This document shows positions 1 to 64,000 of a stretch of DNA of 64,000 nucleotides, piece after piece. The translations under genes and the position numbers were made by a program. Each line of letters starts with the position of its first letter. Position 1 is the stretch's first letter. Origin of the DNA: Bacteroidales bacterium. GTDB taxonomy: Bacteria; Bacteroidota; Bacteroidia; Bacteroidales; BM520. The notes below the pieces were generated by a model. It was not told the origin of the DNA. It ran no database searches and saw only the letters and a program-made list of their open reading frames with translations. Location of the stretch: the NCBI GenBank assembly GCA_016285515.1, contig JAEEQW010000011.1:1165-65164 (forward strand), written 5' to 3'.

Positions 1-655
1 TATTGAAAGTGCATCCGTAAAAGTATATGCCGTCTGCATTTGCAAGTTTTACATGGTTGTAGAACACGTTGGAAATATCTAAATTGTTGTAGTCATTGAT
101 AGTAAAGGTACACAGGGTAAATTCGCTTCCGTTACTTACATTTCCATTGTCATTAAAAATATCGACCGATTCCTTGTTGTTAATGAACGATGTGTTCACG
201 GCAGTGATATAACCTGCATAATAATTGATTCCCATGACAAGACCGTCTGAATACACAGCCGTGTCTGCATTTTCAATTATACTGTTGGCTGCAATTAAAT
301 GAGATCTACGTGTCGATGAAGGGGAAGGATTAAGAATAATTCCCTCCCATAAGACATCATCACATAGGGATGTCAAAACACACGTGTCAAGTTCAAGTAC
401 AGCACCAGCATTGACAATGATATGCACGCTGTCGCCTAAATATATAGAGTCTTTCATTATTACGTTAATCCCTTGATTAATAACTATATCTCTGTTAAAT
501 CGTATATTACCTGAAATCACTGTGTCACTGGAAATGACAAGCGGATTGTTGTTATAAATGTATGAACTGCAGTCGAAGCGGGCATTTCCATTTTGGGATA
601 TACCTAATGCAAATGGTAATAGAAGAAATAAGATGATAAAAGTTTTCTTGAACAT
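1..655 (-). CDS. Secreted protein, probable beta-helix-rich T9SS-type cargo (3' end outside window)
   Basis: Not in the ORF track. Manual translation from ATG at 655 gives MFKKTFIILFLLLPFALGISQNGNARFDCSSYIYNNNPLVISSDTVISGNIRFNRDIVINQG...LWEGIILN...NTSFINN...GCTFN, open to the window edge, with a signal peptide and Asn/Ile-rich beta repeats. Confidence 0.75.
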   Translation of the reverse strand, partial: MFKKTFIILFLLLPFALGISQNGNARFDCSSYIYNNNPLVISSDTVISGNIRFNRDIVINQGINVIMKDSIYLGDSVHIIVNAGAVLELDTCVLTSLCDDVLWEGIILNPSPSSTRRSHLIAANSIIENADTAVYSDGLVMGINYYAGYITAVNTSFINNKESVDIFNDNGNVSNGSEFTLCTFTINDYNNLDISNVFYNHVKLANADGIYFYGCTFN

Positions 656-701
656 AGTTGTGCAATAATACATAAAATTTCCGAATTTTATGCCGGATGA
701 A

Positions 702-772
702 TAAAAAAAAACCTCTCACCACCTTTGCAGGCGAAAGGCTTGGGTGTGGGAGGCACCTCTTTGCCTTTAATA
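702..772 (-). terminator. Extended hairpin followed by a U-run (intrinsic terminator-like)
   Basis: Minus strand reads cctcccacacccaagcctttcgcctgcaaaggtggtgagagg-ttttttttt. Confidence 0.5.
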
Positions 773-867
773 AGAGAATGGGAACGCTTCTATGAAGCAT
801 GTTGAAACAAAACATACTTCGAACATGTGCTTTAAACACCAAAATAAAATTCTAACGAACATAAAAT

Positions 868-909
868 AAAAAAAGAAGCCAACCTAAAATCACTTTTTAG
901 TCGGCCTCT
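868..909 (-). terminator. Intrinsic terminator after tRNA-Arg
   Basis: Minus strand agaggccgactaaaa-agtga-ttttaggttggcttct followed by a T-run. Confidence 0.75.
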
Positions 910-916
910 ATTTGTG

Positions 917-992
917 TGAACCTGGCGGGGATCGAACCCACAACCTTCTGATCCGTAGTCAGATACTCTGAATCCAATTGAGCTACAGGTCC
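917..992 (-). tRNA. tRNA-Arg (anticodon ACG)
   Basis: Reverse complement GGACCTGTAGCTCAATTGGATTCAGAGTATCTGACT-ACG-GATCAGAAGGTTGTGGGTTCGATCCCCGCCAGGTTCA folds as a cloverleaf; CCA is not encoded. Confidence 0.97.
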
Positions 993-1031
993 ATTTATGT
1001 TGCAATGACTTATCTCTCTCAATTGCGGATG

Positions 1032-1039
1032 CAAAGATA
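1032..1039 (-). promoter_or_regulatory. Bacteroidota -7 promoter element for the tRNA
   Basis: TATCTTTG on the minus strand matches TAnnTTTG, ~40 nt upstream of the tRNA. Confidence 0.65.
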
Positions 1040-1136
1040 ATACTTTTTTAATGATATGTTACTTTTTTGTTAAAATTATTTTTTTTCAGCAAAAATGAGG
1101 ATTTGATTTGATGACATTAAAGGTCGTAGTTTATTG

Positions 1137-2804
1137 TCATTGCTCAATTATTAGATTTCCAGAAACGTTCCATGCGCTGAAACTGTTTCCTTCGCGCGGG
1201 CCTTGCGGAATGGCTATAATTATCCTGTGACTGCCGGCTGACAGCTTTTCATAGTTGAATTCAACTGGATTTGTTATAGTTCCCGGGCACCAGCCTGAAC
1301 GACTGTAATCTGATGATGTCAGACCGTCAGGGGAATTGCCTGAGCAAGGATTCTTTTCCCTGTTGCTGGCACAGTCACAACGCCATGGAGTGAATACAGT
1401 CTTGTTACCATCGAGAATAATGCTGTTCGGCTTCCGGTTGAACTCGTCTCCTCCACCCCATCCGCCATGACCGGTGGATATATAACTGAGAATGACGTTG
1501 GCAAGTTCGTGATTTATTTTGAAGTCAACCACAAGAGAATCGGTGTCGAAAAAATCCGAATAGCTTTGTCCTGCCATCTCCATGATATTTAGTGTGTTGA
1601 ACAATGGTATTACTTCTCTCCTAATACCCGAACCGTTTGGATGATATTTCAACTTTAAGTTAATAATATGTCCGCCTCGGTCATAATTGCCTATGAAGAC
1701 ACCTATCCATGCCTCGTGTGACAAATATTTTGAAAGAGCAGTCACATCCTGATGAAATACTATTGAATCATACCAATTGTAGTCACCATATTTGTACTTG
1801 TTATAGGCTCTTGTTCCGAACGAAGTGTAAAATCTGATCAGTTCAACAGGAACGTTATATTTTTCTGTGGAGACTTTTCCATATTGCCTTTTACCTGTTT
1901 TGGTCTCAAATGAAGGCAGCACTTCAACACCTTTCAGCAATCCGTCAATATACGACAATTCCTTGTCGGTCGGGATTACAAAGACCGTCCCTGTACGGTC
2001 GTATGCATCACCGTCAGAATATTGTGTGAGTTCTGCAAAGATGTCATAATTCCACGCGCTGTCGGGCAGTTGAACTTTCTTCAGGACTATTGTTCCGTTG
2101 GCAAATCTGTAAACGCTGTCGCCCCCAATTTCCGAATATGATGTCGGTGACTTTATTCCTGTGTCGAAACATATTCTTTGATTGTTAAATATGTCAACGA
2201 CTTTCGTGGAGTTTTCATTGAGCATCTTCTGAAGAACATGGCTTTCAACTATTTTGCCGTAAGTGCTCGGAAGCAAATCCTTTGATTTCTTGGAATACTC
2301 AATGTTAACAGCCTCCAGTACTCGTGAAGCATTGATTACATATTTCAAAACCAGTCCTTTGGTTATTCCGAAACGTGGAGCCGGGGTGCCCCAAAATTTT
2401 ATGTCAGAAGTGTAGTAAATGTCTATCCTGTTTGAATTTATTGTTGTGTAGGCCTTTTTGCATTTTACTCCTGCCACAGTCTCAGTTTCGTCAGTGTATT
2501 CCCAGTTGTCGAATTTGAATTTGTATGTCGAGGATACAATCTGCCCGTTGTCAAGAGTGGCACATTGATATACGGAGGAGTCAACAAAGTCGATGTATGT
2601 GACTACATCTGGACTTCCAGGATAACTTTCGCCTACCGAATATATTTTGGCGGAATTTTTTGAAATATCAACTATCGTAGATGAAGTCGTATCGCGATTT
2701 CCGTTGAATGACGACTGATATGTAATTGTCACACTTTCAGCGTTCTTCTGTGCAAATGCTGTATAACACAGCAATGTCAGAATAATGTATGATATTCGTT
2801 TCAT
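1137..2804 (-). CDS. Peptide-N-glycosidase F-II-like protein (N-terminal GLPGLI-type domain + PNGase F domains)
   Basis: Signal peptide; ETETVAGVKCKKA / GITKGLVL GLPGLI-like segment; PNGase motifs GDAYDRTG, ELIRFYTSFG, TGHGGWGGGDEF and SRSGWCPG. Confidence 0.85.
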   Translation of the reverse strand: MKRISYIILTLLCYTAFAQKNAESVTITYQSSFNGNRDTTSSTIVDISKNSAKIYSVGESYPGSPDVVTYIDFVDSSVYQCATLDNGQIVSSTYKFKFDNWEYTDETETVAGVKCKKAYTTINSNRIDIYYTSDIKFWGTPAPRFGITKGLVLKYVINASRVLEAVNIEYSKKSKDLLPSTYGKIVESHVLQKMLNENSTKVVDIFNNQRICFDTGIKSPTSYSEIGGDSVYRFANGTIVLKKVQLPDSAWNYDIFAELTQYSDGDAYDRTGTVFVIPTDKELSYIDGLLKGVEVLPSFETKTGKRQYGKVSTEKYNVPVELIRFYTSFGTRAYNKYKYGDYNWYDSIVFHQDVTALSKYLSHEAWIGVFIGNYDRGGHIINLKLKYHPNGSGIRREVIPLFNTLNIMEMAGQSYSDFFDTDSLVVDFKINHELANVILSYISTGHGGWGGGDEFNRKPNSIILDGNKTVFTPWRCDCASNREKNPCSGNSPDGLTSSDYSRSGWCPGTITNPVEFNYEKLSAGSHRIIIAIPQGPREGNSFSAWNVSGNLIIEQ

Positions 2805-2806
2805 GT

Positions 2807-3688
2807 CTATTTAATCGTATCGAAGTTTTTGCCGAAGACACCTTCAACTCTTGAAACAGACAAGAATGCGTTCGGGTCAACTCTTTTTATGAGCTGTAAG
2901 GCTCTTGCCTTGTCAATTCTTGGGACAATGACCAACAATACGTTGATGCTTTGTTTGGAGTACCATCCCTTGCCGTCAAGAGTTGTTACCCCTTTGTGTA
3001 TCTCGTTCACAAATGCATCAGCTATTTCCTGGTATTTTTCAGACATTACGATGAACTGATATGACTGTCTGTGTCCGTTAAGTGTATGGTCGATAAGTGC
3101 TGATGTTAACAGCATTGTCACAAAGGCATAGACTACATCAGTCGGGTTTCTGTAAATAATGTACATGGCAGCAACTATAATCACGTTGCAGTACAGACTG
3201 ACCCTGCCAGTGGAAACATTCCTATACTTGCTGATTATGAGTGATATTATATCAGTACCTCCTGTGTTACCACCGTTGTTGAAGCACAAACCGAGTCCGA
3301 ATCCTCCCAAAGTACCACCGAGCACCGCACACATGAATCTGTCATCAATCATCGGCTCTGTTATCAGTTTCTGGAATAGTGTGAGAAGTACAGATGTGAC
3401 AACAACTCCATAAATAGAGAGCTTAATAAATTTCCAGCCCATAATTTTCAAGGCAAAAATAAACACAATCAGGTTCAAGACAAAATACGTGACACCGACA
3501 GGAATGCCGTTGCCTGATTTTGATGTCAGAAAATAAACGATTGTACCTATACCTCCAAAACCGCCACTTATTATTCCTGATGGAACGAGGAATGCAGTGA
3601 CTGCAAAACAATAAATCGCTATCCCTAAGGTGATTAATACGTACGACTTTATATTGTTGAGTATCAATTTTCTATCAATAGATTTCAT
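2807..3688 (-). CDS. YitT family membrane protein
   Basis: Multiple TM helices, GGNTGGTDII motif, C-terminal GVTTLDGKGWYS...DPNAF (DUF2179). Confidence 0.9.
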   Translation of the reverse strand: MKSIDRKLILNNIKSYVLITLGIAIYCFAVTAFLVPSGIISGGFGGIGTIVYFLTSKSGNGIPVGVTYFVLNLIVFIFALKIMGWKFIKLSIYGVVVTSVLLTLFQKLITEPMIDDRFMCAVLGGTLGGFGLGLCFNNGGNTGGTDIISLIISKYRNVSTGRVSLYCNVIIVAAMYIIYRNPTDVVYAFVTMLLTSALIDHTLNGHRQSYQFIVMSEKYQEIADAFVNEIHKGVTTLDGKGWYSKQSINVLLVIVPRIDKARALQLIKRVDPNAFLSVSRVEGVFGKNFDTIK

Positions 3689-3700
3689 TTTGTTTTGTTT

Positions 3701-3743
3701 AAAAAAAATCGAGAAACCATTTTTGAGATGGATTTCCCGATTT
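3701..3743 (-). terminator. Intrinsic terminator after argF
   Basis: Minus strand aaatcgggaaatccat-ctcaaaa-atggtttctcgattt followed by a T-run. Confidence 0.65.
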
Positions 3744-3762
3744 AAATATTTAAAAGAATAAA

Positions 3763-4764
3763 CTATTCGCCGAGAGTAGCCACCATGACAGCCTTTATGG
3801 TGTGCAGGCGGTTTTCAGCTTCATCGAAAACGAGTGACATTGGTGATTCGAACACTTCATCGGTGACTTCCATTTCGGAAACGCCGAATTTCTGGTAGAT
3901 GTCCTCACCTATTGTGGTTTCGCGATTGTGGAATGAAGGCAGGCAATGCAGGAATTTCACGTTAGGATTGCCGGTTTTCTTGACCACATCCATGTTAACC
4001 TGATAAGGAAGCATTATATTAATTCTCTTAGCCCATTCTTCCTGAGCTTCACCCATTGACACCCATACATCGGTATAAAGGAAATCAACTCCTTTGACAC
4101 CTTTTTCAACATCCTCTGTGAGGGTGATTTTTGCGCCTGTCTCTTTGGCTATTTTCTTGCATGTTTTAACAAGTTCCTCTTTTGGCCAGAAAGCCTTCGG
4201 GGCAACTGCTCTGAAATCCATACCCATCTTTGCGGCACCAACCATAAGGGAATTGCCCATGTTGTTGCGGGCATCACCCATATATGCGAACGCCACCTTG
4301 TTGAGAGGTTTGTCGGTATTTTCCATCATTGTAAGAAAATCAGCAAGAATCTGTGTCGGGTGGAATTCTGTTGTAAGACCATTCCATACTGGAACTCCGG
4401 CGTATGCTGCGAGGGTTTCGACTATTTCCTGCGAATATCCGCGATATTCAATGCCATCATACATTCTCCCGAGGACGCGAGCTGTGTCTTTCATGGATTC
4501 CTTTTTGCCCATCTGTGAACCTGACGGTCCAAGATAGGTGACGTGAGCACCTTGGTCGAGAGCTGCGACTTCAAAAGCACAGCGTGTACGGGTTGAATCC
4601 TTCTCAAACAGCAAAACAATGTTTTTGCCCTTTAATGTCTGCTGCTCAGTTCCGGCATACTTTGCCTGCTTGAGCTGATAAGCGAGATTTAAAAAATGTT
4701 GGATCTCCTTTGGAGTGAAATCCAGCAACTTTAAGAAATTTCTGTTTCTAAGATTAAAAGCCAT
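3763..4764 (-). CDS. argF: Ornithine carbamoyltransferase
   Basis: STRTR, HPTQ, DVWVSMG and HCLP motifs. Confidence 0.97.
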
Positions 4765-4823
4765 TTTCTTTCAGTTTAATTGATCTGTATTTTTTGATAA
4801 ATATGTATTGTCTGTAGAAACTG

Positions 4824-4850
4824 CAAAATTACACATTTTTTATATCTTTG
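4824..4850. promoter_or_regulatory. Divergent TAnnTTTG promoter elements (argF / helicase)
   Basis: TAATTTTG on minus (4824-4831) and TATCTTTG on plus (4843-4850). Confidence 0.55.
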
Positions 4851-4866
4851 CAACTTTAGAAATAGC

Positions 4867-6960
4867 ATGAAAGATAATAAACAGTTACAACTTGCATACG
4901 ATTTTGTCCTGTCAACAGGTACTTCAATCTTTCTCACGGGAAAGGCGGGAACCGGCAAATCCACGTTTCTTCGCAAGATAAGAAAGGAAATACCCAAACG
5001 GAGTGTCGTCCTTGCCCCTACTGGTGTGGCCGCTATTAATGTCGAAGGCGTAACTGTCCACTCTTTCTTCCAACTGCCGTTCTGTCCTTTTATTCCAGGC
5101 ATGAACTATAAGGAAGAAGACACCTATAAATATACAGCTGAAAAGTTGAAGATTATCAGAAGTGTTGACCTGATAATAATTGATGAAATAAGCATGGTCC
5201 GTCCGGACACTCTTGACGCAATGGACTCAATATTACGTAAACACAGACGTAATGAAGCACCTTTCGGAGGTGTACAGCTTCTTATGATAGGTGACCTGCA
5301 ACAACTTGCTCCGGTAATTAAAGATGATGACTGGTCGGTGCTGAAGTCATATTACACAACACCTTATTTCTTCAGCAGCATGGCACTACAACGCATGAAC
5401 TATGTCTGCATTAATCTTACTGAAATATTCCGGCAGAATGATCCGGAATTCATTGAAATTCTTGATAAAATACGTGACAAATCCCTTGATGATGAAACTA
5501 TCAATATTATAAACAGACAGTATAAACCGGATTTCGTCCCGGATGACAAGGATGGCTACATAACTCTTACCACACACAATGCCACAGCAAAGAAAATCAA
5601 TGAGGAAAAACTTGCTGCCATAGATGATGAAGAATTTACGTTTGATGCTCAAATTGACGGCGAATTTCCTGAAAATTCATTCCCGACAGACAGGACACTC
5701 ATTCTAAAGAAAAATGCTCAGGTCATGTTTATTAAAAATGATGTTGGCGCTGACAGACGGTATTACAACGGAAAAATAGGTATTATCACTGATATTGATT
5801 CAAAATCAGTCACAATCACTTGTCCTGAGAACAACAAACCAATCGTAGTGAAACCCGTCCAATGGAAGAATGTCCGATACAAAGTTGACAGAAAAACAAA
5901 CGCAATTTCTGAAGAGGAAATCGGTTCGTTTGAACAGATGCCACTTAAACTTGCCTGGGCAATCACAATTCACAAGAGTCAGGGACTGACGTTTGATAAG
6001 GTTATCATTAATGCTCAGGCCGCTTTTGCTCATGGTCAGGTTTATGTTGCCTTCAGCAGATGCCGTTCGCTGAAAGACATAGTCCTACACTCCCCCATCT
6101 CAAAAAATATGATTTTTGATGATTATTATGTGGATTTGTTTACCAATGAAATTCACGACAATCAGGTTGACAATCAAAAACTTGAATTATTCCAACAACA
6201 ATATTATATGCAGCTGCTGAGCGAATTGTTCGATTTTGACCAGTTACGCGATTCCCTTTCCATGCTGTCAGTCCAGATTAAAGTTAATTTCGGCAAGTCA
6301 TATCCGAAATTATCAGAAGATTATACAAATGCTGTCAAGGAATTTTACAAGGATATCATTGAGGTCGCACATCGTTTCATGTCGTTGATTCCGACACTTT
6401 CCCGCGATAATGATGCGTTTCACCTGAAAATAAAAAATGGTGCCTCCTATTTCCGTGGAAAAATGGAGAATATAGTTAAAAATCTGATTGACAACACAAA
6501 CGTTGAGACCGATTCAAAAGAAAACAAACAGAAATTCAATGAAATATACGAGCGATGCTATAAGGAGTGGTATTTGAAGGATGCCGTTTTACAAACGACA
6601 GCTGATAATGGATTGAATACTGTTGAATATCTTGATGTAAGAGCAAATGCAATTCTTGAGGCTGATAAGCTATCGAAAGCAAAACTGCGCAAACGTGACG
6701 GCTCGGCATCGCCTGATATCCAGAACATGCGACTGTTTATGACACTAAAAGAGTGGCGTGAGGCAGAGGCTTCCATACATGATGTGGAGCCACACGTGAT
6801 ACTTCAGTACAAATCACTTGTTGACCTTGCAAACAAACTGCCGTCAACGAAAAAGGAGCTTCTTTCAATAGCAGGAATCGGGAAAGTGAAGGCTGCAAAA
6901 TACGGAGATGAAATTCTTGAAATCATTGAGGAATGGAAAAGTTACAGGAGGGACCAGTAA
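4867..6960 (+). CDS. Pif1/RecD-like SF1B helicase with C-terminal HRDC domain
   Basis: GKAGTGKS, APTGVAA, DEISM, GDLQQL, WAITIHKSQG, GQVYVAFSR; HRDC segment LKEWR...GIGKVKAAKYG. Confidence 0.92.
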   Translation: MKDNKQLQLAYDFVLSTGTSIFLTGKAGTGKSTFLRKIRKEIPKRSVVLAPTGVAAINVEGVTVHSFFQLPFCPFIPGMNYKEEDTYKYTAEKLKIIRSVDLIIIDEISMVRPDTLDAMDSILRKHRRNEAPFGGVQLLMIGDLQQLAPVIKDDDWSVLKSYYTTPYFFSSMALQRMNYVCINLTEIFRQNDPEFIEILDKIRDKSLDDETINIINRQYKPDFVPDDKDGYITLTTHNATAKKINEEKLAAIDDEEFTFDAQIDGEFPENSFPTDRTLILKKNAQVMFIKNDVGADRRYYNGKIGIITDIDSKSVTITCPENNKPIVVKPVQWKNVRYKVDRKTNAISEEEIGSFEQMPLKLAWAITIHKSQGLTFDKVIINAQAAFAHGQVYVAFSRCRSLKDIVLHSPISKNMIFDDYYVDLFTNEIHDNQVDNQKLELFQQQYYMQLLSELFDFDQLRDSLSMLSVQIKVNFGKSYPKLSEDYTNAVKEFYKDIIEVAHRFMSLIPTLSRDNDAFHLKIKNGASYFRGKMENIVKNLIDNTNVETDSKENKQKFNEIYERCYKEWYLKDAVLQTTADNGLNTVEYLDVRANAILEADKLSKAKLRKRDGSASPDIQNMRLFMTLKEWREAEASIHDVEPHVILQYKSLVDLANKLPSTKKELLSIAGIGKVKAAKYGDEILEIIEEWKSYRRDQ

Positions 6961-7674
6961 ATGTGGAATGAACGTACGCTACTTCTTATACATGAAGAAA
7001 ATGTAAAACGTTTGCAGCAATGCAACGTGCTCATCGTCGGAGTCGGAGGAGTAGGCGCATACAGTGCCGAACATATCTGTCGTTCCGGCATCGGAGCCAT
7101 AACAATCGTAGATGCTGACAGCGTCAGCGAATCAAATATCAATCGGCAGCTTATTGCCCTGCACAGCACCATTGGTATCCCAAAAGTTGAATTGATGAGA
7201 GACAGAATGCTCGACATAAATCCCGAGTTGAAAATTGAGGCGCGCAATATGTTTGTTACCACCGACAATATTCCTGAAATTGTCGGCTCACAGCATTTTG
7301 ATTACATCGTAGATGCAATTGATACTATCGCACCCAAAATCGCTCTTCTGACCTATGCATATAATCACAATATCCCGGTAATCAGTTCAATGGGGGCTGG
7401 TGGAAGAACGGACCCGACCAAAATTTATGTTACTGACATTTCAAAGACTTATAACGACAAACTTGCATCCGTAGTTCGTCAGCGTCTCAGAAAAGAAGGT
7501 ATATTGTCCGGCATTAAGGTTGTATTCTCGACTGAGGTTGCAGACGCCGAAGCCGTCATGCAGACTCCGGGAGCAAGAAATCAGTGCTCCGTGAGAGGAA
7601 CTGTCTCTTACATACCTGCACTTTTCGGTACTATGATTGCAGGAACTGTAATTAAAGATTTAATTACCAAGTGA
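6961..7674 (+). CDS. tcdA: tRNA threonylcarbamoyladenosine dehydratase (ThiF family)
   Basis: GVGGVG, SNINRQ, DAID and SSMGAG motifs. Confidence 0.88.
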   Translation: MWNERTLLLIHEENVKRLQQCNVLIVGVGGVGAYSAEHICRSGIGAITIVDADSVSESNINRQLIALHSTIGIPKVELMRDRMLDINPELKIEARNMFVTTDNIPEIVGSQHFDYIVDAIDTIAPKIALLTYAYNHNIPVISSMGAGGRTDPTKIYVTDISKTYNDKLASVVRQRLRKEGILSGIKVVFSTEVADAEAVMQTPGARNQCSVRGTVSYIPALFGTMIAGTVIKDLITK

Positions 7675-7728
7675 GTTGTTTGTAATTTTGCAAAAAAAAT
7701 TTCATCTTTGCAAATCAAATTTTGAATT

Positions 7729-9048
7729 ATGAATCTTGTTCATAAAAATGTATATGATTTTATCAGATTTTTTGCACGTATCGTCATAAGAAATAATTTT
7801 GAAAAAATTGTTTACATTAATGATGAAGTTGTTCCTGATGATGTGCCTGTAATATTTGCCCCAAATCATCGTAATGCGGTTGTCGATGGACTTTTGCTCG
7901 TTAATTTTTTCAGCAAAGAGATAGTGTTTCTTGCGAGGGCAGATTTTTTCCGCAATATCATACTGAGAAATTTTCTGAAGTCACTTTGTGTTACTCCGAT
8001 TTATCGAAACCGTGACGGACGTAAGAATCTTTCAAAAAATGTTGATGTGTTTGATGCTTGCGGCAAAATTCTTTTCGAAAAACAGCCAATATGTATCTTC
8101 CCTGAAGGCATGCATAGTCCGAAGCAGTCACTGCTGCCTATACAGAAAGGCATTCCGAGGATAGCACTGCCGGTTGAGGATAATAATAATTTCAGTCTCA
8201 ACATAACAGTTATACCTGTCGTTATTTATTATACTGACATGCATGCTCTTTTATCTGACTGTTACGTGAAATTCTGCAAACCTATTAGAGCGGTTGACTA
8301 TAAAGACCAGTATCATGAAAATCCAAACCTTGCATTCAACAATATGCGCCACGATATGGAGCAGATTATGCAGTCGGAAATGATAAACGTGACGCATGAC
8401 GAATTCTATGATGACTATCTGCACTGTATTGACCTTTGTGCCAGAGGAATCGTTGCAGAAACCTTACCTGACCGTCAAGATGGTCTTTTCATAGTCACCA
8501 AGAGTATTGTTGAAAAATTAGATTCTCTTTTCACAAATGAAAACGAAAAGTTCAGAACAGTTATAAACCGCTACAAAGAGGCATATAACCTTTTGTCACA
8601 AGCAAAGATAAGTTCCAAGTGCGATATCAAGAATGTAAAGTCTGACTCATCAATATCACTTATTATTCTATCATTGCTATTGACATTACCTTTCGCTTTA
8701 TATGCTGCAATAAACTGCATTTTTCCAATTGCCATTGACAAAATTTTAAACAAAGTCATAAAGGACAAACAGTTTATTTCATCACTGAGAATAGTCATAG
8801 CATTATTTGTTTTGCCGTTATTTGTTATAATTCAGGCAGTTATATTAGGCTTATGTCTGCATAACTGGTGGATTCCCATATTGTATGCTTTATCAATAAT
8901 ACCTACATTTAGGGTATTTGAATATTGGCGTAAAAACTTATTCAATATTGTCAGCAATATCCGAATCAAGGGATTTATAAGGAAACATCGAGCCACATGG
9001 GAAAGGATACAGGACCTTACTGATTGGCACGATTGGTTCAACAACTAA
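7729..9048 (+). CDS. Glycerophospholipid acyltransferase (PlsC-like) with C-terminal TM segments
   Basis: NHRNAVVD (HX4D), FLAR and IFPEG motifs. Confidence 0.85.
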   Translation: MNLVHKNVYDFIRFFARIVIRNNFEKIVYINDEVVPDDVPVIFAPNHRNAVVDGLLLVNFFSKEIVFLARADFFRNIILRNFLKSLCVTPIYRNRDGRKNLSKNVDVFDACGKILFEKQPICIFPEGMHSPKQSLLPIQKGIPRIALPVEDNNNFSLNITVIPVVIYYTDMHALLSDCYVKFCKPIRAVDYKDQYHENPNLAFNNMRHDMEQIMQSEMINVTHDEFYDDYLHCIDLCARGIVAETLPDRQDGLFIVTKSIVEKLDSLFTNENEKFRTVINRYKEAYNLLSQAKISSKCDIKNVKSDSSISLIILSLLLTLPFALYAAINCIFPIAIDKILNKVIKDKQFISSLRIVIALFVLPLFVIIQAVILGLCLHNWWIPILYALSIIPTFRVFEYWRKNLFNIVSNIRIKGFIRKHRATWERIQDLTDWHDWFNN

Positions 9049-9050
9049 GT

Positions 9051-9087
9051 AAAAAAAAACTGACTGTTAACAGCCAGTTTTTTTTTA
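9051..9087. terminator. Bidirectional intrinsic terminator
   Basis: A-run, ctgactgt-ta-acagccag, T-run, between convergent genes. Confidence 0.75.
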
Positions 9088-9106
9088 CTAATTTTTAATG
9101 AGATTT

Positions 9107-9514
9107 TTAATAAGTAATTACTCCTGGAAGTTTCTTAGCATGGTCAATCATTCTCTGAACTTCAATTTCAACTGGTACACGGCCAACGAGATGTTTGGCC
9201 TCATTGACTTCAGCAAGTTTGGCAGCAAGATTTGCTGCATTGCGTGTGCCAAGTTCCTTGACTGTATCAACACCAGCTGCTTCGAGCAGTTCGGCAAATT
9301 GTGGACCTATGCCCTTTACACGGAATAAGTCAGCGTGATTTGTCCATGTCAGAATCTTATCATTGGAAATACCGGTTGCCTCGACAAGTTCCTTACGACC
9401 TTTTGGATTGCAGCATTTTTCAAGTAATTGTTCTGCTGTTTCAATTCCAGCTTTTGTAAGTTTTTCAGCATAAACTGGACCTATGCCTTCAATTTCTACT
9501 ATTTTATGTGCCAT
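9107..9514 (-). CDS. DUF4332 family helix-hairpin-helix protein
   Basis: IEGIGPVYAEKL, ADLFRVKGIGPQFAELLEAAGVDTVKEL. Confidence 0.85.
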   Translation of the reverse strand: MAHKIVEIEGIGPVYAEKLTKAGIETAEQLLEKCCNPKGRKELVEATGISNDKILTWTNHADLFRVKGIGPQFAELLEAAGVDTVKELGTRNAANLAAKLAEVNEAKHLVGRVPVEIEVQRMIDHAKKLPGVITY

Positions 9515-9652
9515 GATATAAATTATTTTGTCGCAAAATTAATTAATATTCAAATACTTTCAAAATGTTTTTTCAATTTTTTTTCATTCAGGAAAAATAT
9601 TTTGCTTGCTCTGATTAATTTTGCAGCGATTAACAATTTCAATGAAAACAAA

Positions 9653-10948
9653 TTGAACAAAAAAATATTAAGGTTAGCACTGCCCAACATAATCACCAAC
9701 ATTACTGTTCCTCTTCTTGGAATGGTTGACCTTGCAATAGTGGGACATATAGGTAACGAGCAATATATCGGTGCAATCGGCATAGGTACCACAATTTTCA
9801 ACATGATTTATTGGAACTTCGGATTTCTGAGGATGGGTACAAGCGGCTTCACTGCACAAGCATACGGCGCCAACGACATGAAAGAATCCGTAAAAATACT
9901 TGTCAGGGCTTCAGTGATCGCTTTGTCCATTGCAGCGCTTCTGCTGTTACTTCAATACCCTATTGCGTTACTTTCCAAATATTTTGTCAGAGGCAGCGAG
10001 GAAATGATTGATTTCACACTTGAATATTTTTATGTCAGAATCTGGGCAGCACCGGCAACACTTGGACTATATGCAATCAAGGGTTGGTATATCGGTATGC
10101 AGAATTCAAAACTTCCGATGTGGATTGCGATATTCCTTAATCTGTTGAATATCGTGGCAAGCCTGATATTTGTCTTTGTGTTTCACAGTGGCATTAAGGG
10201 CGTGGCTCTCGGAACCGTGATTGCCCAATATGGCGGTCTAACCGTTGCTATGATTTTCTGGTTTCGAAAATATGGCCATCTTAGAAAATTAATCAATGTC
10301 AGGTTAAGTCTAAAAATCAATGAGTTAAAGGCATTTTTTAAAGTAAATATTGATATATTCCTGAGGACATTATGCTTGGTCGCAGTCTTCACTTTCATAC
10401 CTTTTGTTTCATCATACATGGGTGATATGACTCTGGCAGCCAATACAATCCTTATGCAATTGTTTACATTGTTTTCATATTTTATGGATGGTTTCGCTTA
10501 TGCCGGAGAATCACTTGTTGGCAGATTTATTGGCGCTAAAGACAGACTTTCTCTCAACAAATCCGTTATTTGCCTGTTTTACTGGGGAATAGGAATTACC
10601 GCAGTGTTTACCTTGTTATATCTGTTATTCAGCAGAGATATTCTTTCCCTGCTTACTGACAGTAGTGCTGTAACTGACACTGCCATGACATATTCGCGAT
10701 GGACTTCGCTGGTGCCTGTCTGTGGCTTTGCTGCGTTTCTTTTTGACGGAATATTCATCGGTGCGACCGCATCCAAAGCCATGCGTAATGCGATGTTTGT
10801 TGCAACAGCTATGTTTTTCGTGATATATTATAGTACCAGAGCCACACTGTTCAATGACGGTTTATGGATAGCCTTTCTTATATTTCTGGTTTTAAGAGGT
10901 GTTATGATGGCTTTGATGCTGAAGCGCAATGTTTTAGATGTAATATAA
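9653..10948 (+). CDS. MATE family efflux transporter (DinF-like)
   Basis: LALPNIITNITVPLLGMVD, FLRMGTSG, DGFAYAGE. The likely start is TTG at 9653, after TAATTTTG at 9616-9623, not 9428. Confidence 0.9.
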   Translation: MNKKILRLALPNIITNITVPLLGMVDLAIVGHIGNEQYIGAIGIGTTIFNMIYWNFGFLRMGTSGFTAQAYGANDMKESVKILVRASVIALSIAALLLLLQYPIALLSKYFVRGSEEMIDFTLEYFYVRIWAAPATLGLYAIKGWYIGMQNSKLPMWIAIFLNLLNIVASLIFVFVFHSGIKGVALGTVIAQYGGLTVAMIFWFRKYGHLRKLINVRLSLKINELKAFFKVNIDIFLRTLCLVAVFTFIPFVSSYMGDMTLAANTILMQLFTLFSYFMDGFAYAGESLVGRFIGAKDRLSLNKSVICLFYWGIGITAVFTLLYLLFSRDILSLLTDSSAVTDTAMTYSRWTSLVPVCGFAAFLFDGIFIGATASKAMRNAMFVATAMFFVIYYSTRATLFNDGLWIAFLIFLVLRGVMMALMLKRNVLDVI

Positions 10949-10954
10949 CACTGT

Positions 10955-11695
10955 TCAAGGCAGAATGTTCGAGGTTATTTTAGCATACCAATCGCTTGCG
11001 TTTCCTTCTTCATCAAGCAGATAGACATTTTCAATTGTTTTGCAGACCAATTTTTTTGAAAAAGTCATTATAGTCCTTTCTGGCTTAATGTTGCCTTTCT
11101 TACTGAACACACATATTTCATCGATACAGTATATTTTTTCATCAATGAATCTCATTTTCAGGTTGCTCGCTGTTTCAACCGGATATATGCAGCAGAAATA
11201 ACCGTCATCGGAAATTAAGCGTGCAACGCAACAGGCGATATCATTTACCGTCAGCGTATCTGTATGTCGAGATATTGCTTTAGTTTTGGAAGCTGATTTA
11301 AGTGAATTTTCGAAAAAAGGCGGATTGGAGATAATAAGGTTGAACCTTAAATTATCAGCGAGATTATAAACAAATTGTTGCAATGATGTACACTCAGCAG
11401 ACAAACGGTTGTTCCAGGGTGAGCGAGAAAAATTTTCCAAAGTTTCTTCCACTGATTGTCTGTCAATATCTATCGACTTTACATTGGCATGTGGGAAGAA
11501 TTGGGCAGATAAAAGTGACAATACACCGCAACCGCATCCAACATCCAGAATTGTTTTGGTTTCGTTCTTTTTCAGTATTCGATTATGTCCAATGCAACCT
11601 CCCAGCAAGATGGCATCGGTGCCAACTTTGATTGTGCTGCGAGAATGAGATACATAAAAGTTTCGGAATTGGAAAATTCCTTCTTCCATCACCAA
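10955..11695 (-). CDS. tRNA1(Val) A37 N6-methyltransferase (TrmN6/YfiC-like)
   Basis: KVGTDAILLG, LDVGCGCG and ISNPPFF motifs. Confidence 0.85.
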   Translation of the reverse strand: MVMEEGIFQFRNFYVSHSRSTIKVGTDAILLGGCIGHNRILKKNETKTILDVGCGCGVLSLLSAQFFPHANVKSIDIDRQSVEETLENFSRSPWNNRLSAECTSLQQFVYNLADNLRFNLIISNPPFFENSLKSASKTKAISRHTDTLTVNDIACCVARLISDDGYFCCIYPVETASNLKMRFIDEKIYCIDEICVFSKKGNIKPERTIMTFSKKLVCKTIENVYLLDEEGNASDWYAKITSNILP

Positions 11696-11698
11696 CGG

Positions 11699-13681
11699 TT
11701 ATGAGAGCTTTTTTATCATCTTTTCACCGAGAGCAGTTTTGGTCTCGATGTGTTTTTTTGTGGCGACTACAAACGTATTGGTTTCATAATCACCCCTAAC
11801 AGAATTGAAATCCTTGTCTCTGTCGCTAATGTCCCCATCGGCTCCGAAGCCTATTTTCACTGTTTCGCCGAATTCTTTCATTGCATCTGCCAATAGTCTG
11901 TTGTCAAGATCAACTACAGCATTTTCCCATCTTTTGATAATATCAATCACATCAGTTTTTGTGAATTCAGTGTAGGATTTATGCAGATACTGTTCGATTC
12001 TTTTCAAAGCCCAAGTCCATTCGTAAGTATAATAATTCCTATGAATATCTTTGAATGCTTCATTAATTTTATTGAAAGTGTCATAAGTGCCGTCATCGAT
12101 ATGATGGAATACTTTGCGGATTTCATTTTTCGGAGCGATAAGTCCTGAAACATCAATCCAGTCGTCATCACCGATGTTAGTTTCAGGTTTCAGACTTTCC
12201 ACCATTTTCTCATTGGTTGAGCAATCTCTGTTTTCTAGACGGCTGATTATGGAATTGCCCAAGAATTTGATTATGGCTATTTCATACAGAGTAAGACCGG
12301 TTTGCATGGAGGAATTGTTTATTCTAGTACTGCTGTATGCGTAGTAACTCGAAGTGTTTCCGGACAGTTCTTTCAGATTTTGCAGTATTTCTTTGCCTTT
12401 TATAACCCTGTTAATAGTAAATGGGCTGAGCAGATTGAAATTTATGCTGTCAAGAAGGTCAGGGTCAGTTCTTCTGTCACGTTTCGGCCATTTCTGAGCA
12501 TCTCTCACTGTACCCACACTGCGTAAATTGACGCCAGGCACAAGCACACTTTCGTCGTTTTTCTCAATAAGATATGAAAATGGGAAGTTGGAAGTGTCGG
12601 AATTGTGATAGTGTCGTCCCATGACAACTGTGAAAGGACCAACTTTAGCAGGCCATTTGACATACGAGTCTGATGCCGTCTTGATACCTCTTTCCAAAAT
12701 GCCCTGATGGATAGGGCCAAGTTTATACATGTGGTTGCTGAAGTTGGTGCCGCTGCCTGCGTTCATAAATGAATACATTCCAGCTATCAGCAATGTGTTC
12801 TTGTGATGTGTAACTGTGTATGGACCAGCAAAAATGGCACATGCCTCCCCATGAAGCCCTATGCAGTTTGCAAAGAATAACGACTGCTCGGCTGAGAACT
12901 GCTCCCCTATTTCACAACCCTGTCCTACAAAGCAGTTATAAATCAATGCGTTGTCATAAACCTCACAATTTGTGCTTATGATACTGTCTTTTATAATCAC
13001 TCCATTGCCGATGAATGTTGGGGCTTCTTTGCGGCTGTTGATTGATACGTTGCTTAATCTTGATGCTCCGACAATACGCGAGTACGAACCTATTTTCGTA
13101 TTGCTTATCATACGTGTGCTTACAATCATTGAATTGTTTCCAATCCTTCCAACAGATGAACGGACCGACTCCGCGTATGCATCGACAAGGCCGTCGAGTC
13201 TGGCAATAGTTTGTGTCCTGTCACGATACATAACGTAAACATGGGCAATTTGAGCCGAAAGGCAATCACAGATTTTTATTTCTCTGCCGCCCGTTTCACA
13301 AAGGACACTTACGACAGTGCCATTTCCGAATGTGCTTTCCTCATTCACACTAAGAATGTCAACATCCTCAATAATAACATCGTCCTCAACTATATAATTC
13401 GATATGTAATTTCTTACCTGATTGATATAAACATCATTTCCAATTGTGCAATTGTTAATAGACGCATTATAAATGCCGGGATGTTTTACAATACCGTCAA
13501 GGACTATATTCTTTTTGTTGAAAACACCTAATTTGACTTTACCTGAGAAATTTACATTACGTATGTTGTCACAAATGAAATTGCTGGCCACCATAATGTC
13601 ATTCCAGTCATTGCAGCGACAATTGTTTTTTATAAGTTCGTTTATTTCGTCTTGAGTAAGATGACGGTATTTCTCTTCCAT
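11699..13681 (-). CDS. DUF4954 family protein (left-handed beta-helix-like)
   Basis: Bacteroidota-typical GEACAIFAGPYTVTHHK, NHMYKLGPIHQG, RDAQKWPKRDRR. Confidence 0.85.
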   Translation of the reverse strand: MEEKYRHLTQDEINELIKNNCRCNDWNDIMVASNFICDNIRNVNFSGKVKLGVFNKKNIVLDGIVKHPGIYNASINNCTIGNDVYINQVRNYISNYIVEDDVIIEDVDILSVNEESTFGNGTVVSVLCETGGREIKICDCLSAQIAHVYVMYRDRTQTIARLDGLVDAYAESVRSSVGRIGNNSMIVSTRMISNTKIGSYSRIVGASRLSNVSINSRKEAPTFIGNGVIIKDSIISTNCEVYDNALIYNCFVGQGCEIGEQFSAEQSLFFANCIGLHGEACAIFAGPYTVTHHKNTLLIAGMYSFMNAGSGTNFSNHMYKLGPIHQGILERGIKTASDSYVKWPAKVGPFTVVMGRHYHNSDTSNFPFSYLIEKNDESVLVPGVNLRSVGTVRDAQKWPKRDRRTDPDLLDSINFNLLSPFTINRVIKGKEILQNLKELSGNTSSYYAYSSTRINNSSMQTGLTLYEIAIIKFLGNSIISRLENRDCSTNEKMVESLKPETNIGDDDWIDVSGLIAPKNEIRKVFHHIDDGTYDTFNKINEAFKDIHRNYYTYEWTWALKRIEQYLHKSYTEFTKTDVIDIIKRWENAVVDLDNRLLADAMKEFGETVKIGFGADGDISDRDKDFNSVRGDYETNTFVVATKKHIETKTALGEKMIKKLS

Positions 13682-13719
13682 GATTAAAAAGTTATAGGGT
13701 TATATTACATTGTTGAAAG

Positions 13720-14646
13720 TTATTGAAGACGCTGGCGTTTTTTGAGGAAGTTGAGCATTATCTGGTCATATCCGAGGTTGATGTCAGCCTCCACAAAATC
13801 AATTTTGTACTGAAGGCAGCGTTCCTCAATTTCATCTCTGCGTTTTTTCTGGTATTTGTAGTATTCATCCCTGATGAGACGAGGATTGATCTTGAGTTCG
13901 GTACCGGTCTCAAGGTCAATGAATTTGGTCGGTTTGTCAGGTAATTTGAAATCTATTTCAGTATTCTTGTCGACCACGTGAAACAGAATCACTTCATTCT
14001 TATTGTATTTCAGATGCTGAAGAGCGGAAAATACGGTGTCCAAATCCGAATAGTTGTCAAACATGTCCGTAAAAAGGATGAATAATGAGCGTTTGTGAGT
14101 TTTTTCCGCAATCAGATGGAGACATTCGGCCACATTGGACTTCTTCTTGTCATTCAGTGTAAAGTCTGAGATGAGTTTTTCGTATTCACCAAACAGATAT
14201 TTAAGATGCACGTATGAAGACCTTACAGGCGTGAACAGGTTGAGGCTGTCGGAAAAAACGGACACTCCAACAGCATCGCGCTGCTGTTGGAGTATGTACG
14301 AAATGCAGCCTGCAGCATAGATGGAAAATGTGATCTTGTCAGGATTATAGACTGTGGGTGAAGTGATGACAGGATAATGCATTGAAGAGGAGTTATCAAG
14401 CAAAATATATGCTCTGAGATTAGTCTCCTCTTCAAATGTCTTCACGAATAATTTGTCTGTGCGTGCGTATAATTTCCAGTCAATATGTCTCGTTGATTCG
14501 CCGTCATTGTACAGTCTGTGCTCGGCAAATTCCACGGAAAAGCCATGAAATGGACTTTTATGAAGTCCAGTCATGAAACCTTCAACTAATTGTGTAACAA
14601 TAAATTCTAACGAATTATACTGCTGGAAAATCTTTGTGTCAAGCAT
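13720..14646 (-). CDS. DUF58 domain protein (vWA-like)
   Basis: GLHKSPFHGFSVEFAEHR, IDWKLYARTDK, DNSSSM. Confidence 0.9.
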   Translation of the reverse strand: MLDTKIFQQYNSLEFIVTQLVEGFMTGLHKSPFHGFSVEFAEHRLYNDGESTRHIDWKLYARTDKLFVKTFEEETNLRAYILLDNSSSMHYPVITSPTVYNPDKITFSIYAAGCISYILQQQRDAVGVSVFSDSLNLFTPVRSSYVHLKYLFGEYEKLISDFTLNDKKKSNVAECLHLIAEKTHKRSLFILFTDMFDNYSDLDTVFSALQHLKYNKNEVILFHVVDKNTEIDFKLPDKPTKFIDLETGTELKINPRLIRDEYYKYQKKRRDEIEERCLQYKIDFVEADINLGYDQIMLNFLKKRQRLQ

Positions 14647-14960
14647 TAGAGCAGTTTCTCTATCTTAGCCTGAAGCGCTGCTTTATTGGCGGCACCCACT
14701 TGTTTGTCGATAACCTGACCGTCTTTGATAAACAGGACAGTAGGAATGTTTCTTACTCTGAATTCAGTGGTGAGATTTGGACAGCTATCCACATCGACCT
14801 TTCCGATATTCACTCTGTCACCGAACTCCTCAGCAAGTTCATCAATAAAAGGTGCAATCATTTTGCATGGTCCGCACCATAAAGCCCAGAAATCCAAAAC
14901 CAAAGGTTTGTCAGCTTTTTTGTATTCTTCAAAATTTTCGTCTGTGATTTGTAATGCCAT
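14646..14960 (-). CDS. trxA: Thioredoxin
   Basis: WCGPC active site, 104 aa. Confidence 0.97.
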   Translation of the reverse strand: MALQITDENFEEYKKADKPLVLDFWALWCGPCKMIAPFIDELAEEFGDRVNIGKVDVDSCPNLTTEFRVRNIPTVLFIKDGQVIDKQVGAANKAALQAKIEKLL

Positions 14961-14999
14961 AATTTTTATTGTTTTTGTTCTTTAAAGTTTATTTATTTG

Positions 15000-15057
15000 C
15001 AAAGGTAATTAATTTTTTAGAAAAAATAAAAATTGTCATCAAAATTATCTATTTTTG
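15000..15057. promoter_or_regulatory. Divergent TAnnTTTG promoter elements (trxA / Omp28 gene)
   Basis: TACCTTTG on minus (15000-15007) and TATTTTTG on plus (15050-15057). Confidence 0.55.
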
Positions 15058-15102
15058 TAAATCAAACCACATATAAATTAACTTATCAATTAATAATAAA
15101 TA

Positions 15103-17034
15103 ATGAAAAATTTTTTACTATCAGTTTTACTTGCATTTGCAAGTGTTTTTACATTAAGCGCGCAATCATTCGTTAGTACTGAACCTTCAAACAGAAATGC
15201 CCTGTTGGAAGAGTTTACCGGAAGAAATTGCGGATATTGTCCGGACGGACACAGAATAGCCAATGAAATAGCTGCAGCCAATCCGGGTCGTTTCTGGGCA
15301 ATCAACATCCATGCGGGATCTTATGCACCGACAACCTATCCTAATTTCCTTACCCCGGACGGCACAACAGTTCACAATTATTTTTCCATAAGCGGTTATC
15401 CTTGCGGAACAGTCAACAGACCGAGCAAGACCCCTTCCGATCGCTCCCAATGGAATTCACAAGTCAACAGCATTCTTTCACAAACTTCCTGCGCAAATAT
15501 CGCAGCCATAGGTTTCATCAATCCTGACACCAGAATACTGCATCTTATCGTAGAACTTTACTATACCTCAAACAGTTCCTCATCAACAAACTATATGTCG
15601 GCTGCATTGATTCAGGACAACATCCTCGGTTCACAGGCCGGCGGCAGCAGCAATCCTTCACAATGGAATGGCACCACCTACAACCACATGCATGTCTTCA
15701 GAGATATGATTACACCTACGTGGGGTGAAACAGTCAGTGAAACCACCGCAGGCAGCTACCATCAGTTCGTTTATGACTACGAAATCCCTGAAGTCATTGG
15801 CAGCCCCAACGGAGTCAACGTGGTGCTCGAAGACCTCAATGTGATTGTTTTTGTCGCACAGAACAACCTCAATGTGATTACAGCAAATGAAGCCATACTT
15901 TTCATCTCCAACGGTGACAGTGAAATAAACCCTTATGTCTCAGAAATGTCTCAAACATCAGCAATCGAATGTTCAAATGCCCTTAATCTTACCACAAGTA
16001 TTATGAATATAGGTAGTGAGAACCTGAATTCAATGACAATATACTACGACTACAACGGAATATCTGTACCTGTGGAATGGGAAGGCGACCTTGCACAATA
16101 CAGCCTTGTCACGATTGAAAACACATTGCCGGTTACTGTCGGAACAGAAGAAATTACGGTTACTGTTTCATCTGCCAATGGGCAGGAACTTGAATTGGGC
16201 GCTGGAAACTCAAAGAGTTTTGATGTGACGGCTTATCAAGGTTATGCCGGTAATGGTGATAAAATTGTCGTGAAAATATGGCAAGACAAATATGGTAATC
16301 AGACCACTTGGAAAATATTCAATTCGGAAGGTGAAGTGGTAAAGTCTGGCGGCCCTTACAACCAGCTCCCGGGTACTAACACAAAGCTTCAACAGGCAAA
16401 CTTCAATTTCGAATATGATGACTGCTACAGATTTGTCATTTATGATTCGGAGCATGACGGCATCAATAACGGCAACGGTGAAGGACATTATCAGCTCGAA
16501 GATGCTAACGGCAACATTATTTTCTCACATGACGGTGTGTTCACTGACTATGAGATAACTGATTTTTATGCGTCATCTGAAGAACCTAATTATATCACCA
16601 TTAACCCGGATATTATTGGTAGCGGAAGCGTCATCGGCGCCGGTGATTATATCGAAAGCACCAAAGTGGCTTTGCTCGCAGTTTCCGGTTCAAAATCCGT
16701 ATTTATGAATTGGAATGTTAATGGCGAAACTTTTACTGACCCATTATTGGTTATCGATGCTCTCGATGGATATGAAATCACAGCAAATTTCAGCTATGAC
16801 GGCATTGGCGATTATGAAAATGATCTCGAAATCTATCCTAATCCTGCAAACAATTTGCTTACAATAAGCAATGTTAATGTACAACATGTTGTCATTTTCA
16901 ATATTAACGGCCAGGTGATGCTGAAACAGGACTTCTCGAATACTGTCGATGTATCCGCCCTGCCTAAAGGTATGTATTTCATAAAGGTATCATCTGCTGA
17001 TGGTCTCGCCACAAAGAAATTCATAAAAGAATAA
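15103..17034 (+). CDS. Omp28-related secreted protein with T9SS CTD
   Basis: Signal peptide; LLEEFTGRNCGYCPDG, YNHMHVFRDMIT; C-terminal IYPNPA...GMYFIKV...KKFIKE. Confidence 0.85.
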   Translation: MKNFLLSVLLAFASVFTLSAQSFVSTEPSNRNALLEEFTGRNCGYCPDGHRIANEIAAANPGRFWAINIHAGSYAPTTYPNFLTPDGTTVHNYFSISGYPCGTVNRPSKTPSDRSQWNSQVNSILSQTSCANIAAIGFINPDTRILHLIVELYYTSNSSSSTNYMSAALIQDNILGSQAGGSSNPSQWNGTTYNHMHVFRDMITPTWGETVSETTAGSYHQFVYDYEIPEVIGSPNGVNVVLEDLNVIVFVAQNNLNVITANEAILFISNGDSEINPYVSEMSQTSAIECSNALNLTTSIMNIGSENLNSMTIYYDYNGISVPVEWEGDLAQYSLVTIENTLPVTVGTEEITVTVSSANGQELELGAGNSKSFDVTAYQGYAGNGDKIVVKIWQDKYGNQTTWKIFNSEGEVVKSGGPYNQLPGTNTKLQQANFNFEYDDCYRFVIYDSEHDGINNGNGEGHYQLEDANGNIIFSHDGVFTDYEITDFYASSEEPNYITINPDIIGSGSVIGAGDYIESTKVALLAVSGSKSVFMNWNVNGETFTDPLLVIDALDGYEITANFSYDGIGDYENDLEIYPNPANNLLTISNVNVQHVVIFNINGQVMLKQDFSNTVDVSALPKGMYFIKVSSADGLATKKFIKE

Positions 17035-17101
17035 TATTCTCATTCCATACAATAAAAAGCATTATTTTAACATTATTATTAAGTAACAACTTAGTAAACT
17101 A

Positions 17102-18658
17102 ATGGATAAAGTAAAAATTCTGTGGGTTGACGATGAAATAGAACTTCTGAAACCTCATATCATTTTCTTGCAAAACAAAGGATACGACGTCACCACCTCC
17201 AATAACGGTGGTGACGCTTTGGATATAATGTCGAAGGAAGTGTTCGACATAGTGTTTCTTGATGAGCAGATGCCGGGTATTTCAGGCATAGAAACTCTTG
17301 AAAGAATAAAGAGCAAATATCCTCTTGTACCGGTTGTCATGATTACCAAGAGCGAAGAGGAAAATCTGATGGAGAACGCAATTGGCTCAAATATTGCCGA
17401 TTACCTTATTAAACCTGTAAATCCAAATCAGATATTGCTTTGTCTTAAGAAAAATCTTGACAACAGAAAACTTGTTGACGAAAAAAGCACTATGCAGTAT
17501 CAGCAGGCATTCCGTCAAATCGGCATGAATATGTCGTACATTAACAGTTTCGATGAATGGGCCAATGTCTATAAGGAACTGGTTAACTGGGAACTGCGCC
17601 TTGGCTCACCTAGCACCAGCGGTATGTATGAGGTCTTTGAATCGCAGAAGATAGAGGCCAATAACCTTTTTTCGAGATTCATTGAGGCTAACTATGTCAA
17701 CTGGTTGAAAATCAATAACCCTGACCGTCCGCTGATGAATCAGGTAATACTTCAGAACGTTCTTTTCCCGTTAATTCAGAAAAACAAATCATTATTTCTC
17801 ATTGTCGTTGACAATATGCGCTATGACCAGTGGAAGGTGATGGAAAGGATTATCGGCGACATATACCGTACCGACAAGGAATATATGGCATCAAGCATAT
17901 TGCCCACTACTACCCAGTATGCACGAAATGCCTTGTTTGCCGGACTTATGCCTTCAGAAATACAAAAAAGATATCCCAAATATTGGCTCAACGAAGAGGA
18001 TGAAGGGACCAAGAATCAGTATGAGGAATTCTTCCTCGGAGAGAACCTCAAACGACATGGGAAAAGCGATATTAAGTTCACATACAACAAGATACTCAAC
18101 CTGCAAGCAGGTAAAAAATTCGTTGACGCTTTGCCGAATCTGCTGAACAATGAACTAAATGTATTGGTCTATAATTTCGTGGATATGCTGTCACATGCAC
18201 GTACCGAAATGGAAATCATCAAAGAACTTGCAGACGATGATGCTGCATACCGCTCAATAACTGAAACATGGTTCGAACATTCAGCGCTCTACGAAGTGTT
18301 TGAATATCTCGCCTCAAGGCATATTGACATAGTCATAACCACTGACCATGGCTCCGTAAAAGTCGAAGGGCCAGTCAAAATAGTCGGTGACAAGGCCACC
18401 AACACCAACCTTCGTTATAAGGTCGGCAAAAACCTCGATTACAACAAAAAGGATGTCATGGAGATAAAACATCCTGAAGAGATTTATCTTCCAAAGGCCA
18501 ACCTTTCATCAACGTATGTGTTTGCTAAAGGAAGCGATTTCTTTGCATATCCTAACAACTTCAATTATTATGTCAGCTACTATAAGAACACTTTCCAACA
18601 TGGCGGAATCTCCATGCAGGAAATGATTATTCCGGTTGCTGTGCTAAAAGCCAAGTAA
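17102..18658 (+). CDS. porX: T9SS response regulator PorX (receiver + PglZ domain)
   Basis: ILWVDDEI, LDEQMPG, VVDNMRYDQW, LPTTTQYARNA, TTDHG, TFQHGGIS; followed by tsaE as in other Bacteroidota. Confidence 0.93.
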   Translation: MDKVKILWVDDEIELLKPHIIFLQNKGYDVTTSNNGGDALDIMSKEVFDIVFLDEQMPGISGIETLERIKSKYPLVPVVMITKSEEENLMENAIGSNIADYLIKPVNPNQILLCLKKNLDNRKLVDEKSTMQYQQAFRQIGMNMSYINSFDEWANVYKELVNWELRLGSPSTSGMYEVFESQKIEANNLFSRFIEANYVNWLKINNPDRPLMNQVILQNVLFPLIQKNKSLFLIVVDNMRYDQWKVMERIIGDIYRTDKEYMASSILPTTTQYARNALFAGLMPSEIQKRYPKYWLNEEDEGTKNQYEEFFLGENLKRHGKSDIKFTYNKILNLQAGKKFVDALPNLLNNELNVLVYNFVDMLSHARTEMEIIKELADDDAAYRSITETWFEHSALYEVFEYLASRHIDIVITTDHGSVKVEGPVKIVGDKATNTNLRYKVGKNLDYNKKDVMEIKHPEEIYLPKANLSSTYVFAKGSDFFAYPNNFNYYVSYYKNTFQHGGISMQEMIIPVAVLKAK

Positions 18659-18663
18659 TCACA

Positions 18664-19080
18664 ATGCAATTTATCTCAAACAATCCTGAGGGCCTAAAAG
18701 ACATAGCACGTTCCATAATTGAGTCCTACCCTGAATCACGTGTGTTCCCAATCTATGGGGAAATGGGTGCAGGAAAGACAACTCTTACAAAGGAATTATG
18801 TAACGTGCTGAATGTTATAGATATAGTCAACAGTCCAACTTTCGCCATAATCAATGAATATATCACCGACAAAAACGAAAGTGTATATCATTTTGACTGT
18901 TACAGGCTTAAAAACGTTAACGAATTTCTTGACATTGGTGGCTGTGATTATTTCTTCAGCGGCAACTACTGCTTTATCGAATGGCCCCAGATTGTAGAAG
19001 ATTACCTGCCCGATGATTGTGTTAAAATCTTCATTGAAGTTGACGATGACACACAGGTTAGAACTATTAAAACCGAATGA
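18664..19080 (+). CDS. tsaE: t6A biosynthesis ATPase TsaE
   Basis: GEMGAGKTT, SPTF, HFDCYR and FIEW motifs. Confidence 0.95.
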   Translation: MQFISNNPEGLKDIARSIIESYPESRVFPIYGEMGAGKTTLTKELCNVLNVIDIVNSPTFAIINEYITDKNESVYHFDCYRLKNVNEFLDIGGCDYFFSGNYCFIEWPQIVEDYLPDDCVKIFIEVDDDTQVRTIKTE

Positions 19081-20129
19081 TGGATTATTTTGTCGTCGAT
19101 GGCTCGGCATTTTGTAATGAACTTCGTGAGTTTATTGTAACAAATAATTATCACTCAAGACACATTTTCATTCTTACGGATGAAAATGTCAATAAATTCT
19201 GTCTCCCGACTATCCTGCCTGTTTTGGAAAATGCAAAATACGATGTTATTGTCTGTGAGGGAGGAGAGGAAAACAAGACATTAGAAACATGTTGTAAAAT
19301 TTGGCAGCGTTTGTCGGATTTGAATTGTGACAGACATTCATTTGTCATTATTGTAGGCGGTGGAGTTTTGTGCGATATGGGCAGCTTTGTCGCCGGCACA
19401 TTTATACGCGGCATTGACTACATGCTCATCCCCACTACTCTTCTCGCCCAGATTGATGCTGCATTCGGAGGAAAAAACGGCATAAACTTCCACAATGTCA
19501 AAAACCAAATCGGACTGTTTCTGAAACCGAAATCAGTAGCAGTGAATACGGATTTTCTCAAAACTCTTCCTGAAAGACAATTTAACTCCGGACTTGCTGA
19601 GGCTATCAAATACGGTATTTTGGGCGTTGATGGCATATTGAATGAAACTTGTCAGAAACCGCTCTCACACACAAGCATATTAAGAATCGTTGATGATGCT
19701 ATACGGTTCAAGATAAGCATCACCGATGAAGATTTCACTGAAAAAAATAAAAGAAAGATTCTGAATTTTGGCCATACTATAGGACATGCGGTGGAAACCT
19801 ATTATATGCCACAACTGCTTCATGGAGAGGCTGTAGCCTTCGGGATGGTATGTGCGGTTCTGCTTTCAGAAAAAAAATTCAGTCTTGACAAGAAATATGC
19901 TGAAAAACTGATATCGATAATCCGTCTCCACTTCGATAATAATATTGTTCAATCGTCTGACATTGAGGATATTATTGAGATTATGCGTCATGACAAGAAG
20001 AACGAAAATGGTGAAATAAAATTTGTCCTGCTCAATGATATCCACTCGCAGGTTTACGATATAACTGTGTCCCTTGAGTACATCCGAGAAGCTATCAATG
20101 ATGCTATAAAGATATTTGCTAATATATGA
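19077..20129 (+). CDS. aroB: 3-dehydroquinate synthase
   Basis: GGGVLCD, PTTLLAQIDAAFGGKNG, LNFGHTIGHA, HGEAV, DKKN. Confidence 0.93.
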   Translation: MMDYFVVDGSAFCNELREFIVTNNYHSRHIFILTDENVNKFCLPTILPVLENAKYDVIVCEGGEENKTLETCCKIWQRLSDLNCDRHSFVIIVGGGVLCDMGSFVAGTFIRGIDYMLIPTTLLAQIDAAFGGKNGINFHNVKNQIGLFLKPKSVAVNTDFLKTLPERQFNSGLAEAIKYGILGVDGILNETCQKPLSHTSILRIVDDAIRFKISITDEDFTEKNKRKILNFGHTIGHAVETYYMPQLLHGEAVAFGMVCAVLLSEKKFSLDKKYAEKLISIIRLHFDNNIVQSSDIEDIIEIMRHDKKNENGEIKFVLLNDIHSQVYDITVSLEYIREAINDAIKIFANI

Positions 20130-21340
20130 ACATCCCATTCAGCAAAAGCGAATACAACAGGTTTCTAATTCTTTCATACCTGTATGGAGACCATATTCCA
20201 CAACCAACATACGACTGTCCGGATGATGTGAAACTTCTGTACAAAACACTTGATGAATTTCCACAACGAACAATAAACTGCGATAATGCAGGCACTGTCT
20301 TTAGATTTATGCTTTCGGTCGTTTCAGCGAAACATCAGCCTTACCCCATTGTAATTACAGGCAGCGAAAGAATGCTTGAAAGACCTATAGAACCGTTAGT
20401 CAGCATATTACAACAATTAGGAGCAGATATTTCATACATCGGCAAGAACGGTTTCCCGCCCGTCAGAGTGAACGGCTCTGTGAATCCGGATTGTTTCAGT
20501 GAGATTTTCTTCAATGATGTTGTCAGCAGTCAGTTTGTATCGTCAATTATGATGATTGCACCTGTATTCACACACGGATTAATCATACATTATAATAATA
20601 TTCCATCGTTCGAATATGTAAGGATGACTTCGAAAATGATGAACATCTTTGGACTGAAGAATGAGATTACAAAAAAAGAAATCAAAGTCTGTCACATCGG
20701 AAATGAGGTGAAAATTAAAGAATCAATTCTTGAAAGGGACTGGTCATCTGCTGCATATATCTATCCGATATTATTGATTGATAACAAATTGCAACCTGTT
20801 ATTAAAGAATTACATACTAATAGCATGCAAGGCGATGAAATGATAGTCAGCATTGCAGAAATGTTTGGCATCGTGTCGGATAACACAAATGACGGAATAG
20901 TACTGCATTATGATAAAAGTCATATTGCAGGAGAAAGAAATATTAATGTTATCAATGTGCCGGATTTGACACCCGCTATTGCAACTTTGGCATCTCTTCA
21001 GGATGGCAGGACAAATATCTTGGGAATGAAAAATCTCAAATGGAAAGAGTCAGACCGTCTTGCATGTATAGTCGGTAATTTGTCTAAGCTTGGCATTGAT
21101 GTGCAAGTGAATTCCAATGATTCAATAACCATAATTTCGGAAGATACAATAAGCAAAATCAGAAATATAGATTCTCAGATAACGGTCAGCTCCTCTAACG
21201 ACCATCGTATTGCAATGTCGCTTTATCCCTTCACTTTGCTGAATCCAAATATAATAATTGACGACTTGAAATGCGTCTCCAAATCATTTCCGAATTTTAT
21301 AGGGGAAATATCAACTATTTTTAATACCTTTGCAGTTTAA
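20126..21340 (+). CDS. aroA: EPSP synthase (divergent)
   Basis: SKS, NAGTVFRF, ERPI, SSQFVSS, KESDR, DHRIAM and KSFP motifs. Confidence 0.88.
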   Translation: MNIPFSKSEYNRFLILSYLYGDHIPQPTYDCPDDVKLLYKTLDEFPQRTINCDNAGTVFRFMLSVVSAKHQPYPIVITGSERMLERPIEPLVSILQQLGADISYIGKNGFPPVRVNGSVNPDCFSEIFFNDVVSSQFVSSIMMIAPVFTHGLIIHYNNIPSFEYVRMTSKMMNIFGLKNEITKKEIKVCHIGNEVKIKESILERDWSSAAYIYPILLIDNKLQPVIKELHTNSMQGDEMIVSIAEMFGIVSDNTNDGIVLHYDKSHIAGERNINVINVPDLTPAIATLASLQDGRTNILGMKNLKWKESDRLACIVGNLSKLGIDVQVNSNDSITIISEDTISKIRNIDSQITVSSSNDHRIAMSLYPFTLLNPNIIIDDLKCVSKSFPNFIGEISTIFNTFAV

Positions 21341-21351
21341 AATTAGAAAAA

Positions 21352-22071
21352 ATGGTTGTTGATTTATTCGTTCCATGCTATATTGACCAGTTATATCCAC
21401 AGACTGCCTTCAATGCAATAAAGGTTCTAAAAAAATGCGGTGTGGAAGTTAATTATAATTCACAGCAGACATGCTGCGGCAAGATTGCTTTTGAGTCAGG
21501 ATTCAGAACAGAAGCCGAGGAATTGGGTGAGAAATTTCTCAACGAATTCAGCGGTGAAAACCCAATTGTAGGTCTTTCAGTTTCATGTGTCGCCTACATT
21601 CAGAAAAGATATAAAAATCTTTTTTACAATACAGGAAATCATCCACGTTTTCAAGCAGTTGAGAAAAATATTTTCTGCATCGAGGATTTTCTCGTAAACA
21701 AATTGAATGTTACGGATTTTGGTGCGACATTCGAGAAAACAGCAATTTATCATGATTCATGCAGTTCTTTGAACCTTTATAACAAAAGATTGTATGATGA
21801 GCCTCGCAAACTTCTGAAAAATGTCTGCGGACTTAACCTTTTGGAGACAGGGAAAGGTTCATGTTCAGGCAGCGGCGATCTGTTCACGGTTAAATACAGT
21901 TCCGTATCTTCAGCAATGATTGAGACTGAGATTAAAGCAGCACTTGACTGCGAAGCAAGCACTATTATCGTTTCTGACAGTAGCTGCATGATGAATCTCG
22001 AAGGTTACATCAGAAAAAACAATCTGCCTCTTGCCGTTGTCCATCTGATTGACGTAATCTCCTCCTTCTAA
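21352..22071 (+). CDS. CCG-domain Fe-S protein (LutA/YkgE-like)
   Basis: LFVPCYIDQLYP, QTCCG, YHDSC, DSSCMMNL; TACCTTTG promoter motif at 21325-21332. Confidence 0.82.
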   Translation: MVVDLFVPCYIDQLYPQTAFNAIKVLKKCGVEVNYNSQQTCCGKIAFESGFRTEAEELGEKFLNEFSGENPIVGLSVSCVAYIQKRYKNLFYNTGNHPRFQAVEKNIFCIEDFLVNKLNVTDFGATFEKTAIYHDSCSSLNLYNKRLYDEPRKLLKNVCGLNLLETGKGSCSGSGDLFTVKYSSVSSAMIETEIKAALDCEASTIIVSDSSCMMNLEGYIRKNNLPLAVVHLIDVISSF

Positions 22072-22085
22072 CACATAATCATTAT

Positions 22086-24218
22086 ATGACAGACGAAGTG
22101 ATATTTCACAGGATTGCCAAAGAACTGGGTATTAACTTTGTCCAGGTGAGCAATACTTGTCGTTTGCTTGACAATGGTGATACAATACCGTTCATTGCAC
22201 GATATAGAAAAGAAGCCACTGGCAGTCTTGATGAGGTTACCATTGAAAGCATCAGAGACATGCGGCAGAAGATGCTTGATGTTGAGAAACGCAGAACTTT
22301 CATACTCAACACATTAGAGGAAGAAAATGTCATCACCGACGAACTTAGGCTGAAAATAGAGAATGCTGAAACGTTGGTTGAACTTGAGGACTTGTATCTT
22401 CCTTACAAACCGAAAAGAAAAACAAGAGCATCAATTGCAAAAGAAAAAGGACTTGAGCCTCTTGCTGATATTATTCTGCGTCAACAAAACATTGATGTCA
22501 AATCAAAGGCCGAGCAATTTGTCAGCGAAGAAAAAGGCGTTGTATCTGCCGAGGATGCAATTCATGGAGCTTCCGACATTATTGCGGAAAGAATAAACGA
22601 GGACGCCTACACCCGTTCCAAAATCCGTAATCTGTTTAACAAAAAAGCACATATTGTTGCAAAAGTGGCAAAAGGAATGGAAGATGAAGGCAATACATAC
22701 AGACAATATTTCGATTATGATGAGCTTCTGACAAAAGCTCCTTCACACAGAATTTTAGCCGTTTTCAGAGGTGAGAACGAGAAAATTCTTAAACTTAAAA
22801 TCCGTCCTGATGAAGCTGAAGCCATGAGCATCCTTGACAGGATTTATGTGCGTGGAAACAATGAATCGTCTGAAATCGTCAGGAGGTCTGCTGAAGACTC
22901 TTATGACAGGTTGCTTGCTCCATCAATTGAAACAGAAATCAGAGCAGATGCCAAGGAAAAAGCGGACAAGACTGCGATTGCGGTGTTTGCTGACAATCTG
23001 CGTCAGCTGCTGATGGCTCCCCCACTCCACGGCAAGAATGTGCTTGCAATAGATCCGGGATTCCGTACGGGCTGCAAAGTCACAGTGTTGAACAAAAACG
23101 GGAAACTGCTTCACAATGATACCATATACCCTCATCCACCAGAACCGAAGATTCCTGAGTCAATTAACAAAATACTCAATATGGTGGAGATGTATGATAT
23201 AGACGCAATCGCAATAGGAAACGGCACGGCCGGAAGGGAAACTGAAAACTTCATAAAAAGAATCCGTTTCCCTAAGGATATAGTGGCTGTTATGGTCAAT
23301 GAAAGCGGTGCATCAGTATATAGTGCGTCAAAGATAGCACGAGACGAATTTCCAGAGTATGATGTTACTGTAAGAGGCTCTGTGTCAATTGGAAGGCGTC
23401 TTATCGACCCATTGGCTGAACTTGTTAAAATAGACCCCAAATCAATCGGTGTGGGACAATATCAGCATGATGTAAATCAGACTGAACTTCAAAAATGCCT
23501 GCAATCGGTGGTTGACAGCTGTGTGAATGCAGTTGGCGTTGATGTAAACACCGCATCCAAGGAACTTCTGGTTCATATTTCAGGACTCGGTCCTGTCCTT
23601 GCCCAGAACATTATAGACTACCGCAATGAAAACGGCGATTTCAAGTTGAGAAGTGACCTTAAGAAGGTAAAACGTTTCGGTGACAAGGCTTTTGAACAGT
23701 CGGCAGGTTTCCTCCGTATCAGCGGCGGAGCCAATCCGTTGGACAACAGTGCGGTACATCCCGAATCATATCATATTGTCGAAGAAATGGCATCCGACTT
23801 GGGGTGTGATGTTTCTGAACTCATCTCCAATAAGGAACTGATTAATAAAATTGACATCAAAAAGTATGTTACAAATACAACCGGACTGCCCACACTCAAT
23901 GACATAAAATCGGAGCTCGAAAAACCAGGCAGAGATCCACGATGCACTTTCGATATATTTGAATTCGACAAGAATGTCAAAACAATTGACGATGTCAAAC
24001 CAGGAATGATTCTTCCAGGGATAATCACAAACATAACATCTTTCGGTGCATTTGTTGATATAGGAATACATGAAGACGGACTGGTTCACATTTCCCAAAT
24101 GGCCGACAGATACGTCAGTGACCCGAATAAAATTGTAAAGTTAAATCAGAAAGTTATGGTTAAAGTCCTTGAAGTTGACACTAAAAGGAAAAGAATTTCG
24201 TTATCTATGAAAAAATAA
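22086..24218 (+). CDS. tex: Tex family RNA-binding transcriptional accessory protein
   Basis: PFIARYRKEATG, DPGFRTGCK, ELVKIDPKSIGVGQYQHDV, C-terminal S1 domain. Confidence 0.96.
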   Translation: MTDEVIFHRIAKELGINFVQVSNTCRLLDNGDTIPFIARYRKEATGSLDEVTIESIRDMRQKMLDVEKRRTFILNTLEEENVITDELRLKIENAETLVELEDLYLPYKPKRKTRASIAKEKGLEPLADIILRQQNIDVKSKAEQFVSEEKGVVSAEDAIHGASDIIAERINEDAYTRSKIRNLFNKKAHIVAKVAKGMEDEGNTYRQYFDYDELLTKAPSHRILAVFRGENEKILKLKIRPDEAEAMSILDRIYVRGNNESSEIVRRSAEDSYDRLLAPSIETEIRADAKEKADKTAIAVFADNLRQLLMAPPLHGKNVLAIDPGFRTGCKVTVLNKNGKLLHNDTIYPHPPEPKIPESINKILNMVEMYDIDAIAIGNGTAGRETENFIKRIRFPKDIVAVMVNESGASVYSASKIARDEFPEYDVTVRGSVSIGRRLIDPLAELVKIDPKSIGVGQYQHDVNQTELQKCLQSVVDSCVNAVGVDVNTASKELLVHISGLGPVLAQNIIDYRNENGDFKLRSDLKKVKRFGDKAFEQSAGFLRISGGANPLDNSAVHPESYHIVEEMASDLGCDVSELISNKELINKIDIKKYVTNTTGLPTLNDIKSELEKPGRDPRCTFDIFEFDKNVKTIDDVKPGMILPGIITNITSFGAFVDIGIHEDGLVHISQMADRYVSDPNKIVKLNQKVMVKVLEVDTKRKRISLSMKK

Positions 24219-24224
24219 AACTTT

Positions 24225-25145
24225 ATGAAAAAGAGGTCGCTACTGCTTTTATTTATCATATTACTGTCGCTCAACACTTTGCATGCCCAAATAGTTAAGG
24301 GCTACGGCGCATTGGGAACTAACCTCGCACAGGTTGACGGGGATGAGGCATACGGTTTCTATAAATTCGGACTTAACATAGGGCTTGGTGCTGAAGTTAA
24401 GTTTTCTGATTTGTTTTCCGGTTCCATTGAGGCAAATTTCAACCAGAAAGGAGCCAGAAAATATATGTTCTACTATGGCTATAATCTTCGCATAAACTAT
24501 GCCGAAGTACCAATAATGTTTCATGTGACCGACAATCATAATGTGAAATTCGGCATCGGTGCTTCATATTCCCGTCCGGTAGGCACCATATACGAAAACG
24601 ATCCGAGAGATGGGTATGGACAGGATGAATACGGCAATCTTTATTCTTTCTTCTCCATTAAGAACAAAACCGATGAAATGACAACATACAAGCAATTCAG
24701 GGATGCAAATGACGGTCATTATGATACTGAAGCATACGCCGAAGAATATTATAATCAAGTTGTTGTACCTTGGAATGCCGCCAACAACAAATTTGCAAAA
24801 AACAATTTCAGCCTGATGGCGGAAATAACTTTCCCGATCTGGAGACAGCTAAAGGGCAATATCAGATATTCATATACACTTACCACAATTCGCAAGGTTG
24901 ACTATTATTTTTACAACGGTATCAACTTTGACAATACAGACACCAAATATGAATTGTATGATGACGGCGGCTTTTATGTAACTCCGGAGGGACAGTATTA
25001 TAAGGACTATTTTGAGGCATTTACAAGAAACGAACACCATAATTGTCTGATGTTCAGACTTTTGTTTTATTTCAACGAAAAACAGGCCGATAAAAACAAG
25101 GAAGCTGAAAAAGCTGCAAAAGAAAAAATGAATTATGGTTACTGA
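24225..25145 (+). CDS. Outer-membrane beta-barrel (porin family) protein
   Basis: Signal peptide; QVDGDEAYGFYKFG, NFNQKGA, NYAEVP strand pattern. Confidence 0.7.
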   Translation: MKKRSLLLLFIILLSLNTLHAQIVKGYGALGTNLAQVDGDEAYGFYKFGLNIGLGAEVKFSDLFSGSIEANFNQKGARKYMFYYGYNLRINYAEVPIMFHVTDNHNVKFGIGASYSRPVGTIYENDPRDGYGQDEYGNLYSFFSIKNKTDEMTTYKQFRDANDGHYDTEAYAEEYYNQVVVPWNAANNKFAKNNFSLMAEITFPIWRQLKGNIRYSYTLTTIRKVDYYFYNGINFDNTDTKYELYDDGGFYVTPEGQYYKDYFEAFTRNEHHNCLMFRLLFYFNEKQADKNKEAEKAAKEKMNYGY

Positions 25146-25192
25146 TTATGAATTTTTTTTTCAAAAAACCTCTGTATTATAAAAATTTATAG

Positions 25193-25200
25193 TACTTTTG
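25193..25200 (+). promoter_or_regulatory. -7 promoter element for rpsO
   Basis: TACTTTTG ~42 nt upstream of the ATG. Confidence 0.6.
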
Positions 25201-25241
25201 CAGTCCGAAATTTAGAGTATTAAAAAGAAAATATTATTGAG

Positions 25242-25511
25242 ATGTATTTAACTCCTGAAATTAAAGAAAAAATTTTTGCTGAATATGGTAAATCAGCAAA
25301 GGATACTGGTTCAACAGAAGCACAGATTGCTTTGTTCTCATTCAGAATCAAACACTTGACAGAGCATCTGAAGCAAAACAAAAAAGATTTGTTCACAGAA
25401 CGTGCACTTTACAGACTCACTGGTAAAAGAAGAAAACTTCTTGACTATCTGAAGAAGAATGATATTCAGAGATACAGGGATATCGTAGCAAAGCTTGGTT
25501 TAAGAAAATAA
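25242..25511 (+). CDS. rpsO: 30S ribosomal protein S15
   Basis: [27 protein letters not shown]. Confidence 0.98.
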
Positions 25512-25531
25512 CATTACACAATAAGAAATGG

Positions 25532-25572
25532 ATACAAAAAAGGCAATTATGCATAATTGCCTTTTTTTGTAT
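25532..25572 (+). terminator. Palindromic terminator between rpsO and pnp
   Basis: aaaaaaggcaattatg-cataattgcctttttt is a perfect inverted repeat with a T-run. Confidence 0.75.
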
Positions 25573-25628
25573 TTTTATATCCATTTCACAACCATTAGTT
25601 TACATTTTATATAACAGAATTTAACAAT

Positions 25629-27899
25629 ATGAATATACCACAAGCCATAACAACTTCTTTTCTATTGCCTGACGGACAAGAGGTTACAATTGAAACTGCC
25701 AGACTGGCAAAACAAGCCAACGGTGCTGCTGTGGTTAAGGTCGGCAAAACTATGCTGTTGGCTACTGTTGTTGCAAAACAGGATGCGGCTGAAGATGTCG
25801 ATTTTTTGCCTCTTACAGTTGATTACAGGGAAAAGTTTTATGCTGTCGGACGTTTTCCAGGCGGATTTTACAAACGTGAAACCAAGCCGTCTGATTATGA
25901 GGTCCTCACAGCACGTCTTGTTGACAGAGCCATCAGACCGCTTTTTCCGGATGATTTCCATGCAGAAGTACAGGTACAAGTTACTTTGATTTCCGGTGAC
26001 AGAGATGTTGCCCCGGATGCATACGCCGCTCTCGCAGCATCAGCAGCATTGTCAATTTCCGACATTCCTTTCCACGGCCCTATCTCAGAAGTGAGAGTCA
26101 GTCAGATTGACGGCAAGTTTGTCATCAACCCATCAATTGCCGACCAGGAAAACGCAACTCTTGAATTCATGGTTGCAGCTGACATGAAAAATATAGTCAT
26201 GGTTGAAGGTGAGGCCAAGGAAATCTCCGAAGACACCATGATTGAATCGCTTAAGTTTGCACATGAAGCCATAAAGACTCAGTGTGAAGCAATAAGCAAG
26301 CTCGTCGAACTCGCAGGCAAAGAAAAATTCGAATATTGTCACGAAACCAACGATGAAGAACTTCATAAATCCATGCAGGAATACTGCTACGGCAGATGCT
26401 ATGATGTGGCCAAGTCACAGACAGCCAACAAAAAACTGAGAACTCAGATGTTTGATGATGTGAAGACTTCATTTGAGGCAACGCTTACTGAGGAGGAACT
26501 CGAGGAAAAACAGCCGATGATAAATCGTTATTACGCTGAAATCCAGCGCAATGCCGTCAGAAATTTCGTTCTTGACACCAATTCACGAATTGATGGCAGA
26601 CAACCTGATGAAATCAGACCGATATGGTGTATAACCGATTATCTGCCTGCCGCTCATGGTTCAGCTATTTTCACAAGAGGGGAAACCCAATCTCTCAGTG
26701 CCGTTACATTGGGCACCAAACTTGATGAACAGACTATCGATGGTGCTATTTTTGAAAGAAGCGACAAATTTATTTTACACTATAATTTCCCTTCATTCGC
26801 AACTGGTGAAGTCAAGGCTGCCAAAAGCATAAGCCGTCGTGAAATAGGACATGGCAACCTTGCCCTCAGAGCCTTGAAAAATATGATTCCGGAGGATTGC
26901 CCTTATACGATACGTGTGGTTTCTGATATACTTGAATCCAACGGTTCATCTTCAATGGCAACAGTTTGTGCAGGCACACTTGCACTCCTCGACTCTGGTG
27001 TCAAGATGAAGAAACCCGTATCCGGTATCGCAATGGGAATGATTTCCGATGAAAATCGTCACGTTGTTCTGTCGGACATACTCGGCGATGAAGACCACCT
27101 CGGTGATATGGACTTCAAGGTGACCGGTACCGCTGACGGTATTACAGCATGTCAGATGGACCTTAAGATTGACGGTCTTCCATACGATGTGCTTGCTGCT
27201 GCACTGCAACAGGCAAAACAAGGCAGATTGCATATCCTTGATATTATCCACGAGACAATTCCTGCTCCTCGTGCCGACTACAAGGAATTCGTACCAAGAA
27301 TTGATGTGATGACTATTGACAAAGAGTGCATCGGTGCAGTTATCGGACAAGGCGGTAAAGTTATTCAGGAAATTCAGAGCACAACTAACACAACCATCGT
27401 TATCGAAGAAGAAAACAATGTCGGTGTTGTTACAATTTATGCTCCTGACCTTGATTCAATCAACAACGCAAAGCTGCAGATTGAGCGCATAATTGCCAAG
27501 CCTGAGATTGGAACCGTTTATCATGGTGTCGTTAAATCAATACTTGAATTCGGGGCATTTGTGGAATTTCTTCCTAATAAAGACGGACTTCTGCATGTTT
27601 CTGAAATCGCTTGGGAAAGACTTGACGATGTTAATAAGGTACTGAAAGTCGGTGATGAAATAGATGTCAAACTTATCGAAATCGACGCTAAAACCGGAAA
27701 ATACAGATTGTCAAGAAAAGCTTTGATTCCGAAACCTGAAGGTTATGTTGAACATGAAAAGAAAGAACGCAAACCTGGCAATAACAACAATATTAACCGT
27801 CAGAACGGAAATAACAAGAACAACAATAATAACCGAAACCATAACAACAACAATTTCCGAAACGGTAATCACAACAATAACAACCACCGTGACGAATAA
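25629..27899 (+). CDS. pnp: Polyribonucleotide nucleotidyltransferase
   Basis: [25 protein letters not shown] and S1 domains; Asn-rich tail. Confidence 0.98.
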
Positions 27900-27912
27900 T
27901 TTAAATTAATAC

Positions 27913-27940
27913 AAGGCGGCTCAATTAGCCGCCTTTTTTT
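27913..27940 (+). terminator. Intrinsic terminator after pnp
   Basis: aaggcggct-caatt-agccgcctt followed by a T-run. Confidence 0.8.
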
Positions 27941-27946
27941 ATTGCT

Positions 27947-28981
27947 ATGCACATTAAAATAGAAGAAAATCTTGCACTAATCAACAATAGGCAAGTAAAC
28001 AGATATACTCTGACAAACAATAACGGACTATCCGTCTCAATTCTTAATTTGGGTGGAATCATCAATGCGTTGAGAATCCCCGGATCTGATGGTCTAAACG
28101 ACAACATAGTACTTGGGTTTGATGATGTTGGATTGTACGATTGTAAAGAATATCGTGACAATTATCCATATTGGGGGGCAATCTGCGGACGAGTTGCAAA
28201 CAGAATTGGCAATGGCACATTCTGTTTGGACGGAGTAAAATATAATCTCAACAGAAACAATAACGGCAGTCATCTCCACGGAGGAAATGAAGGATTTGAC
28301 AGAAAATTTTGGAATGTTAAAGTCATTTCCGGAGACACATTTGCCACACTGCATCTCTCCTATTTTTCACCAGATGGTGAAGAGTTCTACCCCGGCAATC
28401 TGAATGTCGGGATTGACTACACATTAAATGATGATGACACTTTTGTCATAGATTATACGGCAGAAACTGACAAGGCAACTCCTGTAAATTTAACCAATCA
28501 CACATATTTCAATTTATCGGGTGACAAAAAAGACATTTCCGACATGACAATACAGGTGTATGCCTCAAGATTCACTCCTTTGAATCCACTTCTTGTTCCT
28601 ACAGGAGAAATTGCGCTCTTGGATGGAAGACCAAATGACCTTCGTGATGCCACAAAATTTAAAGACGGATTCAAACGACTTGCAGAAGGATATGACTATA
28701 ACTATATTCTTGATGATGAATCTTTTGTAAAGAAGGCTGCCACGATCAGGGATGAAGGTACTAACAGAGAAATCAATGTATATACCACGCAGCCTGCAGT
28801 TCAGGTTTACTCCGGATATTATATTCCTGAAATCAATGGGGAATTCGGCAAATATTCAGGTGTAGCCATTGAAACGCAATATTACCCTGATTCTGTTAAC
28901 GAACCGAAATTTCCGAATACAATTCTAAGACCTGGGGAAATTTACAGAGAAACCACAATATGGGAAATAATCTATAATTGA
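27947..28981 (+). CDS. galM: Aldose 1-epimerase (galactose mutarotase)
   Basis: GRVANRI, HLHGG, NLTNHTYFNL and ETQ motifs. Confidence 0.93.
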   Translation: MHIKIEENLALINNRQVNRYTLTNNNGLSVSILNLGGIINALRIPGSDGLNDNIVLGFDDVGLYDCKEYRDNYPYWGAICGRVANRIGNGTFCLDGVKYNLNRNNNGSHLHGGNEGFDRKFWNVKVISGDTFATLHLSYFSPDGEEFYPGNLNVGIDYTLNDDDTFVIDYTAETDKATPVNLTNHTYFNLSGDKKDISDMTIQVYASRFTPLNPLLVPTGEIALLDGRPNDLRDATKFKDGFKRLAEGYDYNYILDDESFVKKAATIRDEGTNREINVYTTQPAVQVYSGYYIPEINGEFGKYSGVAIETQYYPDSVNEPKFPNTILRPGEIYRETTIWEIIYN

Positions 28982-28993
28982 TTTGCCTGCAAC

Positions 28994-29039
28994 ATTGTAG
29001 AGACGCGATTCATCGCGTCTCTACAATTCATCGCGTCTC
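28994..29039. repeat. REP-like palindrome (GTAG type) plus a duplicated half-site
   Basis: attgtagagacgcgat-tc-atcgcgtctctacaat is a perfect 16-bp stem, followed by a second ttcatcgcgtctc. Confidence 0.75.
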
Positions 29040-29067
29040 AAAGCAGTTAATCTGTTTCAATTACATT

Positions 29068-30270
29068 TTAATTATCAGGATAATTATTTTGAATAATCAT
29101 CATAATAGCCTGGATATCACCAATATCTATTACTCCATCCAGATTAGCATCTGCGTTACTCACATTGAATATAGGCAAATTGTATTCATACAGATAAGCT
29201 GCAACAGCTTGGACATCAGCGACATTGACTACATGGTCATTGTTCGCATCACCTAAAACACCAGGTAATCTGAAGTTAGCAACGAGGTTGCGGTCTTCAA
29301 TAACGACAAATGAAAACGTTGCATCTGTTGAAACCACTGTTTCATCTTCTGTCCAATATAAGAATGTGTAGCCCTCGTTAGCTATGGCTGTCAAGGTGCA
29401 GGTGGTACCCATTTCGTAGGTGCCCGTCCCTGTCACTGTGCCGCTGTTGGCTGGTGCGGCCACAGCCGTAATTTCCTTAACCTCGCAGCATTCGAAAATG
29501 TTGTTGAACACGTACCAACCCTCGGCGTTTTGGTAGTCGCTCAACGAGCCACAAGGCACGTAAACTGGGATGAATTGGTCAATGCTATGAAAGGCACCTT
29601 CACCTACGATTGGCGGCACCTCAGCATGACTTATAATTAGGGAGAATGCCGCAAATTGGAACATGTTGGCTGGGATGCGCTCCACATTCTCGCCGATGAT
29701 GAGTTGACCGGTACAGTAAAAAAACGCGGACCAAGATATGTCAGCACAGTCAGTCATATTATACTCCACAGAGGAAAAAGCGCATTCGCTGAAGGCATCA
29801 CCGCCGATGTAAGTCACAGAATTGGGGATAACCAAGTTTCCATTGAATCCAGAGCAATAGTAGAAGGCGCTACCGCCTATTGTGGTCACGGAATTAGGGA
29901 TAACCAAGTTACCAGTGAATCCATTGCAGTAGCAGAAGGCACAGTCGCTTATTGTGGTCACGGAATTGGGGATGACCAAGTTCCCATTGAATCCAAAGCA
30001 GGCGCCGAAGGCCCATTCGCCTATTGTGGTCACGGAGTAAGTCAATTCGTTGTAAGTAACCATTTCAGGAATCACAAGTTCGCCAGTGGCCTCCGTGCCA
30101 TCCACGTGGCCGTTTACGGTTACGGTTGTTCCGTCATCATTTACGGAGTAGTTGAGGTAGCCCATAGTGAAACTTTGGGCAAAAGCTTTCGTCATCCCCA
30201 CTGCACTCAACAGCAGGACAAACAGGACGGCGCTCACTGACCCTTTAAGTTGTAAAGTGTTTGATTTCAT
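29068..30270 (-). CDS. BspA-type LRR (LRR_5) surface protein + divergent InlB-B-like repeat + C-terminal dockerin, no CTD
   Basis: Signal peptide ending AFAQ; LVIPNSVTTIG..AF..C repeats; PANSGTVTGTGTY..ANEGYTFLYW repeat; GDANNDHVVNVADV...ADANLDGVIDIGDI dockerin. Confidence 0.85.
   Translation of the reverse strand: MKSNTLQLKGSVSAVLFVLLLSAVGMTKAFAQSFTMGYLNYSVNDDGTTVTVNGHVDGTEATGELVIPEMVTYNELTYSVTTIGEWAFGACFGFNGNLVIPNSVTTISDCAFCYCNGFTGNLVIPNSVTTIGGSAFYYCSGFNGNLVIPNSVTYIGGDAFSECAFSSVEYNMTDCADISWSAFFYCTGQLIIGENVERIPANMFQFAAFSLIISHAEVPPIVGEGAFHSIDQFIPVYVPCGSLSDYQNAEGWYVFNNIFECCEVKEITAVAAPANSGTVTGTGTYEMGTTCTLTAIANEGYTFLYWTEDETVVSTDATFSFVVIEDRNLVANFRLPGVLGDANNDHVVNVADVQAVAAYLYEYNLPIFNVSNADANLDGVIDIGDIQAIMMIIQNNYPDN
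29810..30036 (-). repeat. 72-bp tandem repeats encoding 24-aa LRR units (~3 copies)
   Basis: The unit tattgtggtcacggaatt.gggat.accaagtt recurs at 72-nt spacing. Confidence 0.85.
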
Positions 30271-30304
30271 TTTATAGTTATTTTAAGATTGTGTTTTTCT
30301 CTAT

Positions 30305-30725
30305 GGGACTTCTATTTTTATTCTTTTCCCGTCATACCTCCAGACCTCGCGAAGTCCGTTAAACAAAATCTGAAAATACAACATGGCAAAGTTACATGTT
30401 TTTTTTTATTATCAGGTGTTTGTTGCAATTATTTTTGGGGTTTATGGGGGGGTAACATATTGATAATCAATGTATTGTAAATTTCAGTTCATCCCTAATC
30501 GACTAATTTGCTCATATCTCAACATGTTGTAAACCAGACATGTGAAGATAATTTGGGCTGAATTTCGGAGAAATCCGACCGACTGACTGCGCATCCCGTG
30601 CATGTTCCCCTCCATATACACGAACACATGTTCCACCTGTGCCCGAGTCTAAGCTTGTTCTCCTCGTGGCTGTTACGCTGGCGCGGCACCTCCACGAAGC
30701 TGCCATCAATGATAATCCCCTTTAG
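30305..30725 (-). mobile_element. Internally deleted IS5-family element remnant (transposase pseudogene + right end)
   Basis: Minus strand encodes GIIIDGSFVEVPRQRNSHEENK, then after a deletion and frameshift TRAQVEHVFVYMEGNMHG...TCLVYNMLRYEQISRLGMN* (first Asp and final Glu regions of an IS5 DDE transposase). Candidate terminal IR gggacttctattttta at 30305-30320. Confidence 0.75.
30387..30394 (-). promoter_or_regulatory. Outward-facing TAnnTTTG element inside the IS end, upstream of the LRR-dockerin gene
   Basis: TAACTTTG on the minus strand, ~117 nt before the ATG at 30270. Confidence 0.55.
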
Positions 30726-30839
30726 CGTGATTTTTAACTATAACTAATTGTGTTCCAGTTAGAAATATTTATAAGTCGCCAATAAAAAATGTGGGGTTAC
30801 TCTTTTCAGTTGATTAAAGGGAGTCCTTTGACTGTCTCA

Positions 30840-31382
30840 TCATCTTTTTTTGCTGAAAATAAGATTAATGATGGCAACAATATCCAGAGCATTGACAACT
30901 CCGTCTCCGTTTATATCGGCATCGTCAAAGACAAATTCTTCAGGGAGTGCTCCAAAGATATAATTGACGATGATGACGATGTCAAGTGCATTCACAGTAT
31001 CATCGCCATTGGCATCACCAGGCAAGCCGACTTCAGCTTCAAAGTTGGCCACATAGCTTGCGTCTTCGGTCACAGTGAAACTAAAGGTCGGGTTGGTCGA
31101 GACGACTATATTGTTCTTTGTCCAATTAACAAATATGTAACCATCATTAGCTGTAGCAGTCAAGGTACAGGTTATACCAATTTCGTATGTGCCTGCACCG
31201 GTCACAGTGCCACTGTTGGCTGGGTTGACCGTAGCCATAATCACGATACAACTGTCGAAAATGTTAGGGAACTCGTTCCACCCCTCGGCGTTTTGGTAGT
31301 CGCTCATCGAACCGCAAGGCACATAAACGTGGATGCTGTGGTCAATGCCATAAAAGGCATCGGCACCTACGGTTGGCGGCAT
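30840..31382 (-). pseudogene. 5'-truncated paralog of the LRR protein (LRR C-cap + repeat + dockerin)
   Basis: Begins mid-domain (PPTVGADAF..VYVPCGSMSDYQNAEGW) with no signal peptide, directly behind a terminator; dockerin GDANGDDTVNALDI / ADINGDGVVNALDI. Confidence 0.7.
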
Positions 31383-31412
31383 TTTAACCGGATTTTATGG
31401 AATGTCGGGCGC

Positions 31413-31447
31413 AAAAAAAACAGGGTGACCGTTGGGCCACCCTGTTT
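31413..31447 (-). terminator. Intrinsic terminator of the 1675-aa gene
   Basis: Minus strand aaacagggtggcc-caac-ggtcaccctgttttttt. Confidence 0.85.
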
Positions 31448-31471
31448 CGTTATTAATGCAGTTAATGTCAA

Positions 31472-34400
31472 TTACATTTTAACCACATTCTTGACTATTA
31501 CAGAACTGCCTGTGATGATGCGTACCAAGTAAGTACCCTTCTCAAAACCGTTCATGTTAATATTAGCTGATGAACCGTTAATGTCAGCATAACGTGCCAC
31601 AATCTGACCCATCATGTTCGAAATCACTATCTCGCTCATGTTTTCAGCTTCAATAGTAATCATGCCGTGAGTAGGATTAGGATAAACATTAGCTGTCACA
31701 GTCTCTTCGCCAATGCCAAGTGGATCGCCTTCAATGCCATCTACTGTTGCAGCTGTTGGTGTTGAGAAAATCATCTGTTCAATTGTTCCGTCAGCAATAT
31801 TCAGAATAGCATATTTACCTGGTTTAACAGTCTTGCCATCGAGGCTGTACGCCAAGAGCATATAACTGTCAGTACCTTGTACTCTGTCAATTACAGTTGA
31901 GAAACCATCAAACACATCGGTATTGGCTATTTCTATAGGAGCGTCAACCATTATCTGCATAGCTGAAAGTTCTTCTGTCAGTGAGATGTTAAGTACACCG
32001 TTCTCTATTGTATAGATAACAGGTTTGCCACCCATTGATTTATCAGGTTGATTATTTTGAATAATCAACAGAATAGCCTGGATATCACCAATATTTATTA
32101 CACCATCCTGATTAGCATCTGCGTTAATCACATTAAATGTAGGTAAATAGTATCCATACAGATAAGAAGCAACAGCCTGAACATCAGCGACGTTGACTAC
32201 ATTGTCTTCATTCACATCACCTAAAATACCAGGTAATATAAAGTTAGCTACGAGGTCATGGTCATCTGTAATTGCGAAAGTGTATGAAGCATCTGTAGAA
32301 ACTTCTATATCACCTTCTGTCCAATTGACAAACACATAAGAATCATTAGCAATTGCAGTAACTGTCACTAATGTGCCTTCCTCGTAAGTGCCTTCGCCTG
32401 TAACGATACCGCCTTCAGCTGGATTTGCAGTCAAAGTAACAGTATAATAATTGATAATTACTTCCTCGAAGTTTGCAACCAAATCGCGGTCTGACATAAC
32501 TGTGAATGTATAAGAAGCATCCTCTGAAACTACAGCATTGCCTTCGGTCCAGTATGTGAAAATGTAACCGTCATTAGCAGTTGCTGTAACTGTTAATAAT
32601 GTACCTTCCTCGTAAGTGCCTTCGCCTTCAACTGTACCGCCTTCAACTGGATTTGCAGTCAAAGTGACAGTATAATAATTGATAATTACTTCCTCGAAGT
32701 TTGCAACTAAGTCGCGGTCTGCAGTAACTGTGAATGTATAAGAAGCATCCTCTGAAACTACAGCATTGCCTTCGGTCCAGTATGTGAAAATGTAACCGTC
32801 ATTAGCAGTTGCAGTAACTGTTAATAATGTACCTTCCTCGTAAGTGCCTTCGCCTTCAACTGTACCGCCTTCAACTGGATTTGCAGTCAAAGTAACAGTA
32901 TAATAATTGATAATTACTTCTTCGAAGTTTGCAACTAAATCACGGTCTTCAGTGAGTGTGAAAGTATAATAAGCATCCTCAGAAACTATTGCATCACCTT
33001 CTGTCCAGTATGTGAAATAGTAACCGTCATTAGCAGTTGCAACAACTGTTACTTCGGTGCCTTCTTCGTATGTGCCTTCGCCTGTAACTTCACCGCCTTC
33101 AGCTGGATTTGCTGTCAAAGTTACTGTAAAATAATTAACAATTTCTTCTTCGAAGTTTGCAACTAAATCACGGTCTGCTGTAACTGTGAATGTATAAGAA
33201 GCATCTTCAGAAACAACAGCATTGCCTTCTGTCCAGTATGTGAAATAGTAACCGTCATTAGCAGTTGCAACAACTGTTACTTCAGTGCCTTCTTCGTATG
33301 TGCCTTCGCCTGCAACTTCACCGCCTTCAGCTGGATTTGCAACAACAGTGACTTCGTAATAAACAATTACTTCTTCGAAGTTAGCAACGAAATCATGGTC
33401 TTCGTTGATGATAAAAGTATAAGATGCTTCTGTGGAAACTATTTCATCTCCTTCAGTCCAGAAAGCAAATGTGTAACCGTCATTAGCTGAAGCTTCAATA
33501 GTTACTTCAGTGCCTTCTTCGTATGTGCCTTCGCCTGCAACTTCACCGCCTTCAGCTGGATTTGCAGTCAAAGTGACTGTGTAATATACAATTTCTTCCT
33601 CGAAGTTTGCAACCAAATCACGGTCTGTAGTAATTGTGAATGTATAAGAAGCATCCTCTGAAACAACAGCATTGCCTTCTGTCCAGTATGTGAAAATGTA
33701 ACCGTCATTAGCAGTTGCTGTAACTGTTACTGTTGTACCTTCCTCGAATATGCCTTCGCCTTCAACTGTACCGCCTTCAGCTGGATTTGCAGTCAAAGTG
33801 ACAGTATAATAATTAATAATTATTTCTTCGAAGTTAGCGATGAAATCATGGTCTTCGGTGATTGTGAAAGTATATGATGCATCTGTAGAAACTATTGCAT
33901 CACCTTCGGTCCAGTATGCAAATGTGTAACCAGCATTAGCATAAGCTTCAATAGTTACTGATGTGCCATGGATGTAAGTGCCTTCGCCTGTAACTGTACC
34001 ACCATCAACAGGATTTGCAGTTACTGTAACATCGTAAGTGTTTATTGGGAAATGAGCGATGAAATCATGGTCTTCGGTGATTGTGAATGTATAAGAAGCA
34101 TCCTCTGAAACTATTGCGTCACCTTCGGTCCAGTATGCAAATGTGTAACCATCATTAGCTGATGCTTCAATAGTTACTGATGTGCCTTCCTCGAATGTGC
34201 CTTCGCCTGTAACGATACCGCCTTCAGATGGATTTGCAGTCAAAATGACAGTATAATAATTGATAATTACTTCATCGAAGTTAGCGATGAAATCATGGTC
34301 TTCAGTGATTGTGAAAGTATAAGAAGCATTCTCTGAAACTATTGCATCACCTTCGGTCCAGTATGCAAATGTGTAGCCGTCATTAGCTGAAGCTTCAATA

Positions 34401-36499
34401 GTTACTGATGTGCCGTAGTCGTAAGTGCCTGCACCTGTAACTGAACCACCTTCAACAGGATTAGCAGCTACTGTCACATCGTAAGTGTTTAATGTGAAGT
34501 TTGCGATGAAATCATGGTCTTCGGTGATTGTGAAAGTATAAGAAGCATCCTCTGTAACTATTGCGTCACCTTCGGTCCAGTATGCAAATGTGTAGCCGTT
34601 ATTAGCTGAAGCTTCAATAGTTACTGATGTGCCGTAGTCGTAAGTTCCTGCGCCTGTAACTGTACCACCTTCAGCAGGATTTGCAGCTACTGTCACATCA
34701 TAAGTGTTTAATGTGAAGTTTGCGATGAAATCATGGTCTTCAGTGATTGTGAAAGTATAAGAAGCATCCTCTGAAACTATTGCATCACCCTCTGTCCAGT
34801 TAGCAAACGTGTAACCAGCATTAGCATAAGCTTCAATTGTTACTGATGTGCCGTAGTCGTAATTGCCTTCACCTGTAACTGTACCACCTTCAGCAGGATT
34901 TGCAGTTACTGTCACATCATAAGTGTTTATTGCAAAGTATGCGATGAAATCATGGTCATCGGTGATTATAAAAGTATAAGAAGCCTCCTCAGAAACTATT
35001 GCGGCACCTTCTGTCCAGATAGCAAATGTGTAACCAACATTAGCGGTAGCTTCAATAGTTACTGATGTGCCATAATCGTAAGTGCCTGCACCTGCAACTG
35101 AACCACCTTCAGCAGGATATGCTTCTACTGTCACATCGTAAGTGTTTAATGTGAAGTTTGCGATGAAATCATGGTCTTCGGTGATTATGAAAGTATAATA
35201 TGCAACTGTAGAAACCACTGTACCCTCTTCAGTCCAGTTAGCAAATGAGTAACCAATATTAGCGGTAGCAGCAATAGTAACTGATGCGCCTTCCTCGTAT
35301 GTGCCAGCGCCTACAACAATACCGCCTTCAGCAGGATTTGCAGCTACTGTCACATCGTAAGTGTTTATTGTGAAGTAAGCAACAAAATCATGATCTTCAG
35401 TTATTGTGAAAGTATAAGATGCATTTGGAGAAATTACTGCATCACCTTCTTTCCAGAAAGCAAATGTGTAGCCAGCATTAGCAGAAGCTTCAATAGTTAC
35501 TGAAGTGCCTTCTTCGTATGTTCCTGCACCAATAACTGTACCGCCTTCAGTTGGAACTGCTGTCACAGAAACTGTATAATAGTTAACAATTTGTTCATCG
35601 AAGTATGCGATGAAATCATGGTCATCGGTGATTGTGAAAGTATAAGCAGCATCCTCAGAAACTACTGCATCACCTTCTTTCCAGTTAGCAAATGTGTAGC
35701 CGTCATTAGCTGAAGCTTCAATAGTTACTGATGCGCCGTAGTTGTAAGTTCCTGCACCTGTAACTGTACCGCCTTCAGCAGGATTTGCAGCTACTGTCAC
35801 ATCGTAAGTGTTTAATGTGAAGTTAGCGATGAAATCATGGTCTTCGGTGATTGTGAAAGTATAAGATGCAGCTGTAGAAACTACTGCACCCTCTTCTGTC
35901 CAGTTAGCAAATGTGTAACCCACATTAGCGGTAGCGGCAATAGTTACCGAAGCGCCTTCTTCGTATGTTCCTGCACCTGTAACTATACCACCTACAGCCG
36001 GGTTAGCAGCTACTGTCACATCGAATGTGGCAGCAGCTACAGTTAAACTGCCGTTAACCACAATGCAAGAAAGTGGCCCACCTGACATGGAAGAAAGGAC
36101 AACGCTTTCCGGATTTAACTCAAAAGTTCCTGCTTCTGTGCCTATTACATCAAAAGTAAATATAGGGCCGTCATTACCGGAGAATGCAGTTGTTGGAAAT
36201 GCAAACAACAAAACTCTCAAAGTGTTAGTGTTAACAATTTGAGCATTGGACATGTGAGTTGAAGTTCTTGAAGTAAGGGAAAAAGACCCGGATACGTAAG
36301 TAATGGATTCATCCAAAGGAATATCCATTTGGATTGCTGCGGCTACATCTTCATTCGCGAGGTTAACGCTTATGGTAGTCTGAGCATTGACATCGGCATT
36401 GTAATCGCCGATAGAAAGAATGTTCTGCGAGAACGCAAATACGTTCCCAAAAACTAAGATTGCAGACAACAAAAATTTAAAGAATGTAGATTTTTTCAT
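31472..36499 (-). CDS. Large T9SS surface protein: cohesin-like domain, 17 divergent InlB-B-like (Flg_new_2-like) repeats, dockerin, CTD
   Basis: Signal peptide; N-domain SVNLANEDVAAAIQMDIPL...LRVLLFA...FSGNDGPIFTF...VVLS; repeats ANPAEGGTVTGAGTY..ANDGYTF..W; GDVNEDNVVNVADV..ADANQDGVINIGDI; VYPNPT..GTYLVRI..KNVVKM. Confidence 0.88.
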   Translation of the reverse strand: MKKSTFFKFLLSAILVFGNVFAFSQNILSIGDYNADVNAQTTISVNLANEDVAAAIQMDIPLDESITYVSGSFSLTSRTSTHMSNAQIVNTNTLRVLLFAFPTTAFSGNDGPIFTFDVIGTEAGTFELNPESVVLSSMSGGPLSCIVVNGSLTVAAATFDVTVAANPAVGGIVTGAGTYEEGASVTIAATANVGYTFANWTEEGAVVSTAASYTFTITEDHDFIANFTLNTYDVTVAANPAEGGTVTGAGTYNYGASVTIEASANDGYTFANWKEGDAVVSEDAAYTFTITDDHDFIAYFDEQIVNYYTVSVTAVPTEGGTVIGAGTYEEGTSVTIEASANAGYTFAFWKEGDAVISPNASYTFTITEDHDFVAYFTINTYDVTVAANPAEGGIVVGAGTYEEGASVTIAATANIGYSFANWTEEGTVVSTVAYYTFIITEDHDFIANFTLNTYDVTVEAYPAEGGSVAGAGTYDYGTSVTIEATANVGYTFAIWTEGAAIVSEEASYTFIITDDHDFIAYFAINTYDVTVTANPAEGGTVTGEGNYDYGTSVTIEAYANAGYTFANWTEGDAIVSEDASYTFTITEDHDFIANFTLNTYDVTVAANPAEGGTVTGAGTYDYGTSVTIEASANNGYTFAYWTEGDAIVTEDASYTFTITEDHDFIANFTLNTYDVTVAANPVEGGSVTGAGTYDYGTSVTIEASANDGYTFAYWTEGDAIVSENASYTFTITEDHDFIANFDEVIINYYTVILTANPSEGGIVTGEGTFEEGTSVTIEASANDGYTFAYWTEGDAIVSEDASYTFTITEDHDFIAHFPINTYDVTVTANPVDGGTVTGEGTYIHGTSVTIEAYANAGYTFAYWTEGDAIVSTDASYTFTITEDHDFIANFEEIIINYYTVTLTANPAEGGTVEGEGIFEEGTTVTVTATANDGYIFTYWTEGNAVVSEDASYTFTITTDRDLVANFEEEIVYYTVTLTANPAEGGEVAGEGTYEEGTEVTIEASANDGYTFAFWTEGDEIVSTEASYTFIINEDHDFVANFEEVIVYYEVTVVANPAEGGEVAGEGTYEEGTEVTVVATANDGYYFTYWTEGNAVVSEDASYTFTVTADRDLVANFEEEIVNYFTVTLTANPAEGGEVTGEGTYEEGTEVTVVATANDGYYFTYWTEGDAIVSEDAYYTFTLTEDRDLVANFEEVIINYYTVTLTANPVEGGTVEGEGTYEEGTLLTVTATANDGYIFTYWTEGNAVVSEDASYTFTVTADRDLVANFEEVIINYYTVTLTANPVEGGTVEGEGTYEEGTLLTVTATANDGYIFTYWTEGNAVVSEDASYTFTVMSDRDLVANFEEVIINYYTVTLTANPAEGGIVTGEGTYEEGTLVTVTAIANDSYVFVNWTEGDIEVSTDASYTFAITDDHDLVANFILPGILGDVNEDNVVNVADVQAVASYLYGYYLPTFNVINADANQDGVINIGDIQAILLIIQNNQPDKSMGGKPVIYTIENGVLNISLTEELSAMQIMVDAPIEIANTDVFDGFSTVIDRVQGTDSYMLLAYSLDGKTVKPGKYAILNIADGTIEQMIFSTPTAATVDGIEGDPLGIGEETVTANVYPNPTHGMITIEAENMSEIVISNMMGQIVARYADINGSSANINMNGFEKGTYLVRIITGSSVIVKNVVKM
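32240..36028 (-). repeat. 17 intragenic tandem repeats of 219-228 bp
   Basis: Counted from the translation; repeats 15 and 16 are nearly identical in DNA. Confidence 0.92.
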
Positions 36500-36579
36500 T
36501 TTTACATTTATTTAGTTTAACTTGTTTTTTCGTTCTGTTAATAAAACCAATATTCAATAAATATACAAACAACAAATTG

Positions 36580-36587
36580 CAAAGATA
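36580..36587 (-). promoter_or_regulatory. -7 promoter element for the large surface protein
   Basis: TATCTTTG on the minus strand, ~80 nt upstream of the ATG. Confidence 0.6.
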
Positions 36588-36667
36588 TTCCAAATATCTT
36601 ATTTAACGTGCAATTGTATATAATATTTTAGATATTTTATTAATAAATTATTAACAGATAAAATCGA

Positions 36668-37675
36668 TTAATCAATCAAAAGACTGACTTTCTTTTCAAT
36701 GGTATTTTCGTCATCGAACAAGATGGTGGAAATACCAACTTTATTTGCCCCTTCTATGTTTTCAATCCTGTCATCTATGAACAAGGATTCATTGGCTTTG
36801 AGGTCATATTTGTCTAACAGAAGTTTATAGAACTTCGGATTTGGCTTGGCTATTTTTTCAAAGCCTGAGACCAAAATCCCGTCAAAATCTTTAAAAAAGC
36901 TGAACTTCTCAAACGCATAGTGTATGGTGTCCTGGCACCAGTTTGACAGACCGTAAATTTTATACCCCTTACTTTTAAGTTTATAGATAAGATCAACAGT
37001 TTTCTGATATTGTTTGCCAAGCATTTCATCCCATCTGTCAATCATTGCCTGAACCACATGTTCATACTTCGGAAACATATCTTTCAGTTCCTGACATGCT
37101 TTGGGAAATGAATAGCCAATGTCTAAATTGTTGTTCCATGTCCGGGAGCATATAATGTCGAATAAAATCTGTATTTCCCTACTGTGGTCATCGAATTCGT
37201 CAATAAGGTAGTGAGGGTTCCAATCTATCAGTACCCCTCCGAAGTCAAATATGATATTTTTTATTTTAGGTTTTTCATAATCACTCCATTTGTCGCGATA
37301 TTCCTGCGGTATTGGCTTGGACACATTTTTCTCCCTGTCGAATGTTACAAGCACGACATGACAGACAGTCATAATCTCGTTGGTGTCAGCATTTACTAAA
37401 CGTTGAAGCATTTTTATGCTGCTGTTGCCAAGTTCATAGACATCTGTTTCACACACAATCTTATCATGAATGCGAATCGGTTTTTTGAAATCAATTTCGA
37501 TATGGACAACTATCAAATCGAAAGTCAGCCAGTTGATTTTCATTCCAAAAACATGCTCAAAATATTGTGTTCGGCCATAATCAAGAAGATGACATTGGGA
37601 GCCATTGTTTACATGGTTAAATGGATCAAGGTCACATAATCGTATTTGAATTGGACAGGAAAACATGGTAATCAA
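36668..37675 (-). CDS. Fusion: hotdog acyl-CoA thioesterase (4HBT/YbgC-like) + HAD phosphatase (YihX-like)
   Basis: N-terminal DLDPFNHVNN; C-terminal IFDFGGVL, LSN, KP and FIDDRIEN. Confidence 0.82.
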   Translation of the reverse strand: MITMFSCPIQIRLCDLDPFNHVNNGSQCHLLDYGRTQYFEHVFGMKINWLTFDLIVVHIEIDFKKPIRIHDKIVCETDVYELGNSSIKMLQRLVNADTNEIMTVCHVVLVTFDREKNVSKPIPQEYRDKWSDYEKPKIKNIIFDFGGVLIDWNPHYLIDEFDDHSREIQILFDIICSRTWNNNLDIGYSFPKACQELKDMFPKYEHVVQAMIDRWDEMLGKQYQKTVDLIYKLKSKGYKIYGLSNWCQDTIHYAFEKFSFFKDFDGILVSGFEKIAKPNPKFYKLLLDKYDLKANESLFIDDRIENIEGANKVGISTILFDDENTIEKKVSLLID

Positions 37676-37684
37676 TAAGTTACA

Positions 37685-38521
37685 TTAATATTTATAAGCG
37701 TTGCGAAGTTTTGCTATTTCATTGGCAAAGCCAGACAAATCGTCGTTAGGAGTTTCAAGGAAAAATGGCAGATGACAGAGACGTGGGTTGTTAGTTACGC
37801 GTGACAGGGCATCAAATCCTATTGTGCCTTCCCCTATTTTTGCATGGCGGTCCTTATGGCTTGAAAATGGATTCTTGCTGTCGTTTAGGTGAATAGCCTT
37901 CAGTCGGTCAAGTCCAATAACAGCATCAAATTCATCCAGTATCCCGTCAAGGTTGTTAACAACATCGTAGCCAGCATCGTTGATGTGGCAGGTATCCAGA
38001 CATACGCCAAGATGGTCGTTTAATTTCACGCCATCGATAATTCTGCGTAATTCTTCAAATTTGCTTCCAACCTCGGAACCTTTACCTGACATGGTCTCAA
38101 GAAGAACGGTAGTATGCTGTTCAGGCTGAAGAATCTGATTCAGAAATTCGATGATGATTTCAATTGCGACATCAATACCCTGCCCGACATGACTCCCAGG
38201 ATGAAAGTTATACATGTTACCCGGAACATATTCCATTCTTTGCATGTCATCTTTCATGACCATTAAGGCAAAATCTCTGACTTTTGAATCAGCGGAACAA
38301 GGATTTAACGTATATGGTGCGTGTGCGAGTATCTTTGTGAAATTATGTTCTTTAGAGAACTGAAGAAAATTTTTCACATCTTCTTTATCGATGTCCTTAG
38401 CCTTTCCGCCACGGGGATTGCGGGTAAAGAATTGAAAAGTGTTGGCATTAATGGAAACAGCATCTTTTGCCATTTGCATGAAACCGTTTGAAGCCGACAG
38501 ATGACAACCTATATTAAGCAT
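37685..38521 (-). CDS. nfo: Endonuclease IV
   Basis: HAPY, FHPG, LETM, DTCH, HLNDSK, KDRH and ETP motifs. Confidence 0.95.
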
Positions 38522-38707
38522 ATTAGTATTAGATTTTTTTGAAGTTGCAAAGATAGCACAATTACAAATTCCATATTCGAATCCGGAACAATTTTGTTCG
38601 AGACATGTTCAGACCATAATTGTGTCATAGCAAAAGTCAGATTTATGTTATAGACAAAAAAATATTAAATTTGCATTTTTAATAAAAAACAATTCAAGGA
38701 GATAATT

Positions 38708-39787
38708 ATGAGCCTGATAAAGCAACTACTATCGCAGAAGAACAGCATAAATAATTTTGTCCATCTGCTGTGCTGGATTATAATTTTCGCCACACCGCTT
38801 GTTTTCCTTGAAAGGGATGCAGAAGGATACATTGTATGGAGAGATTATCTGTCACACATTTCGGTTCCAATATCCTTTCTGATACTTTTTTATGCCAACT
38901 ATTCAATTATCACTCCAAGTTTCATATTCAACAGCGATATGGATATGAACAAAAAGATAATCTATTTCGCCAGCTTCAACATATATTTGATTCTTCTTGC
39001 CAATCTCTTCATTTTCTTTTGGGAAGGTCAGTTCGGGCCCAATGCATACGATGATGCGCATCTGATACTTGCCCATCCAGTTGGATTTTTCTTGCGCAAC
39101 ACATCACTTTGCATAGTATGTGTGTTGGTAAGTGTGCTATTACGGGCGAGTGCTGATATTAATGTAATGTATGAAAAAATGAAGGAAGTGGAAAAAGCCA
39201 AAACGGAAGCGGAATTGCAAAATCTTAAAAATCAGTTTAACCCACACTTTCTGCTTAACACCCTCAACAACATATATTCATTGATTCAGTTCGACACGGA
39301 AAAAGCACAGAGTGCCGTAAGCGACCTAAGTGACCTTTTGAGATATGCCATATACGATAGCAGACAGGAGTTTGTTCCACTAATCAAAGAGGTTGAGTTT
39401 ATAAAAGATTATATCGAACTGATGAAAATCAGACTCGATGAAAATTCTGTCGTTTCCGAAAATTTTGATGTCCACTCGGAAAAGACGATGATTGCCCCCA
39501 TGTTATTCATTTCATTGATAGAAAATGCCTTCAAACATGGAGTGTCATATAAAGAGGACAACTTTATTGATATTTCCATCTCGGAATCACTTGATGGAAA
39601 AAACGTAATTTGTTCCATTTCAAACAGTTATCACCCTAAGGACAATTATGACAAGAGTGGTTCTGGCATTGGTCTCAAACAAGTCAAACGTCGCCTTGAG
39701 TTAATATATCCTAATCATTATACGTGGAATCAGTCCATAAGCCCCGACAAAAAAGTATACAAATCAGAAATTATTATATCCCTTTAA
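38708..39787 (+). CDS. LytS/YehU-type sensor histidine kinase
   Basis: 4 TM segments; LKNQFNPHFLLNTLNNI, ENAFKHG, GIGL. Confidence 0.92.
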   Translation: MSLIKQLLSQKNSINNFVHLLCWIIIFATPLVFLERDAEGYIVWRDYLSHISVPISFLILFYANYSIITPSFIFNSDMDMNKKIIYFASFNIYLILLANLFIFFWEGQFGPNAYDDAHLILAHPVGFFLRNTSLCIVCVLVSVLLRASADINVMYEKMKEVEKAKTEAELQNLKNQFNPHFLLNTLNNIYSLIQFDTEKAQSAVSDLSDLLRYAIYDSRQEFVPLIKEVEFIKDYIELMKIRLDENSVVSENFDVHSEKTMIAPMLFISLIENAFKHGVSYKEDNFIDISISESLDGKNVICSISNSYHPKDNYDKSGSGIGLKQVKRRLELIYPNHYTWNQSISPDKKVYKSEIIISL

Positions 39788-39789
39788 TC

Positions 39790-40551
39790 ATGAACTGTAT
39801 TATAATCGATGACGAGCCTCTGGCATTGAAACTCATTGAGAGTTATGTGAAAAAGACTGAATTCCTTACTTTGGTTGGAAAATTCAACAGTGCAATTCAG
39901 GCTATGAAAAAGATGAAAATCGATGATGTTGACCTGATATTTCTTGATATCCAGATGCCGGAATTGAATGGGATTGACTTCGCAAAAAACATAAACCCAA
40001 AGTGTGAAATCATCTTTATTACAGCTTTTCAACAATACGCCATTGACAGTTTCAAAGTAAATGTGGTTGACTACCTTTTGAAGCCGGTCTCTTACAACAA
40101 TTTTCTTAAGGCAGCCAAGAAAGCGTATAATTTGTATGAACTCATGAAACATTCCCAAGATATTCAATATCAGACAAATGAAGTTGCAACACATGATTTG
40201 GGGCAACAAAGTGAGCAGATTGAAGAAAACACAAATGATTCATTTTTTATCAAGAGCGGGCACAAGGTCATTCATTTATATTACAATGATATAAATTACA
40301 TTGAAAGCATAAAGGATTATGCCAAGATATACACAAAAAATGATGAATATCCTATAGTTACGCTTACAACCATGAAAGCGCTGGAGGAAAAATTACCGCA
40401 CAATATGTTCATGAGGGTTCATCGTTCATATATCATCAGAAAAGATTGCATCAAGCTCATCGAGCACAACAACATTATCCTTGGGGATGTATATGTGCCC
40501 ATTAGTCTGACGCATCGTAATGAAGTCAAAAAATTCCTCGGGATAAAATAG
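39790..40551 (+). CDS. LytTR family response regulator
   Basis: Start ATG at 39790 (MNCIIIDDEPLA); FLDIQMP, DYLLKP, FMRVHRSYI. Confidence 0.93.
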   Translation: MNCIIIDDEPLALKLIESYVKKTEFLTLVGKFNSAIQAMKKMKIDDVDLIFLDIQMPELNGIDFAKNINPKCEIIFITAFQQYAIDSFKVNVVDYLLKPVSYNNFLKAAKKAYNLYELMKHSQDIQYQTNEVATHDLGQQSEQIEENTNDSFFIKSGHKVIHLYYNDINYIESIKDYAKIYTKNDEYPIVTLTTMKALEEKLPHNMFMRVHRSYIIRKDCIKLIEHNNIILGDVYVPISLTHRNEVKKFLGIK

Positions 40552-40600
40552 GAGCCACTGATTTATAATCCCATACAGATGATGTGGAAACAATGTTTTG

Positions 40601-42499
40601 TCACCTCGGAACGACCTCCGTTCTTCTATTGAGTTTTCTACCCTCCTCTGTATCGTTGGGAGCGACGGGCTTGTTTGCACCAAAACCCTTGTATGTCAGG
40701 CGTGATGCTGAGATTCCCATACTGACAAGATAATCATAAACAGATTGGGCTCGCTTTTCTGAAAGTCTTTGGTTATAATTGTCTTCACCTGCATTGTCGG
40801 TGTGTCCGTAAATATCAAAAGACAGTGTTTCGTTGTCCTTCATCATCCTTACTAATCTGTTCAATTCTGGAAATGATTCGGGTTTAAGTTCATAACTGTC
40901 ATATTCAAATTGCACATTATTGATTATCACAGGTTTCCCTATTTCTAAAGGTTGCATTCGTACTACAATAGTGTTGGTATCATTTTCAATCAATGCAGAA
41001 TAAATCATGTAATTCGGAGCAACCACTGTAATACCGTATTTGCTGTAAGTTTTCATGCAGACAATGAATTGTCCGTTCTCATCCGAATTTGATACAATGC
41101 CGTCCTTTGTTTCAGCATTGTATTCCGTCAAATCAATGCGTACATTTGAAACAGGATTGTCAGTTGATGCATCAATGACTATACCTGGCTTGCAGACTGT
41201 CGGCACTGGCTTCACATCTTCAGGTATATCGAAGGACACGATATCATAGTCAGTGCCCAAATCGTTGACAGTCGAAATATACCCTCTTCCACCGGACGGA
41301 CTGACCACGAAATTCATCTGATCATTGAAGTCGTTTATTGGGTAGCCAAGATTGGTTGCAACAGTGTCGTTTTGCATATTAAACATCCAAAGGTCGAGTC
41401 CTCCAAGACCATTCGGACGGTTGGATGAAAAATATAACGTTATACCATCGAAATGAATAAAAGGAGATAGTTCTTTAAACTCGGTATTTATTTGATTTCC
41501 AATGTTTTTAGCTTCTGAAAATGTTCCATCATCGTTAAGTCTGGTGTACCAGATGTCTTCTGCGCCATAGCCTCCAGGGCGATTGCTTGAAAAGAAGAGA
41601 GTGCGCCCGTCAGAGGACATACAAGGTTGTGATTCCCAATACTCCGAATTGACTGATAGCCCAAGGTTTTTAGGAGCGGACCATCTGTGGTCATTCAGAC
41701 GTCGTGAATAATACAAATCACAGCTTCCCATACCATCTTCACGTCCGCAGGCGGTAAAGAATAAGATGCTTCCATCCGGGGACAGAGTCACTGCTCCCTC
41801 ATTGCCTTCCAAAGTCAGCAAATCATTGATTGATTCAATATTATCAAACTGATTATCGTTAATATTCTCGCGTTTAGCCGACATAATGTCCTCATTGACG
41901 AATCCTCTGACCGAATGACGGCGTGTAAAAAAAAGAGTGGTTTCATCGGATGACAGCGCATTGATGAATTCGTCATTGTCTGTGTTGATTAACGAATCGG
42001 AATAGTAGTTTGTGATTTCGTATTTGTTATCAACATAATTCTTTGCAATCATGCATGCCTTAAGTAATGAGTCTGCATATTGATATTTGGACTTGCTTTT
42101 CACATGGTTAAGATAATTGCTGAATGCGTCAGCGGCGGAGTTATATTCCCCGCAACGCATAAACTGGCGTCCTGCATTGAGATACAGCGAAATACGTGTT
42201 GTATCAATTGCGGCGGTATTAATATTCGTCACAGCGGCTTCTTTAAATTGCTTCAGTGAAGTCAGGATGTCAGCTTTAAGCAGACGTGCGTCAATGTAAC
42301 AGCTGTCTGCGGCAAGACAGTCGTTCACACGCAAGATTGCATTGTCAAGGTCATTGTTATGGAAATCAGTGAGAGCCTCGTTATAAAGCCGTTGTGCTTT
42401 CCTTGAAGGTTTCGACTGGGCGCAGAGCGTTGTATTAGTGAGAGTTGCAATTATGACCGTGATGATCACAATGTTTGTCTTCGCAATCACATTCATCAT
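40601..42499 (-). CDS. TPR + PD40 + OmpA-C protein (PorE-like architecture)
   Basis: TPR helices; PD40 repeats (LSPDGSILFF, LFFSSNRPGGYG); GHTDN..NQRLSEKRA..GRKLNRR. The start is uncertain and overlaps folD. Confidence 0.85.
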   Translation of the reverse strand: MMNVIAKTNIVIITVIIATLTNTTLCAQSKPSRKAQRLYNEALTDFHNNDLDNAILRVNDCLAADSCYIDARLLKADILTSLKQFKEAAVTNINTAAIDTTRISLYLNAGRQFMRCGEYNSAADAFSNYLNHVKSKSKYQYADSLLKACMIAKNYVDNKYEITNYYSDSLINTDNDEFINALSSDETTLFFTRRHSVRGFVNEDIMSAKRENINDNQFDNIESINDLLTLEGNEGAVTLSPDGSILFFTACGREDGMGSCDLYYSRRLNDHRWSAPKNLGLSVNSEYWESQPCMSSDGRTLFFSSNRPGGYGAEDIWYTRLNDDGTFSEAKNIGNQINTEFKELSPFIHFDGITLYFSSNRPNGLGGLDLWMFNMQNDTVATNLGYPINDFNDQMNFVVSPSGGRGYISTVNDLGTDYDIVSFDIPEDVKPVPTVCKPGIVIDASTDNPVSNVRIDLTEYNAETKDGIVSNSDENGQFIVCMKTYSKYGITVVAPNYMIYSALIENDTNTIVVRMQPLEIGKPVIINNVQFEYDSYELKPESFPELNRLVRMMKDNETLSFDIYGHTDNAGEDNYNQRLSEKRAQSVYDYLVSMGISASRLTYKGFGANKPVAPNDTEEGRKLNRRTEVVPR

Positions 42500-43409
42500 T
42501 GTCGCAGTTGTCACAATCACCGGCAAAAAGATGACTATATTTGTTTCTGTATGCTGTCATAGTATTGAGAAGCAGTCCGGTAATTGTCATCGGACCTACT
42601 CCGCCTGGTACTGGTGAAATCCAGCCGGCAATTTTTGAAACCTCATCAAAATCCACGTCACCGACCAGTTTGAAGCCTGATGGTGTGTCGGCTGCCTCCA
42701 CTCTGTTGGTGCCCACATCAATAACCACAGCACCCGGTTTGACCATGTCAGCGGTTATGAAATTAGGTTTGCCTATGGCAACGATAAGAATATCAGCCCT
42801 ACGGCATATCTCAGCCATATTTGCAGTTTTGCTGTGGCAGAGTGTAACAGTGCAGTCTCCAGGATATCCTTTCCTTGAGAGGAGGATGCTGACAGGTGTG
42901 CCCACAATGTTGCTACGTCCCACAACCACACAGTTTTTTCCAGCTGTTTCAATTTTATAGTATTCCAGAAGTTTAAGGATGCCGAATGGTGTTGCAGGAA
43001 GATATGCTGGTTCTCCCGAAACCATCTTGCCAATGTTTACCGGATGAAATCCGTCAACGTCTTTTGAAGGGTCTATAGCGTTAATAATCAAATCCTTGTC
43101 AATATGTGGTGGCAGTGGAAGCTGTACTATAAATCCGTCAACTTCATCATCATGATTGAGGAAATCCACAACAGCAAGAAGTTCTTCAGTAGTAGTGTTT
43201 TCCTTCATCTTGTAAACAGAAGAGCTGATTCCGACCGAATGGCATGTTTTTTCCTTATTGCTCACATAAGTTACACTTGCAGGATCATCACCGACAAGCA
43301 CGGCAACGAGATGAGGTGCGCGAGCACCCGAATCTATTATTTTGGCCAAATCTTTTTTTATCTGTTCCTTTATGGCTATAGAAACGAGTTTACCATCTAT
43401 TAAATTCAT
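42435..43409 (-). CDS. folD: Bifunctional methylenetetrahydrofolate dehydrogenase/cyclohydrolase
   Basis: VQLPLP, KDVDGFHP, GRSNIVG, PVPGGVGPMT. Confidence 0.97.
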   Translation of the reverse strand: MNLIDGKLVSIAIKEQIKKDLAKIIDSGARAPHLVAVLVGDDPASVTYVSNKEKTCHSVGISSSVYKMKENTTTEELLAVVDFLNHDDEVDGFIVQLPLPPHIDKDLIINAIDPSKDVDGFHPVNIGKMVSGEPAYLPATPFGILKLLEYYKIETAGKNCVVVGRSNIVGTPVSILLSRKGYPGDCTVTLCHSKTANMAEICRRADILIVAIGKPNFITADMVKPGAVVIDVGTNRVEAADTPSGFKLVGDVDFDEVSKIAGWISPVPGGVGPMTITGLLLNTMTAYRNKYSHLFAGDCDNCDNDECDCEDKHCDHHGHNCNSH

Positions 43410-43414
43410 AATAA

Positions 43415-44746
43415 TTATTTTCTGTTACGCATTGCTCTCATCATATTTGCTCTGCCCTGATTCGAGCTCATTACATGCATCATTTTCTTTGTATCACCAA
43501 ATTGTTTGAGAAGCTGATTAACTTCCTGTATTGACGTTCCGCTACCTGCTGCAATCCTCTTGCGGCGACTGCCGTCAATGATTACTGGATTCTGACGTTC
43601 ATAAGGTGTCATGGAATTGATGATTGCCTCAATACTTTTAAATGAGTCATTGTCAATATCAATATCCTTGACTGCTTTCCCCATACCTGGAATCATACCG
43701 ACCAAGTCCTTGATGTTACCCATCTTTTTTATTTGCTGTAACTGATTCATGAAATCTTCAAGGTTAAAGGTGTTTTTGGCAATTTTTTTCTGGAGTCTCT
43801 TAGCTTCTTCCGCATCAAACTGTTCCTGTGCCTTTTCAACGAGAGAAACAATATCGCCCATGCCAAGAATACGGTCGGCCATACGAGCCGGATAGAAGAT
43901 GTCAAGTGCATCCATCTTTTCACCGATTCCCACGAATTTTATTGGTTTGTCAACCACAGCCTTGATAGTCAGTGCAGCACCGCCTCGGGTATCACCGTCT
44001 AGTTTTGTAAGCACAACCCCATCATAATCTATCTTGTCGTAAAATGCTTTGGCTGTATTCACTGCATCCTGACCGGTCATTGAATCCACAACAAACAGGG
44101 TCTCTGACGGTTTGATATTCTCTTTGATTGCGGAGATTTCATTCATCATGTCCTCATCAACAGCAAGACGTCCTGCCGTATCAACGATAACGACATTGAA
44201 GTGATTTTCCCTTGCGTACTTAATGGCGTTCTTGGCAATCTCTACAGGTTTGTTGTTGCCTTCTTCCGTATATACTGGAACGTTTATGCCTTCTCCGAGA
44301 ACCTTTAACTGTTCAATTGCTGCCGGTCTGTACACATCGCCTGCAACGAGTAACGGTTTCTTTTGTTTTTTGTTTTTCAGGTAGTTGGCAAGTTTTGCTG
44401 AAAAAGTTGTCTTACCTGAACCTTGAAGACCTGCAATGAGAATTATGGCAGGACTCCCATTGAAATTAATGTCAACCTTGTCACCGCCCATCAGTGATGT
44501 AAGTTCATCATGGACAATCTTGACCATAAGCTGGCTTGGGGAGACGGAGGTTAGTATTTTCTGACCTATCGCTTTCTCTTTAACAGTATCTGTAAATTGC
44601 TTTGCAACCTTATAGCTGACGTCGGCCTCAAGAAGTGCTTTGCGGACATCTTTCAAGGTTTCTGCAACATTTACTTCGGTAATATATCCCTGACCTTTTA
44701 ACAGCTTAAAAGATCTTTCTAATCTATCACTAAGACTTTCAAACAT
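43415..44746 (-). CDS. ffh: Signal recognition particle protein
   Basis: Start MFESLSDRL at 44746; [21 protein letters not shown] domain. Confidence 0.97.
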
Positions 44747-44799
44747 ATCAATATATTTTAAACTGCAAAAATAATAATAATTATTGATTCTTTGCCAAT

Positions 44800-45594
44800 C
44801 TACACCGCAATTGGAGCTGCAATATGCGGATGGCATTGATAATCTTTCAGTTCGAAATCTTCATATTCAAACCCGAATATGGAATGAACATCAGGATTGA
44901 TGACCATCTTTGGCAGTGGGAATGGGGTTCTTTGCAACTGCAGTTTGCACTGTTCAATATGATTTAGATAAATATGTGCATCTCCGAGAGTATGAACGAA
45001 CTCACCCGGTTCATATCCCGTGACCTGTGCCATCATCATAGTGAGCAATGCGTATGAAGCGATATTGAAAGGAACTCCAAGGAACACGTCACAACTGCGC
45101 TGATATAGCATACATGACAGTTTTCCGTTTGCAACATAAAACTGAAACATCACGTGACACGGCGGCAGGGCCATTTTGTCAATATCGGCCACATTCCACG
45201 CCGAAACTATGTGACGGCGTGAATATGGGTTTTCCTTGAGTGATTTTTCAACATTGGCAATCTGGTCTATAATGTGTCCGTCAGGTGCATGCCATGACCG
45301 CCATTGGTAACCATATATAGGGCCGAGATTGCCGTCCTTATCCGCCCATTCGTCCCAAATGCTAACCTTATGGTCATGAAGGTATTTTATGTTTGTGTCA
45401 CCCTGCAGAAACCAAAGCAGTTCATAAATAATGGATTTCAGATGAAGCTTTTTTGTTGTCAGAACCGGAAAACCATCTTCAAGATTGAAACGCATCTGAT
45501 AGCCGAAAACGCCCTTTGTCCCGACTCCTGTCCTGTCTTCACGGACATTCCCGTTGTCGAGAATATATTGAAGTAAATCGAGATATTGTTTCAT
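44800..45594 (-). CDS. thyA: Thymidylate synthase
   Basis: [29 protein letters not shown]. Confidence 0.98.
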
Positions 45595-45597
45595 AGT

Positions 45598-47169
45598 CTA
45601 ACCGAGAATAGTGCCCATGATAGCTGATGAAAGAAGAGCAGTCATTGCTGCTACCAGCAAGGCTTTCATACCATATCTTGACAAGTCGTGACGACGTGTC
45701 GGAGCAAGGCTTCCGATTCCTGCAAGCTGAATGCCCACAGAGCTGAAGTTTGCAAAACCGCACAGAAGATAAACACCCATGATGATTGACTTGGGCTGAA
45801 GGATACCGTTGCTGACCATATCGGTTAAAGTGGCATATCCCACAAATTCATTGATGATAGTCTTTTCTCCAAGAAGCTGACCGAGTTGGAACATGTCCTG
45901 ACCGGGAACTCCGATGAGCCACATTATTGGGGATAAGGCATATCCCAAGATAAATTGTAATGAAAGACCGTTGTAGTTAGTCTTGGCGGCAATAAAATTG
46001 TTCAGGGTTGTCCAGTCACCTATTTTAAAAAGTATGAAGTTTGTCAGAGCAATCAGAGCGACAAAAACAAGAAGCTGAGTAGCAACATTTACAGCGAGTC
46101 TCATGCCTTCAACTGCACCGTTTGTGATGACGTCAAGGACATTGGTGTTTTTCTTGTCGGTCTTGGCAAGCTTGACTTCCTGTAATTTATCGACAGTCTG
46201 CGGAAATACAATTCGTCCTATTACGACCGAGGCAGGTGCGGCCATGACCGAAGCTGCAAGCAAATGACGTGCAAAGAACACGCTTAAGGCAGGGTCGCCA
46301 CCGCCAAGCAATGCAATGTAAGCGGAAAGTGTACCACCTGACATCGTAGCCATACCACCGACCATAACGATAAACAATTCGGCATCGGTCACATTAGGCA
46401 GATAATTCTTCACAATCAATGGAGCCTCAGTCTGCCCGAGGAAAATGTTGCCTGCAAGTGAAAGACTTTCAACACCTGACAGACCCATAATCTTCGAGAA
46501 CAGCCATCCGAGCCATTTCACTATAACCTGTATAATTCCCCAGTAAAACAACAGACTTGATATGGTTGAGAAAAAGATTATTGACGGCAATACCTTGAAG
46601 GCGAACATATACCCTATTTGCTCATTGTTGATAAGTCCGCCGAAAAGGAAAATGACACCGCTTTCAGCCGCCATAGTTATCCTTACGAATATCTTACCGA
46701 AGAATGTGAAGAATCTGGCAACAGCCGGTATATAAATGATACATAGGGCTATCGCAATCTGAAACAGCAGCGAAAAAGCAACGAATTTCCAGTTTATGGC
46801 TTTTCTGTTATTACTGAATAGCCAAGCTATTCCAATTATTACAATAAGTCCGAAAACACCTCTTAAAATATCTCCGAAAGAGATTGACCTGTCAATGCTG
46901 CTATTCAAGGCTTCGAGCAATCCCGAATAGTCCTTTCGTTGTGTTGCGGGATTCTGAGTAACAGCTTGTTGGACAAGTGTGTCAGCATCAGCGATACTTT
47001 CTTCAAAAACGACTGTATCGGCAAGTTGTTCGCTGACTTTGACAACTGTTTCCATTTCATTGACTTGGGCCGTTGAATTGTTTGATGTCCCAGCAAAAAA
47101 ACCTATCAGAACTATTATGGCACTTATTGCCATCAGACAAATTCCTATGTATTTTATTACCTTTTTCAT
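45598..47169 (-). CDS. CNT/NupC family nucleoside transporter with N-terminal extension
   Basis: NIFLGQTEAP, NEFVGY, CGFANFSS. Confidence 0.9.
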   Translation of the reverse strand: MKKVIKYIGICLMAISAIIVLIGFFAGTSNNSTAQVNEMETVVKVSEQLADTVVFEESIADADTLVQQAVTQNPATQRKDYSGLLEALNSSIDRSISFGDILRGVFGLIVIIGIAWLFSNNRKAINWKFVAFSLLFQIAIALCIIYIPAVARFFTFFGKIFVRITMAAESGVIFLFGGLINNEQIGYMFAFKVLPSIIFFSTISSLLFYWGIIQVIVKWLGWLFSKIMGLSGVESLSLAGNIFLGQTEAPLIVKNYLPNVTDAELFIVMVGGMATMSGGTLSAYIALLGGGDPALSVFFARHLLAASVMAAPASVVIGRIVFPQTVDKLQEVKLAKTDKKNTNVLDVITNGAVEGMRLAVNVATQLLVFVALIALTNFILFKIGDWTTLNNFIAAKTNYNGLSLQFILGYALSPIMWLIGVPGQDMFQLGQLLGEKTIINEFVGYATLTDMVSNGILQPKSIIMGVYLLCGFANFSSVGIQLAGIGSLAPTRRHDLSRYGMKALLVAAMTALLSSAIMGTILG

Positions 47170-47189
47170 TTGTTTTTGTTGAAATCTAA

Positions 47190-47786
47190 CTATTTGTTTT
47201 TTCTTTTGTTTCTTTCATCACGATATAACGAGGCAAGTTGGTAGTCTTCGTCTTTCACGGCCTGTTTCAAGGCATCTTCAAGTTCATCTATTGTGAATTT
47301 ATGTACCTGTTTCGCCATCCATCCCAAGTAATCATCATCTTCTTCACTTGACACTGCATTCATTTCTGAATCATCGTATTTGGAAGATACCGACAGCTCT
47401 TCGAAAACATTGTCAACACAGCCTATAGGCGAATTGAACTTCAAGGCCATGACTATTGCGTCAGATGTTCGGATGTTCAGTACTACGGTGTAGTTCTGAT
47501 CCAATCTGTCGATTAATATGTCCGAATAGAATACCCCATGTTCAAATTTCTTGATTGCCACATATTTGACAATAGAATTCGTATCATTGAGAAAAGTCTC
47601 GAAAACATCGTGCATTGATGGAACAGGCTCCTCTATATGCTTCAATGTGCGGTAAATAGGCTTTGCAGCGACATCGCTTACAACTATCAGCAGCTGACGG
47701 TCACCACCAACTTCTTGAAGAACCAGCGCAGATGAATCCTTTCCGGTATCACTGCTTATCAATCCTTTTACTTTAACTTCGACCAT
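47190..47786 (-). CDS. Bifunctional nuclease (DUF151) + UVR domain protein
   Basis: ALVLQE, HD, GVFYS, RTSDAI; C-terminal AVKDEDYQLASLYRDE. Confidence 0.78.
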   Translation of the reverse strand: MVEVKVKGLISSDTGKDSSALVLQEVGGDRQLLIVVSDVAAKPIYRTLKHIEEPVPSMHDVFETFLNDTNSIVKYVAIKKFEHGVFYSDILIDRLDQNYTVVLNIRTSDAIVMALKFNSPIGCVDNVFEELSVSSKYDDSEMNAVSSEEDDDYLGWMAKQVHKFTIDELEDALKQAVKDEDYQLASLYRDERNKRKNK

Positions 47787-47806
47787 TAATATCTGTCTTC
47801 AATTGT

Positions 47807-50800
47807 TTATTGTTTTATAATTTTCTTTGTGACGATATTGTTGTCAATCATGATTCTTACAACGTAAATGCCTTTAGGCAAATCACTGATGCTTACTTTT
47901 TCGCCATTGGTGAGCGATGAATTATGGACCATGGTTCCTGTAACGTTGAAAATCTTCATATCCGCTCTTTCACCATTGAATTTAACAATGAGGTGATTTT
48001 CTGCAGGAACAGGATAAATTGTAACCGCATCATTTTCATAATCATCAACACCTTCACAATTCTTGATTGTAACACCAATAGTTTTAGAAGCAATGTATCC
48101 TACTTCATCGATAGCTGTGAGTGAAATATCGTAATTGTCTTCCGGATCGAATGGTGATGTTGTAATTGTAAGATATCTTGTCGTATCACCTGTTGACCAC
48201 AAATAAGATGCGAATTCGCCTGCATCAAGAACTATTGACTCTCCGACACAAATAGTGGTGTCAGCTGGAAGGTCAATTGACTTAGGACCTACAATATTTA
48301 CGCCGAAATATTTCAGTATTTTTTTAGCGTAATCAAGTCTGTCACCATTACTGTTTTCAACAAGTCCGCCATATTCGAATGATGCGCCTATAGTTTTGTA
48401 AGTGTCTGTAGTGTTCCCGACAGCGCCGCCGAATTCAACAGGAGAATTGACCATAAGTTGTGTGGCATTATTAATAGGTGTAACACAATCGATTTTCCTG
48501 TTGTCACCATTATATTCAATATAAATACCTTCGAAGTCCGTTCCTTCAACACCAACTATATCCGTATAGCCATTAACCCAACTTTCTTCGGAAGGATTAC
48601 CTTCTATACCAAAATACTCTTTCAAGCCATAATCTCTGTCAGCATACCATACTGAACCGCCTTCAAGATATAGGTTTCCGCCGTTCTGAAGGTAGTTGAT
48701 GAGAGCCTGCTGTTCGGATTCCTTGAGAGCTGTATTATTGTTGTACACACCGGCACAGAGGAAAACAATGTTATATGAGTTAAGTGTTCGTTGAGAAGGA
48801 AGCGTCGTCTTATAATCGACATTGGCACCGATGAAGCTGAACAGGTCGGACCTCAAAACAGGCATTGAGTTTTTCAGCTTATCAAGGTCAACCAGTAAGA
48901 TTTTTGAATCACCAATCATATAACATATTTCCTTTTGGTAGCTAATATTCATTTCATCACTCAGATGAGGCAGGAAATGAATGATAAAGCCGTCAATGCA
49001 ATCACCTACAGTAAAATCAAAACTGCATGTAACGCTTTCGCCTGATGCAATTTCATCAAAATGGATGACAGCATCTGAATAATTTATGACAGCATCAACA
49101 TAATCCAAGTGAATATCGACGTTTCGCATTGGGTATTTGCCTGAATTGGAATATGTTAATGTAATGGTTCCTGTTTCACCTTGTTCGATTACACCGTCTT
49201 TATCTCCCGTTTTTTCAACTATGGAATAACTATCCAATGAAATGACAGGTGCCTCGATTGTCATAAATGTTTCGAAAGAAATATTATTGCTTAAATGGAA
49301 TTTGATAACAACGTCTTTGCTTATTGCGGTGTTTGGATTTATATATGCATAAAGCCCTTCAACATTACCTGATTCACCGGCAGCCAGTTCCTGAAGTCCG
49401 AAGGATTGTACGCCGAGTTCCACAAAATCATCATCACATGTTATGGTAACCTGTTCGCCAGGGAATGGTGCCTCACTCAGGTTGGTAGCCCTTATTATAA
49501 AATCAACCCTATCACCGTAATTTATGATTCCATCACTGTTGCCTTGTGAATCGGAATAGTTAATCGTAAAATCGATTACAGGAGTAAAGTTAAGCACTCC
49601 GACTGAAGTGATGAACGGAATCATGTTGTCAGCCATTATATTGACCTGCATTGTGTCACCTGAAACGAGGTTTAATGATTGGAAATCAATGGTGAAATTA
49701 CCGTTTTGAGTGTTGCCTTTATATATGATGGCATTGTCTTTTGTTATGACAATTTCCGCTTTGTCAATATTGCAACCGATGTTCCAATCCTTCAGGGTGT
49801 TAGGAACAGCAGAAACAATAGTTGCCAATATTGGATAAGGTTTTTCAATCCAGACTTTCATCGATGGATCGCCGAACAGTGTAACCTCATAATTTACAAA
49901 TCTGAAATTGTCTCCATCATAACCCATAACCCAACTTGTATATTTTTCCTTTGAATATCTGTTGGCATCACCAATTTTTGTGTATCCGCGGTGGTATAAG
50001 CCGTCAAAGAAAAGTCTGTCATAATATTGTGATGAAACGTTTGTGTTTCCTGGCATGTACCATCCGTAGCGAGAATTGCCGATCTGGGCGACATGGCCGG
50101 TTTCGAGAGTTGTGAAAACCTCTGCAAAACAATCCGACTTGCCATACGCCGAATAACCTTCGCCTCTGTTGTCGAATGAGCCGTTGTAGCAGCCCTGCGA
50201 ATATTGGATGGTAAGTGTATGATTAACGCCATTATTTTTGAAATGACTGGTTGTCAACGCTGAAGCATTAAGTTTCATATTGTATTCCACATTGGAGTGC
50301 CCAAGGTGATTCACAACATGAACACCATCTTTGCTGTACACATCATAAAGGTCGCTTCCCACCCAAGTTGTATCTCTCTCATATAATCTTCTCACGCTTA
50401 CGTTGGAAGGAATACCGCCGGTTGTAAAGCCATGGTTGCTTGTACCATACGCAATTTCATCCTTGTAGGTTCCGCCCCATGTGACGATTTCGGAGTTGAG
50501 GTTTTCACCAACCATCAGATCCCTTTCAACTTCGTTGGCAACAGGTGATGACTGATAAAGCATCAGTTTGTTTGTATGTCTCGTCACCTCAGCAGGGCTG
50601 TCAGCACAGATTCTGCCCACTGACACTTCAGCATAGAAATCCGCTTCAAATGAATCTTCACCAAATAAATTGTCTCCGTCTGTATTCCATGTGCCGTCAA
50701 GGTTTGAATAGTAAAGGTCGGATGGGATTGAAGGATCACCACCTGCATAAAAACCACGACACGGAATGATGTTCTGCTCAGGTGTGGCCACATCTGCATC

Positions 50801-51640
50801 GCCTACAAGCAAAAGATAGTCTATCCCATAATTGTTGTAATAATCCTTGACACAATTTCTGATTTTTTCCTGACTGTCATTGCCTTGATAATACTGATAA
50901 ATGTGATCTGTAAGCTCAACAGCGCAATAGTAGCCCTGATTTGTCTTAAAGTTGATGTATGGCTGCAAAGCTGACAATAATGTGTCGGCTGTGATGAAAA
51001 GAATGTCGTAATCAGTGGATTTCCTTTCCGGATAAGTGTATGATGACAATGCAGATGAATCGTCAGCAATGTCAGCAATACGTCTCATTGTCTCGGCATC
51101 GTTATAAGCATTCATCTCGGCTTTCTGAGACTTGGAGGTATTTTCAAATGTGATGGTTTTTATGCATCTGACAATGTTTTCGGAAGGATAATATTTAGCA
51201 GGATAAATTTTTACCGTGGTTATGCCATGGCCTCTCAGAAACTGAGTGTTTGAACCGAACACGTTTTCGGCAGGATATGCTGACTTGGAGCCGTATATCT
51301 CAGCATTTTCAGTTCTTTCCACAACATCTGAAGGATGTGAAATAGGAATGGGGTTGCCCGCCGGCAAAAGACGTCCTTCTATTTCTTCGTCATAATATTC
51401 AACCGACTTGATAAGTACCTTTCCTGAAACGTTGTTTTGTTTCTCAAGAATGTTGTACTGATAGAATGGAATGACCGGATATCCGGGAGCGGCAACATCA
51501 AAACAGTTGGAGTAAACCAATTCAATATAATTACCGTTCTGTTTGACCTGAGGATATTCAAAATTAATCGTAACTTCCTGAGCCACAACAAATAATGTCA
51601 TCAAAAACGACAATGCAAATACAGAAATAAATCTTTTCAT
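47807..51640 (-). CDS. C25 (gingipain-family) cysteine peptidase with propeptide and T9SS CTD
   Basis: Start MKRFISVF at 51640; YLLLVGD, SDLYY, VGRI, NHLGHS (His), SQGCY (Cys), LFGDPS; IYPVPA..GIYVVRI..KKIIKQ. Confidence 0.88.
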   Translation of the reverse strand: MKRFISVFALSFLMTLFVVAQEVTINFEYPQVKQNGNYIELVYSNCFDVAAPGYPVIPFYQYNILEKQNNVSGKVLIKSVEYYDEEIEGRLLPAGNPIPISHPSDVVERTENAEIYGSKSAYPAENVFGSNTQFLRGHGITTVKIYPAKYYPSENIVRCIKTITFENTSKSQKAEMNAYNDAETMRRIADIADDSSALSSYTYPERKSTDYDILFITADTLLSALQPYINFKTNQGYYCAVELTDHIYQYYQGNDSQEKIRNCVKDYYNNYGIDYLLLVGDADVATPEQNIIPCRGFYAGGDPSIPSDLYYSNLDGTWNTDGDNLFGEDSFEADFYAEVSVGRICADSPAEVTRHTNKLMLYQSSPVANEVERDLMVGENLNSEIVTWGGTYKDEIAYGTSNHGFTTGGIPSNVSVRRLYERDTTWVGSDLYDVYSKDGVHVVNHLGHSNVEYNMKLNASALTTSHFKNNGVNHTLTIQYSQGCYNGSFDNRGEGYSAYGKSDCFAEVFTTLETGHVAQIGNSRYGWYMPGNTNVSSQYYDRLFFDGLYHRGYTKIGDANRYSKEKYTSWVMGYDGDNFRFVNYEVTLFGDPSMKVWIEKPYPILATIVSAVPNTLKDWNIGCNIDKAEIVITKDNAIIYKGNTQNGNFTIDFQSLNLVSGDTMQVNIMADNMIPFITSVGVLNFTPVIDFTINYSDSQGNSDGIINYGDRVDFIIRATNLSEAPFPGEQVTITCDDDFVELGVQSFGLQELAAGESGNVEGLYAYINPNTAISKDVVIKFHLSNNISFETFMTIEAPVISLDSYSIVEKTGDKDGVIEQGETGTITLTYSNSGKYPMRNVDIHLDYVDAVINYSDAVIHFDEIASGESVTCSFDFTVGDCIDGFIIHFLPHLSDEMNISYQKEICYMIGDSKILLVDLDKLKNSMPVLRSDLFSFIGANVDYKTTLPSQRTLNSYNIVFLCAGVYNNNTALKESEQQALINYLQNGGNLYLEGGSVWYADRDYGLKEYFGIEGNPSEESWVNGYTDIVGVEGTDFEGIYIEYNGDNRKIDCVTPINNATQLMVNSPVEFGGAVGNTTDTYKTIGASFEYGGLVENSNGDRLDYAKKILKYFGVNIVGPKSIDLPADTTICVGESIVLDAGEFASYLWSTGDTTRYLTITTSPFDPEDNYDISLTAIDEVGYIASKTIGVTIKNCEGVDDYENDAVTIYPVPAENHLIVKFNGERADMKIFNVTGTMVHNSSLTNGEKVSISDLPKGIYVVRIMIDNNIVTKKIIKQ

Positions 51641-51759
51641 CTTATTATTATTTTTTATTATTTTCAAAAAGAAATTTAAACGACAAAAATAAGTAATTTT
51701 ATGTTCTTAGTTGATTTTTATTTTTATTTTTAACTAATTTTGCAGAAACTTTACAAGAA

Positions 51760-52977
51760 ATGCGTTTATTACACACATCAGATTGGCATCTCGGGAAAAA
51801 ACTTAACAATTTCGACAGACTCGAAGAGCAGAGGGATGTTATGCGTGAAATTGTCTCCATTGCTGATGAACAGAATGTTGACATGGTTGTCGTTGCCGGT
51901 GACCTTTTCGACACGTTTAATCCTTCGAGTGATGCTCAACAGCTATTATATCAGACCTTATATGAGCTCTCACATGACGGACAGCGTCCTGTAATAGCAA
52001 TAGCCGGAAATCACGACTCTCCCGACAGAGTGGAATCGCCTGAAGTGCTTGCCCAGGTCTCAGGGATTTTCATGTTCGGCTACCCTAATTCAATGCCTGG
52101 CAACGCCTACACCCACAAAAAATTCCACATTACCAAAACAGACCAAGGATTCATGGAGATTCAGATTCCCGGTTGTATGGCTCCTATCAGAATATTACAC
52201 ACTCCATTCACTAATCAGGAACGTCTCCAAGCTTATCTCGGAGTGACAGAAGACGAGGAGCAGAAGGCACTGCGCAACCAGCTTCAGAATATGTGGCAGA
52301 AAGTGGCAGACAAGTATTGTGACAATGCAGGCGTAAACATACTTATCGCCCATCAGTTCGTCATCAACAACGAAAATGATACCGACGTTAAGGAACCGGA
52401 CGATGAAAATGCTGTCAATGTTGGGGGAACTTCGGCGATTTTCTCATACAATATTCCAAGACAGATACAATACACTGCACTCGGACATCTGCATCAGTGC
52501 AGAAAAGTCGGCGACAACAATATATGGTACAGCGGAAGTCCGCTCGAATACAGTTTTGCCGAAACAAACCAAGACAAATTCGTACTCGTTTCCGACATTG
52601 AGCCCAACAAAGAGCCTTCAGTGAATAAAATTCTTCTTGAATCTGGTTGCAAACTAAAAAGAATGACTTTCAACAACATTCTGGATGCGACAAACTGGCT
52701 TGAAAAAAACAAGGATTGTTGGGTCGAACTTACTATAGTGTCCGACAACTACTTATCACATTCAGATAAACAAATGCTTTATGATGCAAGCAATAAAATT
52801 GTTGCCATAATCCCACAGGTGAACACTACAAGCGACACTTTGTCGGCAGGAAGTCTGATAAGCAGCATCCGCACTGACAAGACAGCATTGTTCATGTCAT
52901 ATTTCACCAAAATGAAAGGCGGCGAGCCTGACCAGTCATTAATTGATTTGTTTAAAGAGATAATTTCACAACAATGA
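51760..52977 (+). CDS. sbcD: Exonuclease SbcCD subunit D
   Basis: HTSDWHLG, AGDLFD, GNHDS, ALGHLH, YSGSP. Confidence 0.95.
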   Translation: MRLLHTSDWHLGKKLNNFDRLEEQRDVMREIVSIADEQNVDMVVVAGDLFDTFNPSSDAQQLLYQTLYELSHDGQRPVIAIAGNHDSPDRVESPEVLAQVSGIFMFGYPNSMPGNAYTHKKFHITKTDQGFMEIQIPGCMAPIRILHTPFTNQERLQAYLGVTEDEEQKALRNQLQNMWQKVADKYCDNAGVNILIAHQFVINNENDTDVKEPDDENAVNVGGTSAIFSYNIPRQIQYTALGHLHQCRKVGDNNIWYSGSPLEYSFAETNQDKFVLVSDIEPNKEPSVNKILLESGCKLKRMTFNNILDATNWLEKNKDCWVELTIVSDNYLSHSDKQMLYDASNKIVAIIPQVNTTSDTLSAGSLISSIRTDKTALFMSYFTKMKGGEPDQSLIDLFKEIISQQ

Positions 52978-55900
52978 TACCCATAAAACTGACAATAGAA
53001 GGAATATATTCATACCAGAAAGCACAGACCATTGATTTCACGAAATTGACCAAGGAAAAAGTGTTCGGTATCTTCGGAGCTACCGGCAGTGGGAAATCCA
53101 CTATCCTTGAAGCAATGATTTATGCACTTTATGACAACTCGGAACGTCTCGGTGGCAGCAACTACAAATACAACATGATGAATCTCATGTCCAACAGAAT
53201 GTTCATCGATTTCGAGTTCTTAGCGGGCAACGAAATATATAAGGTCACCGTTGAATCGAAAAGAGACAAAAAGAACTTCGATAATATAACTACGCCAAAT
53301 AAAAATCTCTACAAGAAAAACGGAAACGAATGGAATGCAATTGATAAAAATACCATTCCCGATATCGTTGGACTTTCGGTTGACAATTTCCGTCGGATTG
53401 TCATAATCCCACAAGGCAAATTCCAGGAATTTCTTCAACTTGGCGGCAAGAAACGCGCCGATATGATGATGGAAATTTTCCCGGAACTTAAAGATTACGA
53501 CCTGTTCGAAAAAGCCAATAAACTTTATGAAGACAACGATAAAGCAATAAAAACGCTTGAAGGACAACTCAGTCCGCTTCAGGGTGTCAGTCAAGAAAAC
53601 ATTGATAAGGAAATATCCGAACTTCAGGCTATTAAAGAAGTGCAAGCCAATATTATCGGACAAATAAACACAATAGGGGACGAAATAAATTCTATGGATG
53701 AAATCAAAGACAAATTCTCTGAACTTGACTCCAAACTTGAAACCATGTCACAACTCAGAAACAGGTCAGAGGATATTTCAGCCAAAGAAAAGGATATCAG
53801 TGATTTGCGTAAATGTGAAAGACTATTCAAATCAAACATCTCGCTTCTCGAAAGAACAAATAACACACTAAAGGAAAACAAAGATGCAAAAGTAAAAATC
53901 GAGAAATTAATCACTGAAAAAAAAGAAACCTTAAATAAAATATCGTCCCAACTTGAAAGAGCCAAATCGGAATTTGAAAAAATCGACAGTCTCAACGACA
54001 AGGTGAAATATCTTGAAAAAGTAATAAGTCTTAATGATAATCTGACAAGTAAAACTGAAAAAGAGAACGACAATTCAAAACTTCAGGAACGACTTAAAAA
54101 AGGCAACAAATGTATTGATGACTTAAAATCTGAAATTAACAACATTAAAGTTGAAACTGCCAATTTACAGCAATTTTATATTGAACGTCAGACAATCAAC
54201 CAAGTTAGCGAGTGGTTCAGAACCTTGCATAGCATTGAGGAAAAATATGCATTTTACCATAAAGAAAAAGCAAAACATGTAGATAAACTGCAGCAAAATG
54301 AGAAAGAAAGGCTTGAAGCAATAGAAAAAGCCGGCTTTGATTCTGATTGTACAGACGTCAATAATATAGCCGATGCAATCAGCCTTGCTGTCACTAAACT
54401 TAAAGCAGACCTGATACAATACAAGGAAAAGATGCAGAACTTTAAAATAAAGGAAGAACTCAACAAATATGCAAATGACCTAAGTGATGGTGAGCCCTGT
54501 CCTTTATGCGGAAGTATCCACCACCCTGCCATAATCAAGATGACAGATGTAAGCAGTGCTATCAGCAAACTAAATGCAGAGACCGAGAAATTAGAAAACA
54601 AAATCAGCAGCTATGAAAAACTTGCTGTCAAAATTGAAGGAATAAACAAAGCAATTGCCCAAATTGACGATGAAATCGAAAACGATAATGATCTTCTTTC
54701 TTTAGAAGACAAGAATTACGAGAAACATAATAACAGCTTTAATTTCAACGGTTTCTCCAAGAATGAGGATGAACTAAAAAAAAGGAAGAAGGAGAATGAT
54801 GACATAATCGAATCATTGCTGTCAAAACAGAATGAACTGCCAAACAAAGAGAATAATCTTGAAAAGTACCGCAATGAAATTGAAAAAATCAAAAAGCAGA
54901 TTAATGAAACAGAAAAGGAAATTTCACAATATGACGGCATCATCAACACACTGAAAAATGATATTCCCTCTGAAATTTTGGAGCAGTTTTCCAAAATGTC
55001 AGCAGAGACATTAAGAGGTGAGATTTCATCTGTAAAGAATGAAATTGTACGAATCAAAAGCGATTATGACAGATTATCGAAAAGCTCAACTGAAATTAAT
55101 AATACCATCAGCGATGCCACTGGACAGCTTAAAAACATCGACGGCAATATCACCGTCAACAATAATGAAATAGAGAGTCTGAACATAAAAATTGAATCCC
55201 AGCTACAACAAACTGAATATAAATCCATTGAAGAAGTAAAAGCAATTTTATCCAAGAATATCGATATTGAAGGCGCCGAAAAGGAAATCAAAAAATACAG
55301 GGACGAGCGGGCAGCAACTGAAAGCAGAATCACCGAGTTGGAACAACAGCTTGAAGGCAGACAATTCGATGAAAAAAAATACCTTGAAGCCAAGAAGAAA
55401 CATGACAAATTACAGGAAGAGAGGGATAAAAATCTGACAGAAATTGGCTCACGGGAAAGTAAGATTGAAACTATGACCAATCAGTTGAACAACCGTCGGA
55501 ATTTAGAGAAGGACATGAAAATCAAGAAAGAAAGGGCCAAAGGTCTCAACGATTTGTGCAACATATTCAAAGGCAGCGGATTTGTCAAATATGTGTCAAC
55601 AATATACCTTGAGGAACTCTGTCGCAATGCCAACGAGCGTTTCATGAAAATGACTAACAACCAGCTTGAGCTTACCGTCAACGAAGACAGTGACTTTGAA
55701 CTTATCGACTATCTCAACAACGGTCACCATCGTTCTGTCAAGACCTTGTCTGGTGGTCAGACATTCCAGGCCTCGCTATCGCTTGCACTTGCGTTAATTG
55801 ACAACATAAGACGCAATTCATCATCGACCCAGAACTTCTTTTTTCTTGATGAGGGCTTCGGTTCACAGGACAAGCAGAGCTTGAATGTGATTTTTGAAAC

Positions 55901-56024
55901 CTTAAAAGACCTCCGCAATGAAGACAGGATTGTCGGCCTCATCAGTCATGTTGAGGAATTGCAGCAGAAGATACCGGCAAGCGTAACTGTCAGTTGTGAC
56001 GAGTCAGGTTCAATTATCCGCTGA
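52974..56024 (+). CDS. sbcC: Exonuclease SbcCD subunit C (SMC-like)
   Basis: GATGSGKS, coiled coil, CPLC zinc hook, LSGG, FLDEGFG, ISH. Confidence 0.95.
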   Translation: MIPIKLTIEGIYSYQKAQTIDFTKLTKEKVFGIFGATGSGKSTILEAMIYALYDNSERLGGSNYKYNMMNLMSNRMFIDFEFLAGNEIYKVTVESKRDKKNFDNITTPNKNLYKKNGNEWNAIDKNTIPDIVGLSVDNFRRIVIIPQGKFQEFLQLGGKKRADMMMEIFPELKDYDLFEKANKLYEDNDKAIKTLEGQLSPLQGVSQENIDKEISELQAIKEVQANIIGQINTIGDEINSMDEIKDKFSELDSKLETMSQLRNRSEDISAKEKDISDLRKCERLFKSNISLLERTNNTLKENKDAKVKIEKLITEKKETLNKISSQLERAKSEFEKIDSLNDKVKYLEKVISLNDNLTSKTEKENDNSKLQERLKKGNKCIDDLKSEINNIKVETANLQQFYIERQTINQVSEWFRTLHSIEEKYAFYHKEKAKHVDKLQQNEKERLEAIEKAGFDSDCTDVNNIADAISLAVTKLKADLIQYKEKMQNFKIKEELNKYANDLSDGEPCPLCGSIHHPAIIKMTDVSSAISKLNAETEKLENKISSYEKLAVKIEGINKAIAQIDDEIENDNDLLSLEDKNYEKHNNSFNFNGFSKNEDELKKRKKENDDIIESLLSKQNELPNKENNLEKYRNEIEKIKKQINETEKEISQYDGIINTLKNDIPSEILEQFSKMSAETLRGEISSVKNEIVRIKSDYDRLSKSSTEINNTISDATGQLKNIDGNITVNNNEIESLNIKIESQLQQTEYKSIEEVKAILSKNIDIEGAEKEIKKYRDERAATESRITELEQQLEGRQFDEKKYLEAKKKHDKLQEERDKNLTEIGSRESKIETMTNQLNNRRNLEKDMKIKKERAKGLNDLCNIFKGSGFVKYVSTIYLEELCRNANERFMKMTNNQLELTVNEDSDFELIDYLNNGHHRSVKTLSGGQTFQASLSLALALIDNIRRNSSSTQNFFFLDEGFGSQDKQSLNVIFETLKDLRNEDRIVGLISHVEELQQKIPASVTVSCDESGSIIR

Positions 56025-56261
56025 CTGTAATATACGACAACTTTTTCATGCGAGGACAAAATTCTGACTGGAGCAGAGATACGCTCATAGTTGGTGTTGC
56101 TTTGCAGCAGTTGGTTATGAGGATGTTAATTAGAAACCGTATATCAAACAACAGTTGTCTGGCAGATTAACGGGTCCTATCTGTTTGGACGGCTAAAAAT
56201 GAATAAATAGCCTCCCCTAAAAAAATTATTGCAAAATAAACTTGTTTCCGATTAAAAAAAT

Positions 56262-56269
56262 TAATTTTG
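56262..56269 (+). promoter_or_regulatory. -7 promoter element of the V-ATPase operon
   Basis: TAATTTTG with TTG ~17 nt upstream. Confidence 0.55.
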
Positions 56270-56351
56270 TAAACTTTTCCAACGGAAAAGTACATCATAA
56301 AAATGATAACAAAATAGTATTGCATATTTATTTGCACAAACCATTTGCGTT

Positions 56352-56957
56352 ATGGAAGATACATTAAAAAAATTAACGGACCAGATTTACAATGAAGGCA
56401 TAACCAAAGCCAATGAAGAAGCGGAAATAATAATCAGCAATGCAAAGAAGGAAGCTGAAAGGATTATTGAAGCAGCAAAGAAAGAATCTGCAGAAAGAAT
56501 TGCAAAAGCTCAGTTTGATTCTGACGAATTAAAGAAAAAAGTAAATACAGAGTTGGAACTTACTGCAAATCAAGCTGTTTCATCTATCAAACAAAGTGTT
56601 GCCAATGTATTGCTCGAAAATGTAATAGATAAATCTATGAAGGGGCTGTTCAATGACAAAGAATTCCTCAAGGAAATGATTCTGACGATGGTCAAGAATT
56701 GGGACAGCACAAAGGAGCAGGCAGATTTCAACATTTTGTTTCCGGAAGATTCCAAACTTGACGGGTTTTTACAGTCTGAACTTGGCAAAACTCTGAACAA
56801 TCACGTTACTTTCAAACCTTCCAAGTCGGTCGAAAACGGCTTTGCCATTGAAACCAAGGGAGAATCATATAAGATCAATTTCACAGAACAGGATTTCAGT
56901 TCATTTATTAAAGATTACATTCGCCCGAGAACTTTCGAATTGTTATTTAAGAAGTAA
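56352..56957 (+). CDS. V-type ATP synthase subunit E
   Basis: LTDQIYNEGITKANEEAEIII coiled coil; first gene of the operon. Confidence 0.85.
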   Translation: MEDTLKKLTDQIYNEGITKANEEAEIIISNAKKEAERIIEAAKKESAERIAKAQFDSDELKKKVNTELELTANQAVSSIKQSVANVLLENVIDKSMKGLFNDKEFLKEMILTMVKNWDSTKEQADFNILFPEDSKLDGFLQSELGKTLNNHVTFKPSKSVENGFAIETKGESYKINFTEQDFSSFIKDYIRPRTFELLFKK

Positions 56958-56975
56958 ACTGTTATAGGAAGCAAA

Positions 56976-57809
56976 ATGAGTTATAACTATTACTGCTTAG
57001 TAGCGGGAATGCCAGAAATAGCATTCGACCAAAAGACACTCGTATTCAAGCCTGATGAGCTAAAGGAGTATTTGAAGGAATCATTGCGCGGTTCCGATTT
57101 AAAGGAATTACGCAATCTTTACTATGAATACGACAATCATAACATACTTGGAATGCTCTTTCATGATGACAAATCAGAAGTTGAATTCAACAATCTTGCA
57201 AACTACACTTACGATGAGCTTTTAGCGGCCTTCAAGGATCCAAACGAAATAGACACGGACTATATCGCCAGATTCATAGAGGAGTACAACGACAGCGACA
57301 GGAAAGACGACAGATTGTATTGGGAAAAACGTCTGACGCAGGCATATTATGAACATATTGGCAATTCATCCAACCGGTTTATAAGAAACTGGTTCAGTTT
57401 CGAGTTTATGCTAAAAAATGTCATGAGTGCCATTATAGCCAGAAAATACGGTCTCGACAACGATGATCAGCTAATTGTAAACTCAGAACCGTTACAGCTT
57501 ATTGCAAAGAGCAATGCTAAAGATTTCGGCTTGTCAGTTGACTGGCCGATGATAAACACTGTCATCAACATTTTTGACAACAGCAATCTTTTCAAGAGAG
57601 AAGAAGAAATCGACCGTCTTAAGTGGAAATGGCTTGATGAAGCCACTACCTTTGAATATTTCTCTTTTGAGGTGGTCATAGCAATATTGCTGAAACTCAG
57701 AATAATAGAAAGATGGGTTAATGCCGACCCCGGAAAAGGCAAGACTATGTTCAGGGATCTCATCGAAGACATCAAGAACACAGCTGATTTGGATAATAAT
57801 AAAAATTGA
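56976..57809 (+). CDS. DUF2764 protein (V-ATPase subunit C-like)
   Basis: YYCLVAGMP..., EIDRLKWKWL; position between E and A. Confidence 0.85.
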   Translation: MSYNYYCLVAGMPEIAFDQKTLVFKPDELKEYLKESLRGSDLKELRNLYYEYDNHNILGMLFHDDKSEVEFNNLANYTYDELLAAFKDPNEIDTDYIARFIEEYNDSDRKDDRLYWEKRLTQAYYEHIGNSSNRFIRNWFSFEFMLKNVMSAIIARKYGLDNDDQLIVNSEPLQLIAKSNAKDFGLSVDWPMINTVINIFDNSNLFKREEEIDRLKWKWLDEATTFEYFSFEVVIAILLKLRIIERWVNADPGKGKTMFRDLIEDIKNTADLDNNKN

Positions 57810-57814
57810 AATAT

Positions 57815-59572
57815 ATGAACACAATTGGAAAAGTAGTTGGAATCATTTCGAACCTTGTCTCGGTTAAAGTTGACGGGCCTGTTGCACAGAATGAAATATG
57901 TTATGTGAAAATGGGCGACGAAAACCTTATGGCAGAAGTAATCAAGGTCAACGGTGACATTGCCAACATCCAAGTTTTTGAAAGTACCAGAGGACTGAAA
58001 GTCGGCACTGAAGTGGAATTCCTTCAGCACATGCTCGAAGTCACTCTCGGTCCAGGTATCCTTTCAAAAAATTACGACGGATTACAGAACGACCTTGACA
58101 AAATGCAGTCCACCTTCCTGAAAAGAGGCGAATACACAAACCCTCTTGACGATGACATAAAGTGGGACTTTAAACCATTGGCCAAAGTCGGTGATACTGT
58201 AGAAGCTGGTGACTGGCTTGGCAGCGTAAAGGAAAACTGGGTTGACCACAAAATCATGGTGCCTTTTTCTTTCAAAGGCAAATATAAGGTTAAATCCATA
58301 ACCCCTGCAGGCCAATATACTATCAAGGACACTATGGCAGTGCTCATCAATGAAAAAGGTGAAGACGTAAAAGTGACCATGATACAGAAATGGCCTATCA
58401 AACGTGCAATCACCTGCTACAAGGACAAACCGATACCGAAGAAGGTTCTCGAAACCGGTGTCAGAATAATTGACAGCATGAACCCTATCACAGAAGGCGG
58501 CACCGGATTCATTCCGGGTCCTTTCGGATGCGGTAAAACAGTGCTGCAACATGCCATTGCAAAACAAGCAGCAGCTGACATCATCATCATGACGGCCTGC
58601 GGTGAACGCGCCAATGAGGTTGTCGAAATCTTCAAGGAATATCCTGAACTTATTGACCCGCATACAGGCAGAAAGCTGAGTGAACGAACAACAATTGTCT
58701 GCAACACCTCCAACATGCCTGTTGCTGCCCGTGAAGCCTCGGTTTATACTGGGATGACAATTGCCGAGTATTACAGAGCCATGGGGCTGAGAGTCCTTCT
58801 CCTTGCCGATTCAACTTCACGTTGGGCTCAAGCACTGCGTGAAATGTCAAACCGTCTGGAGGAACTTCCGGGCCAGGATGCCTTTCCTGTTGACTTGTCG
58901 GCAATCATTGCCAACTTCTATGCGCGTGCCGGGTTCGTTGAACTTAACAACGGAGCAACAGGTTCGGTTACCTTCATAGGAACAGTCTCCCCTGCCGGCG
59001 GCAACCTCAAGGAGCCTGTCACAGAATCAACTAAAAAGGCAGCGCGTTGCTTCTACGCTCTTTCGCAGGAACGAGCAGACGGAAAACGCTACCCTGCTGT
59101 CGATCCTATCGAATCATATTCAAAATACCTCGAATACGAACAAGTACAACAATATCTCAGAGAGAAAATATCTCCTGACTGGAACGAAATTATCGATGAA
59201 ACCAAAAACATTGTCCTGAGAGGCAAGGAAGCCAAGGAGCAGATAAACATTCTTGGTGATGACAGCGTGCCAATTGAATATCACATCCGTTTCTGGAATT
59301 CGGAACTCATTGATTTCGTGTTCCTCCAGCAAGACGCATTCGATGAAATCGATGCTGACTGTCCTCTGCCACGTCAGGAATTTATGCTAAAACTTGTCCT
59401 TGACATTTGTCACAACAAGTTCAAATTCGACTCATTTGAAGAGGTAAGTGCTTATTACAAACGTCTGATTAATATTCTTAAACAGATGAACTATTCTGAA
59501 TATCAGTCGGATAACTTCAATAAATATCTCAATGAGCTCAACACGATAGTTGAAGAAAGGAGAACCAAATAA
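57815..59572 (+). CDS. ntpA: V-type ATP synthase subunit A
   Basis: GPFGCGKT, CGERANE, DSTSRWAQALRE, PAGG. Confidence 0.96.
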   Translation: MNTIGKVVGIISNLVSVKVDGPVAQNEICYVKMGDENLMAEVIKVNGDIANIQVFESTRGLKVGTEVEFLQHMLEVTLGPGILSKNYDGLQNDLDKMQSTFLKRGEYTNPLDDDIKWDFKPLAKVGDTVEAGDWLGSVKENWVDHKIMVPFSFKGKYKVKSITPAGQYTIKDTMAVLINEKGEDVKVTMIQKWPIKRAITCYKDKPIPKKVLETGVRIIDSMNPITEGGTGFIPGPFGCGKTVLQHAIAKQAAADIIIMTACGERANEVVEIFKEYPELIDPHTGRKLSERTTIVCNTSNMPVAAREASVYTGMTIAEYYRAMGLRVLLLADSTSRWAQALREMSNRLEELPGQDAFPVDLSAIIANFYARAGFVELNNGATGSVTFIGTVSPAGGNLKEPVTESTKKAARCFYALSQERADGKRYPAVDPIESYSKYLEYEQVQQYLREKISPDWNEIIDETKNIVLRGKEAKEQINILGDDSVPIEYHIRFWNSELIDFVFLQQDAFDEIDADCPLPRQEFMLKLVLDICHNKFKFDSFEEVSAYYKRLINILKQMNYSEYQSDNFNKYLNELNTIVEERRTK

Positions 59573-60891
59573 TGACAACAAAAGCATTTCAACGTATATA
59601 TACCAAGATTACACAAATCACCAAGGCCACATGTACTTTAAAAGCAACAGGTGTAGGCTATGATGAAATGGCCATAATCGACGGCAGAATGGCCCAGGTG
59701 GTTAAAATCAGCGGCGAAGATGTGACATTGCAAATCTTCGGCGGAACTGAAGGTATCCGCACCAATGCAGAAGCCGTATTTCTTGGCAGACCTCCTGTAC
59801 TCAAAGTCGGACCGGAACTTTCGGGTCGTTTCTTCAACGCATACGGAGACCCTATCGACGGTGGCACACCAATCGATGGTGAGGAACGCCAAATCGGTGG
59901 TCCGTCAGTCAACCCCGTCAAACGTCAGCAGCCATCACAGCTGATTTCCACAGGTATTGCAGGTATCGACCTTAACAATACGATAGTTACAGGTCAGAAG
60001 ATTCCTTTCTTCGCTGATCCTGACCAACCATACAATGAAGTTATGGCTACAGTCGCCCTCAGAGCTAAGGCTGACAAGATTATCCTCGGTGGAATGGGAC
60101 TGACTCATGATGACTACCTGTATTATAAGAACACTTTCGACAATGCAGGTGCTCTCGACAGAATAGTCAGTTTCGTCAACACGACCGACGACCCTCCTAT
60201 CGAACGACTGCTTATCCCTGACATGGCGCTTACGGCTGCTGAGTATTTCGCATACGATAAAAATGAGAAAGTTCTTGTACTGTTGACCGACATGACACTG
60301 TATGCCGATGCATTGTGCATAGTTTCCAACCGTATGGACCAGATTCCTTCAAAGGACAGTATGCCTGGCTCACTGTATTCCGACCTTGCAAAAATATACG
60401 AAAAAGCCGTCCAATTCAAGGAAGGCGGCTCAATAACAATCATAGCGGTTACAACCCTCAGCGGCGGTGACATCACCCATGCAATTCCTGACAATACCGG
60501 TTATATCACAGAAGGACAGCTCTTCCTCAGAAGAGACTCGGATATACGTAAAGTAATCATTGACCCGTTCAGGAGCCTTTCACGTCTGAAACAGCTTGTT
60601 ATAGGCAAACAGACAAGAGAAGACCATCCTCAGGTCATGAATGCAGCCGTCCGTCTTTATGCCGATGCCGCCAACGCACGCACCAAACTCGAAAACGGTT
60701 TCGACTTGACCGACTATGATCAGCGCTGTCTCGATTTCGCATCGGAATATTCCGAAAAACTTCTTGCCATCGATGTGAACATAGATATAGAGAAAATGCT
60801 TAATACAGCATGGGAACTTTTCGCTGCTCACTTCTCAAAGGCCGAAGTCAACATCAAACAGTCATTGGTCGATAAATACTGGAAAAACTAA
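59572..60891 (+). CDS. ntpB: V-type ATP synthase subunit B
   Basis: TDMTLYADAL, PDNTGYITEGQ, SLSRL. Confidence 0.96.
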   Translation: MTTKAFQRIYTKITQITKATCTLKATGVGYDEMAIIDGRMAQVVKISGEDVTLQIFGGTEGIRTNAEAVFLGRPPVLKVGPELSGRFFNAYGDPIDGGTPIDGEERQIGGPSVNPVKRQQPSQLISTGIAGIDLNNTIVTGQKIPFFADPDQPYNEVMATVALRAKADKIILGGMGLTHDDYLYYKNTFDNAGALDRIVSFVNTTDDPPIERLLIPDMALTAAEYFAYDKNEKVLVLLTDMTLYADALCIVSNRMDQIPSKDSMPGSLYSDLAKIYEKAVQFKEGGSITIIAVTTLSGGDITHAIPDNTGYITEGQLFLRRDSDIRKVIIDPFRSLSRLKQLVIGKQTREDHPQVMNAAVRLYADAANARTKLENGFDLTDYDQRCLDFASEYSEKLLAIDVNIDIEKMLNTAWELFAAHFSKAEVNIKQSLVDKYWKN

Positions 60892-60903
60892 TTTATTCAC
60901 ATC

Positions 60904-61509
60904 ATGGCAATTAAGTTTCAATATAATAAGACATCGTTGCAGGAACTCAACAAACAGCTGAAGGTACGGCAAAACACACTGCCTACCATAAAGAACAAGG
61001 AGTCTGCATTGCGTCTTGAAGTAAAGAAAACGAAGAACGAGGTGATTACACTTGCCAACGACTTTGAAGAACAAATTGCCTCTTACTCTGATATGTATCC
61101 ATTATGGGGTGAATTTGACCAAAGCCTGCTTAAGATTGATGATGTGATTCTTACCACCCAAAAAATTGCCGGCGTACAAACTCCTGTTCTTGAGGATATC
61201 AAATACAGCATCAACGACTTCTTTCTGATGAATAAACCTTCGTGGTATTATGACGGTATCACTATCCTGAAACTCATCTCCAAAACTGTCATCGAAAAGG
61301 AAGTTGCCGAACGTAAACTTGAACTCCTGGAATATGCCCGCAAAAAAACCACCCAGAAAGTGAATTTGTATGAAAAAGTCCAGATACCCGGACTTCAAGA
61401 TGCAATTTTAAAGATAAAACGTTATCTGGAAGATGAGGATAATCTTACCAAATCCGCCCAGAAAATCGTCAAAGCGAGACAAAACATGAGAAAGGAGACT
61501 GAAGAATGA
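60904..61509 (+). CDS. ntpD: V-type ATP synthase subunit D
   Basis: LPTIKNKESAL, KTTQKVNLYEKVQIP. Confidence 0.94.
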   Translation: MAIKFQYNKTSLQELNKQLKVRQNTLPTIKNKESALRLEVKKTKNEVITLANDFEEQIASYSDMYPLWGEFDQSLLKIDDVILTTQKIAGVQTPVLEDIKYSINDFFLMNKPSWYYDGITILKLISKTVIEKEVAERKLELLEYARKKTTQKVNLYEKVQIPGLQDAILKIKRYLEDEDNLTKSAQKIVKARQNMRKETEE

Positions 61510-63341
61510 TTGAAAAAATGCGCAAATACTCATTCCTCGTTTATCATAATGATTATGACACTTTCGTGGAAAAACTTTACGAACTCGGTGTCATTGATAT
61601 CATTGAAAAAGAGAAAGTCTCTGTAATAAATGAAAAACTGGAAGACAAACTGTCTCTGATGAAACAGTATGCATCAGCGGAGAAATACCTTGAAAATATA
61701 CTGAAAACGCCTGCTGATTCAGTTCCTTTCACACCTTCGTGTGACATGCTTATAGATGATTATAAGTTACTCAGGGATAAAAAAGACACAATTAAGCAAC
61801 AACAGCTGCAAGTCAAAAAGGATATTGAATCCCTCACCCCATGGGGTGATTTCGATTTGAGCACCATTGACAAAATTACCGAAGCCGGATATTATTTCAA
61901 CTTCTTCACATGTACGAAAAAACATTTTAATGAGGAATGGAAAGAAAAGTACAATGCAATTATTGTGTATGAATCCAATACCAATTATTGTTTTGTTACA
62001 GTCACCAAAGAAAACGACGTGACTATAGAAGCTGATAAGGTAAAACTTCCGGAACGTTCCCTCAATGAACTTACGGCACAGTATGCTGCGCTGAATGAAG
62101 AAGGCGATAAAATATCGGCACAATTGACATTTTTCGCACAAAACTATCTTCCAGAATTAAAAGCGGAATACGATGCACTGCGTACAGAATTCGATTTTTC
62201 AAAGGTAAAACTCAATACCGAGTCTGTTGCTGATGAAAAGGTCAAACTCATAGAAGGCTGGGTTCCGGAATCAAAAAATGAAGCTTTGGAAAGCTACTTG
62301 CATGAAAATGGAGTTCTTTATACATCACGTGAACCTGACACATCAAAGGACAATATTCCTATATTACTGAAAAACAACAGATTCAATAAACTTTTTGAAC
62401 CATTGGGTGAACTTTACACCCTGCCAGCTTATGGTGAAATCGACCTAACCCCGTTCTTTGCACCATTCTATATGCTGTTCTTCGGACTCTGTCTGGGCGA
62501 TGCAGGATATGGACTTATTATGGCTGTTGCTGCATTCATTCTTGCTGCCAAGGCAAAACCAAGTATGAAAGGTATTTTCAGACTTGCCGGATGTCTTGGT
62601 GTTGCAACAGTGATAATGGGATTTATCAGTGGAACATTCTTTGGAGTCAGTCTGATTGACGCAAATATCCCTTGGCTTGAAAAGTTCAAGAAATATATGA
62701 TGGATTCCGACAAGCTGTTTACGAACTCACTGATATTGGGTGCCATACAGATTGTTTTCGGTATGTTCATCAAAATTTTCAACGAATTCAAACAAAAAAG
62801 ATACAGCGGTGGCATAGTCACTATAGGGTGGCTGTTGATTATCTTGGGATGTGGAGGAACGTTTGCTTTGTCACATTTCAATGTAATTGACCAGTCAACT
62901 GCCAAAATAATGTATTACGTCTTCGGAATAAGTGGCGGAATATGTGTTTTCTTACTAAACAACCTGAACTTCAACAAGAAGAATCTTTTCGGAATACTCA
63001 ATATAGGCTCAGGACTGTGGAACACATACAATATGGCAACAGGTATCTTAGGTGATGTACTGTCATATATCCGTTTGTTCGCACTTGGAATCTCTGGCTC
63101 GGTAATGGGATTTGTATTCAACAGCCTTGCAATGGATTTAAGTCCTGATATTCCAGTTCTCAAGCAAGTTGTCATGCTGATAATTCTGCTGATAGGACAT
63201 GGTATGAACATTTTTATGTCTGCATTGAGTGCCTTTGTTCATCCAATGCGACTGACTTTTGTGGAATTTTATAAAAACTCAGGCTTTACCGGTGGCGGAA
63301 AGAAATACAAGCCATTTGGTAAAGTTGCTGAACAACAATAA
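61506..63341 (+). CDS. ntpI: V-type ATP synthase subunit I
   Basis: EGWVP, PAYGEIDLT, GDAGYG, LSYIRLFAL, HPMRLTFVEF. Confidence 0.95.
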   Translation: MIEKMRKYSFLVYHNDYDTFVEKLYELGVIDIIEKEKVSVINEKLEDKLSLMKQYASAEKYLENILKTPADSVPFTPSCDMLIDDYKLLRDKKDTIKQQQLQVKKDIESLTPWGDFDLSTIDKITEAGYYFNFFTCTKKHFNEEWKEKYNAIIVYESNTNYCFVTVTKENDVTIEADKVKLPERSLNELTAQYAALNEEGDKISAQLTFFAQNYLPELKAEYDALRTEFDFSKVKLNTESVADEKVKLIEGWVPESKNEALESYLHENGVLYTSREPDTSKDNIPILLKNNRFNKLFEPLGELYTLPAYGEIDLTPFFAPFYMLFFGLCLGDAGYGLIMAVAAFILAAKAKPSMKGIFRLAGCLGVATVIMGFISGTFFGVSLIDANIPWLEKFKKYMMDSDKLFTNSLILGAIQIVFGMFIKIFNEFKQKRYSGGIVTIGWLLIILGCGGTFALSHFNVIDQSTAKIMYYVFGISGGICVFLLNNLNFNKKNLFGILNIGSGLWNTYNMATGILGDVLSYIRLFALGISGSVMGFVFNSLAMDLSPDIPVLKQVVMLIILLIGHGMNIFMSALSAFVHPMRLTFVEFYKNSGFTGGGKKYKPFGKVAEQQ

Positions 63342-63379
63342 ATTATGCAATCAATAAATATTAATAAATAAAATTTTAA

Positions 63380-63829
<450 letters not shown>

Positions 63830-63850
63830 TCCTTAAAAAACATTCCAGAT

Positions 63851-63889
63851 CACATAGAGACGCATTATTTTTGCGTCTCTATGTGTTTT
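63851..63889 (+). terminator. Terminator built on a REP-like palindrome
   Basis: cacatagagacgca-ttatttt-tgcgtctctatgtg followed by tttt. Confidence 0.75.
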
Positions 63890-63904
63890 ATAACTGTCTG
63901 AATT

Positions 63905-64000
63905 ATGACATATAATCTGTCTGATATCAATGACATCCATACACATCATGATTATGATGACGGCACAGTATATGTCAAAAATCTTCAACTTAAAGAGCTG
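63905..64000 (+). CDS. Probable TatD-family hydrolase, 5' end only
   Basis: MTYNLSDINDIHTHHDY... contains the DxHxH motif and is open to the window edge. Confidence 0.55.
   Translation, partial: MTYNLSDINDIHTHHDYDDGTVYVKNLQLKEL

Follow-up and report, generated by a model that had tools for sequence, protein, structure and literature searches.

Two parts and a remnant of a probable T9SS-wired cohesin-dockerin surface-display system in a ruminant-gut Bacteroidales

Cohesin-dockerin assembly is textbook knowledge for the cellulosomes of Gram-positive bacteria. Three neighbouring open reading frames (ORFs) with dockerin modules in a ruminant-gut Bacteroidales raise the question of what these modules could hold together, and where. 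A preliminary description of the window, the 64,000 nucleotides of DNA that were analysed, proposed a non-cellulosomal system in which a long surface-anchored protein captures dockerin-tagged adhesins without a T9SS C-terminal sorting domain (CTD). The module composition of the three-ORF locus (Table 1) is far beyond chance, and we assign a probability of roughly 0.7 to the reading that it encodes two functional parts, plus one remnant, of a T9SS-wired cohesin-dockerin surface-display system.

Table 1. Position and basis of the features of the locus within the window
Feature	Position	Strand	Content or basis
P0001 BspA-type LRR protein, 400 aa	29068..30270	-	signal peptide, LRR_5, one B-repeat, C-terminal dockerin (29101-29256), no CTD
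DDE transposase remnant, last 41 profile positions only	30484..30648	-	PF01609, 23.8 bits, E 4.4e-5
P0002 5'-truncated LRR/B-repeat/dockerin remnant, 180 aa	30840..31382	-	dockerin at 30858-31022
P0003 stalk protein, 1675 aa	31472..36499	-	signal peptide, cohesin, 17 B-repeats, dockerin, X domain, T9SS CTD
P0003 Sec signal peptide, aa 1-24, ...VFAFS/QN	36428..36499	-	read from sequence, hydrophobic N-terminus; cleavage site inferred
P0003 N-terminal cohesin module, aa 24-160	36020..36430	-	Pfam, paralogues, profile vs PDB, AF2, Foldseek
P0003 stalk, 17 Flg_new_2 (divergent InlB B-repeat) domains	32241..36019	-	Pfam, TRF
P0003 dockerin, aa 1426-1475	32075..32224	-	Pfam Dockerin_1, VIA
P0003 X domain, short cohesin-like (tentative) beta-sandwich between dockerin and CTD	31718..32041	-	model, VIA
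P0003 T9SS type A C-terminal sorting domain	31484..31687	-	PF18962, TIGR04183, VIA

Modules of the three co-oriented ORFs

The modular layout previously proposed for the stalk protein P0003 was confirmed; its beta-domain between dockerin and CTD measures ~105 aa. Its N-terminal domain, described before as cohesin-like, is a genuine cohesin, judged by homology and by its predicted fold. Taken alone, it scored 19.2 bits against PF00963 (E 1.5e-3), which is below the Pfam cut-off of 24.1 bits, but the match covers positions 3-138 of the 139 profile positions. The domain shares 30-52% identity with 22 paralogous modules of the genome, some of which exceed the cut-off (58.8 bits for one paralogue-bearing protein, 33.9 and 29.5-29.6 bits for two modules). 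When the 23-module cohesin profile was compared with the PDB, the best match was a Ruminococcus flavefaciens cohesin (1.5e-7), and 9 of the 12 listed matches were cohesins or scaffoldins. The AF2 model (pLDDT 95.7, pTM 0.88) has the jelly-roll beta-sandwich of cohesins, and all Foldseek matches listed were cohesins or cohesin-like (best E 2.3e-11, TM 0.82). The stalk was detected as 17 Flg_new_2 stretches (E 1.2e-253) and, at the DNA level, as 16.8-16.9 copies with a period of 219-228 bp and 79-81% matches. The CTD scored 44.6 bits with PF18962 (Por_Secre_tail) and 46 bits with TIGR04183, and VIA aligned its fold with the CTD of PorZ (Z 8.3) and with substrate CTDs bound to the T9SS translocon. 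Together with the signal peptide and the presence of a T9SS in the genome (SprA translocon gene, 545 bits; 68 CTD matches over the cut-off), this identifies P0003 as T9SS type A cargo.

Dockerin_1 (PF00404) scores were exactly at the cut-off for P0001 (22.9 bits; 27.6 bits in a six-frame search), 43.4 bits for P0002 and 27.0-31.3 bits for P0003. In all three, sequence and alignment reveal a duplicated D-x-N-x-D...D calcium loop followed by a helix, and G7, D8, D19, D41, N43, D45 and D52 are invariant in an alignment of 27 dockerins. The Pfam match combined with two duplicated calcium-binding loop-helix segments places the modules among the type I dockerins, and VIA aligned residues 2-65 of the cassette model with the CaDoc0917 dockerin (Z 6.4, 33% identity). 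The second short beta-domain of the preliminary description exists as well, and it belongs to a fixed dockerin-X-CTD cassette: in this genome, the X domain is confined to eight ORFs, all of which (8/8) also carry a dockerin and a CTD. Foldseek searches with the three-domain cassette model for the most part hit unspecific two-sandwich folds, among them scFv. VIA separated the three parts, and all seven rows covering X (model pLDDT 85-93) were cohesins (Z 6.2-7.4). Because Z scores of 6-7 are middling and hhalign gave a probability of 51% against the cohesin profile, we call X cohesin-like with due reserve. In X-dockerin dyads with type II/III dockerins, the X module packs onto the dockerin and takes part in binding, and the order is X then dockerin, which is reversed in P0003.

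The LRR protein P0001 matched LRR_5 (PF13306) in two stretches (107.7 bits, E 4.9e-31), which together with its signal peptide makes it a BspA-type LRR protein. It contains one Flg_new_2 domain, and its stop codon lies six residues past the dockerin, in agreement with the earlier claim that this protein terminates at its dockerin. Neither in P0001 nor in P0002 was a CTD found. P0002, which consists of Flg_new_2 and Dockerin_1 and aligns to residues 218-393 of P0001 with 55% identity, had been counted as one of three genes with two-loop dockerins. Its dockerin is real, like those of the other two, but since a signal peptide and an LRR part are lacking and the upstream region is closed by stop codons, P0002 is no intact gene but a 5'-truncated remnant. 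Both P0003 and P0001 occur in RNA-library contigs from three studies, the latter covered at ~99% identity, which does not prove transcription of either gene. Around P0002, these contigs leave 31180-31397, where the remnant starts, uncovered and match 30845-31024 as short pieces with 8-12% differences, so that they say nothing firm about its expression. In line with the preliminary description, Pfam detected no CAZyme domain in any of the three ORFs.

A cohesin-dockerin kit throughout the genome

The genome contains 24 cohesin modules on six ORFs, and 20 of them reside on three CTD-bearing scaffoldins with eight, seven and five cohesins. Compared with the several cohesins expected of a cellulosomal scaffoldin, P0003 has one cohesin and one tentatively cohesin-like X domain. 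Among 37 dockerin ORFs, 28 terminate at the dockerin, eight carry the dockerin-X-CTD cassette and one has an N-terminal dockerin; hence, ending at a dockerin without a CTD, as P0001 does, is the rule in this genome. Sec-type signal peptides were present at the start of the 32 ORFs clear of contig ends, except for two fragments. In the 34 dockerin ORFs encoded beyond the window, the cargo domains comprise peptidases of the families C25 (seven), C10 (two), S8 (two) and M14 (one), one PAD, two Omp28, two BNR and one LRR_5. Glycoside hydrolase Pfam domains were found in none of the 37 dockerin ORFs, and neither P0003 nor the five other cohesin proteins contain a CBM. The kit thus lacks the dockerin-borne glycoside hydrolases and the CBM-bearing scaffoldin of a strictly defined cellulosome, and the designation as non-cellulosomal was justified: it resembles a cellulosome in its assembly logic, yet is not one. 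The same cargo families also occur with a CTD replacing the dockerin, e.g. as Omp28-CTD and C25-CTD within the window, and from this exchange the dockerin looks like an alternative C-terminal address.

Possible roles of the stalk protein and its neighbour

In the reading that we favour, P0003 would be a monovalent stalk scaffoldin or adaptor that reaches the cell surface by Sec export and subsequent T9SS export through its CTD, and the 17 B-repeat domains would place its one cohesin at a great distance from the cell. Through the dockerin-X dyad beside the anchor, P0003 could also plug into another cohesin, e.g. on the scaffoldins with eight, seven or five cohesins. The surface-anchored pole of the preliminary description is retained insofar as the T9SS CTD is real, but because these T9SS scaffoldins are encoded elsewhere in the genome, the 1675-aa protein may be a monovalent adaptor for them and no autonomous pole. 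P0001 would be a dockerin-tagged adhesin cargo that has no CTD of its own and gets to the surface bound to a cohesin. Since the cargo with named domains consists mainly of peptidases and adhesins, the assembly would serve proteolysis and adhesion, not cellulose breakdown.

A complex prediction for the P0003 cohesin with the P0001 dockerin and two calcium ions, run without control pairs, yielded scores of 0.18 and 0.17 compared to a mark of 0.32, which speaks neither in favour of binding nor against it. The cohesin tree is star-like and yields no cohesin-dockerin pairing; in it, the P0003 cohesin sits on its own long end branch (0.78). In the dockerin tree, the modules of P0001 and P0003, which are 76% identical, pair with 100/98 support; the inner branch that bears them is the tree's longest (1.34 changes per column), and the P0002 dockerin falls into a different group. 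With this divergence, the P0001 and P0003 dockerins may target another cohesin than the tip of P0003. The same long branches, together with the side-by-side arrangement of the two genes and the preservation of the dockerin subtype in a congener (83% identity of the cassette on contig C96 of genome G005), would fit a self-assembling fibre, in which the tip cohesin specifically recognises the P0001/P0003 dockerin subtype, copies chain head-to-tail, as the preliminary description had considered, and the LRR adhesin caps or decorates the chain. We regard such a fibre as unlikely, as the dockerin adjoins the CTD anchor, so that on an anchored copy it would lie at the membrane, distant from other tips, and local duplication alone can explain the similarity of the two dockerins. 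Moreover, a search for related loci with the single cohesin module named one relative, another Bacteroidales genome with a syntenic orthologue of the N-terminal part of P0003 (88-89% identity); in this genome, the best match to the dockerin-X-CTD cassette reaches 36% and that to the dockerin part 55%, but the contig with the orthologue ends inside the gene.

Docking might also not take place at all if the modules were calcium-stabilised structural spacers, P0003 a repetitive T9SS adhesin and P0001 a periplasmic or vesicle protein. One study describes dockerins of rumen Bacteroidetes as having an undefined role (PMC7480376), and 6 of the 61 related genomes contain a single dockerin match and no cohesin-profile match. 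Against this stand the parallel enlargement of both module sets (24 cohesins, 37 dockerin ORFs), which within the genus occurs in the same three genomes only, as well as the architecture of the multi-cohesin scaffoldins, the conservation of the calcium ligands in all dockerins and the C-terminal position of the dockerins, as in cellulosomal cargo; we therefore consider this explanation quite improbable. Less probable still is an assembly that remains inside the cell envelope, with scaffolds and dockerin proteins meeting in the periplasm and leaving the cell only by outer-membrane vesicles or lysis. The Sec signals of dockerin-only proteins without a CTD would be compatible with it, as would a 185-aa single-cohesin protein, likewise without a CTD, whose gene comes immediately downstream of an S8-dockerin gene. 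However, T9SS CTDs for export and surface attachment are present on the stalk protein and on all three scaffoldins with multiple cohesins, and known examples of propeptide-bearing C25 and C10 peptidases work outside the cell.

If docking does connect the parts of a surface-display system, as we favour, the passage of its cargo across the outer membrane needs an explanation. T9SS substrates need a folded CTD according to the accessible part of a review, so that CTD-less cargo has no established exit. We tentatively suggest, as a conceivable but doubtful route, that the CTD-less dockerin proteins (28/37, including P0001) dock in the periplasm onto CTD-bearing cohesin scaffolds and cross the T9SS translocon as passengers, with the dockerin-X-CTD cassette and its tentatively cohesin-like X domain as a minimal built-in version of this coupling. 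If true, proteins would hitch-hike through a secretion system for which a CTD on each substrate has been considered necessary. In any case, the locus offers a concrete test case for how CTD-less proteins reach the surface of a T9SS organism.

Comparison with known systems and relatives

Porphyromonas gingivalis presents C25 peptidases together with a PAD-type deiminase and LRR adhesins at its surface, and each cargo has its own CTD. The gingipain/adhesin complexes (RgpB CTD, PDB 5ag8; PorZ, 5m11) share CTD-directed export and surface attachment with the system described here, in which most cargo carries a dockerin instead of a CTD and would be held by cohesins. The cellulosomal and adaptor scaffoldins of Clostridia and R. 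flavefaciens (PDB 5n5p, 1ohz, 4fl4) have in common with it the cohesin fold and homology, C-terminal type-I-like dockerins with duplicated calcium loops, and the adaptor logic of proteins bearing both a cohesin and a dockerin. An LRR_5-dockerin cargo is also listed for a Ruminococcus cellulosome in the consulted part of PMC7480376. In contrast to these systems, the host is Gram-negative, a T9SS CTD takes the place of SLH domains or sortase as anchor, no CBM or glycoside hydrolase cargo was found, the spacers are of the InlB-B type, and X domain and CTD lie C-terminal to the dockerin. The best structural match listed for the P0003 cohesin (15% identity) was a non-cellulosomal cohesin from Archaeoglobus fulgidus (PDB 2xdh), likewise from a non-cellulolytic setting, whereas this archaeon has neither a T9SS nor a repeat stalk.

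Our literature search, which did not extend to subscription journals, found no paper on T9SS-anchored cohesin scaffoldins in Bacteroidota or on T9SS piggy-back export. As far as the available text of that report goes, the nearest precedent is a cellulosome-like complex deduced in silico only for a MAG of Candidatus Stygibacter (Cloacimonadota; Williams et al. 2021, PMC8542988). There too, enzymes with signal peptides and C-terminal dockerins include a gingipain-like C25 and an S8 peptidase, but Candidatus Stygibacter belongs to a different phylum, its scaffoldin contains CBM2/CBM3, and GH18 and GH57 are among its cargo. Its description, in the same text, contains no counterpart of the mono-cohesin stalk protein or the dockerin-X-CTD cassette. 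Joined to the T9SS and loaded with adhesins and with peptidases of the gingipain-like and streptopain-like kinds, the large kit suggests that proteolysis and adhesion are organised at the cell surface in the rumen. Its modules could also find use in Bacteroidota surface display, as docking pairs that are orthogonal to one another. Since the precomputed Pfam lists of close homologues do not contain PF00963, leaving the cohesins unannotated in databases, comparable systems have probably been overlooked.

The adjacency of stalk and LRR genes is not kept on contig C96 of G005, the only relative that was readable at this position, where the downstream gene differs. In the cohesin-free congeners G001, G003 and G006, the flanking thioesterase/HAD gene is split and located elsewhere (50-56% identity), which provides no usable insertion comparison. 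Among the 61 related genomes, cohesin and dockerin counts were large in three of the eight congeneric genomes (24/36, 8/19 and 21/24, respectively) and 0/0 in the other five. The three kit-bearing genomes are kin, and the kit may go back to one gain.

Modules of the locus

The N-domain of the stalk protein P0003, which a preliminary description had called cohesin-like, is a cohesin. Searched alone, it scored 19.2 bits against a Pfam cut-off of 24.1, yet the match covered the whole profile. Within the window's own genome (G000) it had 23 further significant matches with 30-52% identity, and some of these paralogues exceeded the Pfam cohesin cut-off (33.9 and 29.5 bits, and 58.8 bits for a 1239-aa protein). 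A profile built from an alignment of 23 such modules (A1) matched a R. flavefaciens cohesin in the PDB (E 1.5e-7), and 9 of the 12 matches listed were cohesins or scaffoldins. The AlphaFold2 model of the domain was confident (pLDDT 95.7). Among the Foldseek matches listed, all were cohesin or cohesin-like modules, the best being 2xdh, a cohesin from Archaeoglobus that is non-cellulosomal (E 2.3e-11, TM 0.82).

The remaining architecture proposed for P0003, with repeats, a dockerin, a short beta-domain (X) and a T9SS C-terminal sorting domain (CTD), was likewise recovered (see table). Tandem Repeats Finder detected 16.8-16.9 copies with a period of 219-228 bp at the DNA level; the repeat count of 17 may be distorted by assembly collapse or expansion, because several units are near-identical. 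The leucine-rich repeat protein P0001 ends at its dockerin as described, with the stop codon 6 residues further on. Three co-oriented dockerin genes had been reported and all three ORFs that make up the locus do contain a dockerin, but P0002 lacks a signal peptide and is immediately preceded by stops, and it is therefore a 5'-truncated remnant, with 55% identity to residues 218-393 of P0001. The position of a DDE transposase remnant between P0001 and P0002 suggests that the locus was rearranged via an IS. The block is flanked by housekeeping genes, those for PNPase and aldose epimerase at one end and those for thioesterase/HAD and AP endonuclease at the opposite end. A LytTR-type two-component pair lies two genes upstream of P0003, and its histidine kinase is syntenic in the related locus L056.

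Features of the locus, of the remaining window and of other contigs (C) of genome G000
Feature	Position	Strand	Length (aa)	Content
P0003, stalk protein	31472-36499	-	1675	Sec-type N-terminus; N-domain (~137 aa, cohesin); B-repeats (17 Pfam Flg_new_2 stretches); dockerin (Dockerin_1, 27.0 bits in whole protein, 31.3 bits in C-terminal piece); X (beta-domain, ~105 aa); T9SS sorting domain (PF18962 44.6 bits, TIGR04183 46 bits)
P0003, C-terminal repeat units	32241-33600	-		several near-identical to one another as protein
P0002, remnant ORF	30840-31382	-	180	B-repeat, strong dockerin (43.4 bits)
DDE transposase remnant	30484-30648	-		PF01609, last 41 profile positions, 23.8 bits
P0001	29068-30270	-	400	signal peptide, BspA-type LRR_5 (E 4.9e-31), 1 B-repeat, dockerin
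LytTR-type pair	38708-40551	+		His_kinase, then Response_reg + LytTR
Gingipain-like protein	47807-51667	-	1286	Peptidase_C25, T9SS CTD
Receiver-PglZ protein	17102-18658	+		response-regulator receiver, PglZ
Omp28 protein	15103-17034			Omp28, T9SS CTD; adjoins receiver-PglZ gene
L011	G000:C38:14471-15604		378	dockerin (aa 34-80)
L032	G000:C19:30313-32940	-		S8 peptidase, dockerin
L039	G000:C19:29774-30328	-	185	single cohesin (Pfam 29.6 bits)
L038	G000:C45:83872-86604			C10 (streptopain-like) peptidase, 2 cohesin modules; contig ends within the second

Dockerin and cohesin proteins of the genome

The genome (2.58 Mb in 54 contigs, 98% complete) contains 37 ORFs with a dockerin above the cut-off and one small fragment. 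A count of proteins that end in a dockerin without a CTD, which had been suggested in the preliminary description, gave 28 of the 37; eight have the order dockerin-X-CTD and one carries its dockerin near the N-terminus. All dockerin ORFs uncut by a contig end, bar the two fragments, start with Sec-type signal peptides. For the 34 dockerin ORFs located beyond the window, a Pfam survey found Peptidase_C25 with propeptide in seven, C10 with Spi inhibitor prodomain, S8, Omp28 and BNR in two each, and M14, a Porphyromonas-type arginine deiminase, an esterase, a beta-helix and LRR_5 in one each. In six, the domains were confined to repeat, Ig-like or comparable non-catalytic types, in eight the dockerin was the sole domain, and none of the 34 contained a glycoside hydrolase. 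The genome's sole N-terminal dockerin, in L011, directly follows the signal peptide, and the remaining ~290 aa match no known family.

The genome encodes the T9SS translocon protein SprA (gene sprA), and 68 CTD matches were above the cut-off. The cargo families also have members in which a CTD replaces the dockerin, e.g. Omp28-CTD and C25-CTD in the window, which points to the dockerin as a C-terminal address used in place of the CTD. The seven C25 peptidases that carry a dockerin and are encoded elsewhere in the genome have a CTD-tagged paralogue in the gingipain-like protein of the window. The receiver-PglZ protein shares its architecture with the T9SS regulator PorX.

On the cohesin side, CTD-bearing scaffoldins of 2467, 1239 and 3777 aa carry 8, 5 and 7 cohesin modules, respectively, interleaved with B-repeats. 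L039, which has a Cys in its signal peptide and no CTD, is encoded directly downstream of L032 with an overlap of 16 nt, and the two form a candidate cognate pair. Like L038, the database proteins P0013-P0016 are C10 peptidases; they match the cohesin, and their stored Pfam lists include a dockerin, so that these enzymes would be both scaffold and cargo. The NCBI name of one is 'C10 family peptidase [Bacteroidales bacterium]'.

The dockerin-X-CTD cassette ends eight proteins of the genome (alignment A2), and a search with the X profile found exactly these eight sites and no others at E <= 0.01. The cassette model (pLDDT 78.5; 85-93 in X) was resolved by VIA search into three parts, with residues 2-65 matching a dockerin (Z 6.4) and residues 180-256 T9SS CTDs (PorZ, Z 8.3; also translocon-bound substrate CTDs). 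For X (residues ~70-174), 7 of 7 rows covering the region were cohesins (Z 6.2-7.4). Because these Z-scores are middling and hhalign of X against the cohesin profile gave a probability of only 51%, we cautiously label X a short beta-sandwich that is possibly cohesin-derived. In congener G005, an 83% identical copy of the cassette is attached to another protein body (L046, G005:C96), and the downstream gene there is unlike that of the window. In the L046 body, B-repeats alternate with a Cys-/Trp-rich domain of ~110 aa with no assigned family.

Possible roles of P0003 and P0001

With a probability of roughly two in three, P0003 is a monovalent stalk scaffoldin or adaptor, anchored by its CTD, with P0001 as dockerin-tagged adhesin cargo. 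The surface-display interpretation put forward earlier is supported in part: the modules are real, and these roles are the best reading. P0003 would be exported and anchored via its own CTD, with a single cohesin held out at the tip of its 17 B-repeat domains, while its dockerin-X dyad beside the anchor would be able to plug into another cohesin. The dockerins of P0001 and P0003 are 76% identical to each other, against 31-48% to others, and in the dockerin tree they form a pair (100/98 support) whose inner branch is the longest, so that, judged from their sequences, they probably have one specificity in common. That they target the neighbouring tip cohesin of P0003, resulting in chaining or capping, is unlikely; their target could alternatively be a cohesin elsewhere. 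The branching of the cohesin tree was unresolved.

Beyond the stalk-and-cargo roles of P0003 and P0001, the boldest and a rather unlikely reading is that the 28 CTD-less dockerin proteins would leave through the T9SS by piggy-back on cohesin-CTD partners. According to a review passage, T9SS substrates need a folded CTD and are translocated already folded. Bensoussan et al. (2017; PMC6487960) described dockerins of rumen Bacteroidetes, a C10-dockerin among them, from metagenomes, and the passages cited here from PMC7480376 term their role undefined and list LRR_5-dockerin proteins among Ruminococcus cellulosome components. For a Cloacimonadota MAG, a section of Williams et al. (2021; PMC8542988) presents a CTD-bearing cohesin scaffoldin and dockerin-tagged C25/S8 peptidases, inferred in silico. 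Full-text literature searches yielded no account of a comparable Bacteroidota system, nor any of the dockerin-X-CTD cassette or of T9SS export by piggy-back. In our interpretation, the kit re-wires cohesin-dockerin display to the T9SS and directs it at proteolysis and adhesion.

Distribution and occurrence in ruminants

Among 61 related genomes searched with the cohesin profile and the Pfam dockerin, high counts of both modules coincided in three genomes of the genus, G000 (24 cohesin-profile and 36 dockerin matches), G002 (8 and 19) and G005 (21 and 24), and both were absent from the other 5 congeners and 5 sister-genus genomes. In other families of the order, cohesin-profile matches occurred in 4 of 48 genomes, dockerins in 9 and both in 3, with 1-2 matches each except in G060 (2 cohesin, 8 dockerin). 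The shared distribution links cohesin to dockerin, although the genomes with the system are kin and may represent a single gain. Only 15 proteins (921-2932 aa) among 5.8 billion protein clusters matched the window cohesin at E <= 1e-5, and the stored Pfam lists of its closest protein matches contained no cohesin entry.

The N-terminal part of P0003 has a syntenic orthologue in G002:C43 (88-89% identity), and another syntenic match is in the record 'MAG: Bacteroidales bacterium ... Water_buffalos_Abomasum'. The DNA was found in ruminant gut metagenomes (20 runs from 12 studies). RNA-library contigs from three studies cover the P0001 gene (one match spans 805 nt and differs at 6 positions) and the cassette (679-712 nt, 25-27 differences), which is compatible with, though no proof of, their expression. 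In G005:C105, a 943-aa ORF (L052) combines a P0001-like N-terminus (59% identity, aa 1-99) with B-repeats and two cohesin modules, indicating that the modules shuffle freely.
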